From contig CAZMFR010000003.1 of NCBI GenBank assembly GCA_964565685.1, forward strand, positions 20,709-84,708: 64,000 bases of DNA, given 5' to 3'. Every line of letters begins with the position of its first letter. Within the stretch, counting starts at the first letter, position 1. The position numbers and the translations under genes are program-made. The stretch is from an uncultured Candidatus Saccharibacteria bacterium. GTDB lineage: Bacteria > Patescibacteriota > Minisyncoccia > Phycocordibacterales > PALSA-1337. Below, one piece after another: positions 1-64,000 of the stretch. Below the pieces are notes generated by a model. That model was not told the origin of the DNA, made no database searches, and worked only from the letters and a program-made list of their open reading frames with translations.

Positions 1-191
1 TTCGTTCGAAAGATCGTTTGACATTTTCAATAGCTTTTAGACGATATCGCTTTTTGATTAAAAACGGATCGTGATACTTGCGATAAAATTGATGTGAACC
101 GAATATTCTACCGATATATTGCATGCCATTGATTTTAAACTTATAATTAGCCGGTCATCATATAATATTTATTATTAATAAAAAAATCTAA

Positions 192-1139
192 GTGAAAAAA
201 TCTTATACGAAACGATTTATAGGCATGGGCATAGTGTTTTTATCAGTTTCAATGGCGTCATGCGTTTATGCTAATTCATATATTCCGCCATCATCCATTT
301 TTACGCGAAACCTCCACATGGGCTCGTCTGGTAACGACGTCAAGACATTGCAACAATTTTTGAATGATAACGGTTTCATCGTATCGCAAAGCGGCGCTGG
401 TTCTCTTGGAAAAGAAACATCTGTATTCGGAAATATGACCAAATCGGCGCTTGCAAGGTTCCAGGAAGCAAATGCTTCAACCATCCTATCTCCACAAGGG
501 TTAAAGAACGGAACTGGTGCGCTTGGCTTGTATACAAGATCATTCATAAATGATTTGGTATCTACTTCATCTGTCTCTGATTCTAACGATAACCTCCAGA
601 CGGTCACTTATATCAATGGCAAGAGCTTTTACAAAACTGATCCGGGAAATGGTGCCGGCTATTTGGAGACTACGGCAGGATGGGTAAAGATCACTGGTGG
701 CGTAACAGAAAGCAATCCTATTCCACAAACCAACACTGATGCGTCTAACGTCTCGTCCACACCGGCAGGACCTCCACAGATGGTAGTCTCATATGCTACA
801 AGCACAGATGGGACGTTCTCCGATTATGTGACTCTCGCTTCAGGAGATACAATACCGGACGTCATAACGTACGGAGAGAAAGTCTCTATCCGCATAGATA
901 ATATAGGCCAAGGACCGCTAACGACATCTACAACTTCGCCTGTATCAGTATTGGAGTCTCCGCCTGATACTAACACATGGGACATACCAGAGCCGCAGTT
1001 TCCTATAGCAGCCGGAGGAAATCAGGAAGTCACACTATCGAGCGATGATGGATATAATCACGCAACAAATACATTCACTATCATGACCAATGATCCGACT
1101 AATCCGGAGTTCAGCGTTATCGTCGACACAAATAGTTAG
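192..1139 (+). CDS. Secreted protein with N-terminal signal peptide and a peptidoglycan-binding (PG_binding_1-like) domain, followed by a Ser/Thr-rich region
   Basis: ORF track. Hydrophobic N-terminus MGIVFLSVSMASCVYA. Motif GSSGNDVKTLQQFLNDNGF...GKETSVFGNMTKSALARFQ resembles the PG-binding domain consensus. Confidence 0.55.
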   Translation: MKKSYTKRFIGMGIVFLSVSMASCVYANSYIPPSSIFTRNLHMGSSGNDVKTLQQFLNDNGFIVSQSGAGSLGKETSVFGNMTKSALARFQEANASTILSPQGLKNGTGALGLYTRSFINDLVSTSSVSDSNDNLQTVTYINGKSFYKTDPGNGAGYLETTAGWVKITGGVTESNPIPQTNTDASNVSSTPAGPPQMVVSYATSTDGTFSDYVTLASGDTIPDVITYGEKVSIRIDNIGQGPLTTSTTSPVSVLESPPDTNTWDIPEPQFPIAAGGNQEVTLSSDDGYNHATNTFTIMTNDPTNPEFSVIVDTNS

Positions 1140-1140
1140 C

Positions 1141-2505
1141 ATGTCACAGGAAATCAGCGCCATAACGTGGGCATCAAAAGACCGATCTTTTTTGCTAGAA
1201 CGATCGGTGCGAAGTTTTCAGGACGCAATCAGACGCAATGGATTGAATCTTCCGCTTTTTGTCGCCGGACCAGAAAATGACGCTGGAATAGACGGTTTGA
1301 CTGTCATAGATAAACACCGGCTTTGTGAACATTTGATCTCGAAAACCAAGTGGGCTGGAGTGTCGCCGGAAACTATACGTTTTGCATTACTAGGATGCTC
1401 CGAGTCAATAAAAAATCATATCGTCGATACAGGAACAAATCGCAACGCGCTTCTGCTCACACTTATGGATAAACATTTCTTGTGCGTCGATGACGATGTA
1501 GTTTGCAAATTTGCCGATATGAAAGAAAACATTGGTGAAGACGCGGTCTTTGATCCCCGCCTCCGCTCGCTGATATCGATATTCTTCAATGATAGAGATG
1601 AATGTTACCATGCCGTCTCGTATGATGAAGATCCACCTCTCGTAGATTTTCTTTCTGCTCACAAAAAGCTTCTCGACTGGCATAAAATCGATCCTGGAAG
1701 CGGCAAAGTCGTCGCTACTGTATCAGGAATACACGGAGATTCTGGGTTTGGATCCCCACGTTCGCTTTTTCTTTCTAAAATAAATCAGCTGGAGCTTTAC
1801 GAAAACGCTATAAAAAATAGACTGATATTGCGATATACGTCCATACCGGTAGCAACAGATAATCCTCGCTTCCAAGCCGTATGCACTGGATTTGATAATA
1901 CGATGATGCTTCCGCCATTCCTTCCGATAGGACGTAATCAGGACGGCGTCTTTGGTGTCGCAATCAAAGCATGCTTGCCAAGAGCACTGATAGGACATGT
2001 TCCATGGGTCATCCGTCATGATCCAGTTCCGGCGAGAGAATATCCTGACGGAGAGATGCGCATCTGGCGATTCAGGATAAGCGAGATGATGAGCATTTTT
2101 CTCGAATCATTCTACAAATTACATGCCGCAGACAATCAATCAGAGATCTATGATAGATATGAATCAGTTGGAAGATATCTCGAACAATTCGCCGGGCAAG
2201 AACCAAACGAGTTCATATCATCCTTAAGGCGTCTTTGTATGCCCAATCTCGATATATATACAGATTACCTGCGCAAGATATCGATCTCCAGAACAGATGC
2301 TCCGACTGCTTTGATAGATGATGCTATCGGATGCATCGATTACATAGAACACATAAAAAATGACAGGACTTTTTGCATACCGGAGGAACTGCTATCAGGT
2401 TCAAATCTAGCTGACGCCATCAAATCGGCTCGCGACCTGACGTTCAAATATGGGACGCTGCTGCGTCATTGGCCGGCAATCCGCACAGCGGCGGCGAACC
2501 GATGA
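1141..2505 (+). CDS. Hypothetical protein. The start is more likely the internal ATG (MSQEISAITW) than the 1090 ORF start
   Basis: Long ORF with no recognisable motifs. The 1090 start would overlap the upstream gene. Confidence 0.45.
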   Translation: MSQEISAITWASKDRSFLLERSVRSFQDAIRRNGLNLPLFVAGPENDAGIDGLTVIDKHRLCEHLISKTKWAGVSPETIRFALLGCSESIKNHIVDTGTNRNALLLTLMDKHFLCVDDDVVCKFADMKENIGEDAVFDPRLRSLISIFFNDRDECYHAVSYDEDPPLVDFLSAHKKLLDWHKIDPGSGKVVATVSGIHGDSGFGSPRSLFLSKINQLELYENAIKNRLILRYTSIPVATDNPRFQAVCTGFDNTMMLPPFLPIGRNQDGVFGVAIKACLPRALIGHVPWVIRHDPVPAREYPDGEMRIWRFRISEMMSIFLESFYKLHAADNQSEIYDRYESVGRYLEQFAGQEPNEFISSLRRLCMPNLDIYTDYLRKISISRTDAPTALIDDAIGCIDYIEHIKNDRTFCIPEELLSGSNLADAIKSARDLTFKYGTLLRHWPAIRTAAANR

Positions 2506-2934
2506 TTATCAGAGCTACACCGACATATTTCATCGACAAGATTATTATTCAATGTTCTAAAACATTATCAACAGAAAAAATCGACTTACCCACAGCTTTT
2601 GCACAACTTGTCCTCAAAATTTTCCACGATAACTATTGACTTTTTGATTTTCAAGGATACAATTTACTGAGGTTCAGTGTAGTTTTAAGGAGATCCTTAT
2701 CTTACTTTATGGGCTCAATTTATGGGCACCACCTAACATATCGGGTACTTTCCTTATTACTCCCTGACCCATTATGGCAAATCAACCCGCTTCGGCGGGT
2801 TGATTTGCGTATGGGGAAAAATTTGTTGCACACTCGCGTCTGAAGGATAAGAAGCCGATGATTGAATAAAAATTATAGTAGATAATTTTTATTATATAAT
2901 TTTATACCAATAATAATCTTGTGATAGAAAATTA

Positions 2935-3462
2935 TTACATCTTGGTGGCTTGTTCAAATACCGGCACCATCTGTAGAAATAATCCTCTATTGTTGTAATC
3001 AAATCCTTTTGTTAAAGCATCATATATTCCTTTTTGTTCTGAATCTAGACTGAATATATCTGGATGTTTAGCATAGATCCATAGATTAAAGGCAACAAAA
3101 AGTGGGTCCTTTTCACTAGTCAAATAATGATGGAGTCTTACGGCATCCCACAAGACAAATTCCGAAATCTCGGGATTAAATTTAGTTATTGCTTTTGGAT
3201 CCCTTCCAGCATGTTTGAAGGAATTTTTTGCCTCATCTGATATCTTGGTAAACTTGGCCTTCATCTCCGGGCGGACAAGGTCAACCATTTGTAATTTAAG
3301 ACTTTTTATCCCCTGTGATTTACATAAAGACTCAAGAATCTCCTGTGCCGCACAGCCAAGAACATGAATTGATACTGGTTCACCATTCTGCAGAAACATT
3401 CGGACAGCAGTACGCAATTGCCTTGAAGCTGAATCTAATTTTGAAATATATATGAAGTTCAT
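2935..3462 (-). CDS. Hypothetical protein, trimmed to the internal start MNFIYISKL
   Basis: The 202-aa ORF N-terminus overlaps a tRNA gene on the same strand, so the internal Met is the plausible start. Confidence 0.4.
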   Translation of the reverse strand: MNFIYISKLDSASRQLRTAVRMFLQNGEPVSIHVLGCAAQEILESLCKSQGIKSLKLQMVDLVRPEMKAKFTKISDEAKNSFKHAGRDPKAITKFNPEISEFVLWDAVRLHHYLTSEKDPLFVAFNLWIYAKHPDIFSLDSEQKGIYDALTKGFDYNNRGLFLQMVPVFEQATKM

Positions 3463-3517
3463 TTTTGACACAAAGAAAACGCCCTGACCATGAGGCACTC
3501 GCGTCGGACTTGCTTGT

Positions 3518-3588
3518 TGCGGAGGCCGGAATCGAACCGGCAATCTTCAGGTTATGAGCCTGACGGGATACCGTTACCCTACCCCGCT
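3518..3588 (-). tRNA. tRNA-Met (anticodon CAU). No CCA is encoded.
   Basis: The reverse complement contains T-arm GCCGG-TTCGATT-CCGGC and an anticodon stem-loop TCAGG-CTCATAA-CCTGA with U33 and A37. The acceptor stem pairs with a 1:72 mismatch. Confidence 0.7.
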
Positions 3589-3648
3589 GTAGGATTCGAT
3601 TATACCACAAGTCCTTTTAAAGACAAGTGGAAAAATATGGTGAAGATA

Positions 3649-4293
3649 TCATATATAGAAAAATTCTTCGAGCACCTGCCTATACAGATTTATGACCCTC
3701 TTTGCCTCATGCTGATCCAAAGCAAAATCGGATCCTTCATGAGCTATCTGATTCCTTATTCTATGTGCTTCCCACGCTTGATCTAATGTTTTGAATTCAG
3801 CCTTGTTCGCGCCTTTTAATTGTTCGCCGATGCCTTCACCTGCATATTGCATCTTTGTCAGGATCTCACCGAGGATTATATCCGCCTCGATTATCGCTTG
3901 GCGCCAATCGCTCGCATTCGGAGAATCGGCGTGAGCCATGACGCTAGCCCATTTTTTTGTAAGGGTCGGATCCCCTTTTGCATTTTCATCATACGCCGTC
4001 TCTACTTTTAGATCATATCTTTCGGCTTCTTTTTTACGGACGTGTTTTATGCCTTCGATGGCGGTTATGATGCCGATCAGGAGCAGTACCGAGATGACGA
4101 TCGAGATGCCGATGATCCAGCCAAAGATATTTTTGATCACAGAAATAAAATCTGGATAATATTCCTTGAAATATGGATTTACATGGTCCGAGAAAAATGA
4201 GACAGCGGCTGACGAAGAAAAAATGGCGACAGCTACGACAAATACTATTATGATCGCAATAACGATATCTATCTCCTTTTTCTCGTCTTTCAT
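3649..4293 (-). CDS. Membrane-anchored protein (2 TM) with a C-terminal HEPN-like domain (Rx4H motif RNQIAH), DUF4145-like
   Basis: Hydrophobic segments at the N-terminus. C-terminus ...WEAHRIRNQIAHEGS... fits the HEPN Rx4-6H signature. Confidence 0.5.
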   Translation of the reverse strand: MKDEKKEIDIVIAIIIVFVVAVAIFSSSAAVSFFSDHVNPYFKEYYPDFISVIKNIFGWIIGISIVISVLLLIGIITAIEGIKHVRKKEAERYDLKVETAYDENAKGDPTLTKKWASVMAHADSPNASDWRQAIIEADIILGEILTKMQYAGEGIGEQLKGANKAEFKTLDQAWEAHRIRNQIAHEGSDFALDQHEAKRVINLYRQVLEEFFYI

Positions 4294-4296
4294 AAT

Positions 4297-4374
4297 GATT
4301 AGTATAAAGTAGAAAGCATAAAGTAGAAAGTGGATATGATTTGCATTTTCTTTATGCTTTTCGCTTTCTACTTC
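4297..4374 (-). repeat. Copy A of an ~80-nt upstream element (AAGTAGAAAG words) directly abutting the start codon of the HEPN-like gene. It is homologous to 49607..49692.
   Basis: Aligned directly with 49607..49692 at about 75% identity. Shared words gtataaagtagaaag...aaagtagaaagtggata...cgctttct. Confidence 0.7.
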
Positions 4375-5864
4375 CCTTCAACCTCGATGTCTTTTCCTGC
4401 TTGAAAAAGCGCCGATTCATCTCCATGTCTAGATGTAAGTTGCATACCTATAGGTAATTTCTTGCCTTCTATTTCTGAGAAGCCAGTAGGAACAGATAGG
4501 GCTGGCAAACCAGTGAGATTGGCAGTCACCGTAAAAATGTCTTCTAGATACATAGCAACAGGATCGGCTGTTTTTTCGCCTATTTTGAAAGCCGGGGACG
4601 GCGCTGTAGGAGTGAGGATGATATCGACAGACTCGAATGCTTTGTTGAAATCTTCGGTTATCAAGCGTCGAACGGCATTCGCGCGGTAATAATAGGCGTC
4701 ATAATAGCCGGATGATAGGACATAAGTGCCTAGGAGAATGCGGCGGCGCACCTCAGGACCGAAACCAGCGGCACGGCTCTCAAAATAGTCCTCGATCGAA
4801 TTCTTGCCGTCCGCATGAAGACCATATTTGACGCCATCGAATCGCGCCATGTTCGAGGAAACTTCCGCCGGCATTATCACATAGTAGACAGGCAAGGAAT
4901 ATGCGATATTCGGTAGAGTGATCTCTTTTATTTCATATCCATGCCCTTTTAGTTTCGAGATCGTGTCATCGAGATTTTTCTTGACCGCAGGATCTAGACC
5001 CTTGTCCAAGAAATGCCATGGCACTCCAATGACCGATTTCTTCAGATTTGTCGCTTTTTTTCCTTTGACTTTTGACTCGCCATGCTTGCTGATAGGCAGG
5101 GTATTTTCAGCTTTCGGCTTTTCAAGCGTCGTCGAATCCATCGGGTCTCTTCCTCTTATCGCATTGAATATTATCTCTGCATCTCCAACTGTCTTTCCAA
5201 AAGGTCCGATCTGATCCAAAGACGATCCCATAGCCATGAGTCCATATCGAGAGACAACTCCATATGTCGGCTTCAATCCGGCGAGACCACAGAATGATGC
5301 TGGTTGGCGTATAGAACCGCCAGTATCAGAACCAAGCGCGGCAAGAGCGAGATCACCCGCAACAGCCGCAGCTGAACCGCCTGAAGATCCTCCAGGTACG
5401 CGCCTCATATCGTGAGGATTTTTTGTCACACCATATGCCGATTTTTCCGTCGAACCGCCCATGGCGAATTCGTCCATATTTGTGCGACCGATTAAAATAG
5501 CGCCGTTTTCTTGTTGGAGTCTTTTTATGACTGTCGCGTCGTATGTCGCCTTGTAATTTTCAAGGATTTTTGAGGCAGCGCTTACCGTCTTTCCTTTCAC
5601 TAGAATGTTGTCTTTTATGGCAAGAGGGATGCCCATCAGCATCGGGACTTCTTTGTTTTCTTTTTTAAGATCAGCGATCGCTTTGTCGGCTGATTTCGCT
5701 TGATCGAGCACGTCTTCATAGACTTCGAGATAAGCGTGGATCTCGCCGTTCTTTTTTTTGATCTCGTCCAAATAGGATTGAACCAGTTCAACCGCAGTGA
5801 AATCGCCCTCGATGAGAGATTTGTGAGCTTTAATTATTGTTAAGCTTTGTAAGTTAATTTTCAT
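4368..5864 (-). CDS. gatA: Glutamyl-tRNA(Gln) amidotransferase subunit A
   Basis: Amidase signature GGSSGGSAAAVA, 498 aa, and gatC lies adjacent. Confidence 0.95.
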   Translation of the reverse strand: MKINLQSLTIIKAHKSLIEGDFTAVELVQSYLDEIKKKNGEIHAYLEVYEDVLDQAKSADKAIADLKKENKEVPMLMGIPLAIKDNILVKGKTVSAASKILENYKATYDATVIKRLQQENGAILIGRTNMDEFAMGGSTEKSAYGVTKNPHDMRRVPGGSSGGSAAAVAGDLALAALGSDTGGSIRQPASFCGLAGLKPTYGVVSRYGLMAMGSSLDQIGPFGKTVGDAEIIFNAIRGRDPMDSTTLEKPKAENTLPISKHGESKVKGKKATNLKKSVIGVPWHFLDKGLDPAVKKNLDDTISKLKGHGYEIKEITLPNIAYSLPVYYVIMPAEVSSNMARFDGVKYGLHADGKNSIEDYFESRAAGFGPEVRRRILLGTYVLSSGYYDAYYYRANAVRRLITEDFNKAFESVDIILTPTAPSPAFKIGEKTADPVAMYLEDIFTVTANLTGLPALSVPTGFSEIEGKKLPIGMQLTSRHGDESALFQAGKDIEVEGK

Positions 5865-5947
5865 GATATTTAGTCGAAGGTCCCGAGTCCCCAGTCGAAA
5901 TCCTTGTTTATCTTGACTTTTGGCTCGATAATTTTGACTTTACATAC
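5865..5947 (-). repeat. Dispersed repeat copy D in the gatC-gatA spacer (AGTCGAAGGTCCCGAGTC...GTCAAGATAAACAAGG)
   Basis: An 18-mer agtcgaaggtcccgagtc is identical to one inside recG (38290). The tract gagccaaaagtcaagataaacaagg matches the leader-coding DNA of the pilin at 11538..11681. Confidence 0.7.
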
Positions 5948-6229
5948 TCATAATATCTTCTTCACCGCCACAAAGTCGCCCTCCCTTTTTGGCGCTTCAT
6001 CGATTAGCCGTCCGCGATCTTTGTCTGAAGTCATAACGATGACATCTTCGCGCATGACGTTTTTCACCGCGCCTGGTTGCTGTTTGAAATCACCGATCGG
6101 AGCGGCTTTTATTTGATCGACATAAGCCAAAATCGAATCGACGTCCTTCGCTAGGCCTTCTTTTTCCTCTTCCGAAAGCCGGATTCTGGCTAAATTCGCC
6201 AGATTTTCTATGTCTTTTTTGGAAATCAT
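5948..6229 (-). CDS. gatC: Glutamyl-tRNA(Gln) amidotransferase subunit C
   Basis: MISKKDIENLANLARIRLSEEEKEGLAKDVDSILAYVDQ is typical of GatC. Trimmed to the internal Met. Confidence 0.85.
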   Translation of the reverse strand: MISKKDIENLANLARIRLSEEEKEGLAKDVDSILAYVDQIKAAPIGDFKQQPGAVKNVMREDVIVMTSDKDRGRLIDEAPKREGDFVAVKKIL

Positions 6230-6424
6230 GGCGATATTATACCACAAGATGAGTTTTCCTCTATGCTTGGCGTTTCTTTAAAGGCATTATTACGATATGT
6301 CGTAAAACATCGCACGACTCAATATGAAATGTGGATTCCAAACACGATATATCCTTCTTCTTGCTTTTATGTGTTTTTCTGCTTATAACCAACTAGTTAT
6401 ATTACAAAAAATAATATTTGCCGA

Positions 6425-9417
<2,993 letters not shown>

Positions 9418-9425
9418 ATCATTGA

Positions 9426-10112
9426 TTATTGCATAGGTGCATCGTACATCGTGTCTTCCAATGTCACTCCGCCGCCGCCGGTGACATCGCCAGGCCAAAT
9501 GACTGTAACAGTGACGTTTGCGGCATTGCCGTTTCCACCGATATTGCCGCCACTGCTCGTTGCTGTAAACGGTTGGACATAAAAATAACGAGTAAAAGTC
9601 GTGACTGGGTTTATTCCATCCTGAGTATAGCCGTTTGAGGATAGGTCGAGAGGCGGGCATGCAGTCGTATTTATATTTAGCAACGTACAAGAAGATTGGG
9701 TTATTTTATTATTTATAGTATCGATCATACACAGACCAGAGCTAGTACAACCTGTTTCCAAATCGATGCCCCCGCTCTTGATCCAATAATCGCCAATGTC
9801 TAAACTAGAATTGGCGCCGATATTCAACTCGTTATTATCCACAATGTTCCTCATATATTCCATTCCGTCTTGTGCCAAATACGATGCCATGAGCTGGTCG
9901 CGAGCATAGATAGACGCCGACAAGCTCTTTTCCGCGACGGTCAATGGCCCTGCTATAGCGATCATCAGAATGGTTATTGCCACCAGAGTCTCGACCAAGG
10001 TAAAGCCGGAAGAAGTAGAAAGCCGAAAGCCCCTAGTCGAAAGTCGGCTGTATTTGCATCTACTTTTGAAAGTTGACCATTGATCTTTGACTTTTTTTAA
10101 TATATTCCTCAT
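9426..10112 (-). CDS. Type IV pseudopilin with a 36-aa leader (…RLSTSSG|FTLVE)
   Basis: Canonical G|FTLVE prepilin-peptidase site followed by a hydrophobic helix. Confidence 0.8.
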   Translation of the reverse strand: MRNILKKVKDQWSTFKSRCKYSRLSTRGFRLSTSSGFTLVETLVAITILMIAIAGPLTVAEKSLSASIYARDQLMASYLAQDGMEYMRNIVDNNELNIGANSSLDIGDYWIKSGGIDLETGCTSSGLCMIDTINNKITQSSCTLLNINTTACPPLDLSSNGYTQDGINPVTTFTRYFYVQPFTATSSGGNIGGNGNAANVTVTVIWPGDVTGGGGVTLEDTMYDAPMQ

Positions 10113-10118
10113 GTTATT

Positions 10119-10901
10119 TTATGTCCGTTCAGATATCGTCGTCTGAAGATTGAAATATGTCTGCGTGCTCGAAGCCGAACCGGTGTAACCGGATATATAC
10201 AAAAAAACGCTTGGCTGGGTATTCGCCACAGCCGTGTTAACTTTTAAAGAATAAGCCGTAATGATGATCGACGGATCAATGATCGGGACATACTGCGTAT
10301 ACGTGTTTCCAAGAGGATCCGCGCATGGATCACTTGGATAGCTCGGATCATTGGATTCCTGTTGAGCCTTTTCAATCGTCCATGTATACACTGCAGGGTT
10401 AGATCCTGGAACTTGAACTGGTTCGAAATAATACGCATACGTCAGATTGCAAGACTGACCATTTGTTTGATCCATAGCTGTGTTCGAAGAAAGAAAAGCA
10501 ATGGAAGTGCCTGAATTTGAGTTTGAATTACCAGATATTATCAATGGTGAACATTGAGCGCCTTGGCTTGTTTGAAGAATAGGACCCGTATACATGCCGC
10601 TCGGATAGCATGTATATGCGCTCCCCAACCTTATCTCGCGCGTGATCGAATCCATGGCATAATTGATGTTGTTGACAGTGTCTTGAAGCGTTTGCGATTT
10701 CTTGCTTGCATCGACTATTTTGAGCAGAGCGGCGACGGCGATCACAGCCACGATCATGAATATCGCGATCGATACGAGCATTTCGACCAATGTAAAGCCG
10801 GAAGATCTGGAAGGAGCGGAAAGCGACAAGTGGAAATCAGAGAGTCGAGGCGACTTGCATTTTCTTTCTGCTTCATATTTTATATTTTCTACTTGTTCCA
10901 T
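10119..10901 (-). CDS. Type IV pseudopilin with a 35-aa leader (…PSRSSG|FTLVE)
   Basis: G|FTLVEMLVSIAIFMIV motif. Confidence 0.8.
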   Translation of the reverse strand: MEQVENIKYEAERKCKSPRLSDFHLSLSAPSRSSGFTLVEMLVSIAIFMIVAVIAVAALLKIVDASKKSQTLQDTVNNINYAMDSITREIRLGSAYTCYPSGMYTGPILQTSQGAQCSPLIISGNSNSNSGTSIAFLSSNTAMDQTNGQSCNLTYAYYFEPVQVPGSNPAVYTWTIEKAQQESNDPSYPSDPCADPLGNTYTQYVPIIDPSIIITAYSLKVNTAVANTQPSVFLYISGYTGSASSTQTYFNLQTTISERT

Positions 10902-10904
10902 ATT

Positions 10905-11681
10905 TTATTGATTCTGTACTGCTATCTCCCCCGTTTCATTCACAACGATGGAACGGGTCGATGTCTTGCTAGCATCTTCGACTTGAATCACGGCATAGGC
11001 GCACGGCGGGGCGTTTGTGGGACACAGCGAGCTGCCTTGTGCGACAATGATAGCATTCGGGTTAGGTCGTTTGAAAGTGATGTCGACAGAGGTGATCGAA
11101 TTTCCAGTGGTCGGGCAAGGATTTCCGGTGGTCGGAGGAGCGCTATTTTCGACATATAGGCATTTTATCAATCCGCCGCGAGCGAGAGTGTAAGTTGTGA
11201 TCAATGAGTCAGACGAAGATGTGTAAATTCCGTCTCCAAATGAATTATTGCCATTTGATGGATTCGAGTCAGCAAACAAGATCATCTGGCTCGGATTACC
11301 GCCTAGATTGTTTATATTAAAATCCATCCCAAAAGGATAGTTAAAATTCTGCGCAGAGCCCACGGTAGTCCCTTCCACGTTCAGACCGTACGATTGGGCA
11401 TCGCGCAATGCCAATGCGACATCATAAGACATGCTGGTCAGAAGAGTGCCGTCATTGAAACTCCCATAATTAGCCACAACCAAGGCGGTCATAAAGACAA
11501 AGATAGCGATGACTACTGTTAGCTCGACCAATGTAAAGCCGGAAGAAGAGAGCCGAAAGCGTCCTGCCTGCCTATAAGCACAGCAAGTCGAAAGTCCGGA
11601 GCCGTTTTTATCTTGACTTTTGATCTTTGGCTCTCGACTTTCGATTTTTTCTTCATCCTTGATTTTCTTGAATAAAAACAT
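10905..11681 (-). CDS. Type IV pseudopilin with a 48-aa leader (…RLSSSG|FTLVE)
   Basis: G|FTLVELTVVIAIFVF motif. Confidence 0.8.
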   Translation of the reverse strand: MFLFKKIKDEEKIESREPKIKSQDKNGSGLSTCCAYRQAGRFRLSSSGFTLVELTVVIAIFVFMTALVVANYGSFNDGTLLTSMSYDVALALRDAQSYGLNVEGTTVGSAQNFNYPFGMDFNINNLGGNPSQMILFADSNPSNGNNSFGDGIYTSSSDSLITTYTLARGGLIKCLYVENSAPPTTGNPCPTTGNSITSVDITFKRPNPNAIIVAQGSSLCPTNAPPCAYAVIQVEDASKTSTRSIVVNETGEIAVQNQ

Positions 11682-11684
11682 AGA

Positions 11685-12464
11685 TTAAAAACTTCCGAAC
11701 AATTGCCATCCTGTCACCATGACCAGATAAAGACCCAGAATCAGGTATGGACCGAACGGGATCTGCAAGCCATGCTTGAACGAACGATAGACTGCCGCCA
11801 TATAGATAATCGATGCCAGAGCGCCTATCCAAAATGCCAAGGCAAGAGCCGTCAAACCGTACGCCAGACCGAGCATCCAGCCGATGCCGAGAATGAGCTT
11901 TGAATCGCCGAGACCCATCCATTCTCCATGCGAAACATACCAGAGCAAAGCAAATGGCAAGGCCAAAATAGGTCCGGCAAGGAGGCGTTGCATGCTCGGG
12001 ATTATAAAAGGGTGCGCGTCATTGCCGATGAATAATAGTACGAAAGTAGCGGCGATGAAAATATAAACCAGTGGATCCGGGATTATTTTGTGCTTTATAT
12101 CGTAAACAGTTATGACCATGAGTATGCACAGAATGAAAAGCTGAAAGGCAGTGACGATACTCGAAACCATTGTCACCGGCGGATAGAGTAGGAATATGAT
12201 GACGAACAGAGCACCGGAGAAAAATTCAACCAACGGGTATTGCCAAGAAATCTTTGCTCGACAGCCCTTGCAAACGCCCCGTTGAAAAGCAAAGGACAAA
12301 ATCGGTATGAGCTCCACCCAGGTCAATGTTTTTGCGCAAGACATGCATTTCGATCGACCTCGGATGCCGACGCCCGTGTTGTAGCGCAGGGCCAGGACAT
12401 TCAAAAAGCTTCCTATGAGCGTGCCGAGTATGAATGAGACGATGAGTATGAGATATGGCTGCAT
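11685..12464 (-). CDS. pilD: Prepilin peptidase (A24 family) with an N-terminal Cys-rich zinc-binding motif
   Basis: CxxC…CxxC motif, multiple TM segments, and typical PilD layout adjacent to pilins. Confidence 0.85.
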   Translation of the reverse strand: MQPYLILIVSFILGTLIGSFLNVLALRYNTGVGIRGRSKCMSCAKTLTWVELIPILSFAFQRGVCKGCRAKISWQYPLVEFFSGALFVIIFLLYPPVTMVSSIVTAFQLFILCILMVITVYDIKHKIIPDPLVYIFIAATFVLLFIGNDAHPFIIPSMQRLLAGPILALPFALLWYVSHGEWMGLGDSKLILGIGWMLGLAYGLTALALAFWIGALASIIYMAAVYRSFKHGLQIPFGPYLILGLYLVMVTGWQLFGSF

Positions 12465-12490
12465 GATGATTGTTTTAAAGTTAAAAATTA

Positions 12491-13042
12491 TTAATTCGGC
12501 CGCACACAGTAGTCTAAACCGTTAGCCACAATCGGACTTGTCGCTTGATTTCCACAATTGAAACTAGACGACTCAGTATTAAAAGTCGAAAGCCATGACG
12601 TCGGCGCAGGTGCGCTCTGAGCCAAAACAGAATTCGTTGTTTCAAAAATCGTGTAAAGGACATAATCGGTCGGTTGGCTTGAATTATTTACGGCGTATCC
12701 ATAATCAGCATTCTTCAATGGAGACCCTGATCCAGATGGATCAGTCGGCATTTGTGAAATAAAATTAGCCAGAGTAACGACCGGCGTCGCGCCATTCATC
12801 GGACATCCATTATAAATGCTCGCCAAAGTCTGACCGCTTGCAGGATAGATTGTCGCCGGATATTGATCGCACCTGTCAAAATACTGTTCCAGCGCCAATG
12901 ATATCTGCGACAGGTCAGACGCTCTCTGTCCGTCACGGGCTTTTGCCTTTGAACCGACTAGACCGGTGACGACAATAGCCGTCAAGACGCCGATTATAGC
13001 AATGACCACGATCATTTCGACTAGAGTGAATCCTTTTTTCAT
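12491..13042 (-). CDS. Type IV pilin with a short canonical leader MKKG|FTLVEM
   Basis: Prepilin N-terminus with a Cys pair in the C-terminal domain. Confidence 0.85.
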   Translation of the reverse strand: MKKGFTLVEMIVVIAIIGVLTAIVVTGLVGSKAKARDGQRASDLSQISLALEQYFDRCDQYPATIYPASGQTLASIYNGCPMNGATPVVTLANFISQMPTDPSGSGSPLKNADYGYAVNNSSQPTDYVLYTIFETTNSVLAQSAPAPTSWLSTFNTESSSFNCGNQATSPIVANGLDYCVRPN

Positions 13043-13162
13043 GTCTCAATTATAGCAAAGATAAATCTATTATGCGTCAACAGATGTCCACAGAGAGAAA
13101 ATAGACTCCTCGAGGATTTTAACGCCGATATCTCAAGATAAAGACAAGAAAACAATGTAAGA

Positions 13163-14254
13163 TCATACGGCTTTCGGACGATTTTTGAACACCAGTTCTC
13201 TATATGCAAAGAAACTCTCAAAGCCAATGAGGATCGAGGCAAGTATTTGAGCGATCAAATAATGAAAAGAAAGAAATTGGACAAAAAGATATACGAGCAG
13301 TGTGTTGATACCAAGGTTACAAAGGGTTACAAGCAGATATGTCCCGGCTTGAATATGGATTTTTTCAACTTCCCTATCCTTGAATGTCCATAATTTTTGC
13401 AGGAAGAAGCTGACAAAGAAAGATAGGATGAAAGCGACGATAGCCGAGATCAGATACCATATTCCAAAAACCCTCGTCAAAAGCCAGAGCAAGAAAAGGT
13501 CCGTAGCCGCGCCCATGGCGCCAGAGACTATGAAGCGGATGATCCGCGATTCTTTGAAAGGAAAATTGAATCTTATGATCTTCCAGATCGCTTCGATGCC
13601 ATCGGAATAGCCGATCTTCTTGCCTTCTTTGGCTGTGCGGCCGACATAGCTTATCGGGACCTCTGCAACCGGCATTTTTTTAACAAGGGCTGTGACCTCC
13701 GGCTCTATGCCGAATCTATTTGAAGTAAGCCGGGAAGAGACATCATCAGAGACTTCTCGCGTCATCATCTTGTAGCACGTTTCCATGTCCGTTATATCCA
13801 TTCCGGTCAGAATATTGGAAAAAATCGTGAGAAATCTGTTCGCAAGATAATTCTTTTTCGACATTCCCGCCGGCTTTAGATTTTTAGAGAAACGAGAGCC
13901 ATAGACGATTTTCGCCTCTCCAGAGAGAAGCGGCGGCAACAGCTTGTTGTAATCCGTTGGATCATATTCCAGATCCGCATCTTGGATGACGACGAAATCT
14001 CCAGTCATCTCGAGAAGTCCTGTCCGCACAGCCGCTCCCTTGCCCTTGTTTTCTTCGTGCCGAATGATCTTGTAAATCGTAGAAGGATATCCGCTGTGCT
14101 CAGCCGGTAAAACCACTTTTTCCTTTGAAAAATCATCGACGATCATCACTTCCTTTTCGAGCCCGCCGACGAGATCGACATCGGCTATCTTTTTCAAGAT
14201 CAAAGGCAGAGTGCTATTTTCATTGAAGACGGGAATGATTATTGACAGCTTCAT
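13163..14254 (-). CDS. Family 2 glycosyltransferase (Dol-P/Und-P-sugar synthase-like) fused to a C-terminal GtrA-like 4-TM domain
   Basis: IIIPVFNE…VMIVDDFS…DADLEYDP GT2 motifs. The C-terminal ~120 aa is a hydrophobic GtrA-like region. Confidence 0.75.
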   Translation of the reverse strand: MKLSIIIPVFNENSTLPLILKKIADVDLVGGLEKEVMIVDDFSKEKVVLPAEHSGYPSTIYKIIRHEENKGKGAAVRTGLLEMTGDFVVIQDADLEYDPTDYNKLLPPLLSGEAKIVYGSRFSKNLKPAGMSKKNYLANRFLTIFSNILTGMDITDMETCYKMMTREVSDDVSSRLTSNRFGIEPEVTALVKKMPVAEVPISYVGRTAKEGKKIGYSDGIEAIWKIIRFNFPFKESRIIRFIVSGAMGAATDLFLLWLLTRVFGIWYLISAIVAFILSFFVSFFLQKLWTFKDREVEKIHIQAGTYLLVTLCNLGINTLLVYLFVQFLSFHYLIAQILASILIGFESFFAYRELVFKNRPKAV

Positions 14255-14274
14255 GGTTGAAATTATTCAGCAAA

Positions 14275-16059
14275 TTATTTGATAGAAGTAGAAGCAGTCG
14301 AGGTAGATTCCACTTCATAGATATATCTAGTGTCGTCCGTGAGGACGCGCTTCCAGCTATGGCTGTTGTCCAAAACATATTCGAGCGAAGAATAATCGCT
14401 CGTAGAAATGAGATATTTTGAATGAAAATCATTCAGTAGAACGCCGGCGATGGCACCTCCCTGATCTGCATACCATTTTTTCTGTTCCGTCACGCTTCCA
14501 TGCAGAGCATCATCCTTTGCGGTCTGCTGCGCATCGCATGTCTCCGTATCACAAACATAGCCATCAGTGCCGATATGCCACCAGAGCCAATATAATTGCG
14601 GGCTATAGACATATGTCAGCCGCGGCTCAAGACCGATTATATAATTATCTTGCGGCGCATAATAATAAAGCTCTGTGAACCAGCTCCAATTCAAGTTAAA
14701 AACTATGTCGCCGGGCTTTGTATTGTCATCTAGCCATGTGCCGACATTGCGCCATTCATCCGGTGAAGGCCCATTTCCAAAGAACTGATACAGATTTAGC
14801 CCGTTAGAGAAGCATAGGTATAGGACAGCGATCGACCCGCCGACAGCAAGCCCTTTCAGTATATATTTGTCTGAAATGGATACGAACTTTTTTATATCAT
14901 CAAATGAAACGGCTATATAAAGTCCGACAAACATGGCGAAATAATCGTTGAAGCGGGCGCTGATGACGAATACGCTCAATAGTATGCCGACGCACAAGAA
15001 GAATAGAGTCGTGCGCAAAACGTATGAGTCATAGGAATACGAGGCAATCTGTGAAGAGAGGCCTTCTTTTTTATACCTGATATATCGCGCCGCTTCGACT
15101 CCGGCGACAACGAGCAACGTGGCAAAGATATAAGTATTCGTCCTGACAAAATCAAAAAAATCGGTTGGATACAATTCTCCGCCCTCGGCGATGTTCACTT
15201 TCTTTCCGACGATGACATCCCAAAACACCCCCCAGATGTTGTCTTGGATATACAGAAAGAATCCAGGAGTCAAAAGATAGACCAGACCGACAGCTCCGGC
15301 CGTGCCTCCAGCGCATAATGCCAGATTCCTCCAATCGCCCTTGCCTTTGTAGAATCTCTCAAAGAGATAATAGACCAACGCTACGCCTAGCGGCAAGAAA
15401 AAAGTCGCTCCATGCCAGAATAGATAGCCAAAACTGATTATGAGCACGCCCCATCGGTTTTTCTTGTGCAAAAAATATAAAAGAAGAAGGAGGATCGCAG
15501 GCGTCAACGCATATGGTCTGGACAAGAATAGCCGGAATACCGGCGTCAAACTCGTCATTGCGAGGATGATGAGAACCCATAGAAACGGATACCTTACCTT
15601 GAACCTGCCGAGACACCAATAAAAGACGGTAAATGACAAAGCGGCGGCTATCACTGCATAGAGCTTTATCCCGAGGACGAGCGGCTGTATATAAGTGAAA
15701 GGGATTATGACCAGATAAAAAAGAAAATTGTAATAGATGAAATATTGGCTACCCTGCGCGATCTTTGTAAAATAGATCGATTTGAAATTGTAAAAGGAAT
15801 TGAAGAAGCCGTTGAAGCGCATCTCATAGGCAAACCGAAAATGGAAGAAATGGTCGTCGTTCGAGACTAATGTATTCAAGGAGAAATACATCAGGCAAAA
15901 AACCACAAAGAAAAGCGCGAATACCAATGCGGTCTTCAGCCATTCCCTCTTGTTCACATACCTCGCTATTGGCAAGATAATTGAAGAATAAAAGGGTCCA
16001 GATATCATCGCCGCAAATCGCCCTCCGCCATTCAGCCAATCCGTGATTTTCTGCATCAT
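14275..16059 (-). CDS. Large polytopic membrane glycosyltransferase (GT-C fold, ArnT/PMT/GtrC-like) with a C-terminal extracytoplasmic domain
   Basis: At least 12 predicted TM helices, 594 aa, and positioned directly after the GT2-GtrA gene, as in Gtr/Arn-type systems. Confidence 0.55.
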   Translation of the reverse strand: MMQKITDWLNGGGRFAAMISGPFYSSIILPIARYVNKREWLKTALVFALFFVVFCLMYFSLNTLVSNDDHFFHFRFAYEMRFNGFFNSFYNFKSIYFTKIAQGSQYFIYYNFLFYLVIIPFTYIQPLVLGIKLYAVIAAALSFTVFYWCLGRFKVRYPFLWVLIILAMTSLTPVFRLFLSRPYALTPAILLLLLYFLHKKNRWGVLIISFGYLFWHGATFFLPLGVALVYYLFERFYKGKGDWRNLALCAGGTAGAVGLVYLLTPGFFLYIQDNIWGVFWDVIVGKKVNIAEGGELYPTDFFDFVRTNTYIFATLLVVAGVEAARYIRYKKEGLSSQIASYSYDSYVLRTTLFFLCVGILLSVFVISARFNDYFAMFVGLYIAVSFDDIKKFVSISDKYILKGLAVGGSIAVLYLCFSNGLNLYQFFGNGPSPDEWRNVGTWLDDNTKPGDIVFNLNWSWFTELYYYAPQDNYIIGLEPRLTYVYSPQLYWLWWHIGTDGYVCDTETCDAQQTAKDDALHGSVTEQKKWYADQGGAIAGVLLNDFHSKYLISTSDYSSLEYVLDNSHSWKRVLTDDTRYIYEVESTSTASTSIK

Positions 16060-16224
16060 TATAGTCCTGTAAATATAGCACGACTGACGTAAACGACAAG
16101 AAATAATAGAATTACTTATAATCCAGCCATTATAAGAAAAAGTTTTTAAGAAAAGTTAAAATCGTGGGAACTTCTGTACAAGGTAGCACCTTGTACAAGA
16201 TTTTGACTTAAACACTGTAAATAG

Positions 16225-16692
16225 GATATTTTCCCCCCATGTCGCACAATAGTTCTTGTTAGTCTTCAATCAGCCAGAAAGAAGGGTTCCGATACGCGTG
16301 TTATAGCCGACGTACAGCAAGTCCGCGATGCTTTGGAAACGGGATCTACTGGTTCATCGTATCCAGATCTTAGTAACACCGCTTTGGGTACTACAGCAAA
16401 TACAGGAAATACTACTTACACTTGTTTTGTAAGCAATTGGATAAATACAGGTCCTCAGACCAGTGCAATCGCTGCGCAAGCCAATGATGCTTGTTCTCAA
16501 GGTACCACAAATGATATATCGATAGTTACTGGTAACCCCGCTGCACCTGCTACATCTGCAACAATTAATGCGTATGCCATTTACGGAAAGCTTGTTTCGA
16601 CTACAAATTATTTTTGTATAGATTCAAGTGGTCAAACCAATCCATCAGCGATAGCTCATGCTAGCTCTACTTGCCCTACGGCCGGTAACTAA
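16225..16692 (+). pseudogene. 5'-truncated pilin paralogue (silent cassette). It lacks the leader and N-terminal helix, and its first 74 nt are identical to an internal segment of the expressed pilin at 16774..17301.
   Basis: In-frame translation from 16225 gives IVLVSLQSARKKGSDTRVIADVQQVRDALETG…, matching residues ~30–60 of the neighbouring pilin. There is no start codon for that frame, and a stop lies at 16222-16224. Confidence 0.75.
16247..16320 (+). repeat. Left arm of a perfect 74-bp inverted repeat (partner 17143..17216)
   Basis: Base-by-base comparison shows the reverse complement of 16247..16320 equals 17143..17216 at 74/74. Confidence 0.9.
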
Positions 16693-16720
16693 ATTTCCAG
16701 GGTTAAAACGTGTATGTAAA

Positions 16721-16746
16721 CAAAAACCCCTCTCAAGGGGTTTTTG
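16721..16746. terminator. Bidirectional intrinsic terminator between the convergent pilin C-terminal regions
   Basis: AAAAACCCCTCTCAAGGGGTTTTT: a GC stem flanked by an A-run and a T-run. Confidence 0.7.
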
Positions 16747-16773
16747 TATGATTACGAGAAGTCTAAAGACAAA

Positions 16774-17301
16774 TTACATACAAGTTGTGCTAGCAGTACC
16801 AGGAGTTGGCTCAGAAGTACCTGTTCTTCCTGTCGAATCTATGCAGAAGTAGCCAGATGTATTACTAACCAAGTGCCCATATATAGCATAACCTACTACA
16901 GTAGTAGCAGAAGTACCTGTTGCAACGATATTTATATCATTCGTGCCACCTTGTTGGCAAGCATCATATGCTTGAGTATTAATCGCATTTACCTGAGAGC
17001 CAGAAGTACTCCAATCATAGACAGTGCAAGATGTATTCACTGGATTACCAAATGAAGTCGAACCGGCATTATTCGTACCGGCGGTGGTAGTAAGATCAGG
17101 ATAATATGAACCAGTGAACCCCGTCTCCAAAGCATCTCTTATTTGCTGTACGTCGGCTATAACACGCGTATCGGAACCCTTCTTTCTGGCTGATTGAAGA
17201 CTAACAAGAACTATTGATGACAATATACCAATGATGGCGATAACCACGAGCAATTCGATGAGGGTGAAACCGCCATTTCTATTTGCATTCATTTTTTTCA
17301 T
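16774..17301 (-). CDS. Type IV pilin (PilA-like) with leader MKKMNANRNGG|FTLIELLVV. This is the expressed partner of the invertible C-terminal switch.
   Basis: Prepilin N-terminus with a C-terminal Cys pair. Contains the right arm of the inverted repeat in codons ~30–54. Confidence 0.85.
   Translation of the reverse strand: MKKMNANRNGGFTLIELLVVIAIIGILSSIVLVSLQSARKKGSDTRVIADVQQIRDALETGFTGSYYPDLTTTAGTNNAGSTSFGNPVNTSCTVYDWSTSGSQVNAINTQAYDACQQGGTNDINIVATGTSATTVVGYAIYGHLVSNTSGYFCIDSTGRTGTSEPTPGTASTTCM
17143..17216 (-). repeat. Right arm of the 74-bp inverted repeat, lying inside the expressed pilin gene
   Basis: Identical to the reverse complement of 16247..16320. Confidence 0.9.
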
Positions 17302-17469
17302 TTAAATTAAAATTATATCTTTACTAATAATTAAGCTTATAATTGAGCTTTGCCCATCATTATACCAGCCATATACCCCATAAAGTCAAATGGGTTGTGG
17401 ATAACGCCTATATTATACCGTATTCGCCCATTCGTCTATCTATAAACGGCTACACCGCCTCGCGTTAGC

Positions 17470-18035
17470 CAGGATAAAGTGAAACTCCCCGACCTCACGG
17501 TCGGGGTTTCTTTTCATTCAAACAGCTTCGCTGTTTGCCCAGCGTCGTCTTGGCCTTGCTTTTCAATGTACTTGCGTATGATATCTTCGTTGATGCCGAC
17601 CGTCGAGACGAAGTAACCGTCTGACCAGAATTTGTCTGTGCCCCAATAGACTTTCCTGAGGAACGTGAATTTTTGCTTCATATCCTTTGCAGTGTTTTGC
17701 TTGATAATGCCAATGACCTTTCCCACGGCAGTTGTTGGAGGAATTGAAGCCAAGAGGTGTATATGATCTTCGTCGTGATTCTCGGTTTTGAATATGAAAT
17801 ATGGATGGTGTTCGGTGATCTCGCGAAGCTTCAATTCGAGATATGCAAAAATTCCTTCATTGATAACTCTTCTCCTGAATCTTGTCGTGATGACGATGTG
17901 GTAGTCGCAGTAATAGACTGCATGGCTCGTTTTTCGGTATTCCATGCTAACAGTATCCGTCAAGACGACGCTGGGGGCAACTGCATCCCTGATCTGACGA
18001 TCAGGGCATTAGTGTTGCAAGTAAATAGCGGCTTG
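17470..18035 (-). mobile_element. IS200/IS605-family element (boundaries approximate) with subterminal hairpins
   Basis: Encodes a TnpA. Hairpins CCCCGACCTCACGGTCGGGG (17486-17505) and CCCTGATCTGACGATCAGGG (17978-17997) flank the gene. Confidence 0.6.
17514..17963 (-). CDS. tnpA: IS200-like Y1 (HUH) transposase TnpA
   Basis: 149 aa with the HIHLL (HxH) motif and YCDYHIV…, typical of IS200 TnpA. Confidence 0.8.
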   Translation of the reverse strand: MTDTVSMEYRKTSHAVYYCDYHIVITTRFRRRVINEGIFAYLELKLREITEHHPYFIFKTENHDEDHIHLLASIPPTTAVGKVIGIIKQNTAKDMKQKFTFLRKVYWGTDKFWSDGYFVSTVGINEDIIRKYIEKQGQDDAGQTAKLFE

Positions 18036-18048
18036 GTTTAGGAAAAAA

Positions 18049-18068
18049 TGTGGGCACGAGAGGATTTG
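18049..18068 (-). repeat. 20-nt direct repeat of the tRNA-Leu 3' end (TGTGGGCACGAGAGGATTTG), ~150 bp from the intact gene
   Basis: Exact 20-mer match with 18196..18215. Confidence 0.7.
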
Positions 18069-18198
18069 GTCACAGGTTTTCTCGCTTCGCTCGAAACCCG
18101 CGACCCCGCCTCGCTCGTTGCCGTCTCTACGCGACATGGCAACTTCGCTCCGGCTTTCAAATCCTCTCTTTGTGCAAAGATAACGCCTTGATCAATTG

Positions 18199-18280
18199 TG
18201 GGCACGAGAGGATTTGAACCTCCAAGGATTGCTCCACACGCTCCTGAAGCGTGCGCGTATGCCAGTTCCGCCACGTGCCC
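18199..18280 (-). tRNA. tRNA-Leu (anticodon CAG), type II with a long variable arm
   Basis: Reverse complement GGGCACGTGGCGGAACTGGCATACGCGCACGCTTCAGGAGCGTG…GGAGGTTCAAATCCTCTCGTGCCCA. The acceptor stem pairs, and the anticodon loop is TTCAGGA. Confidence 0.8.
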
Positions 18281-18363
18281 GATATAAAAAGTTAAGGTAG
18301 AAAGTCAAAAACATAACCTTTATCAATTGCGTATATTACTTGGAAAAGCTGTTTCTAGCAAAT

Positions 18364-18392
18364 AAAAAAGCCGGAAGGGATTGAACCTTCCG
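18364..18392 (-). terminator. Intrinsic terminator for the small minus-strand gene
   Basis: On the minus strand, CGGAAGG-TTCAATC-CCTTCCG is followed by a T-run. Confidence 0.6.
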
Positions 18393-18418
18393 ACTTCGTA
18401 GCAAATCGTGGTCGCCAA

Positions 18419-18673
18419 CTATTTTCCAAGCTGTGACCAAGATGGCCAGTTGAGTGGGTTTGTCGAATTCCCCATCAAATGATCGAGCCACAATACAAAG
18501 ACAACAATGCCACCAAAAACGATGACCGCACTCATGATCGGATGGCGATCAATGAAATCATTGCCCCTTCGACGCTTGCGATTCTTGGAATTCGCACCGA
18601 TGCCCGCAAGACTTGTCGGCGGGATTTCCAAGTGGATTTGTGGCGGCTCCGGCGCTGGTAATATGTTTTTCAC
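18419..18673 (-). CDS. Small hypothetical membrane protein (1 TM)
   Basis: ORF with a hydrophobic segment VIVFGGIVVFVLWL, followed by a terminator. Confidence 0.4.
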   Translation of the reverse strand: MKNILPAPEPPQIHLEIPPTSLAGIGANSKNRKRRRGNDFIDRHPIMSAVIVFGGIVVFVLWLDHLMGNSTNPLNWPSWSQLGK

Positions 18674-18865
18674 TTATCCTCCGTTTTTTAATTGTTTCTG
18701 CAAAGTAATTGAGACTCTGCTAGTTGTTTGTGCTGTTTGACTTGACTAACTACCCACAATGCTATCACAAGTATAGTATAAAGTCAATAGCATGAGAAAA
18801 ATCCCTGCTTTAAGCCATAATCAGTCAAAAGTCCCTTGCCTGCCGATAGATATGAACAGCATGAC

Positions 18866-18925
18866 AAGTCGAAAGCATAAAATCAATGCAAACATTTCTG
18901 ACTTTCTACCAGGTACTTTCGACTT
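18866..18925 (+). repeat. Dispersed repeat copy C (GTCGAAAGCATAAAATCAATGCAAACATTTCTGACTTTCTACC), immediately after pilC
   Basis: Similar to copies A and B (aaaatgcaaa, ctttctac and gtcgaaag words). Confidence 0.55.
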
Positions 18926-18926
18926 A

Positions 18927-20135
18927 TTATTGCGCCTCCGCAATCGAATAAATCGGCACCAGAACCGAAGCCATGAGAATAGCCACGCCAACACCGAGGA
19001 CGACGATCATCAATGGTTCGATCAAATCAACGAGAGTGGCCACGGCATTTGTCACTTCGCGGGAGTAAAAGAGAGCCATAGTCTTCATGATAGGTCCGAG
19101 CTCGCCAGATTCCTCGCCCACTTTCATCATTTGGATCATAATACCTGGAATCTCGCCGGAGGCGGCTAGCGCTTCGGACATGGCTTTGCCTGTCTTGACC
19201 GCTTCGACTGCGTCAGCCAAAATGACGCGATATACTTCGTTATTGATGACATCAGAAGTCAGTTCCAATGCCCTGACCATGGGAATGCCGGCTTGGAGCA
19301 TAGTATTGATATTGTCGGCCAGACGCGACAGATAAAGTTTTTTATAGAGAACGCTGACATAAGGGATGTGGAGCTTCAACCGATCAAAAGCGATCTTGCC
19401 GCTAGGCGTGCGGATATAACGAAAGACAAAGAAACCGACGACTATGATGACAGCCAGGAGTATAAAGCCATAGCTGACCAGGAAATTCGATATGCCGAGT
19501 ATGACTTGGGTATAGATAGGTATGGCTACGCCAGAATCGGTGATAATACCGGAGATCTTTGGTATGACCATAGTAAACATAAGGATCATGACCGTTATGA
19601 AAGTCATGACGACGAAAGCAGGATAGACCAAGGCGCCCTTTGCCTTCGAAGTGAGCTCGTATGTGCGATCCAAGTAATCGGCCAAATATTGAAAGGTTTC
19701 GTCCAGCTTGCCTGACTCCTCGCCTGCCTTGATCATATTGACATAAAATGAAGAAAAGATTTTCGGATGCTTGGCCATAGCGGCAGAGATGGAACTGCCG
19801 CCCTGCAAATCGTCAGCGATAACAGTCAATTTTGCTCCGAGGACTTTGTTGTCGGTCTCGCCGGCGATCATGCGGAAAATACGCAAAGCGGAAACTTGGG
19901 CCTCGAACAGAGTCGACAGCTGACGGGATAGGATGACGATGTCTTTGGTTGAAACGCGATCGAACCATGAAATATTCATCGACAAAAAACTGCCTTTGCC
20001 AGTGGCCTCTTTTATCGACGATATGACGAGACCGCGTCGCTGAAGACCGGCTATAGCGACGTCGACATTGACAGCATCGATCGAGCCAGTCGCTTGTTCT
20101 CCCTTTTCATTTACGGTCGTGTAGTTAAATAGCAT
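18927..20135 (-). CDS. pilC: Type IV pilus / T2SS platform protein (GspF/PilC family)
   Basis: 402 aa with two T2SSF-like repeats and three TM segments. Confidence 0.85.
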   Translation of the reverse strand: MLFNYTTVNEKGEQATGSIDAVNVDVAIAGLQRRGLVISSIKEATGKGSFLSMNISWFDRVSTKDIVILSRQLSTLFEAQVSALRIFRMIAGETDNKVLGAKLTVIADDLQGGSSISAAMAKHPKIFSSFYVNMIKAGEESGKLDETFQYLADYLDRTYELTSKAKGALVYPAFVVMTFITVMILMFTMVIPKISGIITDSGVAIPIYTQVILGISNFLVSYGFILLAVIIVVGFFVFRYIRTPSGKIAFDRLKLHIPYVSVLYKKLYLSRLADNINTMLQAGIPMVRALELTSDVINNEVYRVILADAVEAVKTGKAMSEALAASGEIPGIMIQMMKVGEESGELGPIMKTMALFYSREVTNAVATLVDLIEPLMIVVLGVGVAILMASVLVPIYSIAEAQ

Positions 20136-20141
20136 AGCTGT

Positions 20142-21200
20142 TCATATTAATTTCTCTAATACTTTCGGATTAAGCGAGTGCAAATACGCGCTCTCGACTG
20201 TGATCTCGCCTTTTCTGACTAATTCCGCCAGATATCGATTCATGTCTATCATGCCTTCGGCAATGCCAGTCTCGATAACTGTAGGTATTTCATGAGTACG
20301 GCTCTCACGGATGAGATTTGATACGGCCGAATTGTTTATCAAGAGCTCACAGGCCGGTATCAAACCGCCGGAGATTCTCGGAACCAAACGCTGAGAAAAT
20401 ATGCCGTTCAAACTGCCGGCCAGCTGAACGCGGATCTGATCCTGTTGGGCGGCTGGAAAAGAATCGATTATACGGTCTATGGTCTGAGAAGCATTGTTTG
20501 TATGGAGAGTGGAAAATATGAGGTGACCGGTCTCAGCGGCAGTGACAGCCGTCGATATGGTTTCCGGGTCGCGCATCTCGCCCAAAAGGCACACGTTTAT
20601 GTCCTCACGGAACATAGAGGTCAGAGCGTCCGGAAAATCCGGAGTATCTGTACGGACTTCGCGCTGGTCAATAATAGATTTTTTTGATTCAAAGAGATAT
20701 TCGATCGGATCTTCGATGGTCAAAATATGCTCTGCCCGAGTTTGATTTATCAATTCGATCATTGAAGCGAGAGTGGTCGTCTTGCCCTGACCGATAGGTC
20801 CGACCAACAGGAAAAATCCTTGAGATTTTCTGGTAAAAGTCTCTAGAATGGGCGGCAGATTGAGATCAGCCAAGGTCTTTATGGTCTTTGGAATGAGACG
20901 CAGAGCGATAGAGATCATTCCTTGACGATAATATGCGTTGCCGCGAAAACGCGTATCGGAGAGATCATATGAAAAATCTACTGTACGCTTGGTTTCCAGT
21001 ATCTTTGCGTTCGACTCGGATAGGAACTGACCGAGAAAGCCCTTCATGTCGCCTTTTGATAGGACGGCTTTCTTGAAAAGAGGTATGAGAGCGCCAGCTA
21101 CGCGTATGATCGGCGGACGACCTTCTGACAGATGCAAGTCAGAAGCGTCTTCTTTGACTATGAGAGAGATAAGGTCTTGGATTTCTTGTTTATAGTCCAT
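20142..21200 (-). CDS. pilT: Twitching-motility-type retraction ATPase PilT
   Basis: Walker A GPIGQGKTTT, Asp box and His box. Its ~350 aa length is typical of PilT. Confidence 0.85.
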   Translation of the reverse strand: MDYKQEIQDLISLIVKEDASDLHLSEGRPPIIRVAGALIPLFKKAVLSKGDMKGFLGQFLSESNAKILETKRTVDFSYDLSDTRFRGNAYYRQGMISIALRLIPKTIKTLADLNLPPILETFTRKSQGFFLLVGPIGQGKTTTLASMIELINQTRAEHILTIEDPIEYLFESKKSIIDQREVRTDTPDFPDALTSMFREDINVCLLGEMRDPETISTAVTAAETGHLIFSTLHTNNASQTIDRIIDSFPAAQQDQIRVQLAGSLNGIFSQRLVPRISGGLIPACELLINNSAVSNLIRESRTHEIPTVIETGIAEGMIDMNRYLAELVRKGEITVESAYLHSLNPKVLEKLI

Positions 21201-21201
21201 A

Positions 21202-21606
21202 TTATTTGTTCTTGTTACTCAATATTTTCTCCGTCTCTCGAAGCACATCCGATGGTATGGTCGTCGCCTTTATTATATACCCGTCGACGTTCAATTTTTT
21301 CGCCCTTGCGATGTCTTCTGGCATGCCTTGGTTGGTCAGCATTATGATGACGGATTTGCTGGCGATGTTTTCTTTGCGCAATGTAGATACGAACTCTATG
21401 CCGTCCATGCCGGGCATGATCACATCGATCAGCATGGCATCCGGCACATACCCGTCGTGCAAGATCTTCAATCCTGCTTCGGCATTGTCACAGGCGCGCA
21501 CATCATAACCGCCGGCCTTGAATTTTATAGAATACATGTCAAGGAGAAATGCATCGTCGTCGATGAATAAAATCTTTTTTTGGGTTGTTGGGGTTGTTTC
21601 AGACAT
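21202..21606 (-). CDS. Single-domain response regulator (CheY/PilH-like receiver)
   Basis: KKILFIDDD…D…IDVIMPGMDG…K receiver-domain motifs. Confidence 0.8.
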   Translation of the reverse strand: MSETTPTTQKKILFIDDDAFLLDMYSIKFKAGGYDVRACDNAEAGLKILHDGYVPDAMLIDVIMPGMDGIEFVSTLRKENIASKSVIIMLTNQGMPEDIARAKKLNVDGYIIKATTIPSDVLRETEKILSNKNK

Positions 21607-21626
21607 GGGTTTATTATACAGGATTA

Positions 21627-23342
21627 TTACAGTTTATTCACTTCCTCAAACGGTATCACCTTCTGAAAAGCTTTTACGATAGCATCTTCTTTCATGGAAA
21701 GCATGCCTTTTTTGCGTAGAAGAGAGGAAATCGATAGTTCGGTCGGATCTTTCAAAATAGCATTCTCGATCTCTTTGTCCATTTTGAACATCTCGAAGAC
21801 AGCCATGCGACCACGAGTGCCTTTTGGACAGTCCGGTGTAGGCGCGATCTGATAGACAGTGTCGGCAAAAGGGATGTCTTTCTTGTACTCTGCCGGCAAA
21901 TCGGCGAATTGCTTGTCTATCATCATCTTTATCGAGCCATCTACTGGCATCGGCTTGCCACCGCCTGGAACCAACAGACTGACGAGACGCTGGGCCATAG
22001 CCAGGATCAGAGTCGGTGCGATGAGATATGGGTCGACGCCCATATCGATGAGACGTGGCACCACACCGGCGGCATTATTCGTGTGCAAAGTGGACATGAC
22101 GAGGTGACCGGTCAAGGCGGCCTGAATGGCCAACTGAGCAGTCTCCTTGTCGCGGATCTCACCGACCATGATTATATCCGGATCCTGACGCAGAGTCGTA
22201 CGCAAACCGGTAGCGAAATCATAGCCGATCTCCGGCCGGACCTGGCTTTGACTCACGCCTTCCATGTTATATTCAACAGGATCTTCCAGAGAGAGAACGT
22301 TGAGACCCTCCTTGTCTACTTCATTCAACATAGAATACAGCGTCGTGGACTTTCCAGAACCAGTAGGTCCAGTGATCAAGATCAATCCATAAGGACGATC
22401 TATGGCTTCCTTTAAAATATCGAGGTTTTTTGAAGACAAGCCCAGCTGGTCCATTTTCTTTACCCCTTTTTCCTGGTCAAGGATGCGCATTTCGACTTTC
22501 TCGCCATAAAAAGCCGGGAAAGTCGAAACACGGAAATCGATTTTCCTGCCGTCGATGCGCGCTGAAAAACGACCATCCTGCGGCTTTCTCTTTTCATCCA
22601 GACGCATATTCGAAACGATTTTGATTCGTGCGACCACAGCCGAATGGACTTGCGCCGGCAAGATGAGCGAGGTATTTAGAACGCCATCGACACGGAAACG
22701 GACACGCACCTTGTCATGTAGATGCTCTATGTGCACGTCCGAAGCATTACCCTCTGTAGCGTAGCGGACGATCGTGGCCACGATCTTCACTACAGGTGCG
22801 TCCTCTATTATAAAAGCGGCTGTTTTGGCCTCTACTTTTGCTTTTGACGTATCTATGGTTTGATCGACATCTACTGATAGCTCTGTCTCGAGCTCGGAGA
22901 GCGCCTTGGACACTTCCCCGCCGAGACCTTTGTATGACTCGAGTACTTTTTGGAAATCTTCCGGAGAGATCAGGAAAATCTTGTATGGGATGTTCTTTTT
23001 TGCGGCAATGAAGTTGAGGGCATCGCGGGCTTCGATATTGTCCGGATCTACTATGCCGACTTCCAACATGCCATCCTTGAAGCCGATCGGTACGAATTGA
23101 TAATGGGTAGCGCTTTCCTCCGGAATATAATCCAGGACATCAAAAGGAATGCTGTTTTCCGCCACGACGCGCGTCGGTATATTCAAAAATTCTCCGCGCG
23201 CAGCTAGGATGTCTTCTGGTTTTACACCAACAGAGATGAGGGCTTCGTCGAGCGAATCACCGTCAGCTTGTTTTGCTTTTACGGCTGAAACTCCGGCCTT
23301 GCTGATAAGATTCTTTTTTTGGAGGATGTCTAGAACGCTCAT
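21627..23342 (-). CDS. pilB: Type IV pilus assembly ATPase PilB/GspE with an N-terminal T2SSE_N domain
   Basis: Walker A GPTGSGKSTT, a tetracysteine-less GspE core, 571 aa. Confidence 0.9.
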   Translation of the reverse strand: MSVLDILQKKNLISKAGVSAVKAKQADGDSLDEALISVGVKPEDILAARGEFLNIPTRVVAENSIPFDVLDYIPEESATHYQFVPIGFKDGMLEVGIVDPDNIEARDALNFIAAKKNIPYKIFLISPEDFQKVLESYKGLGGEVSKALSELETELSVDVDQTIDTSKAKVEAKTAAFIIEDAPVVKIVATIVRYATEGNASDVHIEHLHDKVRVRFRVDGVLNTSLILPAQVHSAVVARIKIVSNMRLDEKRKPQDGRFSARIDGRKIDFRVSTFPAFYGEKVEMRILDQEKGVKKMDQLGLSSKNLDILKEAIDRPYGLILITGPTGSGKSTTLYSMLNEVDKEGLNVLSLEDPVEYNMEGVSQSQVRPEIGYDFATGLRTTLRQDPDIIMVGEIRDKETAQLAIQAALTGHLVMSTLHTNNAAGVVPRLIDMGVDPYLIAPTLILAMAQRLVSLLVPGGGKPMPVDGSIKMMIDKQFADLPAEYKKDIPFADTVYQIAPTPDCPKGTRGRMAVFEMFKMDKEIENAILKDPTELSISSLLRKKGMLSMKEDAIVKAFQKVIPFEEVNKL

Positions 23343-23345
23343 ATT

Positions 23346-23681
23346 TTATTGCCCTACCGGCGCAAATGGATTCGCTCTGCCTACTGGCTGTGGCGGCACT
23401 GCAATCGAATAATCGACCAATGATTGGTACGCAGGCGTCTGAAAGAAGCTAGTATCTATGTTTATGGACGAAACGCTGTTCAATATATTCAGGACGCTAG
23501 CGCCGACCGCCGCTGTAGCGCTATCAGGCGAAGAAGAGATCAATTGGGAAGTCGAAGAGCCGGAGCTTCCCTTTGAATAGAAATACCATCCGCCGGCAAG
23601 AATGATGACGATGACGATCCCGATTATTATAGTATTTTTATTTGAGGATGGATTCTTCATATTGTTTATTGTTTCAACCAA
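23346..23681 (-). CDS. Small membrane-anchored pilus-operon protein (PilP-like?)
   Basis: N-terminal TM segment followed by a Ser-rich region, and its position between pilO and pilB. Confidence 0.35.
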   Translation of the reverse strand: MVETINNMKNPSSNKNTIIIGIVIVIILAGGWYFYSKGSSGSSTSQLISSSPDSATAAVGASVLNILNSVSSINIDTSFFQTPAYQSLVDYSIAVPPQPVGRANPFAPVGQ

Positions 23682-24241
23682 TAAGTGTCCAGAGTCACTC
23701 CGTAAGTGTATGTCCCGTTGGTCGAAGGAGACAGAGTTATGCTCGTTACATCCAGAATTCGCAAGCTTCGTTCTATATCCTGCAAGAAGGCGATAAAATT
23801 ATTGTATGTCGTGGTGACACTGAATGAGACTGTGACAGTAGAAAGACCGCTATTATAGGATGCCGCTGGATTTGCTGGCACGCTCGCAGACTGAGTCGAA
23901 CCGGAATTAGACGCATTTGTGTCAGCTGATGTGGTTATGCCAGAGGCAGTGATCCCGTGTCTTGAAGCGATACCTGATATGTCTATCATCAGGCGTATAT
24001 TGTCTATATTGTTGGGAACGATTTTGTCCAAACGGGATTTATCCGCATCTGAGATGGCATTATATTGTTTCAAAACTGAATCTCGCAGATCTATCAATTT
24101 TTTAGCATTGGTTATAGCCGACAAGTATTGATTGTTTTCAGCTTGGATAGAGTTGATGACAGCTATCTGTCCAGACGTATAGGTAAAGTAAACTCCTATG
24201 GCGAGAACGATGAGTATTAGAGCTGTGATGTTTCTATTCAT
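23666..24241 (-). CDS. pilO: PilO-like pilus assembly protein (TM plus coiled coil)
   Basis: N-terminal TM helix and coiled-coil architecture, in operon position after pilN. Confidence 0.55.
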   Translation of the reverse strand: MNRNITALILIVLAIGVYFTYTSGQIAVINSIQAENNQYLSAITNAKKLIDLRDSVLKQYNAISDADKSRLDKIVPNNIDNIRLMIDISGIASRHGITASGITTSADTNASNSGSTQSASVPANPAASYNSGLSTVTVSFSVTTTYNNFIAFLQDIERSLRILDVTSITLSPSTNGTYTYGVTLDTYWLKQ

Positions 24242-24246
24242 TTTAT

Positions 24247-24945
24247 TTATTGTATTGTGGAGGAAGCCGCAGGCGCCGACGATGATGTCGATGACGTATT
24301 CTGTCCGGATAGCTCGCTGACATATGACAGCTCGGATGGATCTACGGAGGCAGTGAAAGAAAAACCTACCTTGCCGTCCGAACCGACCGACAGGTTCGAG
24401 AGCACTGGGTTTTTTATCACGTTGTTAGAACCAAATTCAGAAGATTGGCCAAAGACATCAGATTGATAAGCAACAGAATAATAGCTATCGGCTTCGCCTT
24501 GCATAGAAACGGTGATATCATTATTCGTACCGCTATTTGCTCTGCCAGCCGAAGAGCCGGAAACAGCCGGAGCAGAAAAAGTAAAGCTCTTCCATTGAAC
24601 GCTAGTTATGGTCAACTGACCGATTATATTGAAAATCTCCGAAGCCGCCAGGTGGTTCTGGATGAGATCCTTGGCTAAATTGATCTTTTCATTTGCCGCT
24701 GTGAGGGTGCTGATGAGCGAGGTATTGAATTGATTCTGGTCTGCGGCCAAATCGTCCTTGTATTTATTTTGTTGCGAATCAAGGACTTTTTCCCAAGCGA
24801 AAGCAAAACCTGCCCCGCCCAGAGAAAGTATGAATAAGGCAACGGAGACAGTCAGCAGGATACTGACTGAATGCCTAGCCGGATTGCCGGAAGAAACAGT
24901 CATTGGTTTCTTTGGTATGAATGATGTTTGAAACTTTGGCTCCAT
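24247..24945 (-). CDS. pilN: PilN-like pilus assembly protein
   Basis: N-terminal TM helix, coiled coil, and its position after pilM. Confidence 0.55.
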   Translation of the reverse strand: MEPKFQTSFIPKKPMTVSSGNPARHSVSILLTVSVALFILSLGGAGFAFAWEKVLDSQQNKYKDDLAADQNQFNTSLISTLTAANEKINLAKDLIQNHLAASEIFNIIGQLTITSVQWKSFTFSAPAVSGSSAGRANSGTNNDITVSMQGEADSYYSVAYQSDVFGQSSEFGSNNVIKNPVLSNLSVGSDGKVGFSFTASVDPSELSYVSELSGQNTSSTSSSAPAASSTIQ

Positions 24946-25038
24946 TTTGTTTAAGAAAAACAGCTCGCGTCTCCCCTATTGTACTATATTGTCAAGGAAT
25001 ATAAGCAAGGACGTTGTGTATAAAGTACTTATTTCCCC

Positions 25039-26157
25039 TTAGTCCAACTCGCTGAGTCTGCGCAATGCCGCACCTATCGCCACGGCGAATTCTGGGCCAG
25101 CTGTGGAAAGCTGGTCCGAGAGGAACGCTGGCGTTTCCATTTTGCCGAAAGGATTGGCATAGATAACTTCTGATTGAAAGCTGCTCTTGGCCAGCTCTGC
25201 GAACCCTTTTAACAAGACTCCTCCTCCTGTCAGGATCACTTTTGAGATGTTCTTATGATATTTTTTCTCGTAATTCAATAGGACTGCATTCGCTTCATAG
25301 AACATATAATCCAGATTGACTGTGATTATCTCCTTTTGGTCTTTGTACTCGTCTCCACCGGAAAGGCCATATGACCTTTTCATCGTCTCTGCTTGGACCA
25401 CGGGGATGCTCATAGCTTTTGATAGAGCCAAGGTCAGGTCTTGAGAGCCCTTGTTTATGATATGCGAAGCGCGCAATAATCCGCGTTCGACTATATATAG
25501 TTTCGTCGACTGAGCTCCCATATCCAGGATCATAACGGCTTGGAGACCTTGGTCGAGCGAAGCACGGATGGAGCTAAACAATTCTATCTCATAAAAAGAA
25601 GGCGCCAATGCCGAACCAGCCATGATGTTCTGATAATTGGAGATGTATTCATTGCTGATAGCCACAACCAAAACGTCTTGGCCCTCTTTTGCTTTTTCAG
25701 CTGACGCGTTGTTGGAGTCTTCGCTGGCATAAGAATCCTCGCGCGGAATGACCGACCAATCGAGCATGACTTCGTTTATCGGCACAGGGATATATTTTCT
25801 GGCTTCGAGAGAGATCACTTCGGAAATGTGCTTGTCGCCGATAGGAGGCAAAGATATAAAAGAGATCAAGGACGATGATAGCGGCAATGCGACTCCGCAA
25901 GCATTGGTCGTCGTCTTTGCCTCATGGAGAATGTCTTTCAGCGCCTCGATTATCTTGTCATTCGATAGACTGGTGGCCCGACCGATCTCAATGCCGGCAT
26001 AAGGACCCAGAGCAAGCTCGCCATAAGTCTCCAGAACTGTCCGACCGTGCTTTTTCTTTATTTGAACCACTTTTATGGCCGATGATCCGAGGTCGATGCC
26101 TAGCACGCTCGGGCTTTTGCTCCCAAACATGGAGCTGATTTTATCCATAAAACTCAT
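25039..26157 (-). CDS. pilM: Type IV pilus assembly protein PilM (actin-like ATPase fold)
   Basis: VLGIDLGSSAIKVV…, an FtsA/PilM-like fold, 372 aa. Confidence 0.8.
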   Translation of the reverse strand: MSFMDKISSMFGSKSPSVLGIDLGSSAIKVVQIKKKHGRTVLETYGELALGPYAGIEIGRATSLSNDKIIEALKDILHEAKTTTNACGVALPLSSSLISFISLPPIGDKHISEVISLEARKYIPVPINEVMLDWSVIPREDSYASEDSNNASAEKAKEGQDVLVVAISNEYISNYQNIMAGSALAPSFYEIELFSSIRASLDQGLQAVMILDMGAQSTKLYIVERGLLRASHIINKGSQDLTLALSKAMSIPVVQAETMKRSYGLSGGDEYKDQKEIITVNLDYMFYEANAVLLNYEKKYHKNISKVILTGGGVLLKGFAELAKSSFQSEVIYANPFGKMETPAFLSDQLSTAGPEFAVAIGAALRRLSELD

Positions 26158-26581
26158 GGGAAAAGTATAGCACGGATAAAAGATAAAAGAAGAAAGGTCT
26201 TTGGGTCGGATTCAAACCTAATCTTAACCTCGCGAGGTCTCCTATGGCTTTAGCTTTTCTTTATAACTATTTTAACTTTTCTTAATAAATTTTTTCTATA
26301 GTGTGCGTGTGATCGTTCGCGAGAGCAATTACGCTTTCATTGACGGCCAAAAAAAGGGGCATCTTATGGAGAAAATGAGGACATTAAAGGAAATTGCGAT
26401 TCTGATATGGTTTTAAGAATTTGTATAGATTTCTGGAATTTTGATAAAGCGGTGATAATTTCCGGCGATGGAGACTTTTATTCAGTGGGAAATATTTTAT
26501 ATTCCACGAATCAGAGCCCGTGTTTTCTTGTCAAAACAAAGGCGTTGAAGAAAATAGAATCATGATCCCTATCGAAAACCC

Positions 26582-27373
26582 ATGAAAAAACTATTCCTGA
26601 CAATATTAGATTTTCTTTTTCCTCGCCGCCTGAATGATGCGGCTATTTTTGATATCTCACCAGAGGATTTTTATGAAAAGATCCCGAAATGGCAAGGGGA
26701 AATCTATCCGAGCATGCGAGCGATCTTTCATTACAAGGATCCCATCGCCAAGGTCATGATAAAGGAATTGAAAAGCTCGAAAAACGAGCATGCCGCCGAG
26801 ATCGCCGGCTTTGCCCTCTTGAACCATCTTGAAGAGAACAATCTGAGCGATGCGATCATCGTTCCCATGCCTATTTCCAAAGAAAGAAGAAGGAAACGCG
26901 GATACAATCAATGCGAGTTGATCGCAGAATTTCTCGTGAGAGAATCTCTCGACCGAAAAAAAGCTATCGTAGATAAGACTAAACAGGATTCAAGATTTAT
27001 GATTAAAGATTCAAGAAAAATCAATGATCCGGTTTCTAATTGTAATTGCAATTTTTCTCTTGATCATCATGTCTTAAATCTTGGGTCTTATCAAGACGAT
27101 CATGAAATAAAAAATTCTGAAATGTGCTTTGAAATTCGCACTGACATCCTAGAAAAACCGATCGATACGGCAAAATTGGCCTTTGAAAATCGCGCAGAAA
27201 GGTTAAAAGCAAATAAAGGGGTTTTTAGGTCTAAATGCACCCTTTCACATATCGAGAGGCGTATAATCGTCATCGATGACGTCATCACCACCGGCAGTAC
27301 GATGAGTTCGGCTATGGAGACTCTGCGAGCGGCTGGAGCAAAAAAAGTTTTTGGGATCGGGATCGCACATTAG
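26582..27373 (+). CDS. comF: ComF-family competence protein (phosphoribosyltransferase domain)
   Basis: C-terminal PRTase motif IVIDDVITTGSTM, and a divergent position relative to the pilM operon. Confidence 0.75.
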   Translation: MKKLFLTILDFLFPRRLNDAAIFDISPEDFYEKIPKWQGEIYPSMRAIFHYKDPIAKVMIKELKSSKNEHAAEIAGFALLNHLEENNLSDAIIVPMPISKERRRKRGYNQCELIAEFLVRESLDRKKAIVDKTKQDSRFMIKDSRKINDPVSNCNCNFSLDHHVLNLGSYQDDHEIKNSEMCFEIRTDILEKPIDTAKLAFENRAERLKANKGVFRSKCTLSHIERRIIVIDDVITTGSTMSSAMETLRAAGAKKVFGIGIAH

Positions 27374-27497
27374 TTTAGCATTGGATCAGTTCTCGAGCAC
27401 TTCAAAAAAACAAGATCTCCAGTTTTCGGCTTCCTCTCCCCTGTGGATAAGTTTAAATCCCAAAAAATGCCGCGTGTTATAATAAAAACCAATAAAA

Positions 27498-27851
27498 ATG
27501 ACTAAAACTCCAACGTCGTATCGCGAAGATCGGCCGTGGGGTTCATTTGAACGTTTTACACTGAACGAACCCTCAACAGTCAAGATAATCACCGTAAAGC
27601 CCGGCGAAGCATTTAGCCTGCAAAAGCATAAAGATCGAGACGAATGGTGGAAAATTTTGGGCGGCGATGGCAAGGCGATCATAGGCGAAGCAGAAAAAGA
27701 GATAAAAGCCGGCGACGAATATTTTTTGCCGCGAGGAACGAATCACCGTATCACTGCCGGGAGATCTGCGGTGGTCTTTTTGGAGATCTCATTCGGCGAT
27801 TTTGACGAGGACGACATAGTCAGAGTGTCTGATCGTTATGGACGAATATGA
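27498..27851 (+). CDS. Cupin-2 domain protein, mannose-6-phosphate-isomerase-like
   Basis: WGSFE…VKIITVKPGEAFSLQKHKDRDEWW…G cupin motifs. Confidence 0.65.
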   Translation: MTKTPTSYREDRPWGSFERFTLNEPSTVKIITVKPGEAFSLQKHKDRDEWWKILGGDGKAIIGEAEKEIKAGDEYFLPRGTNHRITAGRSAVVFLEISFGDFDEDDIVRVSDRYGRI

Positions 27852-28993
27852 CAAATATATATAATGGAGCATTGGTGCATTTTATCTCTATAGCTATCAT
27901 AGCTGTGCTCGTTTTGGCTCTTATTTGGGAGATCTTTCGGTTATTCTTCAAATTAAAGAAGAAACTGGGGATGCAAAAACATCTCATTCTCCTTCGTCAT
28001 CCGGATAATCCGATCATTTCTCCAGATCGACGAAAGATTTGGGAGTTGGAAGGCACTTTCAATCCTGGAGCGATCATAGATGATGAAGGATGCGTGCATC
28101 TGTTCTATCGTGCGATCGGCTCGGATGGATTGTCTAGGATCGGCCATGCTGTCAGCAAAGACGGCATACATTTTGACGAGCGCTCCCCTTATCCTGTCTT
28201 TCAGCCAATGGTTGGTTACGGCTTGCCCGATCCAAAAACGTTCCACGGACCGATGACCTACGATCCGACATTCTATACTTCCGGCGGCGGCTGGGGAGGA
28301 GCAGAGGATCCGAGGACAGTACGGATAGACGGCAGAATCTACTTGACTTATGTCGCTTTCGAGGGATGGGAGCATTTGCATATGGCCGTCACATCGATCA
28401 GTGCGGACGATCTGAAGAAACAACGATGGAATTGGAAAAGACCTGTTTTGATATCGAGAGAGCGCAGCAAGAACTGGGTGCTCTTTCCGGAAAAATTCAA
28501 TGGCAAATTCGCCATCATACACGGATTGGTAGACAAGGCAATGATCGAGTATGTGGATCGCTTAGACGCCGTGCCACATATAAAAAGCTTGCCGAATCGA
28601 GATGGGATGCCTGGGTATGAGGTAAAGAGCAGAAAAAAGCACTGGGATAGTTGGGTGCGCGGCGCAGGAACGCCGCCGATAAGGACTGAGAACGGTTGGC
28701 TTCTCTTTTATAACGTCGTGAGTCCGCGCGATCCGGGAAAATACAAGGTCGGCGTCATGCTTTTAGATTTGAAGGATCCGTCTGTGATCACCCACCGCTC
28801 GCCGCAAGCTATCCTCGAACCGCATATGTCATATGAAAACGATGGCAAACCAGGAGTGGTATATGCTTCCGGGGCGGTTATAAAAGACGGCAGGGTCTTT
28901 CTCTATTATGGCGCTGGGGACAGACATATCGGTCTAGCGACGATTCCACTGTCACAATTACTAGAGTGGCTTGTTAAATATGGAAAAATATAG
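27848..28993 (+). CDS. GH130-family glycoside hydrolase/phosphorylase (β-1,4-mannoside phosphorylase-like) with an N-terminal TM anchor
   Basis: FNPGA…, AEDPR, and YGAGD motifs typical of GH130 (DUF377). Confidence 0.75.
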   Translation: MTNIYNGALVHFISIAIIAVLVLALIWEIFRLFFKLKKKLGMQKHLILLRHPDNPIISPDRRKIWELEGTFNPGAIIDDEGCVHLFYRAIGSDGLSRIGHAVSKDGIHFDERSPYPVFQPMVGYGLPDPKTFHGPMTYDPTFYTSGGGWGGAEDPRTVRIDGRIYLTYVAFEGWEHLHMAVTSISADDLKKQRWNWKRPVLISRERSKNWVLFPEKFNGKFAIIHGLVDKAMIEYVDRLDAVPHIKSLPNRDGMPGYEVKSRKKHWDSWVRGAGTPPIRTENGWLLFYNVVSPRDPGKYKVGVMLLDLKDPSVITHRSPQAILEPHMSYENDGKPGVVYASGAVIKDGRVFLYYGAGDRHIGLATIPLSQLLEWLVKYGKI

Positions 28994-29074
28994 AAAGTGA
29001 ATGAAATCTGAAAAGAAGTAAAAAAGAAAAGATAGACACACCAAGAATTTCATCACTTTTCCTTCTTTCCATCT

Positions 29075-31021
29075 TTGCTTTTTCCCTTGTATAATACAAA
29101 CATGTTCACAGTAACTCGAGAAAAATTGAACCCGCTTCTGTCACCTGATATAAGCCATCCGTGGGAAGCGGCGGCCACTTTCAATTGGTGCCCAATAAAG
29201 GAAGGCACGATGACGCATGTGCTATACCGCGCCTTATCGATGCCGGATCTGTTAGATGGTCAACATAGGAGCGTCTCAGTGATCGGTCATGCGACATCAA
29301 AAGACGGCACGCGCTTTTCGGGTCGCAATCCTTTCATAGTGCCGGAATATGACTTTGAAAAATATGGCTGCGAGGACCCGCGAGTGACAAAGCTAGGCAC
29401 AAAATATTTTATATTCTATACAGCCCTTTCTAATTACCCTTTCAATGCCGATGGAATCCGCGTAGCGATGGCTGTGACGAAAGACTTCAAAAGGATAGAA
29501 AAAAAGGTCTTGGTTACACCCTTCAACGCAAAAGCCATGGCGCTGTTTCCGGCCAAAATCGGCAAAAAAATCGCAGCTCTGGTCACCGTGAACACTGACT
29601 GTCCGCCGTCGGAAATATGTTATGTGGAATTTGACAACGAAGAACAGATCTCTTCGCCTGAATTCTGGAACAATTGGAAGACGCGGATGAGAGATTTTGC
29701 TTTGCCGTTACGACGCCGCGACGGCGATCAGGTCGAGCTCGGTTCTGCGCCCTTGAAAACGGCGAGGGGCTGGTTGGTCTTTTATTCTCACATACAAAAA
29801 TACGGCAGCGGCAATATGACATTCGGCGTAGAGGCCTTGCTACTGGACTTGAAAAATCCTAGACGCATAATCGGCAGGACAAACGGCTCGATCATGGCCC
29901 CCGAAGCGTTCTATGAAAAAGTCGGCATCGCGCCAAATATCGTTTTTCCGTCCGGTGCGATGGTAAAAGGCGCCGGCGCAAAGAGCGTAGTCGAGCTATA
30001 CTATGGCGCCAGCGACACACAATGCGCCATCGCTCGCATTCCCCTTTCAAATCTATTGGATGCTCTCTCGCCAAAAATCTCTGAGGAGAATCTGATCCTG
30101 CGGCGCTCGACAAAAAATCCTATCTTGACTCCACGAAAAGACATGCCCTGGGAAGCGCGCGGCACCCTGAATCCTGCGGCGCTCGACCTCGGCGGCGCAG
30201 TGCACATCCTGTATCGCGCCGTAGATTCGAATAATATATCGACCATAGGTTATGCAAAAAGCAAAGACGGGCTGTCGATCGATGAGCGTGAGGACAAGCC
30301 GATCTACATTCCTCGCGCAGATTTTGAGCGGCACGGATGCGAGGACCCGAGAGTATCAAAGATCGGCGATCGTATCTTCATGGCTTACACTGGCTTCGAC
30401 GGCAATCGTCCGAGAGTGGCGATCACTTCGATCAAAGAAGCGGACTTTTTGAATAAAAACTGGGATTGGTCGCCGCCGTCCGTATTGTCACCGGATTATG
30501 TCGACGACAAGGACGCTTGCATCCTGTCAGAGAAATTTCAGCGAGAAGACGCCCCTCATGGTAAAGAATACCTCATACTTCACCGTGTCTCGGACAATAT
30601 TTGCGGAGATTATGTGCCGACTCTCGACTTTGAAAAGCAAAAGATAGACAAATGCATAGATATCCTGTCTCCACGACATGGCATGTGGGACGGCTGGAAA
30701 GTCGGGATTTCCGCTCCTCCCATAAAGACGGCAAGGGGCTGGTTGCTAATCTATCACGGCGTTTCTACCACGCCGACGTATCGTGTCGGCGCGGCCTTGC
30801 TCGATCTGAATGATCCCACTATAGTCCTCGCACGCGCGTCATTGCCGATACTCGAGCCGATCATGCCATACGAACGTGACGGGGGGCCTGTGCACAATGT
30901 CGTCTTCCCTTGCGGCATCGTCCTGCGCAAAGGCATTTTATATATATATTACGGCGGCGCGGATTATTGCACATGCGTCGCTACGGCGAAATTGGCGGAT
31001 GTGCTAAGAATGTTCGAATGA
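29075..31021 (+). CDS. Tandem double GH130 phosphorylase (two complete GH130 domains fused)
   Basis: Two copies of the FNW/LNP…GCEDPRV…YYG pattern, 648 aa. Confidence 0.75.
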   Translation: MLFPLYNTNMFTVTREKLNPLLSPDISHPWEAAATFNWCPIKEGTMTHVLYRALSMPDLLDGQHRSVSVIGHATSKDGTRFSGRNPFIVPEYDFEKYGCEDPRVTKLGTKYFIFYTALSNYPFNADGIRVAMAVTKDFKRIEKKVLVTPFNAKAMALFPAKIGKKIAALVTVNTDCPPSEICYVEFDNEEQISSPEFWNNWKTRMRDFALPLRRRDGDQVELGSAPLKTARGWLVFYSHIQKYGSGNMTFGVEALLLDLKNPRRIIGRTNGSIMAPEAFYEKVGIAPNIVFPSGAMVKGAGAKSVVELYYGASDTQCAIARIPLSNLLDALSPKISEENLILRRSTKNPILTPRKDMPWEARGTLNPAALDLGGAVHILYRAVDSNNISTIGYAKSKDGLSIDEREDKPIYIPRADFERHGCEDPRVSKIGDRIFMAYTGFDGNRPRVAITSIKEADFLNKNWDWSPPSVLSPDYVDDKDACILSEKFQREDAPHGKEYLILHRVSDNICGDYVPTLDFEKQKIDKCIDILSPRHGMWDGWKVGISAPPIKTARGWLLIYHGVSTTPTYRVGAALLDLNDPTIVLARASLPILEPIMPYERDGGPVHNVVFPCGIVLRKGILYIYYGGADYCTCVATAKLADVLRMFE

Positions 31022-31803
31022 ATAACTTCTCACAAAAAGACCTGATCATATTCGACCTGGACGGCACTTTGGCCGAGAGCAAACAACCGGTCGACGAGAA
31101 TATGGCCATCATGCTTTTAATGCTCCTTTCAAAAAAGAAAATGGCTGTCATCTCTGGCGGCTCATTCCCGCAATTTCAAAAGCAATTTTTGCCAGCATTG
31201 GTAAAACAGACAAAATGGTCAAAAGCATCCGATCTGCCTTCCCCTTTCATAAACTTATTCCTCTTGCCTACAACCGGCTCATCTATGTACATTTTCAAGG
31301 AGAATAATTGGTTCAAGGAATACTCGCATGACTTGAGCGTCTCGGAAAAAGAACAGATCCGTTTTGCATTGAAAGTCGCGCTTGAAAAAGCAGGTGAAAA
31401 GATCCCTCCAAAAATATATGGCGAACAGATCGAGGATCGCGGCAGTCAGATATCTTTCTCGGCCCTTGGCCAAGAAGCACCTATAGTAGAAAAAGCGAAG
31501 TGGGACCCAACGGAAAAACGCCGTCTTTTTATCGTATCTTTTTTGGAACCGATCTTACCGGAATTTTCTATCGGCATCGGCGGAATGACGACGATTGATA
31601 TAACGAAAAAAGGCATAGACAAATCCTTTGGCGTGCGAAAGATCTGCGAATATCTGAAAATCCCGATTGAAAAAGCCCTCTATGTCGGCGACGCTCTGTT
31701 TGAAGGGGGAAATGATTACGCGGCTCGCGATAGCGGCGTAGAATGCTTTGAAGTAAAAGACGTGGGAGAAACAAAAAAGCTTATCGAGAAGATGATCGAA
31801 TAG
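31018..31803 (+). CDS. HAD-superfamily eukaryotic-type phosphomannomutase-like protein
   Basis: IFDLDGTLAESKQ, ISGGSFPQ, and an ATGA overlap with the upstream stop. Confidence 0.65.
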   Translation: MNNFSQKDLIIFDLDGTLAESKQPVDENMAIMLLMLLSKKKMAVISGGSFPQFQKQFLPALVKQTKWSKASDLPSPFINLFLLPTTGSSMYIFKENNWFKEYSHDLSVSEKEQIRFALKVALEKAGEKIPPKIYGEQIEDRGSQISFSALGQEAPIVEKAKWDPTEKRRLFIVSFLEPILPEFSIGIGGMTTIDITKKGIDKSFGVRKICEYLKIPIEKALYVGDALFEGGNDYAARDSGVECFEVKDVGETKKLIEKMIE

Positions 31804-31807
31804 CTTT

Positions 31808-32800
31808 TTAGAACGTATTTTCCCCTTCGATCAATTTCACAGGACCGCTCTGATCTTGAATTCCGCCAGAATTACCATCATTACCGCTCGTTCCATTGTT
31901 GCCGCCAATAGATGATCCAGAAGGATTGTTTGAAGAAGGATCAGATGAAGAAGCATCCCCGGACGGCGTCTGGTCAACCAGTTGATCCACTTCGTTTGTG
32001 TCTTGTTCGACGACGTTTTCTTGGTCGTTTATGTCTCCGAGAGTCAATGACCCGCCAATCCCCGCTTGGTTGTCGCCATCTCCAATCTGATCATTGGCTG
32101 TCGGTGTCTGGCCATTCGAGTTCGTTTGACTATCGTTTGAGCCATCTGTCACAGAACTGGCCGGGGTCTCATCGATCTGATTCAATGAATCCTCTGTTGA
32201 ATTTGCTTGCTCCGCGATATCGTCTGCTTGCGACTGATAACCGGATATTTCGCCCGCCGAAATATTAGAATTTGTCGGTGACAAAGAATCAAGATAAGAA
32301 GATATCTCCTTCGAATAAGCCGCCGTCAATTCGATGGCGTTTTCTGCCGCGTCGTTCAATGCGACAGTCGAGATCGGAAGGTCAGAATCGGCCAAAGATT
32401 GGAGATAAGCGAGCGCCGAAGCGGCTCTCTGCCCGAGAGCGACAATGTTTGCCTGCTCTTCCAGGCCGAGTTTTTGATCAGCCACTAGTGCATCGTCTCT
32501 CGCCGCGATAGCCGCCGCCCTTGCGACGTCTGCCCTTATCGCAGAATCGAGCGAAGACGAATTTGGGAAGCTCGCCTCCATTTGATTCAGTTTTTCTGTT
32601 TGATCAGCTAGAACGATTTTCGCTTGTGCCAACGCATCCAAAGGCGATTCCGGTTTGAGGGCCTTTTGGATGGATTGGATGATCGAATCGGCTGAGCTAT
32701 TCTGTCTTTGCGAATAAAAATAGAAATATCCTTCGCCGCCGATGGCGCACAATAGGACGATCGCCAGGATCATGATGAGGATTAGGTTACGCAAAGACAT
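31808..32800 (-). CDS. Membrane-anchored hypothetical protein with a long acidic Ser/Asp/Gly-rich low-complexity C-terminus
   Basis: N-terminal TM helix, then helical and disordered acidic regions. Confidence 0.4.
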   Translation of the reverse strand: MSLRNLILIMILAIVLLCAIGGEGYFYFYSQRQNSSADSIIQSIQKALKPESPLDALAQAKIVLADQTEKLNQMEASFPNSSSLDSAIRADVARAAAIAARDDALVADQKLGLEEQANIVALGQRAASALAYLQSLADSDLPISTVALNDAAENAIELTAAYSKEISSYLDSLSPTNSNISAGEISGYQSQADDIAEQANSTEDSLNQIDETPASSVTDGSNDSQTNSNGQTPTANDQIGDGDNQAGIGGSLTLGDINDQENVVEQDTNEVDQLVDQTPSGDASSSDPSSNNPSGSSIGGNNGTSGNDGNSGGIQDQSGPVKLIEGENTF

Positions 32801-32820
32801 AGGTTTGTTGATGCGCTTTT

Positions 32821-33222
32821 TTAGACCGTGGCATTATGAGAGTGATCGTGCTCGGCGGCATGATGCTCCGGATCATGCAAATGCTCAGAATGATGCTCAT
32901 GGTGCTCTTGGTGCGCTTCGTGAGCATGATGTTCGGTTTCGCGCCTGGTATCTGGCTTTGCATTGGACTTGCCCGGCCATTTCTTCAAGAAAAAAACGAT
33001 GTAGACAAGCTCAAGGATGCCGAGAGTATTAAAGATGAGAAGAGCGATGAACCACCAAACTTGACCAAGCTTTGCTGAATGCCATAGAGCATAGCCCTTT
33101 AGCACAATAGAAAAGACGAGCCATAGCGCGGCGACAAGAAAAAATATCGATCCGAATATACCAAAGCCGAATGGGCTCCATATCTGCGGACCGAACATTG
33201 AATATGAGTGACTATAGAACAT
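32821..33222 (-). CDS. Small membrane protein with a His-rich C-terminal tail (HHAHEAHQEHHEHHSEHLHDPEHHAAEHDHSH)
   Basis: Two to three TM helices followed by a 35-aa His/Glu-rich tail. Confidence 0.45.
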   Translation of the reverse strand: MFYSHSYSMFGPQIWSPFGFGIFGSIFFLVAALWLVFSIVLKGYALWHSAKLGQVWWFIALLIFNTLGILELVYIVFFLKKWPGKSNAKPDTRRETEHHAHEAHQEHHEHHSEHLHDPEHHAAEHDHSHNATV

Positions 33223-33293
33223 GATTTTTAAGTAAGTTTGTAAGGTCTTTAAAATTAAAAGATGCGCGACTATAGTCTATCACAAAAAGAACT

Positions 33294-33611
33294 CTACCCG
33301 CGATACCCCTTGCCGCATTTTTCCATCGCCCTTATAACATCACCGAGGCGTTCGCCATGCTTTGCCATCGAGTATAAAAGGCCTGATTTGGTCACGATTC
33401 CTTCATCAGTGAGCTTCTTTAGTTTAAGGGTAAGGGTGCGACTGCTCACACCAGCTAGGGAACGTTCGAGCTCGGAGAAACGGGCTTGCGAGCGCAATAG
33501 ATCACGGATTATGAGTATGGTCCATGGATCGGACAAGAGACCCGCTATTTTGGCCACAGGACATATTTTGGAAGTATTTTTTCGAGGATTAGCAGAAGAT
33601 GTCATGGACAT
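33294..33611 (-). CDS. HxlR-family transcriptional regulator
   Basis: CPVAKIAGLLSDPWTILIIRDLL…FSEL HxlR signature. Confidence 0.8.
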   Translation of the reverse strand: MSMTSSANPRKNTSKICPVAKIAGLLSDPWTILIIRDLLRSQARFSELERSLAGVSSRTLTLKLKKLTDEGIVTKSGLLYSMAKHGERLGDVIRAMEKCGKGYRG

Positions 33612-33735
33612 AGCATATCATATGTGGTTTACTTTGTGAAGTACTTTACAAAGTAAAGCAACAGCCGTATGATAGCCACATATCTCTGAATTTTATCGTC
33701 AGAGCTTTAATGGAAATAATGATAAACACAATGAT

Positions 33736-34365
33736 ATGAATCTCACAAAACAACTCGAGTGGCGCTATGCCACAAAGAGGATGAACGGCACAGCAGTCCC
33801 ATCAAAGAAGCTCGATGCCATCCTCGAAGCGATCCGCCTTGCCCCATCTTCATTCGGACTCACCCCTTATTCCATCCTTGTCGTGAGCGACCCGGATTTG
33901 CGCAAGAAGATCCAACCTGCCGTTTATATGCAGCCGCAGATAGTCGAGGGATCGCATGTGCTTGTTTTTGCCGTAAAGAACGATATCGTCGAAAAAGACG
34001 TCGATGATTATATGTCTCTCGTCGCCAAAACGCGCGGCGTGTCCGTCGAATCTCTCGCTGATTTCAAGAAATCTATTTGGGGCGCCATCGGTTCCCTTCC
34101 GCAATCTGCCAAACAAGCGTGGGCGGCAAAACAGGCATACATCGCCCTCGGCGTCGGTATAGCCGCGGCGGCTCTAGAAAAAGTCGACGCCACGCCTATG
34201 GAAGGTTTTGATTCGGCCAAGCTTGATGAAATCCTCGACCTGCCGGAAAAAGGTCTGAAGAGTGCCGTCATACTAACGCTCGGCTATCGCGACATAGCCA
34301 GTGATCATCTCGCAAACATGAAGAAAGTAAGAAAAGCCAAGGAAGATCTTTTCATCGAGCTTTAA
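33736..34365 (+). CDS. Nitroreductase-family protein
   Basis: RYATKRM…AILEAIRLAPSSFGLTPYSILVV matches the nitroreductase N-terminus. Divergent from hxlR. Confidence 0.75.
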   Translation: MNLTKQLEWRYATKRMNGTAVPSKKLDAILEAIRLAPSSFGLTPYSILVVSDPDLRKKIQPAVYMQPQIVEGSHVLVFAVKNDIVEKDVDDYMSLVAKTRGVSVESLADFKKSIWGAIGSLPQSAKQAWAAKQAYIALGVGIAAAALEKVDATPMEGFDSAKLDEILDLPEKGLKSAVILTLGYRDIASDHLANMKKVRKAKEDLFIEL

Positions 34366-34416
34366 TCTGAAAGCCAAAAAAAGCGGTCGACCAAGAGCTG
34401 CTCGACATCTAGAAAC

Positions 34417-35031
34417 TTAATTTGAAGCATGCAGGCCAGAAGCGTAAATATCAAACGTCAGGATATTATCGCTATAGTTGACGTGCTTGCTTGTCGTGCT
34501 TCCTTCTGTCACGATGACCTCCCCAAATATTTCTTTCAGCTGTCTTTCTATCTGGCCTATCGGATATGAATATGTCGGCACGTCGATTTCTTTCCTATTG
34601 AAAATCCCTCCTCTAGTATTATAACTGAGCAGTAAGAACCCATCCGGCTTCAGCCCTGCTTTTACTTTTTGGAAAAGGAAGAATAATTCTTCCGGACTAA
34701 GATATTGGATTACCCGTGTCACGACGATTGCTCGATAGTGCGATGCCTTGTAAGAATATTCGAGGATGTCTGATTTTTTGAAGTCTATCCTGGCTTGCAA
34801 AGCATCGGGCAATCTTTCCCACCATTTCAAATCCATTACATCGAAGCATTCCACCCTGCATCTTTGTTCAGCAAGAAAAATCGCGTTCCTTCCGTTTCCA
34901 CAGCCAATATCAAGCACCTGATCCCCCGGCTGCAATTTTTCTGCATATTGTGAGGTCAAAATACTCGGAGCAAGCGTTTTTATCTCAAATTTTTTATCGA
35001 TCCAAGCCTGTTCCCATTTATGCTTTTTCAT
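34417..35031 (-). CDS. Class I SAM-dependent methyltransferase
   Basis: VLDIGCGNGRNAIFLA motif I. Confidence 0.7.
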   Translation of the reverse strand: MKKHKWEQAWIDKKFEIKTLAPSILTSQYAEKLQPGDQVLDIGCGNGRNAIFLAEQRCRVECFDVMDLKWWERLPDALQARIDFKKSDILEYSYKASHYRAIVVTRVIQYLSPEELFFLFQKVKAGLKPDGFLLLSYNTRGGIFNRKEIDVPTYSYPIGQIERQLKEIFGEVIVTEGSTTSKHVNYSDNILTFDIYASGLHASN

Positions 35032-35453
35032 ATGAATCTAAGTACTCGGGCAATGCCGATAACCACTTGCCAATGTGGTCTTGAGGATTAGTGCCCCACC
35101 TCAAGGTGTTGTAAGAGTATTCTAGCACGACACAGTCGATTTTTTTGAGCCCTCAGGGTCACTAGGTGACTATTCCAGTATGATGTAATTTGAGCCATAT
35201 AAATCAACAAAATCGGACAAATCGGACGCCCCCAATACACATCAAAATAAGGATATTTTGGTGCACAAAGGTTCAACAAGTAAGTGCAACACTTTGAGAT
35301 AATCAAAGTGTATGAAATACAAGCATTTTACGATCGAGGAGCGCGAAAAAATCCAAGAGTTGCTCTGGCAAAAAGCCTCGATTGTGAATAAATTATCTTT
35401 TTTAACGTATCTCGAGCGCTCGACTGCCTCTTGACAATTGAACTAACTCGTGT

Positions 35454-35543
35454 TGGCGGAGAGGATGGGATTCGAACCCATGAGAGACTTGCGCCCCTAA
35501 CACCTTAGCACGGTGCCGCTTTCGACCACTCAGCCACCTCTCC
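35454..35543 (-). tRNA. tRNA-Ser (anticodon GCU), type II, with CCA encoded
   Basis: Reverse complement GGAGAGGTGGCTGAGTGG…GCACC-GTGCTAA-GGTGT…GGGTTCGAATCCCATCCTCTCCGCCA. Confidence 0.85.
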
Positions 35544-35682
35544 TTTTTTACTTATATTTGCATTTTATCAAAAATCCTAACCATTCTTGCATAAAAACGA
35601 GAAATTGTAAAAGAAATGATGGATAATGAATCAGATATGTTAAACTGAAACTATTATAAGCATTGCTGCGTATTATAAATAC

Positions 35683-36201
35683 ATGAGCATCAACAAAAAG
35701 ATTTCTTTGGCTCTCGGTATCATCGTCATAGCATCGGCCGTTGGAACGGCTGTTGTTCAAAATATCCAATTGCGCCGATACTCTTATGTTGCTCCTGTCT
35801 CAACGATAAATCCTGCCGTACAGATAAATCTGGCGCCGGCGAATCCTGGAACAGCGAATTCTGTGGCTCCCATAGCTTCCACGTCTTTAAACAGGTCGAC
35901 GACAAAATCGCAAACGACAATTTTGAAGACATCACAGACCGCTTCAACAACAAAGACATCAACCGTTTATACTTTAGCCGATGTTGCTCAACATTCAACA
36001 GCAACGAGCTGTTGGTCGGCCATAAATGGCGGCGTTTACGATCTGACGTCATGGATAAACAAACACCCAGGCGGACCAGAGGCCATCCTAGGAATTTGCG
36101 GCAAAGACGGCTCAGCCGCCTTCAACGCCCAGCATGGCGGACAAAGCCGTCCGGCGAACGAGCTGGCCGGATTCAAGATCGGTGTTCTCGCTTCTTCGTA
36201 A
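35683..36201 (+). CDS. Membrane-anchored or secreted protein with a C-terminal cytochrome b5-like heme/steroid-binding domain
   Basis: YTLADVAQHSTATSCWSAINGGVYDLTSWINKHPGG…GKDGSAAF b5-like motif. N-terminal TM helix. Confidence 0.6.
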   Translation: MSINKKISLALGIIVIASAVGTAVVQNIQLRRYSYVAPVSTINPAVQINLAPANPGTANSVAPIASTSLNRSTTKSQTTILKTSQTASTTKTSTVYTLADVAQHSTATSCWSAINGGVYDLTSWINKHPGGPEAILGICGKDGSAAFNAQHGGQSRPANELAGFKIGVLASS

Positions 36202-36216
36202 TTATTTTAATCAAAA

Positions 36217-36639
36217 ATGATGAAAAACCTTACAAAACGACTTCCCTTTTTCGCACCGGTAGTTTTGCGAATCGGCCTCTCCGGCGTCTTTATATGGTTC
36301 GGCGTATCACAGATTTTAAATCCATCAGTATGGACATCATATATCCCCGATATAGCCGTTCGCATCACTGAGTTATCTGCTTTCGCTCTCGTCATATTTA
36401 ATGGTATATTCGAAATCTGTATGGCTATCCTCCTTGTTTTTGGCATTTGGATTCGTCCAGTAGCAGGTCTCTTATTCCTGCACATGTGCGAGATCGTCGC
36501 TACTGTCGGTTTAGATCCGATCGGAGTGCGCGATGTCGCCATAGCCGCAGGACTTCTATCAACGACATTTTATGGTTATGACGTTGTCTCATGGCATTAT
36601 GATCCTCTAGAAATTCCAAAGGAGTCTTTACCAAGGTAA
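36217..36639 (+). CDS. DoxX-family membrane protein
   Basis: Four TM helices, 140 aa, DoxX-like pattern. Confidence 0.65.
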   Translation: MMKNLTKRLPFFAPVVLRIGLSGVFIWFGVSQILNPSVWTSYIPDIAVRITELSAFALVIFNGIFEICMAILLVFGIWIRPVAGLLFLHMCEIVATVGLDPIGVRDVAIAAGLLSTTFYGYDVVSWHYDPLEIPKESLPR

Positions 36640-36704
36640 AAATGAATCACCCCACCGCAAGCGGTGAGGAATTCTATTGATTAAATAGGAACATTTAGAT
36701 AAAG

Positions 36705-37820
36705 CTATGATTTTTTCTCTCTATCTGCAAAAAATCTTGTCTTGTTTTTTGTGGCGGAGAGAAGCCAGCTGGCCGTCTTTCCTATCTCGTCTTTCAAATA
36801 CCTGACATTGCCATATTGTGAAGGATAGCCGACCAATTCCATAAAACCGACGCCTTTCACTTTTTCCTTGCCAAAATCCCCTTCTACAAGAAGCGGGCCC
36901 TCCCAGTAATTTATCGAGCCGAATAATATCTCCTGATCCTCTATCTTTGCAGTCAAACGGAGCTCGATATTTTTCGCCGGTATCTTTATCTTCCATGCCA
37001 GAGGATAGACGGCTTTGCTTTTCTGGCTTGTCCAATATTTTCCCAATGGGACTATCTCGACTTCTCTGTAATGCTCCTGCGTATCGTCCGCACGAGAGAT
37101 ATCCGCAAAACATGTCTTTACATGGCCGTCATCATATATACAGCAGATTATTTCAGTATCATCATCCAATTGCACCGAAAACCAACGCCATTTGTCCTTT
37201 GAATAGGCGGCATCCGCCCATTGATGATCCATCCATGACTTGCCGGTGACGTCGATCCAATCTTTGCCGACCTTGATACGGCCGCTTGTCTTCAGATTGG
37301 TCAGAGAATAATAATAGGTTGTTTTGGAATTAAGGTCTAAAAAACCTTTGCCCCCCTCCAATAACGGCTCTTTGACAGAAGTCAGATCCAGATCGATATC
37401 TTCGTTCTTTAGATGATAGACGGACTGGCTTGTTTTTTCGATGACACAATTCGTATAGCTGTTCTTTATCGTTGGATTGATATAATTTATGTACAGCTCT
37501 GGTTTGGAAAAGCTATCGTCGGAGATGAGCGACAGTGGCGAAATCCTGTGGTTGAACGTCTTGTCATTCAGATCAGATACGATGGAATGAGAGAAGTAGG
37601 ATGTTTTGAACGGTGTCTTGCTCAAAAATGGTATGTTCACCTTTTTTGCGTCAACCTTAAAAAGACAGCTCATAAAAGAATACTCCCTGTCATTGGTGTC
37701 TATTAGATGACCGTTAAAATACCACCATTCGACTATGCAGTCGTGAGACGATTCGTCTGCCGGAAATTCTATCGGCTTGTATCCTTTTTTTATAAGATCA
37801 TCTGGTTCAGGATATCTCAT
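36705..37820 (-). CDS. CrtC/AttH-like lipocalin-fold protein (hydroxyneurosporene-synthase family)
   Basis: ESSHDCIVEWWYFNGHL N-terminal signature. Confidence 0.6.
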   Translation of the reverse strand: MRYPEPDDLIKKGYKPIEFPADESSHDCIVEWWYFNGHLIDTNDREYSFMSCLFKVDAKKVNIPFLSKTPFKTSYFSHSIVSDLNDKTFNHRISPLSLISDDSFSKPELYINYINPTIKNSYTNCVIEKTSQSVYHLKNEDIDLDLTSVKEPLLEGGKGFLDLNSKTTYYYSLTNLKTSGRIKVGKDWIDVTGKSWMDHQWADAAYSKDKWRWFSVQLDDDTEIICCIYDDGHVKTCFADISRADDTQEHYREVEIVPLGKYWTSQKSKAVYPLAWKIKIPAKNIELRLTAKIEDQEILFGSINYWEGPLLVEGDFGKEKVKGVGFMELVGYPSQYGNVRYLKDEIGKTASWLLSATKNKTRFFADREKKS

Positions 37821-37925
37821 TGGAATATGATTATATCATAATCCTTTGGCGGCGAATCGATCTCTCTTCATGGTCAAAACCGTCTTTCTTTCACTTTCAC
37901 CGACAAGCTGTAGTACAATTGAGGG

Positions 37926-40202
37926 ATGATCACCTCTGCCACTCCCCTTTCAAAAATCACGCGCGTCATGGAAATTCAAGGGCGCGGCTTGAAAAAGCTC
38001 GGCATAGAAACAGTTGGCGACCTTCTGCGGCATTTTCCCATTCGTTATGGCGATACATCTGAGATCCGTTCTATAGATTCTCTCGAGCATGGAACCGTAG
38101 CCGTCGTATTCGGCAAAGCAACAAAATTAAAAACAAGCAAAGGATTTCGTAGTCACATACCAATGGCTAGCGCACAGATTGAAGACGAGAGCGGCCGTAT
38201 CCAATGCGTGTGGTTCAATCAGCCATACCTGGCAAAAATGATACCCGAAGGCGCATTTGTTAGAGTTGAAGGAAAAGTAAGCCAGAGGAAAAGTCGAAGG
38301 TCCCGAGTCGAAGGCCTCGAGTCGAAAACAAAAACAGAAGGTGAAATATCCGTGGAATATGAAGACGATGGTTTGGGCGAGACCGGTGGTCATCTCTACT
38401 TCTCCAATCCAAAAATAGAAAAGGTCGACAAACTGCCGATCGGCGTCGGCGATTCTCTGTTTGGCGCTGATGGAGAATCGCATACCCTATACCCTGTCTA
38501 TGCCGAATCGCGCGGCATCACTTCAAATTGGATGTATCACGCCATGCAAAAAATATTCAAAAGCGGCTTGATCGAAGAGATCGAGGATCCACTACCGAAA
38601 GAGATCTTGGAAAAGTATAATCTGCCCGGACTTCGGACTGCCCTCATTTGGATGCACACGCCGATGAAAAAAAATGACGCCGAAGCCGCTCGCAAACGAT
38701 TCGCTTTCGAAGAGATTTTCTTCATACAACTCGAAAAACAAGCCGCTCGCCGAGAATACGAGAAAAATCCCAGTTTCTCTGTGCAAGCTCCGATCGAATC
38801 GGTCAACGAATTCATAAAACGGTTTCCTTTCCCCGCCACAGAAGCACAAACTAGAGCGATCGGGACGATCGTCGAAGACATGAAAAAAAATAAAGCGATG
38901 TCGCGGCTATTAGAAGGCGATGTCGGCTCCGGCAAGACTGCTGTAGCTGCGTCGGCGGCATATGCAGTCGTCGCTTCTCGACCTCTTGGCCAAAAATTTG
39001 GCAATCTGCAGGTCGCATATATGTGTCCGACAGAGATCTTGGCTACGCAGCATTTTGAATCATTTATACAATATTTCGCATACCTCGGCGTCAATATCGG
39101 CCTCATCACCGGCTCTGGCTGTCGCAAATTCCCCTCAAAAGTGAATCCTAAAGGTTGGACGGATATTTCGCGCGCGCAATTGTTAAAGTGGGTCAAGGAA
39201 GGCGACATGCCGATCCTCATAGGCACACACGCGCTCATACAAAAAAGCGTTGAATTCAAACATCTCGCATTGGTCGTAATAGACGAGCAACATCGGTTCG
39301 GCACGCGACAAAGGGCAGAATTGGTAAAGAAAAATACATTGGGGCACTCATCCTTGCTTGCCCCTCACCTTCTCTCCATGACAGCAACGCCCATTCCTCG
39401 CACCCTTGCACTGACTTTGTACGGCGACCTTGACCTTACCCTGCTCGACCAAATGCCTCTCGGAAGGAAACAAGTCGTGACCGAGATAATCACGCCGACA
39501 AAACGCGAAAAGATGTATGAGAGGATGAGATCAGAGCTTGTGGCTAGACGGCAAGCTTATGTCATTTGCCCGCGCATTGACGAGCCAGACCCGGACAAGG
39601 AGCTCGCCCTCGAGGCAAAATCTGTCAAAGCAGAAGCCAGACGTTTGAAGAAAAGCGTTTTCCCAGAATATGAGATCGGCGTCCTCCATAGCAGAATGAA
39701 ACCGGAAGAAAAAGACAAAGTCATGCTCGATTTCAAAGCGGGCAAAATAAACATCCTGTGCGCCACATCCGTCATAGAAGTCGGCGTCAATGTGCCAAAT
39801 GCCACCTGCATAATAATCGAAGGGGCCGAGCGTTTTGGCTTGGCACAGCTTCACCAGTTGCGCGGCCGTGTCCTGCGCAGCGAGCACCAGGCATACTGTT
39901 TCATCTTTGCAGAAAAGGCATCTGGAAAGACTCTGACCCGCTTGAAAAATTTTACGAAGGCAAAAAACGGCTTCGAACTGGCTGAGTTCGACCTGGCCGA
40001 GCGCGGCACTGGCGATCTATCAGGTTTAAAGCAATGGGGTATATCCGATATCGCCATGGACGCTCTAAAAAATTTAAAAATGGTAGAAGCGGCTCGCACA
40101 GAGGCCAGCGCGCTCCTCGACATTGATCCATCATTCGCGCGGTTCCCTCTTATAAAAAAAGAATTAGAAAAGAGGAAAGCGGACAAGGTGCATTTCGAGT
40201 GA
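37926..40202 (+). CDS. recG: ATP-dependent DNA helicase RecG, carrying a ~30-aa repeat-derived insertion in the N-terminal wedge region
   Basis: SF2 helicase motifs GDVGSGKT, DEQHRFG, and the TRG motif. 758 aa. Confidence 0.9.
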   Translation: MITSATPLSKITRVMEIQGRGLKKLGIETVGDLLRHFPIRYGDTSEIRSIDSLEHGTVAVVFGKATKLKTSKGFRSHIPMASAQIEDESGRIQCVWFNQPYLAKMIPEGAFVRVEGKVSQRKSRRSRVEGLESKTKTEGEISVEYEDDGLGETGGHLYFSNPKIEKVDKLPIGVGDSLFGADGESHTLYPVYAESRGITSNWMYHAMQKIFKSGLIEEIEDPLPKEILEKYNLPGLRTALIWMHTPMKKNDAEAARKRFAFEEIFFIQLEKQAARREYEKNPSFSVQAPIESVNEFIKRFPFPATEAQTRAIGTIVEDMKKNKAMSRLLEGDVGSGKTAVAASAAYAVVASRPLGQKFGNLQVAYMCPTEILATQHFESFIQYFAYLGVNIGLITGSGCRKFPSKVNPKGWTDISRAQLLKWVKEGDMPILIGTHALIQKSVEFKHLALVVIDEQHRFGTRQRAELVKKNTLGHSSLLAPHLLSMTATPIPRTLALTLYGDLDLTLLDQMPLGRKQVVTEIITPTKREKMYERMRSELVARRQAYVICPRIDEPDPDKELALEAKSVKAEARRLKKSVFPEYEIGVLHSRMKPEEKDKVMLDFKAGKINILCATSVIEVGVNVPNATCIIIEGAERFGLAQLHQLRGRVLRSEHQAYCFIFAEKASGKTLTRLKNFTKAKNGFELAEFDLAERGTGDLSGLKQWGISDIAMDALKNLKMVEAARTEASALLDIDPSFARFPLIKKELEKRKADKVHFE
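38285..38335 (+). repeat. In-frame dispersed-repeat copy inside recG (GGAAAAGTCGAAGGTCCCGAGTCGAAGGCCTCGAGTCGAAAAC)
   Basis: An 18-mer is identical to the gatA–gatC spacer, and a 14-mer is identical to the 5S–23S spacer. It encodes KSRRSRVEGLESKTK. Confidence 0.7.
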
Positions 40203-40551
40203 AATAGAATCTAATAACGCGCAGTGCAAATATCTGTACCCCACCTCAGTCTCGAGGATTTCAACACCAAACCCAGTAAGAATTCCGTGACATCTCAGAC
40301 AAAACTAAGCCGAACCCTCTCGAACGACTATGTATTTGCAAATGCAACACTACTTTGACTGTCACATGTCAAAAAATCCTTTTAAACTATCAGCACTCGT
40401 TCCATCACCATTAACCGCTTTAATACTCAAGCATATCGTTTCATCAACTTTATATGAATCTTTAGCACCTGATATTGATTTGATTTCAAAGTGTAAATTC
40501 AGACTCAAATCTGTGGTTGTACTAAGATTATTATTTTGATTAGAATCCTGG

Positions 40552-40851
40552 TTATAATTGATAAGACGTGAAATGAGTTAAGAAAAACATTATTAAAAAA
40601 AATAACGGCAAAAACATTCCTGCGACAGAGAAAAATATAACCATTGGAAATTGCGAATGTTTATACAAATAATATGCAGCTAATGAAGGGCCTAAAAAAA
40701 TAGCTAAAAATATAGGAAGCCAAATTATTCCGCCATCCACAAGTGATATAACTAATACCCCGTATAGATCTGGTATTGACAATAATATGACAAGACCTGT
40801 ACACACACTAACGATAATAAGAGATATTATAGCTATTTTTTTCATCCACAA
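40552..40851 (-). CDS. Small hypothetical membrane protein
   Basis: 99 aa with three hydrophobic helices. Confidence 0.4.
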   Translation of the reverse strand: MWMKKIAIISLIIVSVCTGLVILLSIPDLYGVLVISLVDGGIIWLPIFLAIFLGPSLAAYYLYKHSQFPMVIFFSVAGMFLPLFFLIMFFLTHFTSYQL

Positions 40852-40910
40852 ATTATATCACTTAAAAAGAAGCTTCGCAGTAAACCTTCTCGAACGTCGC
40901 CCTATCGTGT

Positions 40911-40953
40911 CCGCCCTCTAGGATTCGAACCTAGGACTCCAGAGGTATATGAT
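40911..40953 (-). repeat. Partial copy of the tRNA(UAU) 3' half (positions 34–73), beginning at the anticodon
   Basis: 40 of 41 nt identical to 40995..41036. Confidence 0.75.
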
Positions 40954-40994
40954 TACATATCGATTTTGCGCTCGCACAATATTGCAAATGTCCG

Positions 40995-41068
40995 TCCGCC
41001 CTCTAGGATTCGAACCTAGGACCCCAGAGGTATAAGCTCTGTGCTCTAACCAACTGAGCTAAGGGCGG
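40995..41068 (-). tRNA. tRNA with anticodon UAU (Ile, AUA-decoding type). No CCA is encoded.
   Basis: Reverse complement CCGCCCT-TA-GCTC-AGTTGGTTA-GAGC-A-CAGAG-CTTATAC-CTCTG-GGGTC-CTAGG-TTCGAAT-CCTAG-AGGGCGG-A. All stems pair. Confidence 0.75.
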
Positions 41069-41102
41069 ACACACATTTTCAACATGCACTCGCTTGAATC
41101 GA

Positions 41103-41139
41103 TAAGCTCTGTGCTCTAACCAACTGAGCTAAGGGCGGG
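41103..41139 (-). repeat. Partial copy of the tRNA(UAU) 5' half (positions 1–36), ending at the anticodon
   Basis: 37-nt identity with 41034..41070. Confidence 0.75.
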
Positions 41140-41174
41140 TCATATCTAAAAATAACATAAAAATAGTTTTTTTA

Positions 41175-43136
41175 CTAAACCACCTCCTCCCTTTTCTTTG
41201 GCTGGACGCCATGAGCGACGAGGATCGACTCGAATTCGTCTCGTTCGATGGTCTCCTTCTCTATGAGGCGCTTTGCGATAGCATCTAGGAGAGGGCGATG
41301 GATTTTGACGGCCGTGTCTGCGCGCTTCAACGATTCAGCCATGATGTGCGAGACTTCAGCATCTATTTCACCAGCTACTTTTTCCGAAAATTCTCCAGCT
41401 TTGATCCCTTCACCAAAGACGGCTCGGCTTTCGGATGCCTCAAAAGCCATAGCGCCAAGCTTGTCGGACATTCCATAGCGAGTAACCATGTCTCTCGCCA
41501 GAGCGGTCGATACTTGCAAATCGTTCGATGGACCAGTCGTGACATCGCCGAACACCATGCGTTCCGTTACATATCCGCCCAAAGACATGGCGATAGTGTC
41601 GAGAAAGGCCTTCTTTGATTGGAGCTTGCGATCTTCCACGGGAAGATGGAGTGTGTAGCCGCCGGCGCGCCCGCGGGCGATTATAGAGATCTTGTGCACA
41701 GGATCGGAATTTTCTAGGACTGACCCTACGAGCGCATGACCTGCCTCATGATACGCCGTTATCTCTTTTTCTTTTTTCGATAGAATATGGCTCTTGCGCT
41801 CCGGACCTAGCATGACCTTTTCTATCGAGCGGATCAAATCGTATTGAGAGACTTTCGTGCGATTTTCACGAGCCGCCAAAATAGCGCCTTCGTTCATGAG
41901 CGAATATAGATCAGCGCCAGAAAATCCCGGCGTGCGCTCGGCCACCACGCGCAAGTTTATGTCTTCGGCAAACGGCTTCTTTCGCGAGTGGATCTTCAAG
42001 ATCTCCTCGCGGTCATTTCGATCTGGCAGATCGATGATGACGCGGCGATCGAAACGACCCGGTCGCAGAAGCGCGGGGTCGAGAACATCCGGTCTGTTTG
42101 TCGCGGCCATGACTACGATTTTCTCATGCGGCTCAAAGCCGTCCATTTCGACGAGGATCTGATTCAGGGTCTGTTCGCGCTCATCATTTCCTCCGCCTAC
42201 TCCGCCGCCGCGAACTCGGCCGACTGCATCAATTTCGTCGACAAAGATGATAGCCGCGGGACTCTGCCTCGCCATCTTGAACAGATCGCGGACACGGCTA
42301 GCTCCGACACCCACGAACATTTCCACAAATTCCGAACCGGATATCGAGAAGAAGGCCACGCCAGCTTCGCCTGCCACCGCCCGAGCCAACAATGTCTTGC
42401 CTGTACCAGGCGCGCCCATTAGCAGGATGCCCTTTGGAATCTGCGCGCCGATATCTAAAAATTTCTTCGGATTTTTGAGAAAATCGACTACTTCTAACAG
42501 CTCCTGTTTCGCTTCTTTTGCTCCAGCCACGTCTTTGAACGTCACTTTTTCTTTGCCGTCTTCTGGCATGCTTATCCTCGCTTTTGATTGACCAAAGGAA
42601 AAGACCTGCATCCCAGCCCCGCGCATCTGTCGCGTCATAAGCCAGAGGAAAAACACTACGAAAAGTATGGATCCTATGATCGGCGCAAAGCTTTCCAATA
42701 GCAGTAACAGACCGGATGGCTGTTCGACGCTTATATCGACATTGCTCAGTTGCTTTGGTGTGATCCCATAATGGATGATAGTATCTGTAAGAGAGGAATT
42801 GTCTTCGAGCTGAGTGGATTTCAACGTGCCGTCTTTGTAGGTGGCGTCTACGTCACTGCCCTTGACCACGATTGAAGCCACCGAACTGGAGGCAATGCCG
42901 TTCGCCAGATCGGTCAAACTGATCGGCGTGCCTGAAACGCTATTCTGGGCGATAGCCGAATATATGCTGACAACGAGGAAAAGTATGACCAAGCCGGCCG
43001 AAATGGTGTTTATCCAGCCCCAGCGCGGCGGCAAGGGACCTTTTTTCTTGGGCTGATTCTTGCCCTTGTCATTGCTTGCTGAAAAATTGGTATTATCAGG
43101 AATTCCGTTTGGATTCATAGCGTTATGATTATACAC
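41175..43136 (-). CDS. ftsH: ATP-dependent zinc metalloprotease FtsH
   Basis: AAA+ Walker A GPPGTGKT, SRH, and the HEAGH zinc motif. Two N-terminal TM helices. Confidence 0.95.
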
Positions 43137-43202
43137 AAAAAACGGGATTTGTCATCACTAAACGTTACATGAATTACATTTCAAAAGAGAGTTTTTCCTT
43201 AT

Positions 43203-43231
43203 AAAAAAACACCGCAGGATTCCTCCTGCGG
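43203..43231 (-). terminator. Intrinsic terminator after the small zinc-ribbon gene
   Basis: CCGCAGGAGGAATCCTGCGG hairpin followed by a T-run on the minus strand. Confidence 0.55.
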
Positions 43232-43245
43232 CGAATAAAACCAGG

Positions 43246-43536
43246 TTAATACGTCATCCTATTTCGGTTAGAAAACTCCTTTGGATACGATTTGACTATA
43301 AATTCAACGTCATGTTGGGGACATGCAGGATTATTGCACCGATAGTAAGTGGTAGTAATGCCTTTGGCCCTACCAGAAGCGCTTGACTGAATAAATTCGC
43401 GTTCATGCCAGCGCTCAAAATACCACATCGACCCGCAATGCTGACATCGTCTGGTCCATCGCTTGTAAAGACGATAGAGAGCCCAAACGACAACGATAGT
43501 TGTGACAAGACCGACCATCTGCCATTCGTACTTCAT
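43246..43536 (-). CDS. Small membrane protein with a CxxC…CxxC zinc-ribbon
   Basis: N-terminal TM helix, then CQHCGS…CNNPACP. Confidence 0.45.
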   Translation of the reverse strand: MKYEWQMVGLVTTIVVVWALYRLYKRWTRRCQHCGSMWYFERWHEREFIQSSASGRAKGITTTYYRCNNPACPQHDVEFIVKSYPKEFSNRNRMTY

Positions 43537-43702
43537 ATGGATTCCTTTCGGTTTAATGATTGTTTAATTTTCAAAATTTTTGTCCAAAACTGCGTTTAGT
43601 GATATCATTTATAGGTCAAGAAGTCAACCCTGTTCCCTTCATGCTACGTTAAAACTTCGCAGGGCAAACAAGCTGTGCAACTTTTTGCCAAACAGATAAG
43701 AT

Positions 43703-44146
43703 ATGGCTTTGCTAGAAAACAAAAAAATATATTTCGATTACGATATCATCGAGAAGCTCGAGGCGGGTATAGAGCTGCTCGGAACGGAGGTCAAGTCGCT
43801 CCGAAGCGGCAAGGGCTCGCTAGTCGGCGCATATATAATAGTGCGCGGCGGCGAGGCGTATGCATCAAACATGGACATTCCGGCGTATCAGGAAAAGAAC
43901 GCGCCAATCGGCTATGATCCAAAGCGCTTGCGCAAGCTCCTTCTGTCAAAAGCAGAAATAACGCGTCTCGCTGGAATTGAAGCAAAAAAAGGTTTGACAA
44001 TAGTGCCAATTTCAATATATAATAAGGGTCCAAAGCTCAAACTAGAGATCGCGGTCGTTCGAGGCAAGAAAACCCATAACAAAAAAGAAAGCCAGAAAAA
44101 TCGCGATGTCGAGCGAGAGGTCAGAAGAGAATATAGCGATCGTTGA
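43703..44146 (+). CDS. smpB: SsrA-binding protein SmpB
   Basis: N-terminal pattern ENKK.YFDY.I...EAGI.L.G.EVKS…, 147 aa. Confidence 0.9.
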   Translation: MALLENKKIYFDYDIIEKLEAGIELLGTEVKSLRSGKGSLVGAYIIVRGGEAYASNMDIPAYQEKNAPIGYDPKRLRKLLLSKAEITRLAGIEAKKGLTIVPISIYNKGPKLKLEIAVVRGKKTHNKKESQKNRDVEREVRREYSDR

Positions 44147-44157
44147 CAAAAAAATTT

Positions 44158-44563
44158 GGGGATGCCAGGCATCGACAGGAGATTCCGGCCGTCCCGCGCG
44201 ATGAGAGCACTATCGACTCTAAAATCCGATGGAAACGCCAACTGCAAACACAGTAGCTAAGAGCTCGGTTCGTTCACCGTATTTTTCGATGAACAGCTTC
44301 GCTTTCGCACTCGCTTAAACTAGTTTTAGGTCAGTACGGCGCTCTGCTATCCGCGACCGCAGGATAGTCGGGGTGAAATAACCGCGGTCTCTAGGTGGAT
44401 CCCCTTCCCGGCTTCCACTCGAACGTTTCGGGAATCGTATTCTCTGCATTTCGCTCGCTTTACGAGCAGAGAATATCAAACGCCGCAAGGCCCAAAGCGT
44501 CCTACCATCGTACACGCGCCTCGACCGTTTTTCTGCACGCGCGTTCAATTCGCGCCATCTCCA
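44158..44563 (+). ncRNA. ssrA: tmRNA (SsrA)
   Basis: Starts GGGGATG. The 3' end has T-arm GCGCGTTCAATTCGCGC plus acceptor CATCTCC-A, which pairs with the 5' end including a G3:U70 pair. A candidate tag ORF ends …SFAFALA-TAA. Lies immediately downstream of smpB. Confidence 0.75.
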
Positions 44564-44588
44564 CAAAAATACTATAATATCCTTTCAA

Positions 44589-45671
44589 ATGTCCAATATT
44601 GAAACCACCTGGAAAATATATGACGTCAATGAAACGGCGCTAGAAGCCATGATCGCCGATTGCAAGAAAGCGACAAAAAGCATCGTATTGGAGCAACTGA
44701 TCTTTGTCACGGACAGTTTCGGCCGACGCCTCATTGACGTATGCGCCGAACGTGCGAAGGCAGGGGTGAAAGTAAGATTCCTATGGGACGCATGGGGATC
44801 ATTCAGCTTCTTTGGATCAACCATCATCGAAGACTTCAAAGAGAAAGGCATCGAGCTGGTCTTTTGGAAAACTATCATCCCTGCATATTACAAAATACCG
44901 AATTTCCGTTCGTGGTTCTTTCGCAATCATCGACGAACACTGGTCATCGACGAAAAGATCGGCTACACCGGCAGTATGTGCGTAAAAGACGAAATGAAAA
45001 ACTTCCATGATACGAACATACGCATAGAAGGCATTGCAGTAGGAGAGATGCAAAACGCCTTCGATAGGATGTGGGCGCGCGCCCTTGATCAAAAGCCATT
45101 GCCGGCGCGCATCAAGACCAGAGACGATGAATTCCGTTATATCAAGAATTATCCATTGCCTGGAAGGCGGCATCTGTATGCGAATCTAATCGAAGTGATA
45201 CGCCATTCCAGGAAATATATCTACATAACCACTCCATATTTCGTACCGACTCGCCGGCTCGCTCGCGTTCTGCGATTGGCCGCGCACAGAAACGTCGATG
45301 TAAAGATAATCATGCCGGAGGTTTCAAACCATTCTTTTGTCGACGTGGCCGCCAGGACTTTCTTTTCCTCGATGCTATCGTCTGGTGTCAAAATCTTCTT
45401 ATATCAAGGGAAAAACATCCACGGGAAAACCGCCGTCATCGATGGCGACTGGGCTTCTGTCGGCAGCATGAACATGGATGGCATAAGTCTTCTATATAAT
45501 TTTGAGGCGAACATCGTCTCCACAAATTCAAAATTCGCAGAGGAAATGGTGGCGCATTTTGTCCACGACCTGCAAAATGCAAAAGAAGTCACTTTGAAAG
45601 AATGGGAAAAACGCTCGTTTCTGCAAAAATGGCTGGAATTCCCGGCAAGGTTAGTCAGGAAGTTTTTATAG
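44589..45671 (+). CDS. Phospholipase D / cardiolipin synthase-family protein (two HKD-like motifs)
   Basis: The second motif HGKTAVIDGDWASVGSMN is canonical. The first is degenerate (HRRTLVID). Confidence 0.7.
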   Translation: MSNIETTWKIYDVNETALEAMIADCKKATKSIVLEQLIFVTDSFGRRLIDVCAERAKAGVKVRFLWDAWGSFSFFGSTIIEDFKEKGIELVFWKTIIPAYYKIPNFRSWFFRNHRRTLVIDEKIGYTGSMCVKDEMKNFHDTNIRIEGIAVGEMQNAFDRMWARALDQKPLPARIKTRDDEFRYIKNYPLPGRRHLYANLIEVIRHSRKYIYITTPYFVPTRRLARVLRLAAHRNVDVKIIMPEVSNHSFVDVAARTFFSSMLSSGVKIFLYQGKNIHGKTAVIDGDWASVGSMNMDGISLLYNFEANIVSTNSKFAEEMVAHFVHDLQNAKEVTLKEWEKRSFLQKWLEFPARLVRKFL

Positions 45672-45688
45672 ATTAGAATAAATCATAT

Positions 45689-46246
45689 TTGCGCATATGT
45701 TTCTCTTGTGCTATACTTTCCCCTACCTCCTTGGCTACAATAAGAGTCAGAATAAATCATCAGATAAAGGCGCCTGAATTGCGCGTCATTACCGAAGATG
45801 GGGCAAACCTCGGTGTAGTTACTTTTGCTACCGCCCTGAAGGAGGCCAGAGCCAGAAACCTTGACCTTATCGAGATTTCGCCAAATGCAGTGCCGCCAGT
45901 TGCGAAAATCATGGATTATGGTAAGTTTCAGTATGCCGAGCGCAAAAAGCAAAAAGAGACCAAATCTCGCGTTCAATCCTCGGAATTAAAGATAATCCAG
46001 GTCAAAATAGGCACCGGCGAGCATGATCTAGAGCTAAAAGCCAGAAAGGCGTCAGAATGGCTGGCAGAAGGCAATCGTGTAAAAATCGACCTTTATTTGA
46101 TCGGACGATCAAAGTACATGGACATCAATTTTCTAAAGGAACGCATGGAGAGGTTGTTCAAGCTCATAACCACCGAATACCGGATCGCTAGCGAGCCGGT
46201 AAAGGGTCCAAAGGGATTGAGCGCAGTATTAGAGAAAAAGAAATAA
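45689..46246 (+). CDS. infC: Translation initiation factor IF-3. The true start is probably a downstream non-AUG codon (ATA/ATT) near 45740.
   Basis: INHQIKAPELRVITEDGANLGVV… matches the IF-3 N- and C-domains. Followed by rpmI and rplT. Confidence 0.85.
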   Translation: MRICFSCAILSPTSLATIRVRINHQIKAPELRVITEDGANLGVVTFATALKEARARNLDLIEISPNAVPPVAKIMDYGKFQYAERKKQKETKSRVQSSELKIIQVKIGTGEHDLELKARKASEWLAEGNRVKIDLYLIGRSKYMDINFLKERMERLFKLITTEYRIASEPVKGPKGLSAVLEKKK

Positions 46247-46251
46247 CCAAC

Positions 46252-46440
46252 ATGAAAACAAATAAATCATATTCAAAACGGCTAAAGATAACAAAAAACG
46301 GCAAGATCCTCGGTCGCGGCACAGGACAAAACCATTTCAATGCAAAGGAGAGCCGTCGCAGTCAGCTGCGCAAGAAGCGCATGACCAGCTTTGCCATGTC
46401 GAACAAGGCAAAAAGCCGTTTTCTGGTCAATATGAAGTAA
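46252..46440 (+). CDS. rpmI: 50S ribosomal protein L35
   Basis: 62-aa basic protein within the infC-rpmI-rplT operon. Confidence 0.8.
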   Translation: MKTNKSYSKRLKITKNGKILGRGTGQNHFNAKESRRSQLRKKRMTSFAMSNKAKSRFLVNMK

Positions 46441-46490
46441 ATTATAAAAAATAAAAGATTCAAAATTCTTAAACTTAATCCCCCACTACT

Positions 46491-46841
46491 ATGAGCCGCG
46501 TAAAAAAAGGAGTAAATGCGCTTAAGACCCGCAGAAATATATTAAAACAAGTCAAGGGCTATCGTTTTCGCCGATCAAAGACAGAGCGTGCCGCCTATGA
46601 AGCTATTTCGCATGCCGGTGCTTATGCATTTGCTCATCGTCGCGACAAAAAAGGTGATTATCGCCGTCTCTGGAATGTCAAAATAAATGCCGCCCTCCGC
46701 AACATCGACGAGAAAAATTCATACAGCAAATTCATCGGCGCTTTGAAAAAGGCAAAGATCACTCTCGACCGCAAATCGCTCGCCAATTTGGCAGAATTCA
46801 AGCCAGAGACGTTCAAGAAGGTTGTTGCAAAAGTGAAATAA
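46491..46841 (+). CDS. rplT: 50S ribosomal protein L20
   Basis: MSRVKKGVNALKTRRNILKQVKGYR… L20 signature. Confidence 0.9.
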   Translation: MSRVKKGVNALKTRRNILKQVKGYRFRRSKTERAAYEAISHAGAYAFAHRRDKKGDYRRLWNVKINAALRNIDEKNSYSKFIGALKKAKITLDRKSLANLAEFKPETFKKVVAKVK

Positions 46842-46873
46842 GATACGCAAAGAAAGATCATCAAAAAGCTTAG

Positions 46874-46898
46874 AAAACCCCGCTTAATCGGGGTTTTT
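46874..46898 (+). terminator. Intrinsic terminator after rplT
   Basis: AAAACCCCGCTTAATCGGGGTTTTT. Confidence 0.75.
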
Positions 46899-46915
46899 CG
46901 ATGATGCTATTTTAA

Positions 46916-47146
46916 TTACTTACCATAAAGTTCTTTCCATACACGTCTCTCTCGAGCAAGCTTTCTCCTGTATTCTTCAAAATACTTGAACCTTAGCCCG
47001 TCTTTCGTCATCGGCTCAAAACCGAGCGCCCCTTCGGTTGTCACATGATTGAGAAAAAGCTTGATGCCGCCAGAAAGATCCGTACCCATGGATTCAAAAA
47101 CCTCCGAAGCTTTATCTTTGATCTCTTTATCGATACGGATACTCAT
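46916..47146 (-). CDS. DinJ/RelB-family antitoxin-like DNA-binding protein (orphan), trimmed to MSIRIDKEI
   Basis: SIRIDKEIKDKASEVFESMGTDLSGGIKLFL resembles DinJ. No toxin gene is adjacent. Confidence 0.55.
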   Translation of the reverse strand: MSIRIDKEIKDKASEVFESMGTDLSGGIKLFLNHVTTEGALGFEPMTKDGLRFKYFEEYRRKLARERRVWKELYGK

Positions 47147-47174
47147 AACTACCTGTTCCTGTGAGGAATTCATC

Positions 47175-47199
47175 ATATAATTGTATGACAATGTATATA
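47175..47199. promoter_or_regulatory. Palindrome copy 1 (TGACAATGTATATACATTGTAAA), a candidate operator
   Basis: Near-perfect inverted repeat 30–50 bp upstream of the DinJ-like start. Confidence 0.5.
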
Positions 47200-47375
47200 C
47201 ATTGTAAATCGCGACAAAAAAGTGAAGGGATCATGCCACTTGGCCACGATTGCGAACAACTATCATTTCATGCTTTTTGTTTTAACACAATTTTCTGCAC
47301 ATCTTTAAGGACAACCGGTTTAGTTTAAGCAGTGTGTATATGATGCGACGCGGGATGTACATGCTTTTAAACTGT

Positions 47376-47405
47376 ATGTTTACAATGTATATACATTGTA
47401 AACAT
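47376..47405. promoter_or_regulatory. Palindrome copy 2 (ATGTTTACAATGTATATACATTGTAAACAT), a perfect 30 bp
   Basis: Perfect dyad symmetry. Confidence 0.55.
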
Positions 47406-47627
47406 CACTCAAAATGAAGATCTCCCACTACCATCCATTTTTATCATCATTTTTATATTCGGTTTCTTCTCGCGCATACATATTTTCAAGCTTTTTCGGA
47501 AAGCACTTTTAAAAAACTCCTTTGTGGGCAAGTCCTTTATGTTTTCTCCATAGCGATGCAATTAAAATTCGAAAGTTTTTGCCGCAAACATAGGGACGAC
47601 GGGCGTCCTGTATTGTTTTTATAGGCA

Positions 47628-47659
47628 TGTTTACAATGTATATACAATGTAAACATTGT
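47628..47659. promoter_or_regulatory. Palindrome copy 3 (GTTTACAATGTATATACAATGTAAAC)
   Basis: Same motif with one mismatch. Confidence 0.5.
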
Positions 47660-47707
47660 CGGAAAAAAGAAAAGCCCCGAGAAGGAGCTTTTTTGACTGC
47701 AAATCAT

Positions 47708-48118
47708 TTAATTGGATATTTTTACCACACACTTTCTATGATAAATAGTGGCTGCCTTTAGAGATTCAGCTATCCAACCTCTTGAAACACATGCTTTTAT
47801 CAAAATCTTCCATTCTTCTGGTTCAAGACTTCGACCTGCTAACTTTGCTACGTGCATAGCGTCTCGCAAAAAACCGGCTTTAATGGAAGCTTTTAGGAGA
47901 GCTTCTTTTTCAGACGGCGCAAGCTCACGCCCAGCGAGTCGCGCAGCATTAATCGCAGATATGTAGCGTCCACTACGGATGCTATTCCTGATAAGTTTAT
48001 CAAGTTCGCGTGGTCTCAACTTCCTTCTTCCAAGGCTTGCAGCGATATGAGCATCAGCAGGCCTACCTTTTCTGACCAACATGGAAACAATCATATCCGT
48101 ACCAGCTTTACTAATCAT
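47708..48118 (-). CDS. Small helical-repeat hypothetical protein
   Basis: Internal repeats AARLAGRELAPSEKEALLKA and VAKLAGRSLEPEEWKILIKA. Confidence 0.35.
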   Translation of the reverse strand: MISKAGTDMIVSMLVRKGRPADAHIAASLGRRKLRPRELDKLIRNSIRSGRYISAINAARLAGRELAPSEKEALLKASIKAGFLRDAMHVAKLAGRSLEPEEWKILIKACVSRGWIAESLKAATIYHRKCVVKISN

Positions 48119-48214
48119 ATATTTTCCTTTCTCAAAAAGATTTAACTAAAAGAACAAACAAATTAAGTCTTACAAATAAAAAAGCATGTGTCAAATCTAC
48201 AAACAAAATGGATG

Positions 48215-49606
48215 TTAACCCAACTCATACGTCTTTTTCGCATCCGGCACGATAGCATTGACGTCGAGCTCATCGCGCAGCCGTTGCGTCAAAAACATCG
48301 AGGTTTTCGGCTCGCCCATGGTGACAAAAACCTGTTTCAGGGTCTTTTCCGCCTCGGCGACGAATCCGACCAAATGATCGCTGTCCTTGTGCGAGGAATA
48401 TGCCAGTATTTTTTCGATCGATGCACGCACAGGGATAGTATGGCCATCCATGACGACCTCTTTCAAACCATCGATGAGCTGTCGGCCGACGGTGCCGGCG
48501 CTCTGGTATCCCACTTCAATCAAAGTATTCCTCGCATCGGGCAAATAAAACTCTTCATGACGGGTGATGCGGCCGCCCATGGACATACCGGAACCGGCCA
48601 GAATAATTTTCGGACCTGGAATTTTTTCTATGTTCTGCGAGACATCAGCTGTCATAACATATTCCAGCCGAGGAAAATCGAATATATCCCCGTTTTTTTG
48701 GATATCTGCAAGCGCTTGATCATTAAAAAGATCTTCGTGACGCTTGTAAATGTCCGTCACTTTTATGGCAAGCGGCGAATCGACGAAAACAGGTATCGAC
48801 GGTATTGTCTTCTCTTCGACCAAATGATTCAAGTCATACAATATCACTTGGGTCCGTTCTATGGAAAAAGATGGTATGACGACTGTGCCTCCCCTATTCA
48901 CCGTCTCGTTGACTATTTCAGCCAGCTTTGTGCGACATTCCGAACGCGGCTGATGGTTACGGTCGCCATAAACGCTTTCCATGACAAGATAATCCGCGCC
49001 AACGATCGATTCAGTGTCGCGCAGGAGCGGCGCCGGCGTATTGCCGAGATCGCCAGTCAAAATGATATTCTTGCCGTTGTCAAAAGAGAACTTGTACATA
49101 GTCGAACCCAGAACATGACCGGAATCGAGCAAATTCAAGGAAAAACCGGGGAATTTCGTCTCTGTATGATATTGGAGCGTTTTCCAATTCATAAAAGAAT
49201 TATGCACATCGTCCAAGTCATACAATGGCTCTTTACGATGATCGCGCCGCGCTTCGCCGGCAAGAATACCAGCACCATCTTGTAAAATGAGCATCGCTAG
49301 CTCGCGAGTCGGCTCTGTAGAATATATCTCCCCTTTAAACCCTTCTTTGATCAATTTTGGAATACGTCCGACATGGTCTAGATGCGCATGAGTGATGAAA
49401 AGATACTTGACCTCTTTCGGATCATAGCCGAATGGATCCCAGTTTAATTCCTGTGCTGATTTTTCTCCCTGGATCAAACCGCAATCTACGAGAATTTTAC
49501 AAGATGGCGCCCCGGAATCGCCAGCAGGAATTTCCAACATAAAATTCGCGCCTGTGACGCTACCGACCCCGCCATAGCATGTTAATGTAGGGTGCTTGTC
49601 ATCCAT
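48215..49606 (-). CDS. rnj: RNase J-family ribonuclease (MBL fold plus β-CASP)
   Basis: HAHLDHVG metallo-β-lactamase motif and β-CASP motifs, 463 aa. Confidence 0.85.
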   Translation of the reverse strand: MDDKHPTLTCYGGVGSVTGANFMLEIPAGDSGAPSCKILVDCGLIQGEKSAQELNWDPFGYDPKEVKYLFITHAHLDHVGRIPKLIKEGFKGEIYSTEPTRELAMLILQDGAGILAGEARRDHRKEPLYDLDDVHNSFMNWKTLQYHTETKFPGFSLNLLDSGHVLGSTMYKFSFDNGKNIILTGDLGNTPAPLLRDTESIVGADYLVMESVYGDRNHQPRSECRTKLAEIVNETVNRGGTVVIPSFSIERTQVILYDLNHLVEEKTIPSIPVFVDSPLAIKVTDIYKRHEDLFNDQALADIQKNGDIFDFPRLEYVMTADVSQNIEKIPGPKIILAGSGMSMGGRITRHEEFYLPDARNTLIEVGYQSAGTVGRQLIDGLKEVVMDGHTIPVRASIEKILAYSSHKDSDHLVGFVAEAEKTLKQVFVTMGEPKTSMFLTQRLRDELDVNAIVPDAKKTYELG

Positions 49607-49692
49607 GAGTCAAGTATAAAGTAGAAAATGCAAAGTAGAAAGTGGATACGATATGTATTTCCTCTCTACTTTATAATTTTCGCTTTCTGCTT
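49607..49692 (-). repeat. Copy B of the ~80-nt upstream element, directly abutting the RNase J start codon
   Basis: Aligned directly with 4297..4374 (gtataaagtagaaa…aaagtagaaagtggata…cgctttct). Confidence 0.7.
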
Positions 49693-49985
49693 ATAACGTC
49701 AATCGCCGCACCAGATGATCGATGCGGCGATGCAGGCTACCGAGGCATTAAACTAAACTTTGTGAGCTTAGGTGGGTTTCCTCAAAGTGAACGCCAAGGC
49801 GCCGCTTAATTTGAATTTTATAAAATAGAATTCATTGGAATCCCTGAAATATTGGTATAGGTTTTTATGCTTCAGTAACCTGGCATAAGTATGAACCTAA
49901 AAAATAAAGTGACAAGGGTGGATAAGTATTCGGAAAGATTATTGACAAAGATGCAAATCAAATAGTTTGAGAAAAACCGAATAGT

Positions 49986-50603
49986 TTATCCCAGTATCCC
50001 ATCCAAGTCAACATCATAAAGCATTTTCTCGTTGATTGTTTTATATTTCATCAATTCGTTCGGCTTGAACCAATGGTTTATCTCGTCGTTGGCCTCCTTG
50101 ACCGAGCCAGAAGCATGGACTACGTTTCGTACGGCGCGCGCATCGGTATCCGACATCTGATATGAATCCAACACATAATCGCCACGGATAGTGCCAACGT
50201 CCGATGAGAGAGGTTCCGTCGAACCAACGAGTTTGCGGACAATTTGAACAGCATGCGCGCCCTCCAGAACAAAAGCCACTATAGGACCAGCAGTCATATA
50301 TGTGACCAGATTTTTAAGGATTTTTGCGGTTATTTCAAGGGGGTCATTTGATGGTGGCGTCAGACCTTTGCTCAAGTAGTTTTTTATGGTTTTTTCACCG
50401 GTAACACGGCGCCATGCTGGATCGAGGGTGTAATGTTTTTCGATGAGTTCAGGCGTAGCCATCATCATCTTCATAGCAGCCACCTTTAGTCCGACACGTT
50501 CGAACCTCCCGATGACTTCGCCTATCAAGGCGCGTTGGACGCCGTCCGGTTTTATGATGACAAATGTGCGTTCGTGACGCGGATGTGTGCGATCTGATTT
50601 CAT
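49986..50603 (-). CDS. ndk: Nucleoside diphosphate kinase, with an internal ~40-aa insertion
   Basis: FVIIKPDGVQR…NVVHASGS NDK motifs. Confidence 0.8.
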   Translation of the reverse strand: MKSDRTHPRHERTFVIIKPDGVQRALIGEVIGRFERVGLKVAAMKMMMATPELIEKHYTLDPAWRRVTGEKTIKNYLSKGLTPPSNDPLEITAKILKNLVTYMTAGPIVAFVLEGAHAVQIVRKLVGSTEPLSSDVGTIRGDYVLDSYQMSDTDARAVRNVVHASGSVKEANDEINHWFKPNELMKYKTINEKMLYDVDLDGILG

Positions 50604-50648
50604 TTGGACAATAATACAGGAAAATAAACGCGATAGCAAATAATGACG

Positions 50649-51713
50649 CTACTTTATATATTTTGCATATCTTCCCTCTCTTTTGACGAAAGCATCCTTG
50701 GATTGCCATTTATATTCGTAATCATATAGCCGTGCGAGTTTTGAACCGTCGACAGCAATCGGATAAGAGTACGACTTCCATCCTCCTTTTGAAGTCGGCA
50801 CTTTCCCCAAGCTCAAGTTCCACATACAAAAGAAAACCATCCTTATTAGATATGGATGTATGGATATGGTGCGCTTGCCGACAGCTTCGGCCATATCCTT
50901 GCCTCTAACCACTTCACCGGTCGGACAGACATTGAATACATCGAATTGGCTCTTTAATTGATTAAAAGCCAAAAGCCCGACAATATCAGCGATATCATCC
51001 TCGTGTATGAATTGTCTGCACCATTTTGGCGTTATCGGGACAAACGAGACCATCGCCGAGACGAGCCGCTGAAAAAACGAATCTGATGCCTTTAGCTGGC
51101 CAGAGAGGGTCGCTTGGAGACCGAATCGTATGCGCATGTACCTTCCGCGCGGACCAGTGATGGCGGCAGGACGGATGACAGCGACTTGGACTTTTGATCC
51201 GTCTGCTCTGGCTTTTTCGTACTTTTCCTTTAGATGTTCCTCGCTTATCCTCTTTTCTTCTGCATAGAGATAATCCGTCTTGCGGAATGGCTCGTCTTCT
51301 TTAAAACGATGTTCGATGGTATTCGACGGATATGCTCCATAGGAAGCGACCGTAGAAAAATGGATGAGTTTTTTTACAGAGGGGCAAGAAAAAGCGAAAT
51401 CAAAGACTGCGTCAGAACCGATGATGTTCCATTTCCATTGCAACGGCTTCTTGCCATACATCTCCCTTATCTGCCAAGCAGTGTGGATGACAATATCCGG
51501 CCTTGCTTCGGAAACCTGCTTTTGCCATGTACCGTCTGAGGTATTAGCGACTATATAGATCAGCTTCGGCGCAAATTTTATAAAATCAGGCAAGGGCTCT
51601 TTATCTATGGCGATTATGCAGCCGACGTCTTCTCTGCTTGAAAATAGATCTATGAGCATGGCTCCGACATAGCCAGCGCCGCCTGTGATAAAGATCGTAT
51701 GTTTGTGGTTCAT
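50649..51713 (-). CDS. NAD-dependent epimerase/dehydratase (SDR family)
   Basis: IFITGGAGYVGAMLIDLF Rossmann motif. Confidence 0.75.
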   Translation of the reverse strand: MNHKHTIFITGGAGYVGAMLIDLFSSREDVGCIIAIDKEPLPDFIKFAPKLIYIVANTSDGTWQKQVSEARPDIVIHTAWQIREMYGKKPLQWKWNIIGSDAVFDFAFSCPSVKKLIHFSTVASYGAYPSNTIEHRFKEDEPFRKTDYLYAEEKRISEEHLKEKYEKARADGSKVQVAVIRPAAITGPRGRYMRIRFGLQATLSGQLKASDSFFQRLVSAMVSFVPITPKWCRQFIHEDDIADIVGLLAFNQLKSQFDVFNVCPTGEVVRGKDMAEAVGKRTISIHPYLIRMVFFCMWNLSLGKVPTSKGGWKSYSYPIAVDGSKLARLYDYEYKWQSKDAFVKREGRYAKYIK

Positions 51714-51761
51714 GGTAGTTGGTAGAAAATAAAATAAAAAATTGGTCCAAGTATATCACAC

Positions 51762-53102
51762 TCACATGCCTTTCCTTGAAAGGAGTATGGTGATGGTGCG
51801 AAGCGCTATGACGAGATCGAGCACCAACGAGCGGTTTTTTATATAATATAAATCATAAGACAGACGTAAACGCGTTTCTTCCAATGATTGCGGCGGCAGG
51901 TCCTGATTTATTTGTGCCCAACCTGAAAGACCGGGAGCGACTAGATGTCGCGTGCGGTAGAAAGGCAATTGATTTTCCAGTTCACGTCCGAGATCTTCGA
52001 TATCCGGCCGGGGACCTATGAGAGACAGGTCTCCTTTCAATACAGAAAAAACCTGCGGCAGTTCGTCTATTCTAGTCTTGCGAAGAAAACGGCCGACTTT
52101 CGTCACACGATCATCGTTCGCTTTGAGCCATTTCCCTCCATCAGAAGATTTCATGCTTCGAAATTTAGGCAAAAGCACCACCTTGCCCTCTTTGCCTATG
52201 CGGCGTTGGGTTATGAACACAGAGCCGCCGTCTTCTATTTTTATAGCCAAAGCCACGAGAGGAGATATGATCGCCGTCAGGATAGAGAGAATGAGAGCAA
52301 TGACGATTTCGATCATGCGCCGTACAATGCCGTAAATCTGCGAACGTGTGGCAGAAGCGTGCTCTAGGAACCATTCATAACGAACTAACGATAGCGGCAC
52401 GCGTTCGAATGCTTCTTCATAGAAAGATTGGACATCTATAAAGCGCTTTGAAGAAAAGATGAATTCATATAGGGTCGGAAGTATCTTTGCCGTACATGGA
52501 TGACCGTTATCGATCACGATGATCGAAGGATTGTCATGAGATATCATCTCCTTGACGCGCGCCTCTAGGGCAGGATCGGCCGGATCGATATGTTCGATGA
52601 ACTTCACGCCTATGGCATCGCCATGTGCAGATTTTAAAAACAACTCCTCTGCTTCTTTTCCGCTAGCCACGAGGATAGCTGGAATCAGCGCTGGACGCGG
52701 GAGCAATTTGGAATAGATAAATCTTATGATAAAAATGACGGCATAAGAAAACACGATATACAGAGTCAGAGTCGTTTTTGGAGTAATAGAAGGATTGTTA
52801 TACAAATAGAAAAAGACAACTGACCCCAGAACGACCGCAATTTCCGCATTGATGAGGCGAGCGGCGGCTTTCTTTAGATTATAGACGATGCCGCGCTCAT
52901 ATAGACCGGCGATGTAATATGTAAGCACAGAAAATAGCGAGATGACAGTAAAAGGAAATACGTGTAAAATGAAGATATTGGAAGCAAACGAGCCATCGTA
53001 ACGAATGATCAAGGCAAGGAATAAAGCCAGGTATAGAGCGACAAAATCGACAAAGACCAACATATATCTGTCCTTACGGACGATGAAAGATGAGGATGTC
53101 AT
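51762..53102 (-). CDS. Polyprenyl-phosphate sugar phosphotransferase (WbaP/ExoY 'bacterial sugar transferase' family)
   Basis: C-terminal KFRSM…GDLSLIGPRP motif, N-terminal TM helices. Confidence 0.8.
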   Translation of the reverse strand: MTSSSFIVRKDRYMLVFVDFVALYLALFLALIIRYDGSFASNIFILHVFPFTVISLFSVLTYYIAGLYERGIVYNLKKAAARLINAEIAVVLGSVVFFYLYNNPSITPKTTLTLYIVFSYAVIFIIRFIYSKLLPRPALIPAILVASGKEAEELFLKSAHGDAIGVKFIEHIDPADPALEARVKEMISHDNPSIIVIDNGHPCTAKILPTLYEFIFSSKRFIDVQSFYEEAFERVPLSLVRYEWFLEHASATRSQIYGIVRRMIEIVIALILSILTAIISPLVALAIKIEDGGSVFITQRRIGKEGKVVLLPKFRSMKSSDGGKWLKANDDRVTKVGRFLRKTRIDELPQVFSVLKGDLSLIGPRPDIEDLGRELENQLPFYRTRHLVAPGLSGWAQINQDLPPQSLEETRLRLSYDLYYIKNRSLVLDLVIALRTITILLSRKGM

Positions 53103-53123
53103 TGAGGATTCATTATAGCCATT

Positions 53124-54296
53124 ATGGACGAAAAATCAAATATAAAATCGAACAAAAAAACGCTCGTATTCATTATAACAAAGTCAAATTGGGGCGGAGC
53201 CCAGCGCTATGTTTTTGATCTCGCGAGCGCTATGCGAGAGAAATTCTCGGTCAAGGTGATCCTGGGAGGCGACGGGCCCTTAGCTGAGAGATTGAAGGAA
53301 ACTGGCATAGATGTCATCCCCCTCATTGGGTTGAAGAACGATGTCAGTTTTAAAAAAGATTTTGGGAATGGCATCCAGCTTTTCAAGCTCATTCGCAAGA
53401 TACGGCCAGACATAGTGCATGTTAACAGCACAAAGATTGGCGCGATGGGCTCGCTTGTGGCACGCATAGCGCTTGTGCCTCGTGTTATCTTCACTGCTCA
53501 CGGCTGGGCATGGAACGAGGACCGTTCTATGCTTCAAAAAAGCTTGATCCGCTCTGTAGCTTGGCTCACCCTCGTATGGTCGCACAAAACCATAGCTGTT
53601 TCGGAAGCCATCAAAAAACAAGTCCTGTATTTCCCTTTAATAAAAAACAAAATAGACGTGATCCCGCTCGGTGTGGCTCCAGTCGAATATTTTAGCAAGG
53701 AAGAAGCGCAACAGAAACTTTTTGGATCCATTCCAAGCAAAGACATTTGTGTCATCGGTTCGATCGGCGAGCTTCATCCGATAAAAGGCCATATTCATGC
53801 CATAGAAGCTATAGCGGATCTGATTTCAAAAGGCAAAAAGATAAAATATATAATCTGCGGCGAAGGCGCCTATCGTCCGGTTTTGGAAAAGAAGATCAAA
53901 AACCTACAAGAAGCGAATCCAAGATCGGATCTTGGACAAAACATAATCCTAGCAGGCAACATTCCCGAAGCGGCGCGATATCTGAAGGCATTAGACGTTT
54001 TTCTTTTCCCTTCTATCTCTGAAGCTATGGGTTATGCAGCTCTCGAAGCCGGCATGGCTGAGATCCCTGTCATCGCCTCGGCAGTCGGCGGTGTGCCGGA
54101 GATAATCGACGATATGATATCGGGCATATTGGTACAACCAAAAAAACCAGGGGAAATATCTTCTGCCATCGAGCTCCTCTTGGATAGGCCGGAATTACGC
54201 GCACAATATGCCGCTACCCTGCATGATAAAGTTTTAAAAGATTTTTCTATGAAAGAAATGATCTACGATACTGAAAAAATATATCTAGAAAAATAA
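53124..54296 (+). CDS. GT4-family glycosyltransferase
   Basis: The EAMGYAALEAGMAEIPVIASAVGG E-x7-E region. Confidence 0.8.
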   Translation: MDEKSNIKSNKKTLVFIITKSNWGGAQRYVFDLASAMREKFSVKVILGGDGPLAERLKETGIDVIPLIGLKNDVSFKKDFGNGIQLFKLIRKIRPDIVHVNSTKIGAMGSLVARIALVPRVIFTAHGWAWNEDRSMLQKSLIRSVAWLTLVWSHKTIAVSEAIKKQVLYFPLIKNKIDVIPLGVAPVEYFSKEEAQQKLFGSIPSKDICVIGSIGELHPIKGHIHAIEAIADLISKGKKIKYIICGEGAYRPVLEKKIKNLQEANPRSDLGQNIILAGNIPEAARYLKALDVFLFPSISEAMGYAALEAGMAEIPVIASAVGGVPEIIDDMISGILVQPKKPGEISSAIELLLDRPELRAQYAATLHDKVLKDFSMKEMIYDTEKIYLEK

Positions 54297-54397
54297 AAAG
54301 CGGCAGATCCCATGGGAATGGTAATCTGCCGCCGATGGAACCAGCGATACATGTTATCTACCTACCTGAAGATAGCATTTGTTGTCGTAAATGTCAA

Positions 54398-55567
54398 TCA
54401 CCTTGGCCCCATGATCTCTTTTTCTGTCGCTTCCTTGTGCGCGGCGCGATTGTAGCGACGCATGCCCATTAGAATGCCGAGAGCGACGAATTCAGTGAAG
54501 ATGTGCGAGCCGCCGTAACTGACAAATGGCAACGGAGTACCGGTTACCGGCAAAAGGCGCATATTCATGGCTATATTGATGGACAAGTGAACGATAAAAT
54601 ATATGGCGACTCCCGCCCCGTAGAGTATCTCAAAATTGGTAGCTCCAGCCATGGCTGACTTTATGATGCGCCAAATGATCACACCAAAGAAGAATAATAG
54701 GAATAGAACGCCGACAAAGCCCCATTCTTCGGCAAAAGCGGCAAAAACAAAGTCCGTCTGATACTCCGGCAGAAATTTCAGTCTTGATTGGGTACCATAG
54801 CCGACCCCCTTGCCCACAAGTTGACCAGAACCCACAGCGATAGTCGATTCATAAGCGTTATAACCGGCTCCTTGGACATCAGCCAATGGATGTATGAAGT
54901 TTTCTATACGCGCCTTTTGATAATCATGGAGGCCAAAATGCCACAATCCAGCGGCGATAGCCAAGCCGGCTAAACCCATTATAAAAAGATGTTTTTTCGA
55001 CACGCCAGAGACCATTATCATGCCGAGCCATATCAGGAACACGATCAGAGCGGATCCAAGATCCGGCTGGACTAGTATAAGTATAAAAATGACAAAAGCA
55101 TAAAAACCAGAGACTATTATATGGCGTACATTCCTGATTTCGATGTGACGACGGGAAAAATATTTCGCCAGGAGAATGATAAGGACGAGCTTTGCCGGAT
55201 CGGCAGGTTCAAGGGAAAAAGCTCCGAAAGAAAACCAACTGCCGGCGCCATGGGATACTTTGCCTATTATGAAAAGCCCCATCAAAGCAAGACAAGAAAA
55301 AGAAAACAGGGCCACAGACACCCACGTCGACCGCAAAAATCTGAAGTCTAATTCGGAGAGGACGAAAAATGCCAAGAACGAGACCAGGATCCAGATGACC
55401 TGATGGACGAAAAACTGGTTATTGCCAGTGAAGGCATACATAGTGACAAGCCCCGCACCGAGAAGGGGTATGATCGAAACGAACATGATCCAATCGACGC
55501 CGCTGGCTCTGTCGTGGCGGATGAAATAGCTATTGAATTTATTGAGAAAAGCAGGCATGGAAATCAA
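54398..55567 (-). CDS. FtsW/RodA/SpoVE (SEDS)-family peptidoglycan polymerase
   Basis: About 10 TM helices and a conserved SEDS pattern. Confidence 0.8.
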   Translation of the reverse strand: MISMPAFLNKFNSYFIRHDRASGVDWIMFVSIIPLLGAGLVTMYAFTGNNQFFVHQVIWILVSFLAFFVLSELDFRFLRSTWVSVALFSFSCLALMGLFIIGKVSHGAGSWFSFGAFSLEPADPAKLVLIILLAKYFSRRHIEIRNVRHIIVSGFYAFVIFILILVQPDLGSALIVFLIWLGMIMVSGVSKKHLFIMGLAGLAIAAGLWHFGLHDYQKARIENFIHPLADVQGAGYNAYESTIAVGSGQLVGKGVGYGTQSRLKFLPEYQTDFVFAAFAEEWGFVGVLFLLFFFGVIIWRIIKSAMAGATNFEILYGAGVAIYFIVHLSINIAMNMRLLPVTGTPLPFVSYGGSHIFTEFVALGILMGMRRYNRAAHKEATEKEIMGPR

Positions 55568-55645
55568 TTAAAAATTGAAGATTGTTTGAACATACGATTT
55601 TCAATTTCAATCCACAATTTTTAATTTAGTTTATCTTAGTACTTA

Positions 55646-56416
55646 TTATTGGGCTGTCTGTGACTCCAATACTGGAAGAACTTCTATCGACACTACTTGG
55701 CCATTATGAGAGACAGGCCAAGTGAACGGTGCAATAACCGTACCGCCGTTTGCCGGCACAGAATTTACAACCGTCTTTGAAAAATCTACAGCGTTGCCGT
55801 TTACATCATATAACACGACATATATAGACAAATCATTGTATGGCGTGACGGCAGTATTCTGCAAAGTCACTTGCAGCGATGAGGAGTCCTTGTCCTCTGA
55901 GTATTTCTTGTCTACTATGACGAGGTTGCCCAATTCATCGTTCTCCTTTATCCATTGCGGAGGATCGATTGTGATAATGGCCTTTGCTGGGATGCGTTTT
56001 TCGGTCGAAACAGATCCTTGAAAAGCCAAGGTATTTCTATGAGGAGGAATCGTCATTGTGGAGTCTTTGTAAGTTATGAGCACGCCTTGATCGTCAAATA
56101 GTTGCATATTATAAGCGACATTGTACGCCGCACCGCTGAGATTATTATTGACGACATACGCGGCAACATTGTATAGACCAGGGGCAACCGGCTCGGCTTT
56201 CGTCCAAATAACCTCTGGCGGGAAAAAAGCGCTCGGACACAGTTTGACGCACGGTCCGCCGCAGTCGATGCCCTGCTCGCCTTGATTCTGTTTTCCGTCA
56301 AAACATGTAGGCGCTTTATATAAAAGCAAGAACGCCGGTAAACCGATGATCAGTATGATAGCAAAAACGACAAGAGATGCGTATGAAAATTTTCTACGTG
56401 AAGACCAGGAAGCCAT
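55646..56416 (-). CDS. Hypothetical membrane-anchored extracytoplasmic protein
   Basis: N-terminal TM helix and a Cys-rich segment. No recognised domain. Confidence 0.4.
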   Translation of the reverse strand: MASWSSRRKFSYASLVVFAIILIIGLPAFLLLYKAPTCFDGKQNQGEQGIDCGGPCVKLCPSAFFPPEVIWTKAEPVAPGLYNVAAYVVNNNLSGAAYNVAYNMQLFDDQGVLITYKDSTMTIPPHRNTLAFQGSVSTEKRIPAKAIITIDPPQWIKENDELGNLVIVDKKYSEDKDSSSLQVTLQNTAVTPYNDLSIYVVLYDVNGNAVDFSKTVVNSVPANGGTVIAPFTWPVSHNGQVVSIEVLPVLESQTAQ

Positions 56417-56483
56417 GATGGAGACATTATAGCATATATCACAAACACACTATCTTTTTCGACTTTCTATTTCTTTAGACACT

Positions 56484-56597
56484 CTGTCCTGGCGGCTAGC
56501 TACTTTCGCCTGTAAGACTATCATCGCCGCAACTGCGTTTCACTTCCGTGTTCGGAATGGGAACGGGTGTTGCCACAGCGCCGAACCACCAAGACAC
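56484..56597 (-). rRNA. rrf: 5S rRNA
   Basis: The reverse complement contains CCCATTCCGAACACGGAAGTGAAAC and terminal pairing GTCTTGGTGG/CCGCCAGGAC. Confidence 0.85.
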
Positions 56598-56610
56598 AAT
56601 GTCCGTAAGG

Positions 56611-56690
56611 AAAAGTCGAAGGTAACCGAGTCCCGAGTCGAAAGCCATCAAAAAAGACAAACTCGTAGAGTTTCTACTTTCCCTTGAAAC
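56611..56690 (+). repeat. Dispersed repeat copy E in the 5S–23S spacer (GGAAAAGTCGAAGGTAACCGAGTCCCGAGTCGAAAGCC…GTTTCTACTTT)
   Basis: Shares a 14-mer with the recG insert and has the family words. Confidence 0.65.
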
Positions 56691-57166
56691 ATCTTGAAAA
56701 CTGAAATGTGGAGCCGATTTTGAAACAGCTCCCGAGATTGGGATTTAACCAACATTATCCAGGGACACGTCCTGGGACTCTAGCAAACCAAACGCACCAA
56801 ATTTTCTATCGTCAGAGGTGCGACATTGCTCGTTGAGCTACTCGGGAATACGTTCGCAAGATCGGCTTGTGAAAAAGGAAAGACGCCGTACAGTGATAAT
56901 CGTGCGCACAGCGTTGTCGCATCCAATCAATCATTGGTTAAGCGGACGACGCCTTTCCAAAATTCCACATTTCAGTTTTCAAGATTCTGTAAAGTATAAA
57001 AGATTAAGGTGCGTAAATGTCGCAAACATATATTGTGACGTTTGGGTTTCCGGACGGGATGGACGGATTAGTACTTCATGGCTCAACACATTGCTGTGCG
57101 TACACCTAAAGCCTATCAACGTGATCATCTCTCACGGGTCTCATAATGATTATTAATCTTGGGGTT

Positions 57167-57199
<33 letters not shown>

Positions 57200-57341
57200 A
57201 GTCCCGACATAGCTGCCCTGCGGTGCCGTTGGCACGACAGCAGGCAGACCAGAGGTCAGTTCAACTCGGTCCTCTCGTACTAGAGTCAAAGCCCCTCAAT
57301 AATCGACGCCTACAGTAGATAGGAGACCAACCTGTCTCACG

Positions 57342-57972
57342 CTTGAATTTCCCCGTATCGCTACGGGCAATGGACTATATTATTACCTTTTCTTTTTAAG
57401 GATGAAGGTAGCTGACGTGTAGTCTCTACGGGCAGTTATGGGTTTTACAGAGCAGGCAATCAAAAAGATTGCCTGATAAATCTTCCTTGAGATGGGAGGG
57501 GACCGCTTTCCGTTCGATCAAAGTCAGAACTGCTTTGGAGGCAGTCATAAACAAAGATCGATCGGCTTAGATTTAAGGTCACGCCTACACCGGACCACAT
57601 AACCTGCGACTGAATTCCTGGTCGCAAATCCATCTGGCTCTGGACTATCCCATCTCAAGAAATCACAAAGAACTATTTTGCTCTGTAAAACCCATAATTT
57701 TCCCTAGGTGTTACCGCTGTTGCGTTCCCGCAATCAGGGCTTCACCGATATAAGTCAACTGTGTACAAAGGGATTTCTCCCAATGACCGCCGTGAACAAG
57801 TCACATTCAGTGGTGGTTTGTAATCACTGATCCTCGGGATTCAGACTGTGAAAAAGCCAAATCAAAACTCAAAAGGCAAAACTCAAAATTTTAAAGCCAA
57901 AAGCTTACTTATAAATTCAATTCATGAATTCTACTTTTGCACTTTGCATTTTGCCTTTCAACTTTGCTCCTT
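57342..57972 (-). other. Insertion 1 in 23S domain VI (~630 nt, no ORF), a putative self-splicing intron
   Basis: It interrupts the conserved …CTGTCTCACG | ACGGTCTGAACCCAGCTC junction, which is contiguous in E. coli. It contains 12–15-bp long-range complementary pairs (57440-57454 with 57679-57693, and 57485-57497 with 57646-57659). Confidence 0.6.
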
Positions 57973-58305
57973 CACGGTCTGAACCCAGCTCGCGTATCTT
58001 TTTAATTGGCGAACAGCCAAACCCTTGGGACCTTCTCCAGCCCCAGGATAAGATGAGCCGACATCGAGGTGCCGAACTCCGCCGTCGATATGAACTCTTA
58101 GGCGGAACTAGCCTGTTATCCCTAGAGTAGCTTTTGTCCGATAATCTTCCCCTGCATCTAATGCAAAAGGTCGGTTCACTTGGCTCCGCTTTCGCGTCTG
58201 CTCGACAAGTACGTCTCGCAGTCAGGCCAGCTTGTGCCCATACACTATCGCCACGGTTTCCATTCGCGGCTAGCTGACCATTAGGCTCCTCCGTTACTTT
58301 TTAGG

Positions 58306-59092
58306 CATGTTGTTACATGTTCAGGATCTTGTTTTCCTTTAAATGAATGACCCCGCCGCAAACGGTGAGGAATTCTATTGACTAGATTATTGGATTAAAA
58401 TTTAATCCAATAATTTAATTCATTTTAAAGGAAAACGGGGACGCTTGAACACGATGCGAACATTTCTGTCGCATTCTTGCGGTCGCCCGCAAGTTCGGAC
58501 TATATCATCATCCTTCGCCACAAAACGGCTCAGGATGGCTAGCGTGTAGTCTCTGGGGAAGCAAACTTATACATTGGATAATGGAAGTGACACGGAACCA
58601 TTCACATTCATCCCGTGTCACTAATGGTGTTAACTGATAATTTAGAAAACGGAGGTTTCGTTTACTCGATAAAGAGCACGATTAAGTGAAACCATTCTCG
58701 GATTTCCCTGAACAGACTCGTCGCCTGACCAGCATGTGACATCTGTGGGAAACAACCCATTTCTACCTAGTCTTCGTAGATCAATTACTTTCCATTATTC
58801 AATGTACAAGCAAGCCTTTCCTGCTGATCGTCTGCATGTAAATATTTTCACTCTTGCGAGTAACTTGCATTCTAAGCCATCAAAGGCACAGAGTTTCCAG
58901 CATATAGCTAACTTTTCGATGCATATTGCTATGCAAAGTCCTCCTTTTTTATAATTGGCAGCGAGGAGCGAAATGAAAATAAATTTTCTTTTCGTCCGAG
59001 CGAACCAATTATATCGATTTTAATCGATATTTTTTTGAGGTGAACACCTCGTGCGGCGCCACGGATCGAGGATTCAAACAAAAGTTTAAATC
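58306..59092 (-). other. Insertion 2 in 23S domain V (~790 nt, no ORF), a putative intron
   Basis: It interrupts …CTCCTCCGTTACTTTTTAGG | AGGATAGCGCCCCACTAAAACTGCC, which is contiguous in E. coli. Confidence 0.55.
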
Positions 59093-59599
59093 CTCGAGGA
59101 TAGCGCCCCACTAAAACTGCCCGCCAGATTCTGTCTCTGGCCGTTTTTGCCGGCCGGGTTAGAATATACATTCTTAAAGATTGGTGTTTCATCGTCGGAT
59201 CCACCTACCCCGAAAGGTAGACTTCAAATCCTCCCAACTACGCTACGCATCAAGAACGTATAGTCAAAATCAAGTTGCAGTAAAGCTTCTAGGGTCTTTT
59301 CGTCTAACTGTAGGTAATCGGCATCTTCACCGATACTGTATTTTCACCGAGCGAGTCTTCGAGACAGTTCTCCAGACGTTACACTTTTCAACGCGTCAGA
59401 ACTTACCTGACAAGGAATTGCGCTACCTTAGGACGATTATAGTTATCGCCGACATTCACCAGGGCTTATAGCACTCACCATCCTTCGCCTTGCGGCTCAG
59501 GACAACGGCGCTATTTGACCTTCTGGCATTGGTCAAGTGTCACCCCCTATACATCCTCTTTCGAGTTCGCAGGGAGCTGTGTTTTTGATAAACAGTCGC

Positions 59600-60025
59600 C
59601 AGAGAAACTTTAGCTGCGGCCCGCACCATAAAACTCTCTTTAACCTGTCCAATTAAGAACAGAAAAAGAGAAAGGGTGGGCTGACTTCAGGAACATGAAG
59701 GGAGTGGCTTGTACGGGCATGATTAGCCACCACTCTAGGATATATTTAACCCACGCTCGTCAAAGCGAGGCGCTAGCCACTGGTCAATGATCTTGCGACC
59801 AAATCCAGCAACTTGAGATGTGCCAAACATCAATTTAGTCGCGAAATCGCGATCAATTATGTTTCCGCTTGTCCTAATGCACACCTCGAACCGTTTACAT
59901 CGTTACATCACTCCCTAGGAAGTGACCGATGCCGTCCTTATTTCAGAGGACGTGAATCTCATCATGTGTGGATTTTATCCACTGTTTCCTGTTGTCAGCC
60001 CATACACTTTTAGCTCTCAAAAGAG
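59600..60025 (-). other. Insertion 3 (~420 nt) closed by a 13-bp helix CCCGCACCATAAA/TTTATGGTGCGGG, either an intron or an expansion segment
   Basis: Extra sequence between the conserved GTGTTTTTGATAAACAG and GCCGAAGTTACGGC blocks. Terminal complementary arms. Confidence 0.45.
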
Positions 60026-60600
60026 CTTTATGGTGCGGGCAGGCCTTATACCGAAGGTACGGCCGCTTTTTTGCCGAGTTCCTTGAAGACCTCTCACTCG
60101 TTCGCCTTGGGCTACTCGCCCTGACCACCTGTGTCGGTTTGCGGTACGATTTGTATGAAAATATACTTAGAAGATTTTCTCGGAAGCATGCTTGGCATGA
60201 TCAGTCCCGGCGAACCGAAACCTACCCACGAAGCTGTGAAGTGCCATCAAAGGCAGGAAGCGGATTTTCCTACTTCCCTCCATCGCTTTATGAACTCAAA
60301 TCCAATAACGAGCCATGCGTACTATGCTCCGTCCCTTCATCGTTTAACATACAAGTCACGGAATATTAACCGTGCTTCCATCGGGTGCGACATTTGTCAT
60401 CCCCTTAGGATCGACTAACCCTTCGCTGATATACATTGCGAAGGAAACCTTGGTCTTTCGGCGTGCGGGATTCCCACCCGCATTGTGGTTACTCGTGCCA
60501 ACATTCTTACTTCTACACGCTCCAGCATGGCTCACGCCTTTGCCTTCAACGCAGAGTAGAAAACTCTCCTACCGCTTGCGAACTTCATAGAGGAGGCAAG

Positions 60601-60825
60601 AAATAAATCTTGCCACAGACACTTTTACAAGAAAAATGTCAAGAAAAAGGAACTGGCGTCTGTGCACACAGGAATTGAACCTGCACCTCTCACTCTCAAA
60701 ACACGGAGTACCTTTGTTGTAGCCAAGCCACCCTGTTCTGACAGAGATCGTTGGCATCGCCGGCCTGTTGATGTTCCAAGAAACGACAGAGTATGCCCAA
60801 TACACCACTACACAGACGTAAATTT
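60601..60825 (-). other. Insertion 4 (~225 nt) in a hairpin loop, closed by an extended stem CTTGCGAACTTCATAGAGGAGG / CCTCTATGAAGCTCGCAAG
   Basis: E. coli has only a small loop here (from memory). Confidence 0.45.
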
Positions 60826-61711
60826 TCCTCTATGAAGCTCGCAAGCCCTCAGTTTCGGTACCATGTTTAAACCCCGATTATCTGCGGCGCGGAATCTCTC
60901 GATGAGTGAGCTGTTACGCTATCTTTCAATGATGGCTGCTTCTAAGCCTACATCCTCATTGTCGGAGAAATTCCACCACCTTAAGCGTACTTAACATGGA
61001 TTTAGGGACCTTAAATGGAGATCAAGGGCTGTTTCCCTTTTGTCCGGTGGAGCTTAGCCCCCACGGACTTACTGCCGCGCTATGATCCAGAGTATTCGGA
61101 GTTTGATAGGTCTCGTGACCTTTCGGCCTGTCGAGATCTTCCAGTGCTCTACCCCTCTGGGGAACGCGCGACGCTATGCCTAAACATATTTCGGAGAGAA
61201 CCAGCTATTACCAGGTTCGATTAGCTTTTCACTCCTTACCACAAGTCATCGCAGAGAATTGCACAACTCTAGCGTTCGGACCTTCCTCCCGGTTTCCCGG
61301 AAGTTCATCCTGCTCATGGCAAGCTCACCTGGCTTCGGGTCTTTAGCAACCTACTAACGCGCTATTCACACTCGGTTTCCCTGTGGCTCCGGTCTCTCGA
61401 CCTTAGCCTGCAGGTTGCTAAAACTCGTTGGCTCATTCTTCAATAGGCACGCCACAACGGACCGCACACTATGTACTAAAATTTTTATACTGGACATTAG
61501 GGCCGACTTAAAGGAGTCGGCTGTGGAACAACAGTCATTTGGATAGTTTTCGCTTGCGCGACGATATTTTTGACAAAATTTCTCGTGTCAAAATGAGTCC
61601 AAATAACTGTTGCCCACTGCTCAATACAAAAATCACTGTGCACACTGTGCGACCCGCCGTGACTCTTTGTAAGCATATGGTTTCAGGTTTATTTCAACGC
61701 CCTTACCGGGC

Positions 61712-61753
<42 letters not shown>

Positions 61754-62827
61754 TAGAAGAGTATTTTGCCTTGCCGGTTAGTTCCGGCGGATTCCCCCGA
61801 GCCATTCGTGTCTCGAGGTACTCAAGAACAGAAACAAAGAAGATTTTTTATTTTCGAGTACGGGGCTATCACCCTCTGGGGCTGTGCTTTCCAGCACATT
61901 CTCCTAACAAAAAATTTTGTAACTCCTCTGCCAATAAATTGGCACGTCTCTGCCTTACTACCCCCAATCTAAATCGAATCGCACGACATGTCGCACGATA
62001 CGATTTAGATTGAGTTTGGGCTGTTTCGTTTTCGCTCGCCGCTACTTGCGAAATATCTATTGATCTCTTTTCCTCCTGGTACTGAAATGTTTTACTTCCC
62101 AGGGTGCGCTCGTATGCTAATAGTGCATACGTCATAGAGGTTCACTCTATGGGGTTTCCCCATTCGGACATCTCCGGATCAAAGGTTGCTCGGCACCTCC
62201 CCGAAGCGTATCGCCGCCACGCTGCGTCCTTCATCGCCTCTTCTAGCCAAGGCATCCACCATACGCTCTTGGATTCCCGTCAGGAAATCCAAAAACCACA
62301 ATATATGCTTGCTTGACTCGGAGGCCGCTTACAACGGACCTCGAGTCATTTTTCTCGAATCACGGACAGTCTTCAACATATCCGTGATTCGTTATTTACA
62401 ATGCATCCTTATCCTCATGCGAGGACTGCTCCCTGATGTTTACATCAAGGGTTGTCCACAACTTATGAACAGACCTTGCTCACAAGCGGATCTCGGATGC
62501 TACCTTAATTTTCTTTTACTTTACCCTCCGACAGACGGCTAGTTCGCTGTCCATCGGAGTATTCTGTTGTCAAAGTTACAGTCTTTCCGCCATTTTTTGA
62601 ACAAAAAACCGCTTAACGAAGCGGCTACAGCACGCTCAGTGAAGAGTGCACTATGGCCGTGTTAGGTTGAGGTTTTTTAACATATCTTTCTGAATAGGGT
62701 AAGTATATACGAAGCCAAAATAAAGTCAAGGAAAATATGGGTTATTTCGCATAAGTTAATACTGCAAGACAAAGCTAGAATTTATTTAGACAATTTTGAG
62801 TGTGAAAAAATAGAATCGATAAATGAT

Positions 62828-63556
62828 TTAATCCTTAAGACATAAAGTCCTGCATTCCCCCATACAAAAGGGAGCCATATAGGAATGCCAAATAAAATTT
62901 GTTGGTTTTGCTCCCCTCCAATTCGTAAGACCCATGTTCGGTTTCTTGCTGTCGATCCTGCTTGCAACTATCTCTGCGGCAGTCGATCCGGTAATCGCGT
63001 AATGAACTTTGTTTTGCACTGTCTTGAAAAAGAGAATACTCTGCTCATCTGTCGGATCATAATCAACACTGGTCGCGTAGATGTCGGTTATTTTTCTGTA
63101 AAATCTCTTTTCACTGGCGCGGATGTCAGCGATGCGACGAGATAGTTCTTCAAAATAATCGAATGGCAAGTCTGGGTTTTTCAATCGTTCGTCATCAAGT
63201 ACAAAGCCCTTGGTGATATATTCACTCAAGCGAGCTGTTGCCCATTGGCGAAAAGCGGTGCCTTGCGGAGATTTCACTCTATATCCAACAGCAATAATAA
63301 CATCCAGATTGTAATAATTTGTAGGTTTTTCCAGAAAATCGGAATTTCCGATTTTCTTAATAGTTTCAGGTTCTGTGAGCTCTTTTTCCTTGTATATGTT
63401 CAAAACATGCTCATTAATAGTCGATTTTGCCTTATCAAAAAGCTTGGACATGTGTTCCAAGGTGAGCCACACAGTATTATTGTCGAACCGAACGTCAATT
63501 TTGACCTTTCCATCATGGTTTTTGTATATAACTATTTGCGATTGAGGAATTTTCAT
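62828..63556 (-). CDS. RhuM-family protein (virulence-protein RhuM / DNA-binding family)
   Basis: IVIYKNHDGKVKIDVRFDNNTVWLT…YYNLDVIIAVGYRVKSPQGTAFRQWAT matches the RhuM family pattern. Confidence 0.7.
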   Translation of the reverse strand: MKIPQSQIVIYKNHDGKVKIDVRFDNNTVWLTLEHMSKLFDKAKSTINEHVLNIYKEKELTEPETIKKIGNSDFLEKPTNYYNLDVIIAVGYRVKSPQGTAFRQWATARLSEYITKGFVLDDERLKNPDLPFDYFEELSRRIADIRASEKRFYRKITDIYATSVDYDPTDEQSILFFKTVQNKVHYAITGSTAAEIVASRIDSKKPNMGLTNWRGAKPTNFIWHSYMAPFCMGECRTLCLKD

Positions 63557-63753
63557 TTATTTTTTGATGCTTTTTTTGCTTCACTCAATACTTCAGGTCT
63601 TTGTTCATAAGGACGATTCTTGTTAGCTTCCGCAAATGCATCCTTTAGCTCGCCAAACGATAGATCTCGGCTTTTTTCGTCGGCCATTTTCATCGCCCGG
63701 CAAATTGCGCAGTCGTCAAAGTAGAAACCATTTTTTGTGGATTTCTTTTTCAT
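63553..63753 (-). CDS. Small hypothetical protein overlapping the RhuM start by 4 nt
   Basis: 66-aa ORF with an ATGA-type overlap suggesting co-transcription. Confidence 0.35.
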   Translation of the reverse strand: MKKKSTKNGFYFDDCAICRAMKMADEKSRDLSFGELKDAFAEANKNRPYEQRPEVLSEAKKASKNK

Positions 63754-64000
63754 GAGTATATTATATCAAATATTTTTTGAACTACTAAGGAATCTTTAGT
63801 AGTTGTACTCTTATCATAATTTTGTAAAAGAAAAACCGCAGAACTCGTGCTCTACGGCTTTTCCTTTTTTCATTGAAACGTCCTCTCTTTTGTTCCGTTC
63901 ATCCATGAGCTTTTCTATAGAGAAAGCCCATGTATGCCAATCATCTTCTCTTGGCTGAGGCTATAGTTTGAGTCCACAGCTGGACATTCGTACTTCGAAG

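Follow-up and report, generated by a model that had tools for sequence, protein, structure and literature searches.

The 64-kb stretch of DNA analysed here (the window) comes from a small Patescibacteria (candidate phyla radiation, CPR) genome of a Paceibacteria-like lineage. It carries gatC and gatA, ligA, four pseudopilin genes, pilC, recG, a beta-CASP RNase gene and the 23S and 5S rRNA genes. Profile searches placed 10 solid copies and one doubtful copy (in ligA) of a short repeat at these loci (Table 1). The sites comprise gene spacers, cleaved pilin leader peptides and in-frame loops of DNA-repair enzymes, the three settings named in the first-pass annotation of this DNA, and the copy reported there after pilC is real. 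Copies are hairpin-forming and measure 60-90 nt. A short run of AGT(C/A)NNN heptamers makes up the 5' arm, complementary NNN(G/T)ACT heptamers make up the 3' arm, and a short A-rich loop lies between them. Each arm comprises 2-5 tandem heptamers and arm length differs by whole heptamers, the dominant units in the window being AGTCGAA, AGTAGAA and AGTATAA. The internal inverted repeats noticed earlier correspond to these arms and their hairpin folds, and the dispersed "words" turn out to be the units of a 7-nt period that had been missed. The elements had also been described as lying in both orientations, which does not hold: every copy scores best on the minus strand. The half-copy in recG, opposite to the orientation of the other copies, is the only one antisense to its host gene. 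The fourth pseudopilin gene spans 8719-9417 and is not the open reading frame 8719-9690.

Table 1. Repeat copies in the window, their locations, profile matches and folds. The end of the leader is marked by an arrow.
Copy	Coordinates	Strand	Location	Profile match	Fold	Sequence
A-type	4294..4376	-	Fills the 74-nt spacer from gatA (4368-5864) to a 214-aa gene (3649-4293); gives gatA its TAG stop	nhmmer score 56.8, E 1e-16	-18.7 kcal/mol, z -3.9	On + strand: AGTATAA AGTAGAA AGCATAA AGTAGAA AGTGGAT (loop) CTTTATG CTTTTCG CTTTCTA CTT
F-type	5865..5947	-	Fills the gatC-gatA spacer	Score 68, E 3e-20		On - strand: AAAGTCAAAATTATCGAGCCAAAAGTC AAGATAAACAAGG ATTTCGACTGGGGACTCGGGACCTTCGACT
Doubtful member	8167..8356	-	In-frame insert in LigA	Weak, at 8341-8365 only		
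Composite	9293..9401	-	41-aa leader of pseudopilin 4 (gene 8719-9417)	A profile 50.3		Leader end ...PSTSS↓GYTLLFAM
Degenerate	10009..10088	-	35-aa leader of pseudopilin 3 (gene 9426-10112)	A profile 46.2; independent F profile, E 1.5e-4	Not significant	
A-type	10810..10896	-	34-aa leader of pseudopilin 2 (gene 10119-10901)	Score 68.7		
F-type	11578..11646	-	47-aa leader of pseudopilin 1 (gene 10905-11681)	Score 53.6	-32.8 kcal/mol, z -5.5	Translated ...IESREPKIKSQDKNGSGLST...
Copy after pilC	18865..18928	-	Directly after the pilC stop (pilC 18927-20135)	A profile 32.8; F profile, E 7e-4	z -3.2	TAAGTCGAAAGTA...TGCTTTCGACTT
Half element, AGTC array alone	38290..38326	+	In frame in recG, hot spot 1, aa ~121-133			AGTCGAA GGTCCCG AGTCGAA GGCCTCG AGTCGAA; RKSRRSRVEGLESK
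A-type, copy B	49607..49694	-	Between a conserved upstream block (GCGGCGATTGAC) and the beta-CASP RNase start codon (gene 48215-49606)	Score 65.6	-21 kcal/mol, z -4.1	
Partial	56613..56655	-	23S-5S spacer, ~20 nt upstream of 5S rRNA (56487-56593)	Independent F profile, E 1.5e-4	Not significant	3' arm GGCTTTCGACTCGGGACTCGGTTACCTTCGACT

These copies form a genuine dispersed repeat family. The nhmmer profiles recovered ten sites with no other match in the window, and the F profile also detects copies outside its building set with E values of ~1e-4 to 1e-3. The word AGTMGAARG and its complement occur 19 times in the window against 2.2 +/- 1.8 expected from Markov-3 simulations (~9-fold excess), and period-7 AGT/ACT arrays occur six times against 0.15 expected (~40-fold above Markov-3). 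The matches between distant copies given in the first-pass annotation were reproduced. The 18-mer AGTCGAAGGTCCCGAGTC is identical in the gatC-gatA spacer (5872) and in recG (38292), and with up to three mismatches it has five matches where 0.03 are expected. The 14-mer GGAAAAGTCGAAGG is identical in the recG insert (38287) and the 5S-23S spacer (56609), with identity extending to 16/16. The gatC-gatA spacer (5865-5947) also has an exact 16-mer in common with the pseudopilin leader region at 11607-11622. The pair of copies at two start codons, given as about 80 nt long, is 89% identical over 36 nt (4301-4336 versus 49613-49648) and 82% over 60 nt.

A reading in which there is no family, and low-complexity purine-rich sequence slipped independently at each site under the codon bias of hydrophilic loops, is disfavoured and very improbable. 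It would account for the variation of arms in whole heptamers and for the low complexity of the RecG and LigA hot spots in many relatives. Heptameric simple sequence repeats (SSRs) are moreover, as far as two papers describe them, the most over-represented class of long SSR in bacteria, with slippage as their supposed origin (PMC4692102, PMC4679880). However, slippage and codon bias do not predict exact 16-18-mers common to coding and non-coding copies, the excess of words and arrays over Markov-3, inverted arrays of fixed polarity, or the conservation of loops within subfamilies and across four genomes. This last property defines the two subfamilies, A and F, in which alignment and profile cross-detection show loops conserved as well as arms; the F subfamily is the one that spans four genomes. 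The RNA fold beats shuffled sequences in five of eight window copies (z -3.2 to -5.5), is marginal in one more (z -2.0) and is lost in the degenerate ones. Among copies from relatives, three of four reach z ~ -5.8.

Roughly half of the copies in the window lie in translated sequence, namely those in RecG and the four pilin leaders, and the reading frame is maintained in coding copies. A search beyond the window, which had been proposed as a check, showed that other Patescibacteria carry this element in PolA, MnmA and PyrG, read in the same frame. The translated segments are hydrophilic, as described at first sight, and are predicted to be disordered: in AF2 models of modest overall quality (mean pLDDT 65-66), pLDDT is ~30 at RecG aa 124-154 and 26-33 at LigA aa 110-164. 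The LigA insert, at ~aa 107-165 of a 750-aa protein, lies in a hot spot following the sequence ARTRRFL. It had been counted as a copy, but its AAAGTC words are irregular. The insert also contains a GC-rich long palindrome (GGACTCTTGGTGTCCGAGGG...CCCGAGGACACAAGAGTCC) that differs from the family. Its membership is doubtful and it is probably a different module. The pilin leaders are unusually long (34-47 aa) and probably stem from the elements instead of serving a function.

We compared the same sites in related Paceibacteria genomes (Rel1, Rel2, L250, L251 and L252), which differ in the presence or absence of elements and in their flavour. Rel1 is represented by the 858-kb contig Ga0480574_000002 (JGI 3300044823). 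The gatC-gatA spacer is 9 nt long (AAAATAGAC) in Rel1 and L250, 19 nt in L251, 39 nt in L252, 83 nt in the window and 100 nt in Rel2, where it holds a heptamer hairpin with different words. The spacer between gatA and the next gene measures 8 nt in Rel1 and in L251, 74 nt in the window, and 27, 28 and 91 nt elsewhere. Pilin leaders vary from 8 to 48 aa, those of the minor pilins from 8 to 47 aa, and which leader holds which element differs from genome to genome. The leader of pseudopilin 4 has 9 aa in Rel2, 28 aa with an A-type copy in Rel1 and 37 aa with an F-type copy in L250. That of pseudopilin 3 has 22-25 aa in relatives, that of pseudopilin 2 has 8 aa in Rel1 and L250 (MK(N/K)QNAQS↓GF), and that of pseudopilin 1 has 10 aa in L250 and 21 aa in Rel2. 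At the RecG and LigA hot spots inserts range from 0 to >100 aa across relatives. The insert at recG hot spot 1 is absent from distant orthologues and is replaced in Rel2 by a differently worded AGTC array; at the LigA hot spot relatives have 0-70 aa, with none in L252. The orthologue comparison suggested for these two genes yielded relatives without an insert or with a different one. At the position of copy B, upstream of the beta-CASP RNase gene, Rel1 (L119) has unrelated sequence of similar length. Array density is 0 in L252, 0.27 per 10 kb in Rel1 and 4-5 per 10 kb in Rel2, L250 and L251, and each related genome has a distinct heptamer set; the window ranks as element-rich with the latter three, Rel1 and L252 as element-poor. 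The species of the window also occurs in peat and soil metagenomes. Six assemblies of this species show 100% identity at all element sites; no recent movement is therefore seen, and the comparison is uninformative on recent mobility.

We favour the reading, with a probability of about 0.55, that the element is a small non-autonomous hairpin-forming repeat with heptamer-microsatellite arms, behaving like REP/BIME elements, MITEs and Rickettsia palindromic elements (RPEs) and occupying permissive sites only. Existing copies would give rise to new ones within one genome, through transposition or through recombination/gene conversion between copies, and slippage during replication would then make the arms lengthen, shorten and drift. 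With the genome so compact that spacer DNA is nearly absent, copies would survive only at harmless places, such as operon gene gaps, positions after stop codons, the rRNA spacer, leaders removed by prepilin peptidase and disordered surface loops. Both heptamer flavour and load would be particular to each related genome, and the same permissive sites would therefore be filled by different flavours, or be empty, among relatives. The different flavours at one site could, however, also be one ancestral element rewritten in each genome. Copy-and-paste origin and near-neutrality are what we infer; the enzyme might, at a guess, be an HUH/Y1-kind transposase that recognises single-stranded-DNA hairpins.

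Searches for the machinery bear on the same reading, and it is weakened by their outcome, as it is by the identity of the six assemblies: no mobilising transposase, target-site duplication or insertion-site motif for the repeats was found. The window has a single Y1 transposase, and this is a TnpA of the common IS200/IS605 type, which scores 113.5 bits with the IS200 model NF033573 and 21.8 bits with the RAYT model (cut-off 80); for these 64 kb a RAYT/REP system was rejected. The flanks and ends of this TnpA form other hairpins with no resemblance to the repeats. Neither the window nor ~850 kb of other loci yielded a parent insertion sequence with ends like those of the repeats. Between empty and filled gatC-gatA and gatA-next-gene junctions no duplication was seen, although the flanks are too diverged to fix the element ends.

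A metagenome scan revealed at least 120 loci with inverted arrays of AGTC-core heptamers, at 31-71% GC. In this sample 14% of elements lie within long open reading frames versus 55% of random positions, and the intergenic ones fall between 37 tandem, 17 convergent and 6 divergent gene pairs. Half elements and unpaired arrays also occur. At two loci, L182 and L201, two copies on one contig have an identical loop; a transposase as the gene enclosed by such pairs was rejected, as ordinary genes (in L182 a membrane-protein gene) or an inverted duplication were found instead. A degenerate 18-mer scan of a genome collection was too loose, giving at least 118 loci that are mostly chance matches; among the matches listed, copies from REEB237 Patescibacteria stand beside examples from four further phyla. 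AGTC arrays are also carried by isolates of Mucilaginibacter, which can be cultivated. Phage origin was rejected, a scan of viral contigs giving 0 matches.

Two properties of the metagenome elements are awkward for copying of whole hairpins. The AGTC array leads in 14 of 15 unbiased head-to-head cases from five phyla, and this near-invariant AGTC-to-GACT polarity needs an unspecified directional process; GC skew was too weak a signal to part replication from transcription orientation. In register, complementarity between the variable triplets of one arm and those of the other does not exceed that of controls, which a simple copied hairpin would not predict, and selection for a perfect stem is therefore not claimed. 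Both properties would be expected if a directional, templated process wrote each array where it stands, with no copying from one array to another, for example during double-strand-break healing, in which genome-specific heptamers added to both 3' ends would give (unit)n-filler-(reverse-complement unit)n. Arms arrayed from one unit, and orthologous sites that bear the heptamer flavour of their own genome, fit such writing as well. It is nevertheless improbable: loop conservation within subfamilies fits copying of whole elements, as do the L182 and L201 pairs, half elements and unpaired arrays exist, and no candidate enzyme or template is known. In its widest form, AGTC-core inverted arrays would be the footprint of a widespread directional DNA process (templated or strand-specific writing) rather than ordinary copy-and-paste repeats. 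The near-invariant polarity in at least five phyla, the one-unit arms and the own heptamers at sister sites are what link the arrays to such a process, and we regard this as a long shot. If true, it would also cover the long-unexplained heptamers of the cyanobacterial STRR repeats; we found no established mechanism for these microsatellites in the literature.

The positions of the copies relative to genes raise a further alternative, that the elements are selected cis-acting RNA or single-stranded-DNA signals: operon punctuation, 3'-end stabilising hairpins, or heptamer sites for OB-fold (Csp/S1-like) proteins. The coding copies would then be by-products, and the OB-fold variant would affect translation of the downstream gene. 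Three window copies (the A-type copy next to gatA, copy B and the gatC-gatA copy) end 6-7 nt ahead of a start codon, one begins right after the pilC stop, and the metagenome elements begin at a median of 6 nt past stop codons. Strict polarity would be natural for a strand-specific signal. Heptamer repeats immediately upstream of start codons in Beggiatoaceae have been proposed as regulator sites, and CspB binds one heptamer per monomer (PMC4679880). We consider such signals unlikely, since close relatives manage with 8-9-nt spacers at the same junctions, neither the sequence nor the length of the sites is conserved among relatives, translation extends to about half of the copies in the window, and degenerate copies no longer fold. 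No known RNA family was recognised: there was no Rfam match at gathering thresholds, and when positions 4200-12000 were scanned permissively, only miRNA-hairpin noise below threshold appeared. Consensus scans for promoters and terminators were no higher than chance.

The element can be compared with several known systems. The likeness to RPEs proposed in the first-pass annotation stands for behaviour and fails for membership. RPEs, like the Wolbachia palindromic elements, are palindromes inserted in frame in housekeeping genes of a reduced genome, which remain intact, and also in non-coding DNA; their peptides lie in exposed or disordered regions, and orthologues share the locus or carry different repeat groups nearby (PMC3767692). 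In-frame insertion that leaves the gene intact likewise occurs here, in RecG and the four pilin leaders and, in other Patescibacteria, in PolA, MnmA and PyrG, and the RecG and LigA inserts are predicted to be disordered. By description the two are nevertheless set apart: RPEs measure 100-150 bp (PMC3767692) instead of 60-90 nt, end in CGTC (PMC3733652) where the present elements start with AGT(C/A)... and end with ...(G/T)ACT, and have no heptamer arrays, and the host here belongs to Patescibacteria and not to Rickettsiales. In-frame selfish palindromes in essential genes have hitherto been a Rickettsiales curiosity, and an unrelated element that behaves alike in a reduced CPR genome suggests a general outcome of genome compaction. 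The elements probably explain some of the length variation and "low-complexity inserts" of CPR proteins, and gene callers and CPR marker-protein alignments should mask such segments.

REP, BIME and REPIN elements, extragenic palindromes that RAYT transposases mobilise, resemble the family as short, many-copy hairpins found mostly just downstream of genes, in genome-specific families and loads. REPs are located downstream of genes, with tandem or convergent neighbours, and have occasional intragenic copies, notably in replication and repair genes (PMC3733652); the corresponding intragenic sites here are in RecG, LigA and PolA. The heptamer words hold GTAG/GTCG, which is compatible with the degenerate REP tag GTMG. 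A REP, however, has one stem of 5-13 bp with an unpaired tetranucleotide tag (GTAG/GTMG or CGTC), whereas here GTAG/GTCG recurs inside paired heptamer units and pairs with CTAC/CGAC, and no RAYT was found in the 64 kb. Prokaryotic MITEs, at 50-800 bp (PMC11602168), include the present size range, and they are likewise small, non-autonomous and many-copy, have inverted ends and lie in or near genes. In contrast to MITEs, the "terminal repeats" here are heptamer arrays of variable length and not fixed terminal inverted repeats, and neither a target-site duplication nor a parent insertion sequence was seen.

The heptamers themselves have counterparts in heptameric SSRs, namely cyanobacterial STRR/GGGGA(C/T)T, Xanthomonas GGGAATC and Beggiatoaceae TAACTGA. 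As far as PMC4692102 and PMC4679880 describe them, these are also tandem 7-nt units in intergenic DNA, often beside start or stop codons and in some cases as inverted pairs, with length and sequence variation at the same sites in close relatives. The described Nostoc units are GGGGA(C/T)T and CCCCAGT. Among the units of the present elements, AGTCCCC has Nostoc GGGGACT as its reverse complement; it occurs once in the window (5886-5892), and AGTCCCG and AGTCCCA occur in relatives. The SSRs differ in being mainly direct and often long arrays, without the short head-to-head form and conserved loop; the passages of the two papers that describe them do not mention in-frame or leader-peptide copies, nor do they report such arrays from Patescibacteria. 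We found no published description of a family of this type, in agreement with its earlier designation as undescribed, but relatives of the heptamers from which it is built have been described, namely STRR/GGGGACT and other heptameric SSRs. The AGTC-core, 7-nt-period, fixed-polarity class present in several phyla is a candidate for connecting REP-like hairpins with the cyanobacterial heptamer microsatellites.

The words that the first-pass annotation had picked out are real, and are better recast as units of a 7-nt periodicity. The copy at the A site (4294..4376) reads, on the plus strand, AGTATAA AGTAGAA AGCATAA AGTAGAA AGTGGAT, a loop, then CTTTATG CTTTTCG CTTTCTA CTT, and the gatC-gatA spacer copy (5865..5947) includes AGTCGAA GGTCCCG AGTCCCC AGTCGAA. 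Six AGT/ACT arrays of period 7 occur in the window versus 0.15 expected. From this periodicity and excess, a full copy consists of two arrays placed head to head, (AGT[C/A]NNN)n - loop - (NNN[G/T]ACT)n. The aligned loops distinguish two subfamilies. The F type (AAGA(T/A)A..A..GG) comprises the gatC-gatA spacer, the pilin-1 leader and copies from three other genomes; the A type (G(A/G)AAA(T/G)(G/A)CAA(A/G)TC) comprises the A site, the B site (49607..49694), the pilin-2 leader and the pilin-4 leader of a relative, Rel1. Most copies fold as RNA much better than dinucleotide shuffles, with z-scores of -3.2 to -5.5 for 5 of 8 window copies and -3.9 to -5.8 for 3 of 4 copies from relatives. Against the same shuffles z is a marginal -2.0 for the gatC-gatA copy, and three degenerate copies do not reach significance.

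These heptamer hairpins form a real, well-supported repeat family with copies at unrelated loci. The reported exact 18-mer lies in the gatC-gatA spacer (5872) and in recG (38292), with 0.03 chance matches expected, and the 14-mer common to the recG insert (38287) and the rRNA spacer (56609) is likewise exact. Short-word BLAST within the window ties the sites into one network: it bears out the resemblance of A to B (89% over 36 nt) and of the gatC-gatA copy to the pilin-1 leader (16/16), and adds gatC-gatA to recG (18/18) and to the rRNA spacer (17/18), recG to the rRNA spacer (16/16) and A to the pilin-2 leader (18/19). The degenerate word AGTMGAARG was counted 19 times versus 2.2 in Markov-3 simulations. 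Profiles of the two subfamilies, run with nhmmer, recovered ten sites in the window and no further ones; the F profile also detects copies outside its training set at 56613-56648, 10020-10088, 9339-9398, 18865-18926 and 38291-38323 (E about 1e-4 to 1e-3). Two earlier statements need correction. The ligA insert exists, but its AAAGTC words are irregular, it has a GC-rich palindrome of its own, and its family membership is the weak point. Copies had also been placed in both orientations; every copy scores best on the minus strand, and this follows the host genes except at the recG half-copy (38290..38326, an AGTC array alone), which is antisense to recG. Two other dispersed words, GCCGTCTTT (9 times) and TGCCGTCTTT (5 times), are among the commonest non-homopolymeric 9/10-mers in the window and bear no relation to the family.

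Genes around the copies in the window
Feature	Coordinates	Strand
214-aa protein	3649-4293	-
gatA	4368-5864	-
gatC	5948-6247	-
ligA	6425-8677/8704	-
Four minor pseudopilins	8719-9417, 9426-10112, 10119-10901, 10905-11681	-
Prepilin peptidase	11685-12464	-
pilC	18927-20135	-
recG	37926-40202	+

The window derives from a Patescibacteria (CPR) genome, as judged from a 23S rRNA gene that is stretched to 4.4 kb and has a group I intron, 5S and tmRNA genes, and nearest LigA and RecG homologues labelled Paceibacteria, Parcubacteria or Patescibacteria. The 23S-5S spacer measures 1.3 kb; inside it are an ORF at 56818-57156 and two inverted repeats that match perfectly over 22 nt (56691-56712 / 56964-56985). 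The spacer and the intron of the 23S gene were noted at 56594-57920 and 58476-59012.

We compared syntenic DNA from five relatives with 72-81% protein identity (Rel1, loci L119/L121; Rel2, loci L120/L122/L123; L250; L251; L252) and from six assemblies of the window's own species. Presence and flavour, that is, each genome's own heptamer wording, vary at orthologous sites. The gatC-gatA spacer is 83 nt in the window, 9 in Rel1 and L250 (AAAATAGAC in both), 19 in L251, 39 in L252 and 100 in Rel2, where a hairpin of equal architecture is built from other heptamers (AGTACCT AGTTCCT AGTACTT ... CGGTACT AGGAACT) and folds at -40 kcal/mol. The spacer between gatA and the next gene is 74 nt in the window, 8 in Rel1 and L251, 27 in L250, 91 in L252 and 28 in Rel2. 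Array density per 10 kb is 0 in L252, 0.27 in Rel1 and 4-5 in Rel2, L250 and L251, and the dominant heptamers differ from genome to genome. Among the six same-species assemblies no element site varies, and no recent movement was seen.

The minor pilins of the window have leaders of 47, 34, 35 and 41 aa ahead of G|F or G|Y, far exceeding the usual length of type IV pilin leaders; the minor-pilin leaders go down to 8 aa in Rel1 and L250 and to 9 aa in Rel2. Which leader carries which element differs between genomes: in L250 an F-type copy sits in the pilin-4 leader and an AGTCCCG/AGTCCCA copy in that of pilin 3, and in L251 the pilin-4 leader has an AGTTACA-flavoured copy. The window's two major pilins (12491-13042, 16774-17301) have leaders of 4 and 11 aa and no element. 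A 970-bp segment (16247-17216) between 136-nt inverted repeats, 90% complementary, holds the 5' part of the second major pilin gene and an opposed partial pilin-like ORF. It is inverted in two same-species assemblies (L245, L246) that are otherwise essentially identical (about 99.9-100%), and looks like an invertible cassette switching the pilin C-terminal domain.

Coding copies preserve the reading frame. The suggested comparison with orthologues revealed two hypervariable hot spots in RecG and one in LigA, where distant orthologues have no insert and close ones carry 0 to >100 aa. The insert is absent from LigA of L252 (RFLKIGNTNLTYLCEHKI); Rel2 and L251 have a hairpin at the LigA hot spot, each with its own flavour. 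In recG, the conserved EISVEYED is preceded in both the window and Rel2 by an AGTC array, located at one shared codon position. Their arrays are not alike, and that of the window has its exact 18-mer in common with the window's gatC-gatA copy; copies are thus closer to paralogues than to orthologues. Translated inserts had been described as loops, in agreement with AlphaFold2 models built from shallow alignments (mean pLDDT 65-66). In these models the RecG insert (aa 124-154, pLDDT about 30) is located between two strands of the wedge OB-fold, and the LigA insert (aa 110-164, pLDDT 26-33) between domain Ia and the adenylation domain, which fits tolerated, disordered loops.

Other in-frame modules recur at unrelated hot spots of these proteins (RecG homologues drawn from P0006-P0021 and P0120). 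Rel1 carries a ~35-aa module, (E/S)A(S/Q)DTSF.GLL.EPSGRVRGMGNRGIARRKNVS.AE, in both RecG hot spot 1 and the LigA hot spot, and several other relatives also have it. The module IAQ(R/A)DG(A/P)SIAKSQQAFMRAD.. occupies one or the other RecG hot spot, 1 or 2, depending on the genome. In the window's LigA and in relatives' RecG, a GC-rich palindrome accompanies an 'EGLSE(R/A)' module. Several further coding-palindrome families seem to exist in the clade.

The feature appears to reach across several phyla. F-type copies lie in frame in PolA (...VESRKFQVKSQNTKDSGLSTRDFRP...) and MnmA (...ESKVESQEAKGSGLGTRDFRL...) of the Patescibacteria MAG REEB237 and in PyrG of a Rel2-like contig, all in the reading frame of the window's pilin-1 leader copy (...ESREPKIKSQDKNGSGLST...). 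The gapped pattern TCGAAAGTC N10-40 GGACTTTCGACT matched at least 120 metagenome loci and no viral contigs. Among the matches listed, GC content ranges from 31 to 71%, and almost all are (AGTCNNN)n-loop-(NNNGACT)n hairpins. Again among the matches listed, 14% lie in long ORFs versus 55% of random positions; intergenic elements separate tandem (37) or convergent (17) genes, seldom divergent ones (6), and start a median of 6 nt past the upstream stop codon. Equal architecture was also seen in loci of Mucilaginibacter and of one MAG each from Bacillota, Chloroflexota and Pyrinomonadaceae. Unpaired direct GAC(T/C) heptamer arrays of up to ~80 nt (TTCGACT TTTGACT TTCGACC ...), with no inverted partner and similar to classical STRR arrays, were seen in two fetched loci (L170 4009-4089, L065 137-175).

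The elements are most likely a REP/RPE-like, non-autonomous repeat, which would be copied inside each genome, have its heptamer arms altered by slippage and survive solely at permissive sites. We infer copy-and-paste spread, near-neutrality and an enzyme; no target-site duplication was seen at filled and empty gatC-gatA and gatA-next-gene junctions, whose flanks have diverged too far to place the element ends exactly. Some copies may be under selection for a cis-function, for example as mRNA-end hairpins or, by analogy with a proposal for TAACTGA repeats (PMC4679880), as sites close to start codons where a protein binds the heptamers. As a general explanation, this is opposed by the sites that are empty in close relatives, by poor conservation and by the translation of some copies. 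In samples unbiased by the search pattern, 14 of 15 elements have the AGTC array ahead of the GACT array, and the variable triplets of the arms show no excess of in-register complementarity (0.55 versus 0.55-0.58 in controls, among the matches listed). A copied repeat does not account for this fixed polarity and these non-complementary arms, which keep in play a more unusual, directional 'writing' mechanism, although we consider it improbable.

The window's IS200/IS605-type TnpA (17514-17963, within 17514-18280) was considered as a mobiliser of the RAYT kind and rejected: it falls outside the RAYTs, and the terminal hairpins that it has of its own are unlike the repeats. The adjoining tRNA-Leu 3' end (aaatcctctcgtgcccaca) is repeated ~130 nt downstream, which looks like an integration scar at a tRNA. 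The tRNA-Ile(TAT) gene (40994-41068, within 40909-41138) is flanked by near-exact duplicates of both its halves (40909-40949, 98%; 41102-41138, 100%). The palindrome ACAATGTATATACATTGTAAA occurs three times within 470 nt of non-coding DNA (47188-47656) and may represent operator or iteron sites.

The resemblance to Rickettsia palindromic elements proposed earlier holds for behaviour and fails for build. RPEs, like the heptamer hairpins, are in frame, exposed and at sites shared or nearly shared among orthologues (PMC3767692), but they are 100-150 bp long, CGTC-tagged and of unrelated build (PMC3733652). REPs are similarly placed, also form genome-specific families and occasionally lie inside replication and repair genes (PMC3733652), but each is one tagged stem, with a link to RAYTs. 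Heptameric SSRs have the 7-nt unit in common with the hairpins, and the Nostoc GGGGACT repeat the AGTCCCC unit itself; in the available passages such SSRs are conserved in site and variable in sequence (PMC4692102), but are described as direct arrays, and those passages (PMC4692102, PMC4679880) make no mention of in-frame inserts. Searches of open-access text found nothing relevant on CPR repeat elements or the motif strings, in line with the initial view that the family is undescribed. The heptamer family works like RPE and REP elements without belonging to either; what sets it apart is that its arms are heptamer arrays, that its polarity is fixed and that it occupies the leader peptides of pilins.

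Follow-up and report, generated by a model that had tools for sequence, protein, structure and literature searches.

The question raised by this locus is whether a type IV pilin gene and the truncated pilin coding sequence that faces it are the two halves of an inversion switch, as the preliminary description of the sequence had claimed, and, if so, what drives the exchange between them. The locus lies within a window of 64 kb, which is the whole stretch of DNA that was analysed (64,000 nt). Few elaborate surface machines have been retained by the Patescibacteria (CPR). Type IV pili belong to them, and are thought to mediate host-cell attachment and the uptake of DNA, on which these reduced organisms depend. 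A reversible switch of the pilin head domain that preserves the information of both versions would amount to bet-hedging or antigenic variation of the main contact organelle. No report of a pilin inversion switch in the Patescibacteria was found in literature searches.

The features of the locus are listed in Table 1. The claim that one arm of the repeat is the exact reverse complement of the other is borne out at 74 of 74 positions, and this pair is the only long inverted repeat present in the window. The repeat is made up of 2 nt of codon 29 followed by codons 30-53 (IVLVSLQSARKKGSDTRVIADVQQ) of the 175-aa pilin. With a repeat finder, the match reaches 136 nt at 90% identity (16247-16382 / 17081-17216), with 698 nt separating the arms; the outer 62 nt on each side of the invertible segment (16321-16382 / 17081-17142) match at ~79%, with 13 mismatches. 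Inside the perfect repeat there are 0 differences in 24 codons, despite synonymous sites beyond it being saturated between the two copies (dS ~1.5), and chance can therefore be dismissed as the source of the repeat. That a perfect repeat lies directly beside saturated sites also upholds the earlier suggestion, made from the sharp boundary of identity, that recombination or gene conversion is ongoing here.

Table 1. Coordinates of the features of the pilin locus, as positions in the 64-kb window.
Feature	Position	Strand	Remarks
Left arm of inverted repeat, IR-L	16247..16320	+	5' end of silent cassette; 74/74 against reverse complement of 17143-17216
Right arm of inverted repeat, IR-R	17143..17216	-	Inside expressed pilin gene, codons 29/30-53, C-terminal half of helix alpha-1
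Invertible segment, 822 bp	16321..17142		Coding regions of both alternative C-terminal domains and shared terminator
Silent pilin cassette, promoterless and leaderless	16225..16692	+	Homologous to pilin residues 29-175
Expressed type IV pilin gene, 175 aa	16774..17301	-	Prepilin motif G|FTLIE
Hairpin AAAAA-CCCCTCTCAAGGGG-TTTTT	16722..16745		Between convergent coding regions
Candidate pilin promoter TTGACT-N19-TGgTATAAT	17359..17389	-	Read by eye
IS200, 542 nt, Y1 TnpA only, end hairpins	17481..18022	-	Y1_Tnp match

The reading frame of the cassette opens after the TAG at 16222-16224 and ends at the stop at 16690-16692, running as ...CRT-IVLVSL...QQ-VRDALETG... in frame through IR-L. Direct reading of the sequence agrees with the description of a cassette that begins after this stop without a leader or an N-terminal helix, there being no hydrophobic N-terminus and no equivalent of pilin residues 1-29. 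The homologous fragment is 148 aa, against 175 aa for the pilin, and the two are convergent and in frame. As the cassette is in frame through the repeat, both of the possible fusions would be full pilins. Beyond the repeat the two C-terminal domains are 49% identical (61/125, BLASTP), or 56% over gap-free aligned codons, for which the original estimate of ~55% was a fair one. All four Cys are kept between them, in keeping with the claim that the alternative domain had retained its cysteines.

There is good agreement between the expressed protein and the features of a type IV pilin. It matches PF07963 (Pfam, E=3e-9) and TIGR02532, the prepilin N-methylation motif, it has the leader ...NRNGG|FTLIELLVV... 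followed by the hydrophobic alpha-1 helix, and the pilin family profile matches the alpha-1 helix of solved pilins (PDB). The helix occupies residues 14-60 in both structure models (pLDDT 81 for the expressed pilin), and the globular alpha/beta head, the antiparallel sheet and the C-terminal disulfide of type IV pilins are found; from these models, both products of the switch are predicted to fold as pilins. The window carries further pilus machinery in the form of a PilD-type A24 peptidase (11685-12464), a T2SSF platform protein (18927-20135) and two ATPases (20142-21200 and 21627-23342), and PilM and PilO were found in the identical locus L003. The gene that is switched resembles one for a PilA-type pilin, and would have a promoter and a terminator of its own. 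The putative promoter is on the fixed side, outside the invertible segment, and was passed over by the consensus promoter scan because its spacer is 19 nt. The terminator that had been proposed between the convergent domains corresponds to the hairpin, which was called as terminator-like on the - strand and is symmetric when the sequence is read directly, and which should act as a bidirectional terminator for whichever cassette is expressed.

If 16321..17142 were inverted, the N-terminus would be joined in frame to the other C-terminal domain, and it is this prediction of the preliminary description that can be checked most directly. The predicted post-inversion chimeric pilin of 176 aa has an exact, residue-for-residue match in public protein data (P0003), and the domain that is displaced, expected to be parked as a silent copy, is present in public data as a 118-aa ORF in the flipped contigs (P0002). 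Both orientations occur in metagenome assemblies. Three independent assemblies carry 16247-17216 reversed (ENA ERZ27249951, ENA ERZ27249819, JGI 3300042090), and three or four are in the orientation of the window, including JGI 3300041809, the 116-kb contig of ENA ERZ27250145, and ENA ERZ27249816; orientation was scored on assembled consensus contigs, with one state per contig. In the BLAST layout, the flipped contigs have a 970-bp block that is 100% identical but reversed, between flanks that are otherwise identical. Indeed, contig L004 is the reverse complement of the window with 16321..17142 inverted in silico, with 0 mismatches in 10,709 nt, while L002 differs from the in silico inversion by 2 distant SNPs. 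The flip is recent, the flanks differing between states by 0-2 SNPs in 10-13 kb. The clone that bears the IS200 is found in the flipped state, and so is a strain at 99.65% identity that lacks the element (L003). The inversion, with its end points inside the repeat, has taken place, and both states exist in nature.

Inverted repeats are classic sites of mis-assembly, and one contig of 884 nt (L171) ends near the right arm, from which it might be argued that the identity of the repeat, or the second orientation, was generated by mis-joining. This is the least probable of the explanations weighed here, to the point of being almost negligible, because each state is carried by k141 MEGAHIT contigs, whose final k-mer is longer than the 74-bp repeat, and both states recur in independent samples and in two pipelines (JGI, ENA). 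Junction k-mers at k141 span the whole of the repeat together with unique sequence on both sides. Collapse of the assembly at the repeat, which would have undone the proposal, is excluded, the 970-bp block being 100% identical in six contigs (directly in L001-L004 and L171, by inference in the 116-kb contig), several of them k141. L171 was also considered as evidence for a mixture of states within one sample, and was dropped because its ends do not fit the expected break points of the assembly graph.

The cassette could instead be a donor for non-reciprocal gene conversion, in the manner of Neisseria pilS to pilE. It is promoterless and lacks the N-terminus, as do pilS copies, and the homogenised repeat shows that conversion occurs. 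The alternative state is nevertheless a reciprocal inversion, in which the displaced C-terminal domain is preserved in reverse and the 970-bp block is intact, and there is no contig with the alternative domain at both positions, all of which makes a donor role very improbable as the main mechanism.

The same truncated cassette is present in two related species (L167/L168, from JGI 3300046673 and 3300046697, and L170/L176, from ENA ERZ25039521 and Logan ERR11630394), with the same left junction, GTCGCA|CAATAG, and it is an intact ORF in all three species. In comparisons that include the cassettes, dN/dS is 0.06-0.36, with dS saturated. Purifying selection thus acts on the cassettes, and the arrangement is old and in use. 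This bears on the possibility that the two states are a one-off or rare polymorphism of structure, in which a pilin gene and a decaying pseudogene fragment recombined by accident and the inversion now segregates between strains with no programmed role. A single recent event followed by drift or a sweep could give three contigs for each state, and each assembled consensus contig does contain one state. Such an accident is unlikely, however, given that the cassette is not decaying, that both fusions are in-frame, full pilins that model well, that the flanks are identical between states, and that the flipped state is seen in strains with and without the IS200. The perfect repeat next to saturated sites further implies that exchange has been repeated.

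More distant comparisons added little. Family-alignment scans of genome and metagenome contigs settled on the generic FTLIELLVV / IAIIGIL patterns, and the 160 pilin loci that they gave, from many phyla, were mostly unrelated and included no close relatives. By self-BLAST, few of these 160 loci have an inverted repeat of high identity that overlaps the pilin gene. One of the loci examined, L146, was considered as a second case of C-terminal swapping and rejected, being instead a repeat element that flanks a high-GC pseudopilin gene. The C-terminal domain of the cassette, used alone as a protein query, gave only 3 matches, as it is too variable for the word index.

It had been noted at the outset that no invertase is adjacent, and this stands after wider searching. 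No serine, tyrosine or DEDD (Piv) recombinase was found in the window ORFs scanned with Pfam, neither a resolvase domain nor a phage-integrase domain being present among them, and precomputed Pfam annotation of the remaining window ORFs, taken from identical loci, contains no recombinase. The 10 kb beyond the window and the 12-16 kb around the loci of the relatives (L167, L170) were similarly without a recombinase, and recA is not within the 64-kb window. To the left, the sequence could be followed only into a 10-kb Logan contig, which ends close to where the window begins. The nearest mobile enzyme is, as first described, the IS200 TnpA (ORF 17514-17963, Y1_Tnp E=5e-28), which is the sole transposase nearby and belongs to a polymorphic element. 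The IS200 is absent from L003, which is in the flipped state, and from the relatives that retain the cassette, so it is not part of the switch. IS200 TnpA is a single-strand HUH transposase, which also makes it unlikely as an invertase.

The best single explanation, held with middling confidence, is that this is a working inversion switch of a type IV pilin in an uncultured, small-genome bacterium of the Patescibacteria/Paceibacteria type, in which the exchange is driven by homology. General homologous recombination of the RecA type, acting on the long perfect repeat, is the most likely route. The length of the homology would support this, since 74 bp of perfect repeat and 136 bp at 90% far exceed the core site of a recombinase. 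The failure to find a recombinase, both here and at the loci of the relatives, would be in its favour, as would the lack of a dyad-symmetric core: a search of the 74-nt repeat for imperfect palindromes (arms of 7 nt or more, matching at 78% or above) found none, and there is no Hin-like site. The distribution of the two states points the same way. The repeats of the two relatives are degenerate (84% and 82%) and a single orientation is seen in 2/2 assemblies for each species, such that the species whose repeat is perfect is the only one in which both states have been observed, on a sample of two assemblies per relative. Against homology-driven exchange, a repeat of 74 bp serves RecA-dependent inversion poorly, and the preservation of the outermost 20-25 nt of the repeat is more typical of a recombinase site under conservation than of a side effect of homologous recombination.

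A serious rival, which we consider possible although below an even chance, has the same inversion catalysed by an unlinked site-specific recombinase acting on the first 20 nt of IR-L, CAATAGTTCTTGTTAGTCTT, the rest of the 'repeat' being coding sequence that is conserved and moves along with each cassette. Candidates would be a global invertase of the Bacteroides Mpi type, a Xer-family tyrosine recombinase, or an IS110/Piv-like DEDD enzyme, and unlinked master invertases do exist in other phyla. Support comes from the pattern of conservation. The outermost 20-25 nt are identical in 5/6 arms across three species, and the 20-nt core is kept in the cassettes of all three (L167, L168, L170 and L176 being compared with the window). 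It is shared without a difference by the gene and the cassette of the window, by the gene and the cassette of L167, and by the L170 cassette, the L170 gene being without it. The L167 arms are perfect over the first 23-25 nt only and then ~80% identical. The pilin genes that have no partner cassette (L165, L166, L169 and the L170 gene) encode IVLVSL with 6-9 different bases, the spread for the same peptide in cassette-less relatives being put elsewhere at 5-10, and from this spelling it follows that the core is conserved at the nucleotide rather than the protein level. A rough calculation by hand puts the chance of differences avoiding the core at 0.007-0.07 per comparison. Counting against an unlinked recombinase are the failure to find such a gene in any of the regions searched, the lack of the dyad symmetry typical of serine and tyrosine recombinase sites, and the absence from the window of a second copy of the core that might mark a regulon; in viral contigs the core has one match, due to chance and outside any pilin. 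The chimeras predicted for L167 and L170 have no exact match in the databases, which hold only two contigs per species. Of about the same likelihood is the proposal that the core marks a programmed site-specific switch conserved in several Paceibacteria-type species, with an enzyme that is not linked to the locus. That enzyme could be a repurposed housekeeping recombinase, such as a single Xer, a distant master invertase, or a member of an unrecognised class. Were this so, minimal genomes would be running surface variation through shared, trans-acting machinery.

With homology-driven exchange, the preferred reading, the promoter, the leader and codons 1-29 would be the fixed parts of the switch. 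Reciprocal recombination between the 74-bp arms would turn the 822-bp segment around, joining the N-terminus in frame to one of the two head domains, 49-56% identical, and parking the other unexpressed beyond the shared bidirectional terminator, while gene conversion would keep the arms of the repeat identical. With one domain joined and the other parked, the pilus surface of each cell lineage would be of one kind or the other, with no loss of information. The purpose would presumably be bet-hedging against whatever recognises the pilus, which may be phage or grazers, or may concern host-cell or partner specificity. One consequence is that pilin 'alleles' in the metagenome-assembled genomes of such lineages may be phase states and not strain differences, and that truncated downstream ORFs annotated as 'hypothetical protein' are parked pilin halves. 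At 0.8 kb, with a pair of half-genes, a single terminator and no enzyme of its own nearby, the locus is a very compact natural model, suited to the study of inversion switches under minimal recombination toolkits.

Among known systems, the silent copy without a promoter or N-terminal coding region, and the exchange of the head while the N-terminus remains constant, are shared with Neisseria pilE/pilS. That system has been classed as a contingency locus and not as phase variation (PMC11868660). It differs in using non-reciprocal conversion from many pilS copies, whereas the exchange here is reciprocal, reversible and binary. A possible mechanistic analogue is provided by the RecA-dependent inversions at the sap S-layer locus of Campylobacter fetus, where promoterless surface-protein cassettes share an inverted 5' region and are expressed from a single promoter through general recombination, with no invertase. 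In the case of sap the homology is several hundred bp and there are many cassettes, unlike the 74-136 bp and two cassettes present here. The serine-invertase systems (Hin/Gin/Cin/Min), with an adjacent resolvase-family gene and dyad-symmetric crossover sites of ~26 bp, are not matched, as neither a resolvase domain nor dyad symmetry was found. The R64/IncI shufflon (Rci, PilV C-termini) is similar in that a type IV pilus protein has its C-terminal segment altered by inversion, and with it what the pilus binds. The shufflon has several segments, 19-bp sfx sites, an adjacent rci tyrosine recombinase gene and a minor tip adhesin as its target (Komano 1999 as cited in PMC11868660); the pilin locus, with its single segment, its single pair of 74-bp repeats and no recombinase found, cannot be placed with it.

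In known gene-altering inversions a gene for a recombinase usually lies in or close to the locus; none was found at this locus or around the orthologous loci L167 and L170. In other respects the locus resembles these programmed inversions ('partial intergenic invertons', shufflon-type), in that a full gene lies beside a shorter, promoterless, opposed copy with which it shares an inverted repeat, and a specificity-determining domain is exchanged by inversion. Such inversions have been catalogued by Milman et al. 2023 (PMC9881135) and Chanin et al. (bioRxiv 10.1101/2023.03.11.532203). The characters given by the former, which are size asymmetry, opposite orientation, an inverted repeat in coding sequence and in-frame exchange, are all found here. 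'Pilin' is among the product names enriched in predicted targets, with an odds ratio of 8.4 (PMC9881135; bioRxiv 10.1101/2023.03.11.532203), and neither 'Patescibacteria' nor 'Candidate Phyla' has a match in the text of the two.

The closest parallel in architecture is that drawn in the preliminary description, the pilin inversion of Moraxella bovis and M. lacunata (tfpQ/tfpI, pilA; Piv), and it holds for the fixed N-terminus, the two opposed C-terminal segments and the repeat in the coding region. In both cases the promoter and the N-terminal coding region of the pilin are single and fixed, with the inverted repeat inside the conserved N-terminal coding part, and inversion swaps the C-terminal part that lies downstream in opposite orientation. 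Both phases of the Moraxella inversion coexist in populations (PMC9585708; Marrs 1988 as cited in PMC11868660), and both orientations likewise occur in nature here, at the level of assemblies. The Moraxella pilins and the pilin in the window are related only through the generic N-terminus in a profile search, and Moraxella is a proteobacterial pathogen, unlike the uncultured, small-genome Patescibacteria type that is the host here. The invertible segment of Moraxella is ~2 kb and carries an extra gene, compared with 0.82 kb and only two half-genes and a terminator in this locus, and the present locus has no piv gene (DEDD, IS110/IS492-related) at or near it. With an architecture like that of Moraxella and no recombinase found nearby, this pilin switch works in the manner of the Moraxella inversion, and is not a Piv system.

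The invertible pilin C-terminal switch proposed in the preliminary description is real, and the interpretation given there holds. Inversion of the 822-bp segment 16321..17142 had been expected to give an in-frame alternative pilin, in which residues 1-53 are followed by the silent, promoterless cassette from VRDALETG on. Queried by exact sequence, this chimera exists in the public collection (P0003, 176 aa; JGI and ENA), encoded on three contigs (ENA ERZ27249951 k141_1802403, ENA ERZ27249819 k141_694086, and JGI 3300042090 Ga0455669_00005589). All three carry 16247-17216 at 100% identity but turned around relative to its flanks, and three others have the window state (a JGI 3300041809 contig, a 116-kb contig of ENA ERZ27250145, and an 884-nt contig of ERZ27249816). 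The current C-terminus is indeed parked as a silent copy upon inversion, as a 118-aa ORF on a 37.8-kb contig (P0002). The 10,709 nt fetched of the JGI flipped contig are byte-identical to the window with the segment inverted in silico, and the first ENA contig differs from it by two SNPs (18864 and 19839). The k-mers of the k141 contigs are longer than the repeat, which means that each junction is covered by real read-derived sequence and that mis-assembly is very unlikely to be the source of the two orientations.

The more distant strain of ERZ27249819 diverges from the window by 0.35% over 8.3 kb of flank, a rate that predicts about 3 differences in the 970-bp switch block, yet its block is identical to that of the window. 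The block may have been exchanged between strains, or a sweep may be responsible.

The expressed 175-aa ORF is a type IV pilin, as seen from four lines of support: the prepilin motif ...GG/FTLIE (PF07963, E=3e-9; TIGR02532), family profile hits to the alpha-1 helix of solved pilins, a structure model (pLDDT 81) in which residues 14-60 are helical and a sheet of four strands is present, and the PilD, PilC, PilT, PilB, and further pilins encoded around it. The reverse complement of the left repeat arm matches the right arm at 74/74 positions, as first described, and a repeat finder lengthens the match to 136 nt at 90%; the 64-kb window contains no other long inverted repeat. The right arm comprises 2 nt of codon 29 and codons 30-53 (IVLVSLQSARKKGSDTRVIADVQQ). 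The cassette frame stays open across the left arm and continues into a second head domain, with no counterpart of pilin residues 1-29. The identity of the two head domains past the repeat, put at about 55% with the Cys kept, is 49% by BLASTP and 56% over aligned codons, with all four Cys conserved. The hairpin described as a terminator between the convergent domains was also found (see table).

Features of the pilin switch and of the rest of the window (window positions)
Feature	Position	Strand	Remarks
Expressed pilin ORF	16774..17301	-	175 aa
Perfect repeat arms	16247-16320 / 17143-17216		74 nt
Extended repeat pair	16247-16382 / 17081-17216		136 nt at 90%
Cassette reading frame	from past TAG 16222-16224 to 16690-16692	+	
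Hairpin	16722-16745		symmetric A5-stem-T5, between convergent reading frames
Candidate pilin promoter	17389-17359	-	TTGACT-N19-TGgTATAAT; fixed side; found by eye, no call by promoter scan
IS200	17481-18022		542 nt, very compact, Y1 TnpA only; end hairpins 17487-17506 and 17987-18006
594-aa membrane protein and GT2-GtrA fusion	13163-16059		present also in related loci L165, L167, L170
A/G-rich repeat	4301-4360; 49613-49672		60 nt, 82% identity; directly upstream of two unrelated genes
Hairpin-containing repeat	36640-36686; 58341-58387		47 nt, 89% identity; first after a 140-aa ORF, second inside the 23S rRNA region, adjoining the intron
tRNA-Ile	40994-41068		anticodon tat
Partial tRNA-Ile copies	40909-40949; 41102-41138		98%; 100%, 37 nt
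RelB-like antitoxin gene	46916-47191		
Palindrome ATGTTTACAATGTATATACATTGTAAACAT	47346-47405; 47597-47656		30 nt, 251 nt apart
Unannotated ORF	47708-48118		136 aa
23S rRNA gene	57921-62279		4359 nt vs 2925-nt model
Group I intron	58476-59012		

Among six related loci, the arrangement of a leaderless cassette convergent with a pilin gene recurs in two further species, between a PilB-PilT-PilC block and a conserved 592-594-aa membrane protein with a GT2-GtrA gene; L165, L166, and L169 have the pilin and no cassette. The window species, with its longest perfect run of 74 nt, is found in both states among the assemblies. The repeat of L167/L168 (JGI 3300046673, 3300046697) is 84.5% identical over 71 nt and perfect in its first 23-25 nt, and that of L170/L176 (ENA ERZ25039521, Logan ERR11630394) is 82% identical with a longest perfect run of 14 nt, since the expressed gene of L170 uses other codons. 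Each of these species shows one state in 2/2 contigs, and the databases, with only two assemblies per species, contain neither of the chimeras predicted for them; this evidence is weak. The cassette start junction is the same in all three species (GTCGCA followed directly by CAATAGTTCTTGTTAGTCTT), so the truncated copy is older than their divergence. Every cassette is an intact ORF. Comparing the head domains in pairs, codon by codon, gives saturated dS (>1.2) and dN/dS of 0.06-0.36, for pairs with a cassette and pairs without one alike, and the expressed pilin of L165 shares 71% identity with the L170 cassette. The parked copies are therefore kept as functional pilin domains, which would be sensible only with occasional expression.

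The L165 contig carries a separate full-length pilin (P0047) ending in ...NPSAIAHSSSTCPTAGN, near-identical to the window's cassette tail (16620-16692), with only ~47% identity to that cassette elsewhere. Exchange of pilin modules seems to occur both between genes and between species.

As previously noted, no invertase adjoins the switch. No resolvase, phage-integrase, or DEDD/IS110 domain is present in the window ORFs (39 searched against Pfam, the rest annotated via identical loci), and the 10 kb past the right end of the window hold a ribosomal-protein operon and SecY. The window arms are identical over 24 codons beside sequence with saturated synonymous divergence, which indicates that they are being homogenised. 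There is about an even chance that general homologous recombination on the repeat flips the segment. It is favoured because the repeat is long and perfect where flipping is seen, because no dyad-symmetric core was found in the repeat, and because a linked recombinase is consistently absent in three species. The last two points weigh against a site-specific recombinase encoded elsewhere in the genome, which is a serious but less likely rival; consistent with such an enzyme, 5/6 arms across species share the same outer 20 nt, the L167 arms have kept this core alone perfect, and partner-less pilin genes, though they encode the same IVLVSL peptide, differ at 5-10 bases. What probability remains is split among non-programmed polymorphism, conversion only, and artefact.

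The sole mobile-element enzyme in the window is the Y1 transposase of the IS200. This element is ruled out as a switch component, as it is missing from the flipped ERZ27249819 strain, where the empty site reads GATAAAGT joined to AAATAGCGG; it is therefore a polymorphic neighbour outside the switch. The flipped JGI 3300042090 contig (L004) stops exactly at the IS200 edge.

All relatives examined have the membrane protein and GT2-GtrA pair next to the switchable pilin. The GT2 resembles polyprenyl-phosphate sugar transferases (AglJ/ArnC-like), while the polytopic membrane protein has no match in Pfam, NCBIfam, or PDB. The pair may be a pilin-glycosylation module and, speculatively, the flip could then alter the glycosylation pattern too.

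The gene content, the names of pilin homologues (Paceibacterota, Parcubacteria, Minisyncoccia), and the 23S rRNA gene broken by a group I intron point to a source organism of the Patescibacteria/Paceibacteria type. The insertions of this lengthened 23S rRNA gene also contain small ORFs, and a 23S rRNA gene of this kind, with its intron, is typical of CPR bacteria. Elsewhere in the window, the paired palindromes between the antitoxin gene and the unannotated ORF look like operator sites, the partial copies on either side of tRNA-Ile may be integration or excision scars, and the A/G-rich repeat, weaker copies of which precede minor pilin genes at 10014 and 10815, may be a common promoter or leader element.

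The locus carries a minimal inversion switch for the pilin C-terminus, without an invertase of its own, and the switch is conserved in a CPR lineage. Its architecture parallels the Moraxella pilin inversion. The switch differs from the Piv, Hin-type, and shufflon systems in having no adjacent recombinase, dyad core, or multiple sfx-like sites, and its reciprocal exchange sets it apart from Neisseria-type conversion. The sap locus of C. fetus undergoes RecA-dependent inversion and may be a mechanistic analogue. The searched literature yielded no account of pilin inversion, invertons, or phase variation in Patescibacteria/CPR. The locus matches the class described as gene-altering programmed inversions, where the annotation 'Pilin' is enriched among targets (PMC9881135).
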